DNA of 32,000 nucleotides from Ruminococcus albus 7 = DSM 20455 (GCF_000179635.2 NC_014833.1:2400001-2432000); one strand, 5' to 3'; positions 1-32,000 are shown, counted from the first letter of the stretch. Numbers and translations are program-made. Notes: generated by a model from the sequence alone, not told the origin.

Positions 1-2
1 AG

Positions 3-317
3 CTGATAGGCGCATGGGATTCAGTCGCATTCGTATCGGAGACAGAGGATTTCTCGCCCGAAAACAAGTACGACGATCTGTTTCTTAAATCCATGAAAAT
101 ACTACCTGACGGAGATCTGATACAGACATATATGGATAGTGAATGGCATGATAAATGGACTAAGGGTTATATCCTAAATCTTCACCGTACAACTGCTGCG
201 AAATATCAGATAACCGAAATTAACGGAACAGAATATTTATTCATGGAATGGAAAATGGGAAATTACATCTACGGCGGTATGAAACCGGACTATTATGTAT
301 TCAAGAGAAAAATATGA
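3..317 (+). CDS. hypothetical protein, C-terminal part (5' end outside the window)
   Basis: Frame 3 is open from base 3 to the TGA at 315-317. The listed 93..317 ORF is therefore only the Met-initiated tail of a longer gene. A terminator hairpin follows at 325-353. No family recognised by eye. Confidence 0.5.
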   Translation: MIGAWDSVAFVSETEDFSPENKYDDLFLKSMKILPDGDLIQTYMDSEWHDKWTKGYILNLHRTTAAKYQITEINGTEYLFMEWKMGNYIYGGMKPDYYVFKRKI

Positions 318-324
318 TTTATCT

Positions 325-353
325 TGCAGAGCTACACCGGCTCTGCATTTTTT
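325..353 (+). terminator. Rho-independent terminator
   Basis: 8-bp stem TGCAGAGC (325-332) / GCTCTGCA (340-347) with a 7-nt loop, followed by TTTTTT (348-353). It starts 8 nt after the stop codon. Confidence 0.7.
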
Positions 354-783
354 ATGCCCAATCACAAATATCCCATAATAATTTCACGATAAGAAAACTT
401 TTATGGCGCATATTGCTTCATGAGCACTGCAAATAAACTTTTTACATCTGAGTGCGCTATAGTATTATCGTGTGGGGGAGTAGTTCGGTTCTGCTACACT
501 CATGAATGAAGAATGGTGGGTATTAAGACAGGCTTGATGCTTTGTATTCTCAGAGAATATACAATCGGTTTGTGCTGCGTTGACCTGTTTCAATAACCTG
601 AGAAATCTCTGACCGATTTGCAGAACATTCTTGTCGGTGCTTATAACTCAGAGGATGTTTTCTGAGTCATTTTCGTGCATTGTATAATACGCTGTATAAA
701 AGATCGAACTTCCACGATAATTTGTGCAACACGCTTTATGCATCGGAAAGTAGCATTACTTTCAATCGATTTGCAAACATAAG

Positions 784-815
784 TTGGTGGAAAAAAGCTG
801 CTATTTTGATATAAT
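784..815 (+). promoter_or_regulatory. candidate SigA-type promoter (extended -10) upstream of the MFS gene
   Basis: TGaTATAAT at 807-815. The -35 is poor (TTGGTG 784-789 at about 20-nt spacing). This promoter would give a ~170-nt leader before the ATG at 988. Confidence 0.35.
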
Positions 816-987
816 ATCATCGAAAGAGAACGAACCGAGCGTAGAAAACTAAACCCGATTCGCAGTTCTTGTACGAATTTCACCAATTATCAGGTCGGCG
901 TAGTGGGCATCCTGACGATCCTGTTGCTGCAAATTCCGTCAGTCTGGCACTAAACATATACAAGGATATTAAGCATGGAGGAAACTT

Positions 988-2283
988 ATGAAGAACTTTA
1001 TCTACATTTGGATCGGAGAATTGATTTCAAGCATAGGAACGGGAATGACCTCATTTGCGCTGAGTGTCTATGTTTATCAGACATACGGCAACGCATCTGC
1101 AGTATCATTGGTGACATTACTCGCTTTTCTTCCAAGTATTTTGCTGAGTCCGATAGCCGGTTTACTTGCAGACCGTTTTAACCGAAGAATTCTGATGGTC
1201 TGCGGCGATTCGCTTTCAGCACTGGGTCTGATTTTCATACTGCTGAATATGCAGTTCGGAACCCTGCAGCTATGGATGATATGTGTCGGTGTGACTATAA
1301 GTTCCTTCTTTTCTTCCCTGCTGAATCCTGCATACAAAGCAACAATTACAGATCTGCTGACAGAAGAGCAATACGCAAAAGCAAGTGGAATGGTACAGAT
1401 CGCATCCTCGGCACAGTTTCTTATCTCGCCGTTTATTGCGAGTATTTTGCTTAGCTTTTACGATATCAGACTGATTCTTATGATAGATATCTGCACAATT
1501 ATCGTAACGGTCATTACGATTTTACTGGTCAACAGACATATCAAAGAAAAGCCACACAAGAAGGAGAACTTCAATGCGCTGAAGGATCTGAAAGAAGGCT
1601 TTGCCAGCGTGATCCGGCATCCCGGCATCCGTATACTTGTGTTTTTGATGTCCTTTGCCTGCTTCACCCTCGGGCTCTTGCAGACCATGCTTTCTCCGAT
1701 GGTTCTTTCATTTACGGATTCAAAGAGCCTCGGATATCTGGAATCGCTCAGTGCCATCGGTATGCTGGTCGGAAGTATCGTGATCGGCGTAATGTCCATC
1801 AAGAAAAACTTCTGCCGTGTGTTATTTATCGGTCTTGCACTAAACGGCCTCGGAATGATCGGAATCGGTATGACCTGCAATTTTAGGATTATAATATGCA
1901 GCGGTTTACTTATCTTTATAACACTTCCGTTTATAAATGTATCAGCAGATACTATGGCACGTATTAATATTCCGAATGAAGTACAGGGGCGTGCATGGGG
2001 TGTCATCAGTATCCTCTCACAGTTCGGATGTCTGCTTTCCTACGGCTTGTCAGGTATCATGGCAGACCATATATTCTGTCCGATGCTTGAAAACAATGGC
2101 ATCCTTGCAAACAGCTTCGGAAGGATCTTCGGCACCGGTCACGGAAGAGGTATCGGTCTGATGGTGAGTATGTGCGGTGTTCTTGTACTTGTGGTTCTGG
2201 TGATCATGATGCGCTCGAAGGCACTGCGTGAGATGGATGTTACATCCGAAGAACCGGTTGAATCTGCAGCAATCACTAATTAG
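988..2283 (+). CDS. MFS transporter, DHA3/macrolide-efflux-like
   Basis: 431-aa ORF with GGAGGA 5 nt upstream of the ATG. It is highly hydrophobic with about 12 predicted TM segments. The N-terminal pattern IWIGELISSIGTGMTSFAL...LLADRFNRRILM is typical of MFS_3/DHA3 efflux proteins. Confidence 0.8.
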   Translation: MKNFIYIWIGELISSIGTGMTSFALSVYVYQTYGNASAVSLVTLLAFLPSILLSPIAGLLADRFNRRILMVCGDSLSALGLIFILLNMQFGTLQLWMICVGVTISSFFSSLLNPAYKATITDLLTEEQYAKASGMVQIASSAQFLISPFIASILLSFYDIRLILMIDICTIIVTVITILLVNRHIKEKPHKKENFNALKDLKEGFASVIRHPGIRILVFLMSFACFTLGLLQTMLSPMVLSFTDSKSLGYLESLSAIGMLVGSIVIGVMSIKKNFCRVLFIGLALNGLGMIGIGMTCNFRIIICSGLLIFITLPFINVSADTMARINIPNEVQGRAWGVISILSQFGCLLSYGLSGIMADHIFCPMLENNGILANSFGRIFGTGHGRGIGLMVSMCGVLVLVVLVIMMRSKALREMDVTSEEPVESAAITN

Positions 2284-2308
2284 GATCCCTTAGAATCGCA
2301 GAGTAAAT

Positions 2309-4678
2309 ATGTGGAGGATAGACCTTGAAATTATGAAAAAAAAGAAAATCGGAATCAGCGTAGTGCTGATGTTCTTCATTATGCTGTCGGTCTGTATGTT
2401 GTCTGCGGGAACGCTGATTCTGGTTCAGCTTTTCAGTGCGATCAACAATCTGTATGCTACAGCACAGCCGCCTCATTTTTTGCAGATGCATAAGGGCGGT
2501 GTTGATACAAATGTACTGGAAAATCTGGCGGAATCAGATCCGAACGTAACTGACTGGCAGCTTATGGAGATGCTGAATATTGACAATACGCAGATCTGGG
2601 TAACAAAGTCTGATGGTGTCAGAGTACCTTTTTCGGACTGCCTGATCGATCTTGGCATAATACGGCAGCCGGAAAAATACGATCTGCTGCTTGATACAGA
2701 GAATCAGCGTGTGACGCCTGCACGCGGCGAAATTGGTGTGCCGCTGATCCTGCTGGATCGGTATGATATGGAGATCGGAGATACGGTAACGCTGTCTGAC
2801 GGTAGTTTTACCATCGATCTGACCATTACGTCATTTTTGCGAGATGCGCAGATGAACAGTACCCTCTGTTCATCGACGCGTTTTCTGATGAATGAAGCGG
2901 ATTGGCAGGAAGTTCGATCAAATATGGGCTCCATCGAGTATATCATTGAATACTATTTTAATGATCCTGCATACGCGACGGAATTTCAGACTAAATACGA
3001 AAATTCAGGTATGCCGAAGGAGGGACAGGCAATTACATATACACTGCTGAAGCTTGTCAGCAGTCTGCCTGATCTTATGACAGTGGTAATCATGATTCTG
3101 ATGAGCATCATTCTGATGTTGATTTCCGCGATGTGCCTGCGTTTTACGATCCTCGCAGCAATGGAGGAAGAGATCGAGGATATCGGCATTCTGAAGGCGA
3201 TCGGAGTTTCTTTCCGTGATATTCGTAAGATGTATCTTTACAGATACCGTCTGCTCATAATAATCGGATGCATACTGGGCTGTCTGATAGCGGTACCCGT
3301 AAATAAGTTACTTGTTTCACATATCACAAATGCATTCGGAAAGCCGTCATTCAGTATACTGATGATATTATTTCCGCTGATTGCAGCCATAATTATATAT
3401 CTTGCGGACATTGCGATCTGCAAAAAGATCCTGAAGCGGGTAAAGAAAGTGTCTGTGATCGATACTATCAAAGGACAGGCGGAGGTCAAGCAGGCAGGAA
3501 AGAGAGATGCTGTAAGAAAAACAGCATCAGGCTCAATGAAGAAACTGCCTGTTGACTGGTGGATGGCATGGAAAAAGCTCCTGCTTCATAAGCGCTCATG
3601 GATGCTGCTGACATTCGTTGTAGCAGCGGCATACTGTATGATGCTGCTTTCAACGAATGTACTGACCACATTCCGTTCCCCAGAGTTTATCTCTTATATG
3701 GGACAACAGAAATGCGATATAATGATCAGCGTAACCTCTGCGGAAAGGCTGTCGGAGCGATATGATAAGGTCAGCTCCATGCTGAAAAACGATACCGCTG
3801 TAACGAAGATCGTGCAGGATGCATTTGTTGTACAGAGTGCTAAGAATCAGGACGGCGAATGGGAAAACATCCATATTGCCTGCTCTGGATCGGCAGGCAG
3901 CGGATTGCAGTACCTGGAAGGTAATGCGCCGCAACAGGCAGATGAAATTGCGCTTTCGTATCTTAATGCAAAGAAATACGGTGTCGGTGCAAACGATCCG
4001 CTGACCGTTGTCATTGATCGGAAAGAGATGACGCTGCAGGTCTGCGGTGTCTATCAGGATGTTTCAAACGGCGGTTATACTGCAAAAATGCAGACGCAGT
4101 ATGATCCGAAAGCGGTTTACCGCTATGATTTTCTTGTGAATTTTCAGGACGGCACAGATGTCTCTGCAAAGGCGGATGTATATTCAGAAGCACTCGGAAC
4201 AGATGCAAATGTGAAGAGTATGTACGTTTTTGTACAGCAGACACTTTCAGGTCTGACCGATCAGTTCGGCAGTGTGGTGAATGTGATCGTATCGGTAACG
4301 GTCGGTCTGATGATCCTCATCACAGAGCTGCTGATGCTCCTGATTCTGCTAAAAAACAGAAAACAGACTGCGATCCAGCGCGTGACCGGTTTCTCTGTAC
4401 GGGATATACGTAAGCAATATGTCATTCAGACACTGCTGGCTACATTCTTCGGTCTGATTCTGGGCACAGTTCTGGTGATACTGGTCGGAGAGAAGGCGGT
4501 AAGTGCAGTCATCGGCATGACAGGCATGGGTCTGCGCAGTCTGACTTTTATTTCAGTGCCTTGGCTGGTCTATCTGCTCTACCCGCTGCTGTTGCTGGCG
4601 GCTACACTGATCACAGCCTATCTGTGTACAAACAAGATCAAATCAGATGTGAAGCTGATGCAGCTGGTAAAAAGCTGA
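2309..4678 (+). CDS. ABC transporter permease with two FtsX domains (MacB/BceB-like)
   Basis: 789-aa ORF. Two FtsX-type motifs are present (ILKAIGVSFRDIRKMY and IQRVTGFSVRDIRKQY), each followed by TM helices, with large soluble segments between the TM blocks. The true start may be the ATG at 2333 (MKKKKIG...). Confidence 0.8.
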   Translation: MWRIDLEIMKKKKIGISVVLMFFIMLSVCMLSAGTLILVQLFSAINNLYATAQPPHFLQMHKGGVDTNVLENLAESDPNVTDWQLMEMLNIDNTQIWVTKSDGVRVPFSDCLIDLGIIRQPEKYDLLLDTENQRVTPARGEIGVPLILLDRYDMEIGDTVTLSDGSFTIDLTITSFLRDAQMNSTLCSSTRFLMNEADWQEVRSNMGSIEYIIEYYFNDPAYATEFQTKYENSGMPKEGQAITYTLLKLVSSLPDLMTVVIMILMSIILMLISAMCLRFTILAAMEEEIEDIGILKAIGVSFRDIRKMYLYRYRLLIIIGCILGCLIAVPVNKLLVSHITNAFGKPSFSILMILFPLIAAIIIYLADIAICKKILKRVKKVSVIDTIKGQAEVKQAGKRDAVRKTASGSMKKLPVDWWMAWKKLLLHKRSWMLLTFVVAAAYCMMLLSTNVLTTFRSPEFISYMGQQKCDIMISVTSAERLSERYDKVSSMLKNDTAVTKIVQDAFVVQSAKNQDGEWENIHIACSGSAGSGLQYLEGNAPQQADEIALSYLNAKKYGVGANDPLTVVIDRKEMTLQVCGVYQDVSNGGYTAKMQTQYDPKAVYRYDFLVNFQDGTDVSAKADVYSEALGTDANVKSMYVFVQQTLSGLTDQFGSVVNVIVSVTVGLMILITELLMLLILLKNRKQTAIQRVTGFSVRDIRKQYVIQTLLATFFGLILGTVLVILVGEKAVSAVIGMTGMGLRSLTFISVPWLVYLLYPLLLLAATLITAYLCTNKIKSDVKLMQLVKS

Positions 4679-4710
4679 TCGGCATATCAATAGCAGGAGA
4701 ATGAATAAAT

Positions 4711-5481
4711 ATGAACGATACAGCGATACTTCAAGCAAAAGCAATTCAGAAGTCTTATCAGCAGGCTAACGGACAGAAAATCGAGATCCTGAAAGGGATC
4801 GATCTGGAAATCATGCAGGGCGAGTTTGTAGCGATAATGGGGCAGTCAGGTTCCGGAAAGTCTACACTGCTCTATTGTATAAGCGGCATGGATCAGCTTT
4901 CAGGCGGCAGTGTGGTATACAACGGAAAAGAGATCCATACTCTGTCCGATGATGAGATCAGCAAGATCCGACTGCTGAATATGGGCTTTGTATTTCAGCA
5001 GTCCTATATGCTGAAAGATTTTACGATCAAAGAGAACATTATGCTTCCCGCACTGAAGGCAGGAAATGTTTCAAAGGAACAGGCAGAACTTAATGCACGA
5101 TCACGTATGGAACGTGTCGGGATCGGACATATTGCAGACAGCGATATCACGCAGGTTTCGGGCGGTCAGCTGCAGCGCGCAGCGATCTGTCGGGCACTCA
5201 TAAACCAGCCTCCTGTCCTGTTTGCCGATGAGCCAACGGGTGCATTAAATTCCAAATCGACTGGCGAGATCATGGAGATCTTCAATCAGGTCAATGCGGC
5301 AGGAACAACCATCATCATGGTCACGCATGATGTAAAAGTCGCTGCGCGTGCAGATAGAGTCATCTATTTGGAGGACGGTCAGCTTCGGCAGGAATATCAT
5401 CTCGGCAAATGGAATGCATCCGAAACGCTGCAGGAGCGAGAATCTTATTTGTTAAAATGGCTTCAGAAAAACGGTTTCTGA
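4711..5481 (+). CDS. ABC transporter ATP-binding protein (MacB/LolD-type)
   Basis: Walker A GQSGSGKST, signature VSGGQLQR and Walker B VLFADEPTGALN. AGGAGA RBS upstream. Located 32 nt after the permease stop. Confidence 0.9.
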   Translation: MNDTAILQAKAIQKSYQQANGQKIEILKGIDLEIMQGEFVAIMGQSGSGKSTLLYCISGMDQLSGGSVVYNGKEIHTLSDDEISKIRLLNMGFVFQQSYMLKDFTIKENIMLPALKAGNVSKEQAELNARSRMERVGIGHIADSDITQVSGGQLQRAAICRALINQPPVLFADEPTGALNSKSTGEIMEIFNQVNAAGTTIIMVTHDVKVAARADRVIYLEDGQLRQEYHLGKWNASETLQERESYLLKWLQKNGF

Positions 5482-5553
5482 TCAGATTGAAAGAATACAA
5501 CTGCTGCTTGCGGAAAGTTAAGTCTGCAGACAGCACGATAGTGCACAGCTGAC

Positions 5554-5582
5554 TTGCATTTACGTGGGATTTATGTTACAAT
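5554..5582 (+). promoter_or_regulatory. SigA-type promoter for the XRE-family gene
   Basis: TTGCAT (5554-5559), 17-nt spacer, TACAAT (5577-5582), with a TG at 5574-5575 (extended -10). It lies 48 nt upstream of the ATG at 5630. Confidence 0.6.
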
Positions 5583-5629
5583 AATCATAGATCAAAAGAC
5601 TGCTGTGTGCCGTCAAAAGGAGAACTAAT

Positions 5630-6520
5630 ATGAAATTTGCTGATAAGCTGAGAGAACTCAGAAAACAGGAAAAATTGTCACAGGAGGCACTAGCTGCAAA
5701 GATCGGAGTATCCCGTCAGGCCGTCACGAAATGGGAAACGGAAAGGGGTCTTCCGGATATCGGTAATATCATGGAATTATCCGCTTTGTTCGGTGTCACT
5801 GTCGAAGAACTGCTCGCGGCGGAGGAAACTATTGCCGTGAAACATGAGCCGTTCTATGAAAGCAGAACGGAATACGACATCGCCGGCAATAAGCGGATCG
5901 ATATGCAGCTCGGCGGTGCAAAGCAAATTTTGCTGAAAGGCACTGCAGAAGAAAAACTCATTGTGCGGCTGCTATCTCGCAGCATTGAGACTATTCGTCA
6001 GGATCTCAAGGTTCGGATCGAAGATGAAAGGCAGCGAATTGATGTTCGGGTAAAGTATATGAATCAGATGACAGAAGCTGCAGCCAAGGACGGGCTGGAG
6101 ATCGAGGTCATGCTTCCGAACCGCTACCTTGATCATCTGGAGATGAGGGCGGACTGTTCGGAACTGCGCATTGTGGATTTAAAATGCGATAATATCGAAT
6201 TTACAGGCAAAACAGAACATATATGCATTGAGGATCTGGAGGCTGAATTCGAGGTGGACTGCAATCACGATATCGATATTACCTGTAATGATCTGCACGG
6301 CTCACTTGCGCTGAATCAGATTTCGGCTTCGTCAGTGCTGTACTTACCGGCTGATTTTACGTTCCGCACAGTAGTCAAGGGCTTTGGCAATTCTATTATA
6401 TGGAGTGACGGCGAAAATGGAATTGCTGATTTTTCAACACCGGATGCAGAAAACTACATTGAGCTCAACGGCCTAAAAAGTACTCTGAAGATCATGCTAA
6501 GTACTGCATCGTTGAAATAA
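5630..6520 (+). CDS. XRE-family helix-turn-helix protein fused to a beta-rich C-terminal domain (DUF4097/LiaG-like)
   Basis: The N-terminus LRELRKQEKLSQEALAAKIGVSRQAVTKWETERGLPDI is a classic HTH_3 (Cro/C1) motif. The C-terminal ~200 aa consist of short alternating beta-like repeats (IEVMLP..LEMRADCSELRIVDLKCDNIEF...). They resemble the DUF4097 putative-adhesin fold, assigned by eye only. Confidence 0.7.
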   Translation: MKFADKLRELRKQEKLSQEALAAKIGVSRQAVTKWETERGLPDIGNIMELSALFGVTVEELLAAEETIAVKHEPFYESRTEYDIAGNKRIDMQLGGAKQILLKGTAEEKLIVRLLSRSIETIRQDLKVRIEDERQRIDVRVKYMNQMTEAAAKDGLEIEVMLPNRYLDHLEMRADCSELRIVDLKCDNIEFTGKTEHICIEDLEAEFEVDCNHDIDITCNDLHGSLALNQISASSVLYLPADFTFRTVVKGFGNSIIWSDGENGIADFSTPDAENYIELNGLKSTLKIMLSTASLK

Positions 6521-6537
6521 CCGTGAGGGATAACGTT

Positions 6538-6838
6538 TTGGTCTTTACTTATGTAGTGAATATCAGCGATATTGTCGTGTTTTCACAGGTTTCTACCCTG
6601 TGCGGTAACGTATCTAAGGAACGTATCGCACGGTTTCGGTACGACAAGGAAAAGATACGTTATTCTGATTAAACTTACATCCAAGACCTGGGAGAAAGAG
6701 GTGTTTCAACTAAACGTAAGCAATATATGGGTATACAGATCGGGAAATTTTTCCGCCAGGCAGACATTCACTAGTAAATACAACAACTTATACTCGGATG
6801 AAATCCCTGTAAAAATTCTTGGTGACTTCACATATTAA
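6538..6838 (+). pseudogene. possible decayed 5' fragment of an Sfp-type 4'-phosphopantetheinyl transferase gene
   Basis: TTG at 6538 lies 8 nt after GAGGG. It opens LVFTYVVNISDIVVFSQVSTLCGNVSKERIARFRYDKEKIRYSD*, which matches the usual PPTase N-terminus (..Y...IS......VS.ER..R..RF....DK.RSL). The frame then breaks and continues in the frame of the listed 6572..6838 ORF, ending after ~100 codons. PPTases are ~220 aa. Confidence 0.3.
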
Positions 6839-7057
6839 TTTTTGCTATATCCGCACTTGAATTACTTGTCGATCATGCTTCATCCGTCTTCAGCTATGGA
6901 AAATACACATCACTTAATACTTCTAATCAAATTGTTATATAAATTGTGATCTAAAAGTGATAGCAAAAAACTTCTCTGAGTGGAGGGTAAATATATACAA
7001 AAACGGTATAAAAAACTCGCTCCATAGTATCAAGGTGCTGACTTAATAAAAAATCTA

Positions 7058-7086
7058 TTGTAAATTGCAGAATTATATGTTATAAT
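7058..7086 (+). promoter_or_regulatory. SigA-type promoter for the sufC-like operon
   Basis: TTGTAA (7058-7063), 17-nt spacer, TATAAT (7081-7086), with TG at 7078-7079 (extended -10). Confidence 0.6.
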
Positions 7087-7151
7087 ATAAAAATCAGTTT
7101 GAAATAGGATATACTGTAATAAAAAATATTGATGAAAGGACGCATAAAGTA

Positions 7152-7883
7152 ATGCTGGAACTTAAAAAAATCTCTTTCAGCGCTGATGACGGCGGAAAAT
7201 CCTCCGATATCATACGCGGAATAGACCTTGAGATCCCTGACGATAAATTCATTGTTATAACAGGACCTAACGGCGGAGGAAAATCGACACTTGCCAAGAT
7301 AATCGCAGGTATCGTTCAGCCAACCGGAGGACAGCTTATATTCAACGGAACTGACATAACAAATATGAGCATCACCGACAGAGCTAAGGCAGGTATAGGA
7401 TTTGCTTTTCAGCAGCCTGTACGCTTTAAGGGTCTTACTGTGCTTGACCTTCTGAGAATAGCTGCGGGCAAGAATCTATCAGTATCAGAAGCTTGCTCTT
7501 ACCTGTCAGAAGTTGGTCTTTGTGCAAAGGATTACATCAAGAGAGAAGTAAATGCATCCCTTTCGGGTGGTGAGCTCAAAAGGATAGAGATAGCTACAGT
7601 AATGGCAAGAAATGTAAAACTAGCTGTCTTCGATGAACCTGAGGCAGGTATAGATCTCTGGAGCTTCAATAATCTTATACGTATTTTTGAAAATATGCGC
7701 AAAGCTGATAAAAACAGGACCGTCGTGGTCATATCTCATCAGGAGAGGCTGCTGAAGATTGCTGACGAAATAATCGTTCTTTCGGACGGTCAGCTTATCA
7801 AGAAGGGTCCTGCAGACGAGATACTCCCCGAGATAATGCACAGCAATTATGCACAGACTATCTGTCCTAAGATAGAAGATTAA
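7152..7883 (+). CDS. sufC: SufC-like Fe-S cluster assembly ABC ATPase
   Basis: Walker A GPNGGGKST, signature LSGGELKRIEIA and Walker B LAVFDEPEAGID. The SufC-like stretch DRAKAGIGFAFQQPV is present. A SufB/SufD-family gene follows directly. Confidence 0.7.
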   Translation: MLELKKISFSADDGGKSSDIIRGIDLEIPDDKFIVITGPNGGGKSTLAKIIAGIVQPTGGQLIFNGTDITNMSITDRAKAGIGFAFQQPVRFKGLTVLDLLRIAAGKNLSVSEACSYLSEVGLCAKDYIKREVNASLSGGELKRIEIATVMARNVKLAVFDEPEAGIDLWSFNNLIRIFENMRKADKNRTVVVISHQERLLKIADEIIVLSDGQLIKKGPADEILPEIMHSNYAQTICPKIED

Positions 7884-7896
7884 GGAGGCGCTGCAG

Positions 7897-8823
7897 ATGC
7901 TTAAAATGGACGCTGTACAGAAACAGCTTTTACAGGAAGTAGCTGAACTTCACGATATACCCGAGGGTGCTTACAATCTCCGCGCCAACGGTGAATCTGT
8001 AGGAAGAAATTCAACTGCTAATATAGAGATCGTCAGCAAGACAGATGTCAGCGGTATAGATATCAAGATCAAATCAGGCACAAAAAACGAGAGCGTACAC
8101 ATCCCTGTCGTACTAAGTGAAAGCGGTCTGAAAGAAACTGTATACAATGACTTCTATGTCGGTGAAGATTGTGATGTACTGATAGTTGCCGGCTGCGGTA
8201 TCGACAACTGCGGAAATCAGGATTCGGAACATGACGGCGTACACAGATTCTTTGTAGGAAAGAATTCAAAGGTAAGATATGTTGAAAAGCACTACGGTTC
8301 GGGCGACGGTACAGGAAAGAGAGTGCTGAATCCCGTTACCGAGGTATACATGGAGGAAAACAGCACCGTTGATATGGAAATGGTTCAGATAAAGGGTGTT
8401 GACTCCACTGACAGAAAGACCATTGCCGAGCTTAAAGAAGGTGCTAAGCTCAATGTACGTGAACGCTTGATGACACATGGTGAACAGCAGGCGCTGAGTA
8501 CCTATCAGGTATCCCTGAACGGCGAAGGCTCTGCTGCCGATGTAGTATCAAGATCGGTAGCCAGGGATGATTCTTATCAGAAGCTTGATCTTTGCATAAA
8601 CGGAAATGCAGCCTGCACAGGTCACACAGAATGCGATTCTATAATAATGGACAACGGCAGGATACTCGCTGTGCCCTCGCTTGAAGCAAACTGTGTTGAC
8701 GCAGCACTTGTACACGAAGCTGCTATAGGTAAGATAGCAGGCGAACAGCTTATCAAGCTGATGACTCTCGGACTTACAGAAACCGAAGCAGAAGAACAGA
8801 TAATCAACGGTTTCCTAAAATAA
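7897..8823 (+). CDS. SufB/SufD-family Fe-S assembly protein
   Basis: 308 aa, with an AAGGAGG RBS upstream. The C-terminal motif HEAAIGKIAGEQLIKLMTLGLTETEAEEQIINGF is characteristic of the SufB/SufD beta-helix family. Confidence 0.75.
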   Translation: MLKMDAVQKQLLQEVAELHDIPEGAYNLRANGESVGRNSTANIEIVSKTDVSGIDIKIKSGTKNESVHIPVVLSESGLKETVYNDFYVGEDCDVLIVAGCGIDNCGNQDSEHDGVHRFFVGKNSKVRYVEKHYGSGDGTGKRVLNPVTEVYMEENSTVDMEMVQIKGVDSTDRKTIAELKEGAKLNVRERLMTHGEQQALSTYQVSLNGEGSAADVVSRSVARDDSYQKLDLCINGNAACTGHTECDSIIMDNGRILAVPSLEANCVDAALVHEAAIGKIAGEQLIKLMTLGLTETEAEEQIINGFLK

Positions 8824-8831
8824 CAGAACAT

Positions 8832-8863
8832 AAAAAACGCACACGTCAAAGTGTGCGTTTTTT
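8832..8863. terminator. bidirectional Rho-independent terminator between convergent genes
   Basis: A-run 8832-8836, 8-bp stem ACGCACAC (8837-8844) / GTGTGCGT (8851-8858), 6-nt loop, then T-run 8859-8863. Confidence 0.8.
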
Positions 8864-8879
8864 ATAATTATGCAAGATT

Positions 8880-9371
8880 TTACAAAGCATTCAGCTTTTT
8901 GCAGAATTCGTCTATCTTTTGTTCGTTAGCGGGGTCGGGCTTATCCTTAGGATCAACAAGATAAAGTTCAGCCTCAACATCTTCAATGCCGAGATATCCC
9001 TTCAATTTGAGGATAGTCTTATCGCCGCCGGCTGCAGTGAAACAAGTAACTGCAGCAAACCTTTTACCTTTGAGAGATGTAAGATTTTCCTCAATAAATG
9101 TACGCAGAGGAGGAGCGATAGTATTAGCCCATACGGGAGTTGCAAAAACAATAAGCTCGTAATCTTCGGCATTGAATGAATACGGCTGTAGTTTGGGTTT
9201 TTCACCCATAATAACACTTTTTCCTCCCCATATAAGCTTTTTGAAGCGAGTATCAGGATAAGCTTTCACAGGATGTATCGGAATAAGCTCCGCCCCAGTC
9301 TGATCCGCTATCTTTTTTACAGCATACTCAGTATTGCCGTTAAGGGAAAAATAAACGATCGCAGTTTTCAT
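8880..9371 (-). CDS. flavodoxin-family protein
   Basis: 163 aa. The N-terminus MKTAIVYFSLNGNTEYAVKKIA contains the flavodoxin phosphate-binding loop pattern. Size and alpha/beta pattern fit, and an AAAGGAG RBS lies upstream. Confidence 0.8.
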   Translation of the reverse strand: MKTAIVYFSLNGNTEYAVKKIADQTGAELIPIHPVKAYPDTRFKKLIWGGKSVIMGEKPKLQPYSFNAEDYELIVFATPVWANTIAPPLRTFIEENLTSLKGKRFAAVTCFTAAGGDKTILKLKGYLGIEDVEAELYLVDPKDKPDPANEQKIDEFCKKLNAL

Positions 9372-9489
9372 AAAACATACTCCTTTTCATAATATTTTTA
9401 TATTTCAGATATTAATACCTGATAACACAAAGGATCTTAAACGAAGACATACCATACCGGGTCAGTATGTATAGATATCTGTTACAGAC

Positions 9490-11757
9490 TTATTGACATG
9501 GCAACTCCTTGGTATTGTTACCGAAAAATCTGTCACACCAACTGTTCACTGCACTAAGCATACCGTCGATATCGAGTACGCCGTATGCAAATCCTTTGCG
9601 CACAAGTTCAGCAGGAAGATATTCGTCGTACTTTTCAAACATCGGGACTTCCTTGGGATATACGAGCTCCATAGGATCGATAGGACGTGATGCTTCTTCA
9701 CGAAGCGTGCTGAAAAAAGTATATTCGTCAGCAGCCATGGTAAACTGTATAAAATACGGTCTACAGCTGTCCAGACCGCGCATACGCAGTTTTTCCCTGC
9801 ATCTTACGTTCAGGAAGCGTTCAAGTGCAAAGAAAGAGTAAGTCCCCAGCCATGGGAAAAGAGCCCACATATCTCCGCCTAAATTTATAAGGTTTTCGCA
9901 GACTATACCTGAATTTCTTGCAGAATATCTTGCCTGGGCAAGTCTTGCGGCAGCGTTCTTCATAAGGTATGGATAGGACTTATCCTCACAAAGCACCTGC
10001 TTCATACGCATGAGTATCTTTGTATTGATATCACCCGGACAATCCCCGAAGTACGCGGGAACTTTACCCTTAACAGGCTCGCAAAATACAAGATGCCGCT
10101 TATGGTCAAGCTCAGTAACAATCCACACCTGACCTGCGATAGCGATCTTTTCACCCACAGGCGGAGGCATAACGAGAGTTCCAAGTTCCTGAGATTCACA
10201 CCTGACAGTATACTCTTCGTTCTCCTGAAAAACAGCAAAGAAACGAAAATTATTGACTACACGCTCACCAGCCAGACCAACTATCAGTCCACCCTCATCT
10301 GTTCGCTGGATATGGTCGATCTCAATAAGGTGGCGCAGAAGAATTTTATAGTCATCAGGCGATATACGATGAAAGTATTTGAGCGTTAGCACCCGCTGAG
10401 CAAGCTGCGCAGGAGTAAGCTCTCCGCATGATGCGAGGGTACTCATGGTCTGGTGATAGAGCAGGCTGAATGGCAGTCTGTCAAGTCTTGGGGGCTCGAC
10501 CCACCTTTCTTCAAGATAAACCTGTATCAACGCTATCCCCTGCAAAAGTTTCCACGGAACTGTAGATGGTAACATGGTGCGCGGATCAGGCATATCTTCA
10601 CGTATAACGAACCACATTTCAGGAGGAAGATCGCGTCTGCCTGTACGACCCATTCTCTGCAGAAATGATGATACAGTAAAGGGTGCATCTATCTGGAATG
10701 CACGTTCTAGTCTGCCGATATCTATGCCAAGTTCAAGTGTGGCTGTAGTGACAGTCGTCATAAAAACATCATCGTCTTTCATGGCAGCCTCGGCAGTTTC
10801 ACGGTAGCTGGTAGACAGATTTCCGTGATGGATGAGAAAACGGTCGCGCTCATGCTTGACTTCACAATATGAACGCAAAGTAGTGGTCACAGCTTCGCAT
10901 TCCTCACGGGAATTTACAAATACAAGGCACTTCTTACCGCGGGTGTGTTCAAAGACGTATCCGATACCGGGGTCGGCATTTTCGGGAGCTTTGTCCGTTG
11001 GCTGTTCAAGTACCGGCAGAGCTTTCTGCGCCTGCTTTCCATCCGCAGCCTGAACATTGCTGATATAGAAATGTTCCATAGAAAGCCGCCATTTAGTGCC
11101 CTTTGCTTCTATCTTCGGGACAGCTGTGCGCCTGCCTGTTCCGTATGAGAGGAACTCCCCCGCTGCCCGGGGATCACCTATAGTAGCTGAAAGTCCTATC
11201 CTGCGTGGATTTACACCTGCCTGTCTGCAAAGACGTTCGATGATACACAAAGTCTGTCCGCCTCTGTCACCGCGCATAAGCGAATGAAGTTCGTCAATAA
11301 CTATGAATCTAAGATCACCGAAAAGCTTAGTAAGCGCCGAATGACGACGTATCAGCATGGCTTCAAGGGATTCCGGAGTTATCTGAAGTATACCCGATGG
11401 GTTCTTCATCATACGTGCCTTGTGTGACTGTGAAACATCTCCGTGCCAGTGCCATACAGGTATGCCTGCGTCCTCACAAAGATCGTTAAGACGTGAAAAC
11501 TGATCGTTTATAAGAGCTTTCAGCGGACCGATATATATAGCTCCGACTGAGCGCGGCATATCCTCCGAAAACAATGTAAGTATAGGAAAGAACGCTGCTT
11601 CAGTCTTACCGGACGCGGTAGATGCTGTAAGCAGCAGATTATCATCGCTATTGAATATAACATCACCAGCTGCAGCCTGGATAGCACGAAGGCTTTCCCA
11701 GTTATTGCGGTATATAAAATCCTGCACGAATGGTGCATATCGGTCAAAAACGTTCAT
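9490..11757 (-). CDS. sngC: Lhr-like DEAD/DEAH-box helicase (Shango SngC-like / BrxHI-like)
   Basis: 755 aa. Motif I ASTASGKTEAA, motif II VIDELH, motif III LSAT. Helicase C-lobe motifs LELGIDIG and QRMGRTGRR are present. A ~330-aa C-terminal extension matches that of Lhr/DEAD_assoc helicases. Confidence 0.75.
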   Translation of the reverse strand: MNVFDRYAPFVQDFIYRNNWESLRAIQAAAGDVIFNSDDNLLLTASTASGKTEAAFFPILTLFSEDMPRSVGAIYIGPLKALINDQFSRLNDLCEDAGIPVWHWHGDVSQSHKARMMKNPSGILQITPESLEAMLIRRHSALTKLFGDLRFIVIDELHSLMRGDRGGQTLCIIERLCRQAGVNPRRIGLSATIGDPRAAGEFLSYGTGRRTAVPKIEAKGTKWRLSMEHFYISNVQAADGKQAQKALPVLEQPTDKAPENADPGIGYVFEHTRGKKCLVFVNSREECEAVTTTLRSYCEVKHERDRFLIHHGNLSTSYRETAEAAMKDDDVFMTTVTTATLELGIDIGRLERAFQIDAPFTVSSFLQRMGRTGRRDLPPEMWFVIREDMPDPRTMLPSTVPWKLLQGIALIQVYLEERWVEPPRLDRLPFSLLYHQTMSTLASCGELTPAQLAQRVLTLKYFHRISPDDYKILLRHLIEIDHIQRTDEGGLIVGLAGERVVNNFRFFAVFQENEEYTVRCESQELGTLVMPPPVGEKIAIAGQVWIVTELDHKRHLVFCEPVKGKVPAYFGDCPGDINTKILMRMKQVLCEDKSYPYLMKNAAARLAQARYSARNSGIVCENLINLGGDMWALFPWLGTYSFFALERFLNVRCREKLRMRGLDSCRPYFIQFTMAADEYTFFSTLREEASRPIDPMELVYPKEVPMFEKYDEYLPAELVRKGFAYGVLDIDGMLSAVNSWCDRFFGNNTKELPCQ

Positions 11758-11926
11758 TATATGCCCTTTCCTTTAGAAGCTGTACTTTTAGTTTTCTGCG
11801 GAATCTTCTGCGCTGACGGACCTTCTCCCTGTGCCAGACCTTGTTATGGTTATTGCACCAGCAAGCAAAATGGCGGTCAAAGCCGTTTTCCTCGGTCATG
11901 TGTTTGTGGATATTACCTTTTCCCAT
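11744..11926 (-). CDS. small basic Cys/His-rich ORF between the ATPase and helicase genes (hypothetical)
   Basis: 60 aa: MGKGNIHKHMTEENGFDRHFACWCNNHNKVWHREKVRQRRRFRRKLK.... It fills the otherwise empty 190-nt gap. A weak AGGG RBS lies 6 nt upstream. Its stop overlaps the helicase ATG by 14 nt, which is a translational-coupling geometry. No family recognised. Confidence 0.3.
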   Translation of the reverse strand: MGKGNIHKHMTEENGFDRHFACWCNNHNKVWHREKVRQRRRFRRKLKVQLLKERAYNERF

Positions 11927-11949
11927 GTTTTACCCTGCTTTTATCACAC

Positions 11950-13266
11950 CTATATCTCAAACTCCGCAAAATCACTTTCGGAAGTTTCTTCCTCTGCGGC
12001 AGGTTTTGAATACTCCATACCGCCAGATGATATGAAATCTGATATCTCGAGTACAGGATTCTGATATGCTATATCCAGCAGTTCAACGAAATCGCGTATC
12101 ACCTCTCGCGGAGTTATGTGGCTGTCAGCGCCGATACGCCCGAATTCCGTCTTGATGAAAACTATCATATCTTCCTGCGTGATGCGCTGTTCATACCCGA
12201 AAAGCTGAGCGTGTATATCGGCTAATTTTTCGGTCAGCACAAGCATTTCTTCATAAGTCAGCGGAACAAGATGTATGACAGGCGCAAGCATATCGCGTAT
12301 GCCCTCACGTCCGAAGCGACCTTCTGCAAGACGCGAACGAAGTGCTTCATAGCTGTACACACCGCGGCGGGTATCCTCGATGCACTGAGGAGTGCCGCCC
12401 ATAATGATACCCAGATACTTGGCTTTGCCCTGTAAAGTATCGTTATACATTGTTAGTATCTTTTCATAGTTGTACTGGCGGGTTATTGCATTAGGTATCT
12501 TGTAGATATTAACCAGTTCGTCCACAAGCACAAGTAATCCGCTGTAACCTGCCATTTTCAGGAACATGGCAAAAAGTTTTATATATTCATACCAGTCATC
12601 ATCGGTGATAACGATATTAACGCCGAGTTCGCTTCTGGCTTCCGTCTTGTTTACATACTCGCCCCTGAACCATTTTACAACTTTCGCTTTCTGTTCATCA
12701 TCACCCGATACAGATGCACGATAGTATATCGTTAAAAGCTTTGCAAAATCGAAGCCATGTACAAGTTCGTTAAGGGCATTTATTACCTCGAATATCTTCT
12801 TTTCAACAGCAGAAGAAAACTCGGGAGTGGATACATCGAGTCCGCTTTCTGAAGCCGCCTGCGCCTGTACACCACTTATCCACCTGTCGAGTATGAGAGT
12901 GAGAGCACCGCCGTCAGGGCGCGTCTTTGTGGACATATTACGGATAAGTTCCTTATATGTTGCAAGACCCTGACCCTTAGTACCCTGCAGACGTCTTTCC
13001 GGGGAAAGATCGGCATCCACCACAACGAAATTCCTGTCCATGACATGGCTGCGTATCGTCTGCAAAAGAAAACTCTTACCGCTGCCGTATTTGCCGACTA
13101 TGAACCTGAATGAAGCACCTCCGTCTTCGATTATATCAACATCGTGAAGCAAAGCGTCAATCTCGACCTCTCTTCCCACGGTGATATAAGGCAGACCTAT
13201 TCTTGGCACAACTCCGCCTTTAAGGGAATTGATGACAGCCTGCGCTATCCTCTTGGGTATCTTCAT
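11950..13266 (-). CDS. sngB: DUF2791/BrxD-like P-loop ATPase (Shango SngB-like)
   Basis: 438 aa. The N-terminal pattern AVINSLKGGVVPRIGLPYITVGREVEIDALLHDV...FRFIVGKYGSGKSFLL (Walker A) and Walker B LLVLVDEL match the BREX ATP-binding (BrxD) family. Its ATG overlaps the upstream stop (ATGA). Confidence 0.75.
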   Translation of the reverse strand: MKIPKRIAQAVINSLKGGVVPRIGLPYITVGREVEIDALLHDVDIIEDGGASFRFIVGKYGSGKSFLLQTIRSHVMDRNFVVVDADLSPERRLQGTKGQGLATYKELIRNMSTKTRPDGGALTLILDRWISGVQAQAASESGLDVSTPEFSSAVEKKIFEVINALNELVHGFDFAKLLTIYYRASVSGDDEQKAKVVKWFRGEYVNKTEARSELGVNIVITDDDWYEYIKLFAMFLKMAGYSGLLVLVDELVNIYKIPNAITRQYNYEKILTMYNDTLQGKAKYLGIIMGGTPQCIEDTRRGVYSYEALRSRLAEGRFGREGIRDMLAPVIHLVPLTYEEMLVLTEKLADIHAQLFGYEQRITQEDMIVFIKTEFGRIGADSHITPREVIRDFVELLDIAYQNPVLEISDFISSGGMEYSKPAAEEETSESDFAEFEI

Positions 13267-14786
13267 GGAAGTATCATTCCTTTCAATTCTTCTTCATAAT
13301 CTTCTATTATCACAGGGGTATCGCCGTCAAACTCAATGACCGTATCAGCAAAAATATCGTAAAGTTTTTCATTTATACTGTCCGCCATAACAGAGGGCAT
13401 AGAACCTACACTTCTAGCAGCCGCCTGATGATCACCGCCGTAAAGCAGTACCTGCATGAATGAATACTCGCCGCTGTCGAGTGGAGTGGTATTTTTCTGA
13501 ACATTCTCTTCGGGAACATCTTCCTGCATATCAGGCTGAGGGATTATATCGTCTTCAAGATCTTCTTCATCGACGATAAGCTTATCCCTCGTGATATCAG
13601 CGGCGCGGCGGATACTTCCGAGCTTAGAAAGGTCGATATCCACACGAAGTTTCTCCGCCTGTCTTTTCTCATCTTGAAGTATGGTCATCTGTTCGTTTAT
13701 AATCTTTGAAAGCTGCTTTGTGATATCGGGAGTCTGCAGCTTGCTTTTGAAATCAAATCCGTTTCGCATTATGCTGTCAACAGCGCGTAAAAAGTCGCCC
13801 ACCTGCTTGTTGCCGTGTGGCTTGCCCGAATATCCCTCTGTGAACCATTCACCGCCTCTGTAAAAACATCTGCGCACATCGTCTATGACCACACAGGTAT
13901 TTGGTGATGATCGGAAATGACAGAACACGGCTGATGAGAACATCTGATGTACTGTTATGACACTGTTACCGAAATACTTCTCGAACAGTGTCTTTTTACG
14001 GTGAGAACCGTAATACTCGGAAAAAGCTTTAAAACTGCGTACTGCCACGGTACGAAAGTCTTCGGGGTAAGCCTTGTAAAAAGCGGACCTTTCAGCATTA
14101 TACGAGGACACGTTGTTAAGGGCTGTAAAGACTTCATCCACAGAATGATCATCTGCATCACGAATGACCTCAAGTGCATTATCAAATTCAAGAATATCTC
14201 CATTTTTCAGTAAAGTGATATCAAGCCCGTAATAAACTACCATATCATCAAGCCATATTGAAAGGAATCTTTTCAATTTTGGCTGGGAATCACCATACTC
14301 ATCGAGCAGGGCTTTCAACCTGTCATAACCCTCCTGCGGAGTTTTGACACCGATGAGATTTAAAAGTTCATAAGCATATACAAAAATATAGGAAAGGCTT
14401 ATTTCCTTGTATTCACCACGCCTTGCACAAGTTCTCCAGGAAAAATAAGTTCTCTGCTGAGGAAGTGTCATATCATTATAGGTGGGAAAATAGTGTTCAA
14501 AGGGAACATCTTTCTCGAAATCGTCCTCAAAGTATGCCATGAAACTGCCCTGTTTGCCGAAAAGCCATTCTCTTGAGCGCCACTGTGCTTCGGGAGAATA
14601 GACCATTCTGCGCATCTCCATAAGCTGAGCGGGAGTATTATCTTTAGGGGGTACAATATCACGTACAAGCTGTGAAGCGCGTTTGAGTATAGGTTCATCA
14701 CGGTAGACTTTTTCTCCGAGTGTTTTGCTCTCACGTATCTTCGGGTCACCCATTATCAATTCGATAAGATCATCGATATTCTTCAC
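13263..14786 (-). CDS. sngA: TerB-N / TerB-C domain protein (Shango SngA-like)
   Basis: 507 aa. The TerB_N-type signature is FPTYNDMTLPQQRTYFSWRTCARRGEYKEISLSYIFVYAYELLNLIG. An acidic linker follows. The TerB_C-type tail is LDSGEYSFMQVLLYGG...MADSINEKLYDIFADTVIEFDGD. GTG start at 14786 with GGAGGTGG 4 nt upstream. Confidence 0.7.
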   Translation of the reverse strand: MKNIDDLIELIMGDPKIRESKTLGEKVYRDEPILKRASQLVRDIVPPKDNTPAQLMEMRRMVYSPEAQWRSREWLFGKQGSFMAYFEDDFEKDVPFEHYFPTYNDMTLPQQRTYFSWRTCARRGEYKEISLSYIFVYAYELLNLIGVKTPQEGYDRLKALLDEYGDSQPKLKRFLSIWLDDMVVYYGLDITLLKNGDILEFDNALEVIRDADDHSVDEVFTALNNVSSYNAERSAFYKAYPEDFRTVAVRSFKAFSEYYGSHRKKTLFEKYFGNSVITVHQMFSSAVFCHFRSSPNTCVVIDDVRRCFYRGGEWFTEGYSGKPHGNKQVGDFLRAVDSIMRNGFDFKSKLQTPDITKQLSKIINEQMTILQDEKRQAEKLRVDIDLSKLGSIRRAADITRDKLIVDEEDLEDDIIPQPDMQEDVPEENVQKNTTPLDSGEYSFMQVLLYGGDHQAAARSVGSMPSVMADSINEKLYDIFADTVIEFDGDTPVIIEDYEEELKGMILP

Positions 14787-14822
14787 GCGCCCACCTCCAA
14801 CCGAAAATCAAGTTATTATTTT

Positions 14823-14851
14823 ATTATAACACAAACCGCTTTCAAATTCAA
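14823..14851 (-). promoter_or_regulatory. SigA-type promoter of the TerB/ATPase/helicase operon
   Basis: Read on the minus strand: TTGAAT (14851-14846), 17-nt spacer, TGtTATAAT (-10 at 14828-14823). It lies ~36 nt upstream of the GTG start. Confidence 0.65.
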
Positions 14852-14877
14852 GTGCGGGCTGTACGTTTCCACGGAAA

Positions 14878-15385
14878 TCAATTTTCAAAAATCACCCTCG
14901 AAATCATCTGCGGCTCCATAAGACATTCAAACATAAGTTTGGATATGGCAGCTTTAGAATTGTTCCGATTTTTAAAGTTCTTGATTAAATTTATCGCAGC
15001 TTTTCTGAACATATTCAGGCATTGCTGAACGTCCTTGCTCTCGACTCTGCACCAGTCCTCTTCAAAATGCACATCAAGCAGCCAGTGCATAGACTCTACC
15101 GACCATTCCATTCTCGCATGATGCAAAAGCTGTTCAGCCGTTAATTCCCGGCTCGACAGATAATAGTGCCATTCACTTGTTCTGCCTTTTTTCGTCGTAG
15201 ATTCGCTGTGTATAGCTCCTATGCACTTCAAGCCTTTCCATTCTTTTTTCTGCTCCAGCCAACCAATATCTGTTGTTACAAACGCTGTCCGTGTTTCGAT
15301 CCTGCCATGATTTTTTTCGGTCTTTGAGACCGTCTGCATTGTACTCCTAAGGTGATCGTCCTGCACAAAATCCTCAATATCTTTT
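14878..15385 (-). pseudogene. ISAs1-family transposase, C-terminal fragment
   Basis: The fragment EDFVQDDHLRS...HGRIETRTAF...MEWSVESMHWLLDVHFEEDW carries the DDE glutamate region typical of ISAs1/H-repeat transposases. The first 12 residues of the listed ORF (TTG start at 15411) are encoded by the IR of the inserted IS1595 element and the duplicated target site, so they are artefactual. Confidence 0.85.
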
Positions 15386-16405
15386 ATGGTTATCCCTTTA
15401 ACACACCACAAGTAAGATCACTGCACCAAAGCAGCCAAAAGCCTTAAATACGCACTGTTTCCCAGCTTACGACGGTTGAATTTGTAGCAGTATTCGGCAG
15501 CATATAACGCTGTGTGGATCTTTTCGTTTCCGTGGTAAGTTCCCATGATCATTGCTTTGAAGTTTGATATAACTTTATGCATCCAGTTCAGCTGACCGCT
15601 TGTCGGATCATATGTTTCAAAAACATGGAAGTATTTCTGTGCCAACGGTTTCTTGTAACTTCGAGCATTATCACTCTCGATCTTCGAGCCTGCGCGGATA
15701 TTATCCCTGGCAAATCTACCAACAGTTATACCCTTTAAATTCGGCACATCGCTCATTTTAACGTACTCGGGATTTCCTGCTGCGTTCTTTGACAAAGCTA
15801 CTATCATCTTGACTTTTTCAGTTCCTCTGCCACGCTTTTTACCGTGAGTCGGAGCACCGAGATACGTGTCATCAAGTTCAACGATCCCGTCAAGCAAATA
15901 GCGTTCTTCACGGCATTTCATAGCTTTTCTGATGCGATGAAGGATGTACCATGCAGTCTTGTAGGTCACCCCCAAAGACCTCATCAGCGTAACAGCAGAA
16001 ACGCTGCATTTGTTGCTCATAATGAGGAATGCGGTGACTATCCACAGTCTGAGCGGAATATGTGTTCTGTGCATAAAAGTTCCGTTGTGGCGGATATATC
16101 TGCTTTACAGAACTTGCATCGCAGCAGATGGCGTGACCTTATCCTGCGGTACTCAGAGCCACCGCAAAACGGGCAGGCAAAACCCTTTTCAAAGCGGATA
16201 TCAAGCAGAAAATCCTTGCAAAAGCTTTCATCTGCGAACTTTGAGTATATCCCATCAAGTGTGATCTCAGGTTTCGGAAATCTTTTTGACATAGCGACAG
16301 CTCCCTTCGGTTTCTGTCACTATTATACTATATTTTCTGAGTTTTGAGGTCTGTTTATTTGGACAGCATTGTAAATTATCTGTGGTGTGTTAAAGGGATA
16401 ACCAT
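15386..16405 (-). mobile_element. IS1595-family insertion sequence nested inside the ISAs1 transposase gene
   Basis: 25-bp perfect terminal inverted repeats: ATGGTTATCCCTTTAACACACCACA at 15386-15410 and its reverse complement at 16381-16405. The element is 1020 bp. 9-bp direct repeats ATATCTTTT lie at 15377-15385 and 16407-16415, with one extra G at 16406. Excising the element and one repeat restores the host frame ...PNLKKDIEDFVQDD.... Confidence 0.85.
15418..16292 (-). pseudogene. IS1595-family transposase, split over two overlapping frames
   Basis: The N-terminal zinc-ribbon is CPFCGGSEYRRIRSRHLLRCKFCKADISATT (16038..16292). The ISXO2-like DDE part is GTFMHRTHIPLRLW...VELDDTYLG... (15418..16074). 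The conserved S.T.GT.F junction needs a -1 shift near 16075-16090. Confidence 0.75.
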
Positions 16406-17026
16406 GATATCTTTTTTCAGATTAGGGTGATTATCTTTAACGCAAAGCAAATAATCCGCCTTCTGTTTTATGATGATCCCGGCAGTCTCTTTCTGGCAGT
16501 TTAGGGCATCTGCAACAACGATTTTTCCCTTGATCTTCAATTCTTTCAGAAGCTCCTGCACCGCAGTTATTTCATTGCTTTTGTCGTCCGTACAACGCTG
16601 AGCGAGAGTCAATCCAAGCTCACATATCTGGGCGCTGATAATGTGCAAAGGGCTTTCGATCTTGTCCATTTTGAGTGTTGAGCAAACAGTTTTTCCGTCA
16701 AGAGAAATTGTCATATCTCTCGATTTTTCGGGCATAAATGAATAGACCCAATCCGCAAAACAGCGGTTGAGAGACTCAGGCTTGACGTATTTAAGCAGGC
16801 TCAATATCCAGTAATAGCAAGGGACATGACCGATTCCGAATTTTTCCTTCAAAAATTCGCTTACTCTGTCATTTGCCGCCCACTGGTGTATCTGATGAAC
16901 ATTTCGCAGTTCACAGATACTGCCAAGGATCGCTATTGTGATGATATCGGGAACGCTGCAAAAATAACCGTCATATTCCTCATAAAGTTCAACATCCTCA
17001 AAATACTCGGTTATTCCATTATCCAT
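16406..17026 (-). pseudogene. ISAs1-family transposase, N-terminal fragment
   Basis: It starts at the ATG at 17026 (MDNGITEYFEDV...). It contains DIITIAILGSICELRNVHQIHQW, ISLDGKTV and VVADALNCQKE (DDE aspartates). The listed ORF extends upstream to 17215, but that part crosses the IS terminal repeat. With the C-terminal fragment it rebuilds a ~372-aa transposase. Confidence 0.85.
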
Positions 17027-17201
17027 GCTTATATTATAGCACCCAGTTGCCGCTATGTCCAGTATTTTGTACACTTTGTAATTGGATTGTGACTTTTGAG
17101 AGTGGTTGTTTTGAAAATTGATTTCCGTGTACGTTTCAACGGACAGCAAAGATTTTTTACATGAAACATCAAAAAAATTTCCGAAAAATCCCGATAAATA
17201 C

Positions 17202-17230
17202 TTGATTTTTTTCATGAAGAGTGGTATAAT
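17202..17230 (+). promoter_or_regulatory. SigA-type promoter of the thiamine operon
   Basis: TTGATT (17202-17207), 17-nt spacer, TGgTATAAT (-10 at 17225-17230). Confidence 0.7.
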
Positions 17231-17247
17231 ATCTATCGTTGAAATAA

Positions 17248-17345
17248 AATAAGGGGAGCTTGTATACAGGCTGAGAGGATAGCGACCGAGTTATCGACCC
17301 ATAACCTGATTTGGATAATGCCAACGTAGGGAATATGATACCGAT
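17248..17345 (+). promoter_or_regulatory. TPP (THI-box) riboswitch aptamer
   Basis: It contains the conserved elements GGGGAGC...GGCUGAGAGG...GACCC-AUAACCUGAU-UUGGAUAAUGCCAA-CGUAGGGAA in the canonical order. It sits directly upstream of thiS. Confidence 0.9.
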
Positions 17346-17350
17346 CATTC

Positions 17351-17384
17351 GGGGGACTGTTTTTTGCGTGCAGTCCCCTTTTTT
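17351..17384 (+). terminator. riboswitch expression-platform terminator
   Basis: 8-bp stem GGGGACTG (17352-17359) / CAGTCCCC (17371-17378), followed by TTTTTT (17379-17384). Located just before the thiS RBS (GGAGGG 17389-17394). Confidence 0.8.
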
Positions 17385-17400
17385 GTATGGAGGGATGTAA

Positions 17401-17595
17401 ATGGTAAAGTTAAACGGCGAACAGCATGAACTCGCGGGAAAGACCGTTACCGAAATGCTGAACGATAACGGCTACGATCCAAAGCGCGTAGCAGTAGAAC
17501 TGAATCTGGATATACTTCCTAAATCACAGTACGAAAGCACTGTACTCAAGGATGGCGACAGCGTTGAGGTAGTCAGCTTTGTTGGAGGCGGCTAG
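17401..17595 (+). CDS. thiS: sulfur carrier protein ThiS
   Basis: 64 aa with a beta-grasp-sized fold, ending in ...VEVVSFVGGG (C-terminal Gly-Gly). First gene after the TPP riboswitch. Confidence 0.9.
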   Translation: MVKLNGEQHELAGKTVTEMLNDNGYDPKRVAVELNLDILPKSQYESTVLKDGDSVEVVSFVGGG

Positions 17596-18231
17596 ATGAT
17601 CCCATCAAAAGAAGAAATGTATGCCGCACTTGAAGAACGTCACGGAAAAGAACTGCAAAAACTATTTTCGGAAACGGCAGTAGTGATCTGCGGTCTGGGC
17701 GGACTAGGCTCTAATGTTGCAATAAGCCTCGCACGTGCAGGGCTCGGCAGGATACATCTGATAGACTTTGACAGGGTAGATATCTCAAACCTGAACCGTC
17801 AGCAGTATTTTCCCGAACAGCTTGGACAGTACAAGGCAGACGCACTGAAAGATACACTTTTAAAAATAGCACCCTACTGTGATATAACATCTCAGTCGGT
17901 CAAGCTCGACGAAGAAAACATCCCTGTGCTTCTGGCAGATTTTCCAATAGTCTGTGAATGTTTCGACAATGCCGAACAGAAAGCTATGCTGGTAAATTCG
18001 GTGCTTGAAAACTTCCCCGATAAAAAACTGGTGGCAGCCTCGGGAATGGCAGGACTTGGAAGTGCGAACAACATTGTCACCAAAAGGATAGCGCGGAATT
18101 TTTGGCTATGCGGTGACGGCAAGAGCGATGTGAACGAAGGTCTGGGGCTTATATCAGCCAGAGTTGCAGTATGCGCGGCACATCAGGCTACAATGGTACT
18201 AAGGATAATATCAGGCAAGGACGAAGCCTGA
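17596..18231 (+). CDS. thiF: ThiS adenylyltransferase ThiF (short form)
   Basis: 211 aa. E1-like Rossmann motif VVICGLGGLGSNVAISLARAGLGRIHLIDFDRVDISNLNRQ. Its ATG abuts the thiS stop. Confidence 0.85.
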   Translation: MIPSKEEMYAALEERHGKELQKLFSETAVVICGLGGLGSNVAISLARAGLGRIHLIDFDRVDISNLNRQQYFPEQLGQYKADALKDTLLKIAPYCDITSQSVKLDEENIPVLLADFPIVCECFDNAEQKAMLVNSVLENFPDKKLVAASGMAGLGSANNIVTKRIARNFWLCGDGKSDVNEGLGLISARVAVCAAHQATMVLRIISGKDEA

Positions 18232-18250
18232 AAACGAAAGGACGATATAA

Positions 18251-19024
18251 ATGATAAACAATGACAAACTCGTCATAGGCGGACACGAATTCAATTCGAG
18301 ATTCATACTCGGTTCCGGAAAGTATTCTCTTTCGCTTATAAAAGCAGCTGTTGAGAATGCCGGTGCAGAGATCATTACCCTTGCTGTAAGGCGTGCAAAT
18401 ACTAAAGATCAGGAGAGCATACTTGACCATATCCCCGAGGGCGTTACTCTTCTGCCTAACACTTCTGGTGCAAGAAATGCAGAAGAAGCTGTCCGAATAG
18501 CAAGGCTTGCAAGAGAACTTGGCTGCGGAAATTTCGTTAAAATAGAGATCATGCGCGATACCAAGTATCTTCTGCCCGACAATGCAGAAACCATAAAAGC
18601 CACCGAGATTCTGGCAAATGAAGGCTTTGTAGTAATGCCTTATATGTATCCCGACCTTAACACTGCGAGAGACCTTGTTAACGCAGGTGCGGCATCTGTA
18701 ATGCCGCTGGCTTCGCCTATCGGTTCAAACAAGGGTCTTGCAACAAAGGATTTCATACAGATACTGATAGATGAAATAGACCTGCCTATAATCGTTGATG
18801 CAGGCATTGGCAGACCTTCACAGGCTTGCGAGGCTATGGAGATGGGTGCTGCTGCAGTTATGTCAAACACTGCGCTGGCAACCGCCGGCGATCTGCCGAT
18901 GATGGCTGACGCTTTCCGCAAAGCCATAGAAGCAGGCAGACAGGCTTACCTTTCGGGTCTTGGACGAGTGCTTGTAAGAGGTGCATCGCCTTCCGATACA
19001 CTTACTGGATTTCTGAGAGACTAA
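18251..19024 (+). CDS. thiG: thiazole synthase ThiG
   Basis: 257 aa. The stretches [34 protein letters not shown] and [14 protein letters not shown] are typical ThiG motifs. Confidence 0.9.
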
Positions 19025-19036
19025 GGGGTGGATACG

Positions 19037-20287
19037 ATGGAAAATAATTTTCTGTTTGATTCCGAGGGACTTTCCGAAGAAGCATTAAAACGCAAGCACA
19101 AGCTTGAAAATGATCCCTCCTGCCGTACCGACCACATGAAATATATGGAAGGTCAGGAGCAGATAAAAAGTGATATACTCGAAAAGGTAATGACACAGTT
19201 CGACAGCTACGACTACAATGCATATACAGCACTTGATGTTTCACGCGCATTACAGAAAACGACTATCGGGGTTGAGGAATTCAAGGCACTGCTTTCTCCT
19301 GCTGCAGAACCTTTCCTTGAACAGATGGCTGAGCGAGCACGTGTTGAGACCAGAAAGCATTTCGGCAATACGGTTTACCTGTTCACACCGCTGTACATCG
19401 CTAATTACTGCGAGAATTACTGCGTATACTGCGGATTCAATTGCTACAACCATATCCGCCGTATGAAACTGAACATGGAACAGATCGAGCATGAGATGAA
19501 AGTAATTGCAGACAGCGGCATGGAGGAGATACTTATCCTCACAGGCGAAAGCAAGAGCATGAGCGATGTAAAGTATATAGGTGAAGCCTGCAAACTGGCG
19601 CGGAAGTATTTCCGTATGGTAGGCGTTGAGATATATCCCGTGAACGTGGAAGATTACAAATATCTCCATGAATGCGGAGTGGACTATGTCACCGTTTTTC
19701 AGGAAACTTATGATAATGTCAAGTACGAAACTCTCCACCTTGCAGGACACAAGCGCGTATGGCCTTACCGTTTTGAAGCACAGGAGAGAGCACTAATGGG
19801 CGGTATGCGTGGTATTGCTGGTTCGGCGCTGCTGGGACTTTCCGATTTCAGAAAGGACGCACTGGCTACGGGACTGCATATGTACTATCTGCAGAGGAAG
19901 TATCCTCACGCTGAGATATCCCTCTCATGTCCGAGACTTCGCCCGATAGTAAATAATGACAAGATAGACCACATGGATGTTGGTGAAAGACAGCTTTGTC
20001 AGGTACTGTGTGCTTACAGACTTTTCCTGCCGTTTGCAGGTATAACAGTATCTTCCCGTGAAACCAAAAGTTTCCGTGACGGTATAGTGAAGATCGCAGC
20101 CACCAAGATATCCGCAGGAGTTTCCACGGGTATAGGTGACCATGAAAGCAAGTACACCGGCAAGGAAAACGATAACGAGGGCGATGAGCAATTCGAAATA
20201 GCAGATACGAGAAGCTTTGATACCATGTACAAGGATATGTCCGCTGAGGGCTTGCAGCCTGTGCTGAACGATTATCTGTATGTGTAA
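19037..20287 (+). CDS. thiH: 2-iminoacetate synthase ThiH (radical SAM)
   Basis: Radical-SAM cluster motif CENYCVYCGF. Length and position after thiG fit ThiH. The ATG at 19037 (AAGGGG 8 nt upstream) is preferred over the GTG at 19028 in the ORF track. Confidence 0.85.
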   Translation: MENNFLFDSEGLSEEALKRKHKLENDPSCRTDHMKYMEGQEQIKSDILEKVMTQFDSYDYNAYTALDVSRALQKTTIGVEEFKALLSPAAEPFLEQMAERARVETRKHFGNTVYLFTPLYIANYCENYCVYCGFNCYNHIRRMKLNMEQIEHEMKVIADSGMEEILILTGESKSMSDVKYIGEACKLARKYFRMVGVEIYPVNVEDYKYLHECGVDYVTVFQETYDNVKYETLHLAGHKRVWPYRFEAQERALMGGMRGIAGSALLGLSDFRKDALATGLHMYYLQRKYPHAEISLSCPRLRPIVNNDKIDHMDVGERQLCQVLCAYRLFLPFAGITVSSRETKSFRDGIVKIAATKISAGVSTGIGDHESKYTGKENDNEGDEQFEIADTRSFDTMYKDMSAEGLQPVLNDYLYV

Positions 20288-20885
20288 GATCATCTGCATA
20301 ACAAACAGGAAACTGTGCCGCGTAGATTTTTCAGTGCAGTTGGAAAAGATCGCAGCTGCGCAACCTGATATGGTGATACTTCGTGAAAAGGATATGCGGG
20401 AAGATGAGTATAGTATTCTCGCAGAAAAGTCAGCGGAGATATGCAGAAAATATGAAGTACCTTTTGCTGTCAACAGTTTCCGGAATACGGCTCTGAAAAA
20501 AGGAATAAAAAGAATACATCTTCCGCTGCATATCCTTCGTGAACTTACACCTGAAGATAAAGCAGTATTCGATATCATAGGCACATCGGTCCACTCAAAA
20601 GAAGATACAGAAGAAGCTGTTGCACTTGGCGCAGGATACATCATTGCAGGACACATTTTTGAGACCGAATGCAAAAAGGGTCTGGCAGGACGAGGAACGG
20701 ATTTTCTCAAAGAGATCTGCAATACTGTTAAACTGCCCGTTTATGCAATAGGTGGTATAACAGCGGACAATGCTGCTGAATGCATAAAAGCAGGAGCAGA
20801 CGGCATCTGCCTTATGAGCAGTTTCATGCAGGCGGAAAATGTGTCCGAATTTATGGATAGATTAAGAGGTGTAATGAATGGTTAA
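20280..20885 (+). CDS. thiamine-phosphate synthase family protein (ThiE/TenI paralogue)
   Basis: 201 aa. ThiE/TenI-like TIM-barrel pattern (ITNRKL...VILREKDM...VYAIGGIT..N......GADGI). Its start overlaps the thiH stop by 8 nt. ThiE cannot be distinguished from TenI by eye. Confidence 0.65.
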   Translation: MCKIICITNRKLCRVDFSVQLEKIAAAQPDMVILREKDMREDEYSILAEKSAEICRKYEVPFAVNSFRNTALKKGIKRIHLPLHILRELTPEDKAVFDIIGTSVHSKEDTEEAVALGAGYIIAGHIFETECKKGLAGRGTDFLKEICNTVKLPVYAIGGITADNAAECIKAGADGICLMSSFMQAENVSEFMDRLRGVMNG

Positions 20886-21510
20886 TGTAGATGTTACGCT
20901 GTATGCCATAACAGACCGCGGTGCGATCGGTCAGCGTGACTTTTATGAAGCTATAGAGGCAGCCCTAAAAGGCGGCGCGACAATACTTCAGCTGCGCGAA
21001 AAGGGACTTGATGAAGTCAGCCTCATAGAGGAAGCAAAGAAAGTCAAAAATATATGCAGCAGATACGGTGTACCGCTGATAATAAACGATAACTACAAAG
21101 CTGCCATAGCTTCAGGCGCGGACGGTGTACATGTTGGTATTGAGGATGCACCTGTTGCGGAGATAAGATCAAAAGCCGGCAGCGGTTTCATCATAGGAGC
21201 GACTGCAAAAACCGTAGAACAGGCAAAAGCCGCACAGGCAGCAGGCGCAGACTATCTGGGGGTCGGAGCGGTATTTCCCTCCACCACAAAGAAAAACGCT
21301 ATACGCATAACCAATGAACAGCTGCGCGAGATAGCAGCTTCGGTCGATATACCTGTAACTGCTATAGGCGGAATAAGCAAGTCGAATATGACTGAGCTGA
21401 AAGGCTGCGGTGCAGACGGTGCTGCCCTTGTATCAGCAATATTCGCTGCAGAGAATATTGAAACTGAATGCAGAGAATTGAAAAAACTCTCTCAGGAAGT
21501 TTTCAGATAA
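20878..21510 (+). CDS. thiE: thiamine-phosphate synthase ThiE
   Basis: 210 aa. The pattern LYAITDR....ALKGGATILQLREK....LIINDN...GADGVHVG....GATA......GADYLGVG.VFPS.TK....AIGGI is canonical ThiE. It overlaps the previous gene by 8 nt. Confidence 0.85.
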   Translation: MVNVDVTLYAITDRGAIGQRDFYEAIEAALKGGATILQLREKGLDEVSLIEEAKKVKNICSRYGVPLIINDNYKAAIASGADGVHVGIEDAPVAEIRSKAGSGFIIGATAKTVEQAKAAQAAGADYLGVGAVFPSTTKKNAIRITNEQLREIAASVDIPVTAIGGISKSNMTELKGCGADGAALVSAIFAAENIETECRELKKLSQEVFR

Positions 21511-21585
21511 TCAAAACAGCGGCAGCTTGGGGGCACCACCTGCCTGCCGCTATATAAAACCAATGTATCTCGAAAGGAGTATTTT

Positions 21586-22395
21586 ATGAGAACAGCATTG
21601 AGTATCGCCGGGAGCGATCCCAGCGGAGGCGCCGGGATACAGGCAGATATAAAAACGATGACGGCAAACAGGGTATATGCCATGACAGCCATCACCGCAC
21701 TTACTGCCCAGAATACGTCAGGTGTTTCAGGAATAATGGAAGTTACACCGGAGTTCCTAGCACAGCAGCTTGACCGTATTTTTGAAGATATTTTCCCCGA
21801 CGCTGTTAAAATAGGTATGGTATCATCAGCAGCACTTATAACCACCATAGCTGATAAGCTGACAGAATACAAGGCGAATAACATAGTCCTTGACCCTGTT
21901 ATGGTGGCGACCAGCGGTGCAAGGCTGATAAACGAGGACGCTGTTCAGGCACTGAAGGAACGGCTTATACCTCTGGCAAAGGTGATAACACCTAACATTC
22001 CCGAAGCCGAAGTACTGGCAGATATGTCCATAACCTCTGCAGAGGATATGGAGAAAGCCGCCGAGAAGATCTATGCATCATACGGATGCGCAGTACTTCT
22101 CAAAGGCGGACATCAGCTGAATGATGCAAACGACCTGCTCATCGGCAAGGAAGTTAATAAATGGTTCAACGGCAAGCGGATCCATAACCCAAACACCCAT
22201 GGCACCGGCTGCACGCTTTCAAGTGCGATCGCATCAAATCTGGCAAAAGGATATGAGCTTGATGAAGCAGTTGAAAGGGCAAAGAGATATATCTCAGGCG
22301 CTCTCGGAGCTATGCTTGATCTTGGCAAAGGAAGCGGACCTATGGATCATGCATTCGCAATAAACAATGAATTTACAGCAGAAAGGAAAATTTGA
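21586..22395 (+). CDS. thiD: hydroxymethylpyrimidine/phosphomethylpyrimidine kinase ThiD
   Basis: 269 aa. The stretches [32 protein letters not shown] and [12 protein letters not shown] are typical ThiD motifs. Confidence 0.9.
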
Positions 22396-22396
22396 A

Positions 22397-23710
22397 ATGA
22401 GAGAATATGCAACACAGATGGAGGCTGCCAAGAAAGGCATAATCACCCCTGAAATGAAGATAGTCGCAGAGAAGGAGTATATTGATCCCGAAGAGCTCCG
22501 CGCACTTGTTGCTAAGGGTGAGGTAGCTATCCCCTGCAACATCAACCACAAAGCAATATCTCCCGAGGGTGTCGGCAGCAGAATGCGCACCAAGATAAAT
22601 GTTAACCTTGGTATATCAGGAGATGCCAAGAACTATGATAACGAGATGAAAAAGGTTGAACTGGCTCACAAGTTTGGTGCAGAGGCTATAATGGATCTTT
22701 CCAACTACGGCAAGACCAACACTTTCCGCCGCGAGCTTGTTGCCAAGTCACCTGCTATGATCGGTACCGTACCCATGTATGATGCTATCGGCTATCTTGA
22801 AAAGGATCTGCTGGAGATAACTGCCGAAGACTTTCTCAAGGTAGTTCGTGCCCATGCAGAGGAAGGCGTTGACTTCATGACAATACACGCAGGAATCAAC
22901 AAACGCGCTGTTGAAGCTTTCCGCCGTGAGGGCAGAAAGATGAATATAGTATCCCGCGGAGGCTCACTTCTGTTTGCGTGGATGATGATGACTGGAAATG
23001 AGAACCCATTCTATGAGCATTATGACGAGGTACTGGATATTCTCCGTGAATTTGATGTTACCATAAGCCTCGGTGATGCACTTCGTCCCGGTTGTATAGA
23101 TGATGCTACCGACTCAGGTCAGATATCAGAGCTTATCGAGCTTGGTGCGCTGACCCTGCGTGCATGGGAAAAGGATGTACAGGTAATGGTCGAGGGACCA
23201 GGTCACATGGCAATGAACGAGATCGCTGCTAACATGACTCTCCAGAAGCGTATATGCCACAACGCACCTTTCTATGTGCTTGGCCCTGTAGTTACTGATA
23301 TCTTCCCCGGATATGACCACATCACAACAGCTATCGGCGGTGCTATCGCAGCATCCAGCGGTGCAGATTTCCTTTGCTATGTCACACCTGCTGAGCATCT
23401 GCGTCTGCCTGATGTAAATGATGTTAAAGAGGGTATCATAGCTTCCAAGATAGCTGCCCATGCAGCAGATATCGCAAAGGGTGTTCCCCATGCCCGTGAC
23501 AAGGATAATGCGATGGCAGAAGCAAGACACAAGGTAGATTGGGACGAGATGTTCAAAATAGCTTTTGACCCCGAAAAGGCACGTGAGTATTTTGAAAGCA
23601 CTCCCCCTGCTGACAGACACACCTGCTCAATGTGCGGCAAGATGTGTGCAGTACGTACAACCAATCTTATACTTGAAGGCAAAACAGTAGAGTTCTGCAC
23701 AGAGAAATAA
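22397..23710 (+). CDS. thiC: phosphomethylpyrimidine synthase ThiC
   Basis: The N-terminus [20 protein letters not shown] is ThiC-like, and the C-terminal Cys cluster is CSMCGKMC. The ATG at 22397 lies 1 nt after the thiD stop with AAAGGAAAA upstream. It is preferred over the 22367 start, which overlaps thiD. Confidence 0.9.
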
Positions 23711-23727
23711 TTTATCATTAGATACAA

Positions 23728-23767
23728 ACAGCTCCCGATACACAAGATATCGGGAACTGTTTTTTTT
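23728..23767. terminator. bidirectional Rho-independent terminator (thi operon / S41 peptidase gene)
   Basis: 13-bp stem with one mismatch, ACAGCTCCCGATA (23728-23740) / TATCGGGAACTGT (23748-23760), followed by TTTTTTT (23761-23767). Confidence 0.8.
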
Positions 23768-23775
23768 ATGTTTAT

Positions 23776-25431
23776 TCAGCGTTCCATTTCTTCAAGATAC
23801 TTAACTGCAGTATCCATAAGATAATCATTGTCTTCATCAAATATCTCGCGGAATGCTTTTTCATCAAATGGTACTATGACCTCCGCATCATCATCGGCAT
23901 TATAATCAGTACCGCAGTCTATATAGACAGTGCCGTCCTTATTCAGCATAAGTGAACTTGAATAACTGAACATCCCGCTTTTAAGCTTTATTGGAGATAC
24001 GCCCTGAGCTGAACCGAGAGGTCCTGTAAAGCCCATTACCGTTGTATTCTCAAATTCGCTCATCAGCTTTGTCAAATGGTCAGCTGCACTTACCGAATGA
24101 CTGCCTACCAACAGTATTATCCTGCCGTCATCACCCAGGATATTTTCTCCGTCAACATAGACATCTCCGGCAACTTTCCACTTGCCTTCACCATTTTTGA
24201 CATAGCACTTCTTATCATGATCGAAATATGCATCAGAAACATAATAGTACTCACCCTCAGGTGCAAACAGCTCTCCTATAGCTTTTACCATAGTTCCGGA
24301 ACCGCCATTGTTTTCGCGGATATCTATTATGATATCGCGCACGCCCTCTTTTTTCGCATCCAGTATCTGCTCGCGAAGTTCATCCTTCATTTTCTTGTGT
24401 TTATCTTTTTCCGAGATAGAATCAAAGTTCATAGTTTTGATTCGCAGGCAGACGGTGGTATCATTTATCTTTGTCAAAGTCATATGTCCAACGTTCATAC
24501 CTTTAAGCAGTTTATCATATACTTCTTTTGCTCTATTATAGTAATCATCGGATATTTTATCCAGTACAACAGTTTTTATATTACCGCTGTCATCTTTGAT
24601 AACAGCTTCAACACTGTCTCCGCCCGTACCCGCAGCGAATGTTCCTTCAAAGAATTTCTGATTGTCTGCATCAGCAAAGTTGAACAGCTGCTTCATCTCG
24701 TTGAGTTCATCAGCCTCGGCGGGTGTCATACCGTTCCAGCTTATAATCTCAGTGCCGTTGTGGATACCAAGCGCATTAAGACTGCTGTCAACCTCAGCCG
24801 CAACTGTCCTTCCATCTGAAAGGGTACATATCACAAGTCCGTGATCAATACCTGATAACCTTGAATATGCTGCATCTCTGGTTTTCTCATCAGAACCGAA
24901 ATTTACATGACCATCATGGAACTCAGCACAGAATTTATACCAGGCTATCTCATTAGCGACTTTGTCATGCGCTTTATTCGCCGCCTTGAATTCGGGCAGA
25001 TATTTCTCATAAAGAGCGTCCCAGTTGACCTGTTTATGTTCAGTGAGAACATAATGAGCTTTCATGCTCTCAAAGCCCTCTTTGAAATCTCTGACGTAAT
25101 CCACACTTCTGTACGCTTTATTGAAAAGACACAGAGGAAGACTTATCAGCACCAGCACCCATGATAATCCCGATGCTGCCCTGCGTGTCTTTATCTTGGG
25201 TATGAAAAATCCCGCTCCCAGTATCACAGCGCCAATATACGCAGGGATCAAAAGTTTTTCTACTCCGGCAACATATACTATCAAAAAACAAGATGCCATT
25301 GGGATAAGCCATAAAAGTCTCCACTTTGAATTCTTAACTCTATCCGCATGACCTGCCATATACCACAGCCCACCGCTCATCAATGGGAGCAAAACAAGCG
25401 TGACTATATCTAAAGTTTCAAGTTTACTCAT
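23776..25431 (-). CDS. membrane-anchored S41-family (C-terminal processing/tail-specific type) peptidase
   Basis: 551 aa. About 4 N-terminal TM helices. S41 motifs IIDIRENNGGSG and GSHSVSAADHL (catalytic Ser region). Confidence 0.7.
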   Translation of the reverse strand: MSKLETLDIVTLVLLPLMSGGLWYMAGHADRVKNSKWRLLWLIPMASCFLIVYVAGVEKLLIPAYIGAVILGAGFFIPKIKTRRAASGLSWVLVLISLPLCLFNKAYRSVDYVRDFKEGFESMKAHYVLTEHKQVNWDALYEKYLPEFKAANKAHDKVANEIAWYKFCAEFHDGHVNFGSDEKTRDAAYSRLSGIDHGLVICTLSDGRTVAAEVDSSLNALGIHNGTEIISWNGMTPAEADELNEMKQLFNFADADNQKFFEGTFAAGTGGDSVEAVIKDDSGNIKTVVLDKISDDYYNRAKEVYDKLLKGMNVGHMTLTKINDTTVCLRIKTMNFDSISEKDKHKKMKDELREQILDAKKEGVRDIIIDIRENNGGSGTMVKAIGELFAPEGEYYYVSDAYFDHDKKCYVKNGEGKWKVAGDVYVDGENILGDDGRIILLVGSHSVSAADHLTKLMSEFENTTVMGFTGPLGSAQGVSPIKLKSGMFSYSSSLMLNKDGTVYIDCGTDYNADDDAEVIVPFDEKAFREIFDEDNDYLMDTAVKYLEEMER

Positions 25432-25443
25432 TTTATCGCCCCC

Positions 25444-26232
25444 CTATTCAAGATCATCGGTGTGGAAGAAATTGTAACCTAACAAAAGATATAAACCACC
25501 CACCGCCAGCGAGACTAATATGCACCTGATGATCAATCCCGCTTCGGGCATAGGAGTGTATACCATCTCTACAGGACTCTCCAGGCCAAAGATATGCCAT
25601 TCCTTATATCTCATAATAGAACCTACAGTAGAGAAAACAGTCAGCACTCCAGATTCATCATCAGCACTCTTTATCAAGTTTGAAACAGCAAAGATCATAT
25701 AGTCTGTAAGAAATGCAAAACCCGCACGCTTAATAAAATACGCGATCATTATGAAAAGACATGATACCCGAAAGAAAGGAAATACCAGCAGAAGTATCCT
25801 TACTGCCGCCGCACTGAACGGAACTGAATCTCCCCAGCCTGTAAGCATATAGCTGACCCCAAGTGAGGTGGATACCATGACCAGACCGAAGATCGTACAA
25901 AATACTATCGTTATGGAAGCTCTGGAAAAATAAGTTTGCTTCCTCAGCTTGCCTGACATCATCTCATAGTTCATCGTTTTATCGCTGAAATCATCTGCGC
26001 AGAAAAAAGCCGCAAAAAAGGCTATACCCATCATTGCTATACTGACTACCATTTCCATGCGGGTAGCAAAATCAGACGCTGTCAGTTTCTGCCATTCCTC
26101 CAGATTATCTGCACCGTTAAGGTACTCCACCGCACCGAACAGAACAGCAAGCATCATCAATGTTATAAACACAAGATAATACACCCTGGTGCGGGATATC
26201 TGATACAGCTGCGCTTTTATCAAATTCTTCAT
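25444..26232 (-). CDS. ABC-2-type transporter permease
   Basis: 262 aa with ~6 TM segments. Last gene of an ATPase-permease-permease operon. Confidence 0.6.
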   Translation of the reverse strand: MKNLIKAQLYQISRTRVYYLVFITLMMLAVLFGAVEYLNGADNLEEWQKLTASDFATRMEMVVSIAMMGIAFFAAFFCADDFSDKTMNYEMMSGKLRKQTYFSRASITIVFCTIFGLVMVSTSLGVSYMLTGWGDSVPFSAAAVRILLLVFPFFRVSCLFIMIAYFIKRAGFAFLTDYMIFAVSNLIKSADDESGVLTVFSTVGSIMRYKEWHIFGLESPVEMVYTPMPEAGLIIRCILVSLAVGGLYLLLGYNFFHTDDLE

Positions 26233-26241
26233 GTACTCACC

Positions 26242-27045
26242 TCAATTCATGTCGCGTCTGCGCATCACAGCGTAGCCGATAAGCAAAAATACAGCTGTGC
26301 CCAGGATACTTGCTGCCGCAGCGTGACACATAGTATCTGTTTCAAGTATATCCTTTACCACCATAACATCTTCTCCGTCAAAAAAGCCGTAGCCCATATT
26401 TTTAGGATTCAGCAGCCTGTCAAAGATATCGATTGAAAACAGATACATCGTTACCTTAGTATCAAAAAGTTCATTTATCAGAATAGTTAAAAGCATCGTT
26501 ATCATTGAGAACACATAGCCTATACCGATAACAACAGCTTTGTTTCTGACGGCCATCGTTATAAAAGTATAGAACGATGTATATCGAATCACAGGCAACA
26601 GACCCAAAGAATACCTTATGACAACTTCTTTGACCGTCATAGTATGACCCCAGCCGTTCAATACAGTGAATATAAGCATAGACGGAACAGTTATGATAAG
26701 ATACACTATAATATTTACAGCCAGTGCTACAAAGAATCTTCCAAAGAAAACATCACTTCGTCTGATCCCGCAAAGCAGTTCGTAGTTGACCGTTTTATCG
26801 GTAAGATCATTGCCAAATATCACAGCAGTATAAACTAGGATCAGCATAGGCAGGATCTCCATATTTATCTCACCTATGTAGCTGACAAACATACTTCCGG
26901 TTATCTTTTCTGCTTGTTCACCTGATATCTCCGCAAACAGGATAGCGGCAATAAATAACAGTGAGCAGAGCAATATCACATATGTGCTAATGCTTCTCAA
27001 CACCTGATACTTCTGCGCTTTCATCACGTTGATCATTTTCTTCAC
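26242..27045 (-). CDS. ABC-2-type transporter permease
   Basis: 267 aa with ~6 TM segments, paralogous in layout to the next permease. The exact start is uncertain, because Met codons at 27045, 27036 and 27024 all overlap the ATPase 3' end. Confidence 0.6.
   Translation of the reverse strand: MKKMINVMKAQKYQVLRSISTYVILLCSLLFIAAILFAEISGEQAEKITGSMFVSYIGEINMEILPMLILVYTAVIFGNDLTDKTVNYELLCGIRRSDVFFGRFFVALAVNIIVYLIITVPSMLIFTVLNGWGHTMTVKEVVIRYSLGLLPVIRYTSFYTFITMAVRNKAVVIGIGYVFSMITMLLTILINELFDTKVTMYLFSIDIFDRLLNPKNMGYGFFDGEDVMVVKDILETDTMCHAAAASILGTAVFLLIGYAVMRRRDMN

Positions 27046-32000: not shown

What the first reader, a model, noticed from the sequence alone, without database searches (positions are those of the whole stretch)
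9490..14851. Three-gene TerB-N/TerB-C + BrxD-like ATPase + Lhr-like helicase operon: a Shango-type anti-phage system candidate
**Seen in the sequence**
- Three co-oriented minus-strand genes sit behind one strong extended -10 promoter (14823-14851).
- Gene 1 (13263..14786) carries a TerB_N-type signature (FPTYNDMTLPQQRTYFSWRT...YIFVYAYELLN). It also has a TerB_C-type tail (SINEKLYDIFADTVIEFDGD).
- Gene 2 (11950..13266) is a DUF2791/BrxD-type P-loop ATPase with GKYGSGKSFLL and LLVLVDEL. It is coupled to gene 1 by an ATGA overlap.
- Gene 3 (9490..11757) is an Lhr-like DEAD/DEAH helicase with ASTASGKTEAA, DELH and SAT motifs.

**Established knowledge**
- TerB-N/TerB-C proteins linked to an AAA/P-loop ATPase and a helicase were predicted computationally as a DNA-processing conflict system. 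The same triad was later named Shango (SngA/B/C) and shown to protect against phage.
- BrxD plus an Lhr-like helicase also occur as accessory genes of type 2 BREX.
- The mechanism, the sensed signal and the role of the TerB modules remain unknown.

**What is notable here**
- The locus is a compact 5.3-kb islet between housekeeping operons, with no methylase, nuclease or other BREX parts.
- IS elements abut its promoter.
- An extra small ORF lies between the ATPase and helicase genes.
Basis: partly seen in the sequence, partly recalled or inferred. Interest (0 to 1): 0.85.

Follow-up and report, generated by a model that had tools for sequence, protein, structure and literature searches.

The report
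Shango anti-phage operon in Ruminococcus
This is a complete copy of the already-described Shango anti-phage system (SngA/SngB/SngC) in a Ruminococcus albus chromosome; it is ordinary as a family member, but here it is an old, vertically inherited locus with a fast-changing SngA and an extra small gene whose relatives are found in phages.

Summary
Three intact, co-oriented minus-strand genes lie at exactly the stated coordinates. Each matches the PADLOC Shango model over its full length: SngA 6e-76, SngB 2e-192, SngC 1.4e-274. These scores far exceed the BrxD and BrxHI models. No BREX core gene lies within 32 kb. The locus is therefore a bona fide Shango system, a known kind whose mechanism is unknown.

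What is new is context.
- Eight Ruminococcus genomes carry the operon at the same site, between the TPP-riboswitch thi operon and suf-like genes. Its synonymous divergence equals that of the flanks, so it is an old chromosomal locus and not a mobile islet.
- SngB and SngC are as conserved as housekeeping genes (dN/dS about 0.02-0.05). SngA evolves about four times faster, and its promoter plus the first 330 codons were swapped by recombination between two near-identical genomes.
- The "extra small ORF" is a real 60-aa gene under purifying selection, and it overlaps the sngC start. All its homologues outside Ruminococcus sit in phage replication-gene neighbourhoods.
- An ISAs1 element, itself split by an IS1595 element, inserted 10 nt upstream of the conserved native promoter.

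Proposed mechanism (inferred): a variable SngA sensor/adaptor, an ORC/Cdc6-type loader and an Lhr-like helicase act on phage DNA.

The parts
14823..14851 (-). Native sigma-70-type promoter of the operon: TTGAAT, 17-nt spacer, TG-n-TATAAT (extended -10)
   Evidence: One search finds the site. One search shows the -35, TG and -10 elements conserved in all 8 syntenic Ruminococcus loci. It is not carried by the IS.
13263..14786 (-). sngA: 507-aa TerB_N + TerB_C protein. It is the fast-evolving, recombining component and the proposed sensor/adaptor.
   Evidence: Pfam TerB_N 3.6e-31 and TerB_C 3.3e-22. PADLOC SngA 6e-76 over residues 24-505. dN/dS is 0.09-0.15, against 0.02-0.05 for its partners. 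The variable core is about residues 90-370, and the N-terminus and TerB_C are conserved. The AF2 model has pLDDT 85 and no significant PDB neighbour.
11950..13266 (-). sngB: 438-aa BrxD-like (DUF2791, ORC/Cdc6-type) P-loop ATPase, translationally coupled to sngA by an ATGA overlap
   Evidence: Pfam BrxC_BrxD 7e-170. PADLOC SngB 2e-192 against BrxD 2e-45. The overlap is confirmed. Walker A GKYGSGKS and Walker B LLVLVDEL are in the translation. dN/dS is 0.02-0.03.
11744..11926 (-). 60-aa basic, all-helical protein gene. Its last 14 nt overlap the sngC start. It is a lineage-specific accessory gene of a phage-associated family.
   Evidence: pN is 0.09-0.25 against pS 0.3-0.9 across 8 loci. It is present in 7 of 8 Ruminococcus loci and always overlaps sngC. 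The family has 243 clusters, and 42 IMG/VR viral contigs carry it. No Shango gene lies near those homologues. It has no Pfam or PHROG hit. The AF2 model has pLDDT 77 and a long helix at residues 28-59.
9490..11757 (-). sngC: 755-aa Lhr/BrxHI-like SF2 (DExH) helicase with a C-terminal extension of about 370 aa and no recognisable nuclease domain
   Evidence: Pfam DEAD and Helicase_C. PADLOC SngC 1.4e-274 against BrxHI 1.5e-124, both full length. The nearest solved structures are YprA/MrfA and Lhr, matching the helicase core only. The C-terminal part gives only a sub-threshold WH_Lhr hint. A 100% identical protein is annotated in Ruminococcus albus on a 3,685,408-bp contig.
14870..17129 (-). ISAs1-family insertion sequence with perfect 21-nt terminal inverted repeats. 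It inserted 10 nt upstream of the -35 hexamer and is specific to this strain.
   Evidence: Inverted repeats at 14870-14890 and 17109-17129. The transposase halves match NF033564 profile positions 1-178 and 179-314. The 8-bp target duplication GAAACGTA lies at 14862-14869 and 17130-17137, and the element is absent from the 7 related loci.
15386..16405 (-). IS1595-family element nested inside, and disrupting, the ISAs1 transposase gene
   Evidence: 30-nt inverted repeats, 93% complementary. Pfam DDE_Tnp_IS1595 and Zn_ribbon_IS1595 lie in two overlapping ORFs. NF033547 matches at 5e-48.
17129..17144 (-). Conserved 16-bp palindrome-like box GTCCGTTGAAACGTAC, a candidate operator. In IS-free loci it sits 11-26 nt upstream of the -35 hexamer. 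Here the IS has moved it 2.3 kb away, and a half-site remains at 14861-14869.
   Evidence: The box is conserved in all 8 loci. It occurs once in the window, against 0.09 expected by chance. Its function has not been tested.

Best explanation
The locus is a complete, probably functional Shango anti-phage system, sngA-sngB-(small gene)-sngC, in the chromosome of a Ruminococcus albus strain. One conserved extended -10 promoter drives it.

**Shown here**
- All three proteins belong to the Shango families.
- The ORFs and catalytic motifs are intact.
- Selection on them is strongly purifying.
- Gene coupling is tight: an ATGA overlap between sngA and sngB, and a 14-nt overlap between the small gene and sngC.
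- The operon encodes no nuclease, methylase or BREX core gene.

**Inferred working model**
- SngA is the specificity or sensing subunit. Its TerB_N and central region diversify and are exchanged by recombination. Its conserved TerB_C end, which looks like a winged helix, docks onto the invariant partners or onto DNA.
- SngB is a stand-alone ORC/Cdc6-type AAA+ ATPase. It loads or licenses SngC, as proposed for the homologous BrxD-BrxHI dyad of type 2 BREX.
- SngC is an Lhr-like DNA helicase carrying extra DNA-binding modules. It translocates on phage DNA or replication intermediates and blocks replication by unwinding or remodelling, or by exposing DNA to host nucleases, rather than by cutting DNA itself. 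This would fit the modest 10-100-fold protection reported for Shango.
- In the R. albus group, a 60-aa basic helical protein of phage ancestry is co-translated with SngC and probably modulates it.

Confidence that this is Shango is about 0.95. Confidence in the mechanistic model is about 0.4.
For: - **Family assignment:** PADLOC gives SngA 6e-76, SngB 2e-192 and SngC 1.4e-274, all end to end and well above the BrxD (2e-45) and BrxHI (1.5e-124) models. Pfam finds TerB_N, TerB_C, BrxC_BrxD, DEAD and Helicase_C.
- **Co-conservation:** the A-B-C order holds in 11 loci, down to 24% SngA identity.
- **Promoter:** conserved in all 8 syntenic loci.
- **Published phenotype:** Shango protects E. coli and P. 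aeruginosa, with 10-100-fold EOP effects.
- **Asymmetric evolution:** dN/dS is 0.09-0.15 for SngA, 0.02-0.03 for SngB and 0.02-0.05 for SngC. In distant loci SngA is 39% and 24% identical where SngC is 77% and 49%.
- **Allele swap:** between L003 and L004 the flanks, sngB and sngC are 95-99% identical in nucleotides. The promoter and sngA codons 1 to about 330 are only 70-78% identical.
- **Loader/helicase logic:** BrxD is an ORC/Cdc6 AAA+ ATPase. BrxHI is a helicase with wHTH, HAS-barrel and Lhr-CTD-like domains. The two form a tightly linked dyad (PMC12839542). SngC groups with BrxHI, DruE and DpdJ.
- **No nuclease found:**
- **SngA C-terminus:** it has H-H-H-E-E-H topology, and the only local fold matches are to LysR-type wHTH domains.
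Against: - Nothing was tested functionally in this organism, and no biochemical data exist for any Shango protein.
- The wHTH resemblance is weak (best Foldseek E 0.48), and the tool did not report which region aligned.
- SngA shows faster evolution but no window with pN/pS above 0.45. Relaxed constraint plus recombination could explain the pattern without any sensing role.
- The housekeeping-like conservation and fixed chromosomal position of sngB and sngC are unusual for a defence system.
- The IS insertion splits a conserved upstream box, so expression in this strain may be altered.
Confidence: 0.75

Rival explanations
1. The triad is mainly a housekeeping DNA-repair or stress-response module, an Lhr/MrfA-like helicase with a loader and an adaptor. 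This follows the original 'Ter-linked DNA-processing' prediction. Phage defence would be at most a side effect in this lineage.
For: - The locus sits at the same site in 8 Ruminococcus species-level genomes, and its synonymous divergence equals that of thiG and sufBD (pS about 0.56-0.63).
- sngB and sngC have pN of about 0.03, like housekeeping genes.
- SngC is 78-82% identical across over 100 Ruminococcus and Oscillospiraceae clusters.
- The nearest solved structures are the repair helicases YprA/MrfA and Lhr.
- The best NCBIfam hit is the ligase-associated DNA-damage DEXH helicase.
Against: - All repair-helicase equivalogs score far below their cutoffs (188 against 850 bits and similar). The Shango profiles fit end to end.
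- Shango homologues protect against phages experimentally.
- Recombinational replacement of sngA alleles and an embedded phage-family gene are marks of conflict systems.
Confidence: 0.12
2. SngA works as a TerB-type membrane-surveillance sensor, and the system acts by abortive infection triggered by membrane perturbation, as speculated for TerB-containing systems.
For: Millman et al. and later authors suggest membrane surveillance for TerB-domain defence proteins.
Against: - SngA here has only TerB_N and TerB_C, with no hit to the classical TerB domain at E <= 0.01.
- The AF2 model is a soluble helical protein plus a small beta unit, with no long hydrophobic helix apparent. No dedicated transmembrane prediction was run.
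- No pore-forming or membrane effector gene is present. Both partners are DNA-directed enzymes.
Confidence: 0.08
3. The ATPase and helicase are a leftover BrxD-BrxHI pair from a decayed type 2 BREX system, not a system in their own right.
For: SngB and SngC are clear homologues of BrxD and BrxHI (PADLOC 2e-45 and 1.5e-124; Pfam BrxC_BrxD).
Against: - The Sng-specific models score far higher.
- The BrxD equivalog scores 154 bits against a cutoff of 350.
- No PglX, PglZ, BrxC or PglW gene, or remnant of one, appears in the 32-kb window or in the 8 syntenic loci.
- sngA is translationally coupled to sngB.
Confidence: 0.03

Closest known systems
Shango (SngA/SngB/SngC): E. coli systems of Millman et al. 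2022 and the P. aeruginosa PA14 cDHS1 system of Johnson et al. 2023
   Same: It has the same three protein families in the same order: a TerB_N/TerB_C protein, a BrxD-like ATPase and a DEAD/DEAH Lhr-like helicase. All three match the profiles over their full length. It has no nuclease or methylase.
   Different: - The host is a Firmicute (Ruminococcus).
- The locus is fixed between the thi and suf operons and inherited vertically, rather than lying in a variable defence hotspot or island.
- It carries an extra 60-aa gene, and ancestrally also a FlaR-like kinase gene, between sngB and sngC.
- No phenotype has been tested.
BrxD-BrxHI dyad of type 2 BREX (Pgl)
   Same: The ATPase (ORC/Cdc6-type AAA+) and the helicase (SF2 core plus C-terminal DNA-binding modules) are homologous, and they occur as an adjacent pair.
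   Different: There is no PglX, PglZ, BrxC or PglW. The pair is instead joined to a TerB_N/TerB_C protein. The BrxD equivalog cutoff is not reached.
Lhr and YprA/MrfA DNA-repair helicases
   Same: The SF2 DExH helicase core is the closest to these at sequence level among solved structures (E 8e-28 and 1e-25).
   Different: Similarity is limited to about residues 27-376. The C-terminal half does not match, and the repair-family equivalogs score far below their cutoffs.
Other TerB-linked defence systems (Bunzi BnzA, Dionysus DinB)
   Same: They share the 'Ter' vocabulary, and the role of the Ter-type module is unknown in each.
   Different: Those proteins carry the TerB domain proper together with membrane or pore-forming partners. 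SngA carries TerB_N and TerB_C only, with DNA-directed partners.

Membership tests
Shango (SngABC) | SngA: a protein with TerB_N and TerB_C domains that matches the SngA profile | tested here: met
   Pfam TerB_N 109 bits (cutoff 25) and TerB_C 79.7 bits (cutoff 26.3). PADLOC SngA 6.1e-76, covering residues 24-505 of 507.
Shango (SngABC) | SngB: a DUF2791/BrxD-like P-loop ATPase that fits SngB better than BrxD | tested here: met
   PADLOC SngB 2e-192 (638 bits) against BrxD 2.3e-45 (154 bits). Walker A and B motifs are intact.
Shango (SngABC) | SngC: an Lhr/BrxHI-like DEAD/DEAH helicase that fits SngC better than BrxHI | tested here: met
   PADLOC SngC 1.4e-274 (911 bits) against BrxHI 1.5e-124. 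Helicase motifs I, II, III and VI are present.
Shango (SngABC) | The three genes are contiguous, co-oriented and co-conserved | tested here: met
   The A-B-C order lies on one strand with an ATGA overlap. The same order holds in the related loci L001-L009 and L011; L010 is cut off within sngB.
Shango (SngABC) | Confers resistance to phage infection | not testable with these tools
   Only published results for the E. coli and P. aeruginosa homologues are available.
Type 2 BREX (Pgl) | Core genes pglX (methyltransferase), pglZ, brxC and pglW lie next to brxD-brxHI | tested here: not met
   Pfam and PADLOC scans of the flanking ORFs find only thi, suf-like, ABC, flavodoxin, IS and HTH genes.
Type 2 BREX (Pgl) | BrxD equivalog score at or above NCBIfam's curated cutoff | tested here: not met
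   NF033438 scores 154.5 bits against a cutoff of 350.
Classical Ter (tellurite-resistance) TerB proteins | Presence of the TerB domain itself | tested here: not met
   At E <= 0.01 Pfam returns only TerB_N and TerB_C, with no TerB-domain hit.
Lhr / MrfA (YprA) / ligase-associated DEXH repair helicases | Full-length match above the family's curated cutoff | tested here: not met
   TIGR04121 scores 188 bits against 850, PRK13767 159 against 849 and PRK09751 88 against 1496. PDB matches cover the helicase core only.

The most novel reading that the evidence does not exclude
The 60-aa basic helical protein, encoded between sngB and sngC and translationally coupled to sngC, is a phage protein that the host has domesticated as a fourth Shango component in the R. 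albus group. It would act as a modulator or 'safety catch' of the SngC helicase.

Its many homologues sit in the replication-gene neighbourhoods of large rumen and gut phages. These would be helicase- or DNA-directed factors that could act as natural Shango inhibitors or triggers. Together with the exchangeable sngA alleles, this would give a natural handle on what Shango senses.
Probability: 0.2. Interest if true: 0.7.

Novelty: new member of a known kind. Interest (0 to 1): 0.4.

Why it matters
Shango is one of many validated defence systems with no known mechanism. This locus does not change what Shango is, but the Ruminococcus series offers natural experiments.
- **Component roles:** SngB and SngC are nearly invariant, while SngA is a recombining, fast-evolving component. 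This points to SngA as the specificity determinant, and allele swaps could test that directly.
- **Accessory genes:** the operon holds lineage-specific extras, a small gene of a phage family and a FlaR-like kinase. These could reveal partners, regulators or phage counter-measures.
- **Inheritance:** a 'defence' operon can be a stable, vertically inherited chromosomal feature. This bears on whether Shango also has a DNA-maintenance role.

Tried and rejected
- **Solved structures by sequence:** none were found for SngA or SngB.
- **SngA fold:** a Foldseek search of the AF2 model against PDB gave nothing significant (best E 0.48). Only about 70-residue local matches to LysR-type wHTH domains appeared. 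I treat these as a hint only.
- **Small protein:** there were no Pfam, PADLOC, NCBIfam or PHROG hits. Its AF2 model had no BFVD or PDB fold match.
- **SngC C-terminal half:** Pfam at E <= 10 gave only WH_Lhr at E 0.053. No nuclease was found.
- **Positive selection on SngA:** sliding pN/pS never exceeded 0.45, so I claim only faster evolution plus recombination.
- **Kinase link to phage homologues:** I tested whether the FlaR-like kinase accompanies the small gene in phage contigs. It does not.
- **BREX-remnant reading:** rejected.
- **Anantharaman 2012 paper:** it could not be retrieved, so its prediction is cited only through the papers that quote it.
- **SngC structure:** not predicted.

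Full report
**1. Observation**

The minus strand of the window holds three large, intact ORFs at exactly the stated coordinates.
- 13263..14786 encodes 507 aa and starts with GTG, 7 nt after GGAGGTG.
- 11950..13266 encodes 438 aa.
- 9490..11757 encodes 755 aa.
- A 60-aa ORF lies at 11744..11926, between the second and third genes.

The first two genes overlap by ATGA.

A promoter-like site, TTGAAT-17 nt-TATAAT preceded by TG, lies at 14851..14823. Such sites are no more frequent in this region than in shuffled sequence (15 found, 16 expected). What gives this one weight is that it is conserved in every related locus.

**2. Identity**

Pfam finds the following.
- Gene 1: TerB_N (3.6e-31) and TerB_C (3.3e-22).
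- Gene 2: BrxC_BrxD (7e-170).
- Gene 3: DEAD and Helicase_C.

The PADLOC models made for Shango match all three proteins end to end.
- SngA scores 6.1e-76.
- SngB scores 2e-192, against 2.3e-45 for BrxD.
- SngC scores 1.4e-274, against 1.5e-124 for BrxHI.

NCBIfam's BrxD equivalog reaches only 154 bits against a cutoff of 350, and the repair-helicase equivalogs fall far below their cutoffs.

The rest of the window is as follows.
- On one side lie a TPP riboswitch (17242-17350) and thiS-F-G-H-E-E-D-C.
- On the other side lie flavodoxin, a SufBD-like gene and ABC ATPase genes.
- There are also two insertion sequences, and generic HTH, ABC and WYL proteins.
- No methyltransferase, PglZ, BrxC, PglW or nuclease is present.

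The locus therefore passes every testable membership criterion for Shango and fails those for type 2 BREX. Shango was described by Millman et al. 2022 and by Johnson et al. 2023, with 10-100-fold EOP effects in P. aeruginosa. Papers up to 2025-2026 still call its mechanism unknown.

A protein 100% identical to SngC is annotated in Ruminococcus albus on a 3,685,408-bp contig. From memory, that is the chromosome size of R. albus 7.

**3. Comparative context**

A scan of species-representative genomes gave 11 related loci.

*Synteny and age*
- In eight Ruminococcus genomes (L001-L008) the operon sits at the same site as here. thiF and thiG lie divergently upstream, and (flavodoxin)-sufBD-ABC lie downstream.
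- For the window against L001, synonymous divergence of the three sng genes is pS 0.59-0.63. That of thiG, sufBD and the ABC gene is 0.56-0.59.
- The operon has therefore been inherited with the chromosome and is not a recent islet.

*Uneven evolutionary rates*
- SngB and SngC evolve like housekeeping genes, with pN about 0.03 and dN/dS of 0.02-0.05.
- SngA has dN/dS of 0.09-0.15.
- In more distant loci SngA is 39% and 24% identical where SngC is 77% and 49% identical.
- Database-wide, over 100 SngC clusters are 78-82% identical to the query, while the SngA hits below the closest Ruminococcus-group relatives (rank about 19 onward) are 35-46% identical.
- Variation in SngA concentrates in residues of about 90-370 and in a disordered linker at about 405-435. 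The first 75 or so residues and the TerB_C part are conserved.

*Allele replacement*
- L003 and L004 are 95-99% identical in nucleotides through the flanks, sngB and sngC (pS 0.11-0.16).
- They drop to 53-78% identity from the promoter region through sngA codon 330 or so (sngA pS 0.51).
- This is a clear recombinational replacement of the sngA allele.
- No window reaches pN/pS above 0.45, so positive selection is not demonstrated.

**4. The small ORF**

The ORF is a real gene.
- It is present in 7 of 8 Ruminococcus loci and always overlaps the sngC start codon.
- Its pN is 0.09-0.25 against pS of 0.3-0.9.

It belongs to a previously unnamed family.
- Members are basic proteins of about 55-70 aa, with consensus MKxNIHKKxTFEDKFDRKYACWxxNHxKxWxxxKxRNRRxFRRK.
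- An exhaustive HMMER search found 26 representatives at 50% clustering. A profile search found 243 clusters.
- The family has no Pfam or PHROG model.

Every homologue examined outside Ruminococcus lies in a phage context.
- These comprise 42 IMG/VR viral contigs of up to 176 kb, plus metagenomic contigs of about 61-139 kb and 277 kb.
- They lie in arrays of tiny genes next to RNA ligase, HNH endonucleases, metallophosphoesterase, DNA primase, DNA helicase and clamp-loader-like genes.
- None has a Shango gene nearby.

The AF2 model (pLDDT 77) shows three short helices packed on one long basic helix at residues 28-59. It has no structural neighbour.

Five related loci also carry a 163-165-aa FlaR-like 'DNA topology modulation' P-loop kinase gene between sngB and the small gene (PRK08118, E 5e-38, below cutoff).
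- The gene is decayed in L001 and L006.
- It is absent from the window and from L007.

The distant loci L009 and L011 have neither extra gene. The R. albus-group operon is thus a lineage-specific variant that once had five genes. The window keeps four.

**5. Insertion sequences and regulation**

- An ISAs1-family element spans 14870..17129. It has perfect 21-nt inverted repeats and an 8-bp target duplication, GAAACGTA.
- It inserted 10 nt upstream of the -35 hexamer.
- Its transposase gene is split exactly at profile position 178/179 by a nested IS1595-family element at 15386..16405, which has 30-nt inverted repeats.
- The seven related loci where this upstream region could be aligned lack both elements.
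- The insertion split a 16-bp palindrome-like box, GTCCGTTGAAACGTAC. In all eight loci this box lies 11-26 nt upstream of the -35 hexamer. It may be an operator.
- The core promoter is untouched.
- No convincing terminator separates sngC from the downstream flavodoxin gene. A strong hairpin follows flavodoxin at 8829-8866.

**6. Mechanism (inferred)**

- *SngB.* It is homologous to BrxD, a stand-alone ORC/Cdc6-type AAA+ ATPase.
- *SngC.* It is homologous over its full length to BrxHI, an SF2 helicase followed by wHTH, HAS-barrel and Lhr-CTD-like DNA-binding modules. BrxD and BrxHI form a tightly linked dyad, and BrxD has been proposed to load or activate the helicase. SngC's nearest solved relatives are YprA/MrfA and Lhr. 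It groups with the defence helicases BrxHI, DruE and DpdJ.
- *SngA.* It has no solved homologue. Its confident AF2 model (pLDDT 85) has no significant PDB neighbour. The only recurrent local matches are LysR-type winged-helix domains, which fit the C-terminal H-H-H-E-E-H topology of TerB_C.
- *Working model.* The variable TerB_N and central part of SngA recognises a phage-derived cue. The conserved TerB_C end couples it to SngB and SngC or to DNA. SngB loads or licenses SngC, and SngC unwinds or remodels phage DNA. No nuclease is encoded, so interference would be non-nucleolytic or would depend on host nucleases.
- *A caveat on TerB.* SngA lacks the classical TerB domain. The 'membrane surveillance' idea borrowed from TerB therefore has little support here.

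**7. Rivals**

- A housekeeping DNA-repair role is the most serious alternative, because of the fixed position and the very strong conservation. Profile scores, the published phenotypes, the sngA allele exchange and the embedded phage-family gene all argue against it.
- The BREX-remnant reading is effectively excluded.
- The membrane-surveillance reading is weak.

**8. Verdict**

The system is a new member of a known kind that standard tools detect, so its intrinsic novelty is modest and I score interest at 0.4. The added value lies in three points: the evolutionary asymmetry that marks SngA as the variable module, the old chromosomal fixation of the locus, and the phage-family small gene embedded in the operon.

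Noticed in passing
window 14870-17129 (nested element 15386-16405): Nested insertion sequences. An ISAs1-family element has perfect 21-nt inverted repeats and an 8-bp target duplication, GAAACGTA. Its transposase gene is cut at profile position 178/179 by an IS1595-family element, whose own transposase lies in two overlapping ORFs (Zn-ribbon 16038..16292 and DDE 15418..16074), so it is probably frameshifted. The ISAs1 end (…TTTCCGTG) regenerates a near-copy of the sequence it split.
   Followed up: yes
window 17129-17144 (intact copy) and 14861-14869 (half-site); L001-L008 upstream of sngA: A conserved 16-bp palindrome-like box, GTCCGTTGAAACGTAC (consensus GTCCRTTnAnAYGKAC), lies 11-26 nt upstream of the -35 hexamer in all eight Ruminococcus loci. 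It may be an operator, and no cognate regulator was identified. In this strain the IS separates it from the promoter.
   Followed up: partly
L002, L003, L004, L005, L008 between sngB and the small gene (e.g. L005:9380-9877); remnants in L001 and L006: A 163-165-aa FlaR-like 'DNA topology modulation protein' P-loop kinase gene (PRK08118, E 5e-38, below cutoff) is part of the operon in five related genomes. It is decayed in two and missing in the window and in L007.
   Followed up: partly
L016-L057 (IMG/VR), L012-L015, L058-L060: An unnamed family of basic helical proteins of about 55-70 aa (243 clusters) occurs in large phage-like contigs, next to primase, helicase, RNA ligase, HNH and metallophosphoesterase genes. 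It has no Pfam or PHROG model and no structural neighbour.
   Followed up: partly
L003 vs L004, about 9690-11000 in locus coordinates: Two genomes that are 95-99% identical across the region differ by 22-47% from the sngA promoter through about codon 330. This is a recombinational allele replacement confined to the variable part of sngA.
   Followed up: yes
L007, between the promoter and the sngA start (about 190 nt extra): One related locus has an insertion of about 190 nt in the 5' leader between the conserved -10 element and the sngA start codon. Its nature is unknown.
   Followed up: no
window 8880-9371 (-) and 8829-8866: The flavodoxin gene lies directly downstream of sngC on the same strand, with no convincing terminator between them. 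It is absent from L003, L004 and L008. A strong bidirectional hairpin terminator follows it, so co-transcription with the operon is possible.
   Followed up: partly
window 17242-17350 (+) and 17350-23710: A TPP riboswitch (Rfam RF00059, 61 bits) is followed by a complete thiamine operon: thiS, thiF, thiG, thiH-like, two thiE, thiD and thiC. It is transcribed divergently from the Shango promoter.
   Followed up: yes
window 5630-6520 (+); L009:7543-7725; L010:998-1228: An XRE/HTH_3 protein of 296 aa lies about 3 kb from the operon. The distant Shango loci L009 and L010 have an HTH gene with 43-49% identity to its N-terminal domain about 1.5 kb upstream of sngA. This may be generic HTH similarity.
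   Followed up: no
window 28112-29173 (-): A WYL-domain protein (PADLOC WYL 2e-11) lies about 13 kb from the operon. No linked defence genes were seen.
   Followed up: no
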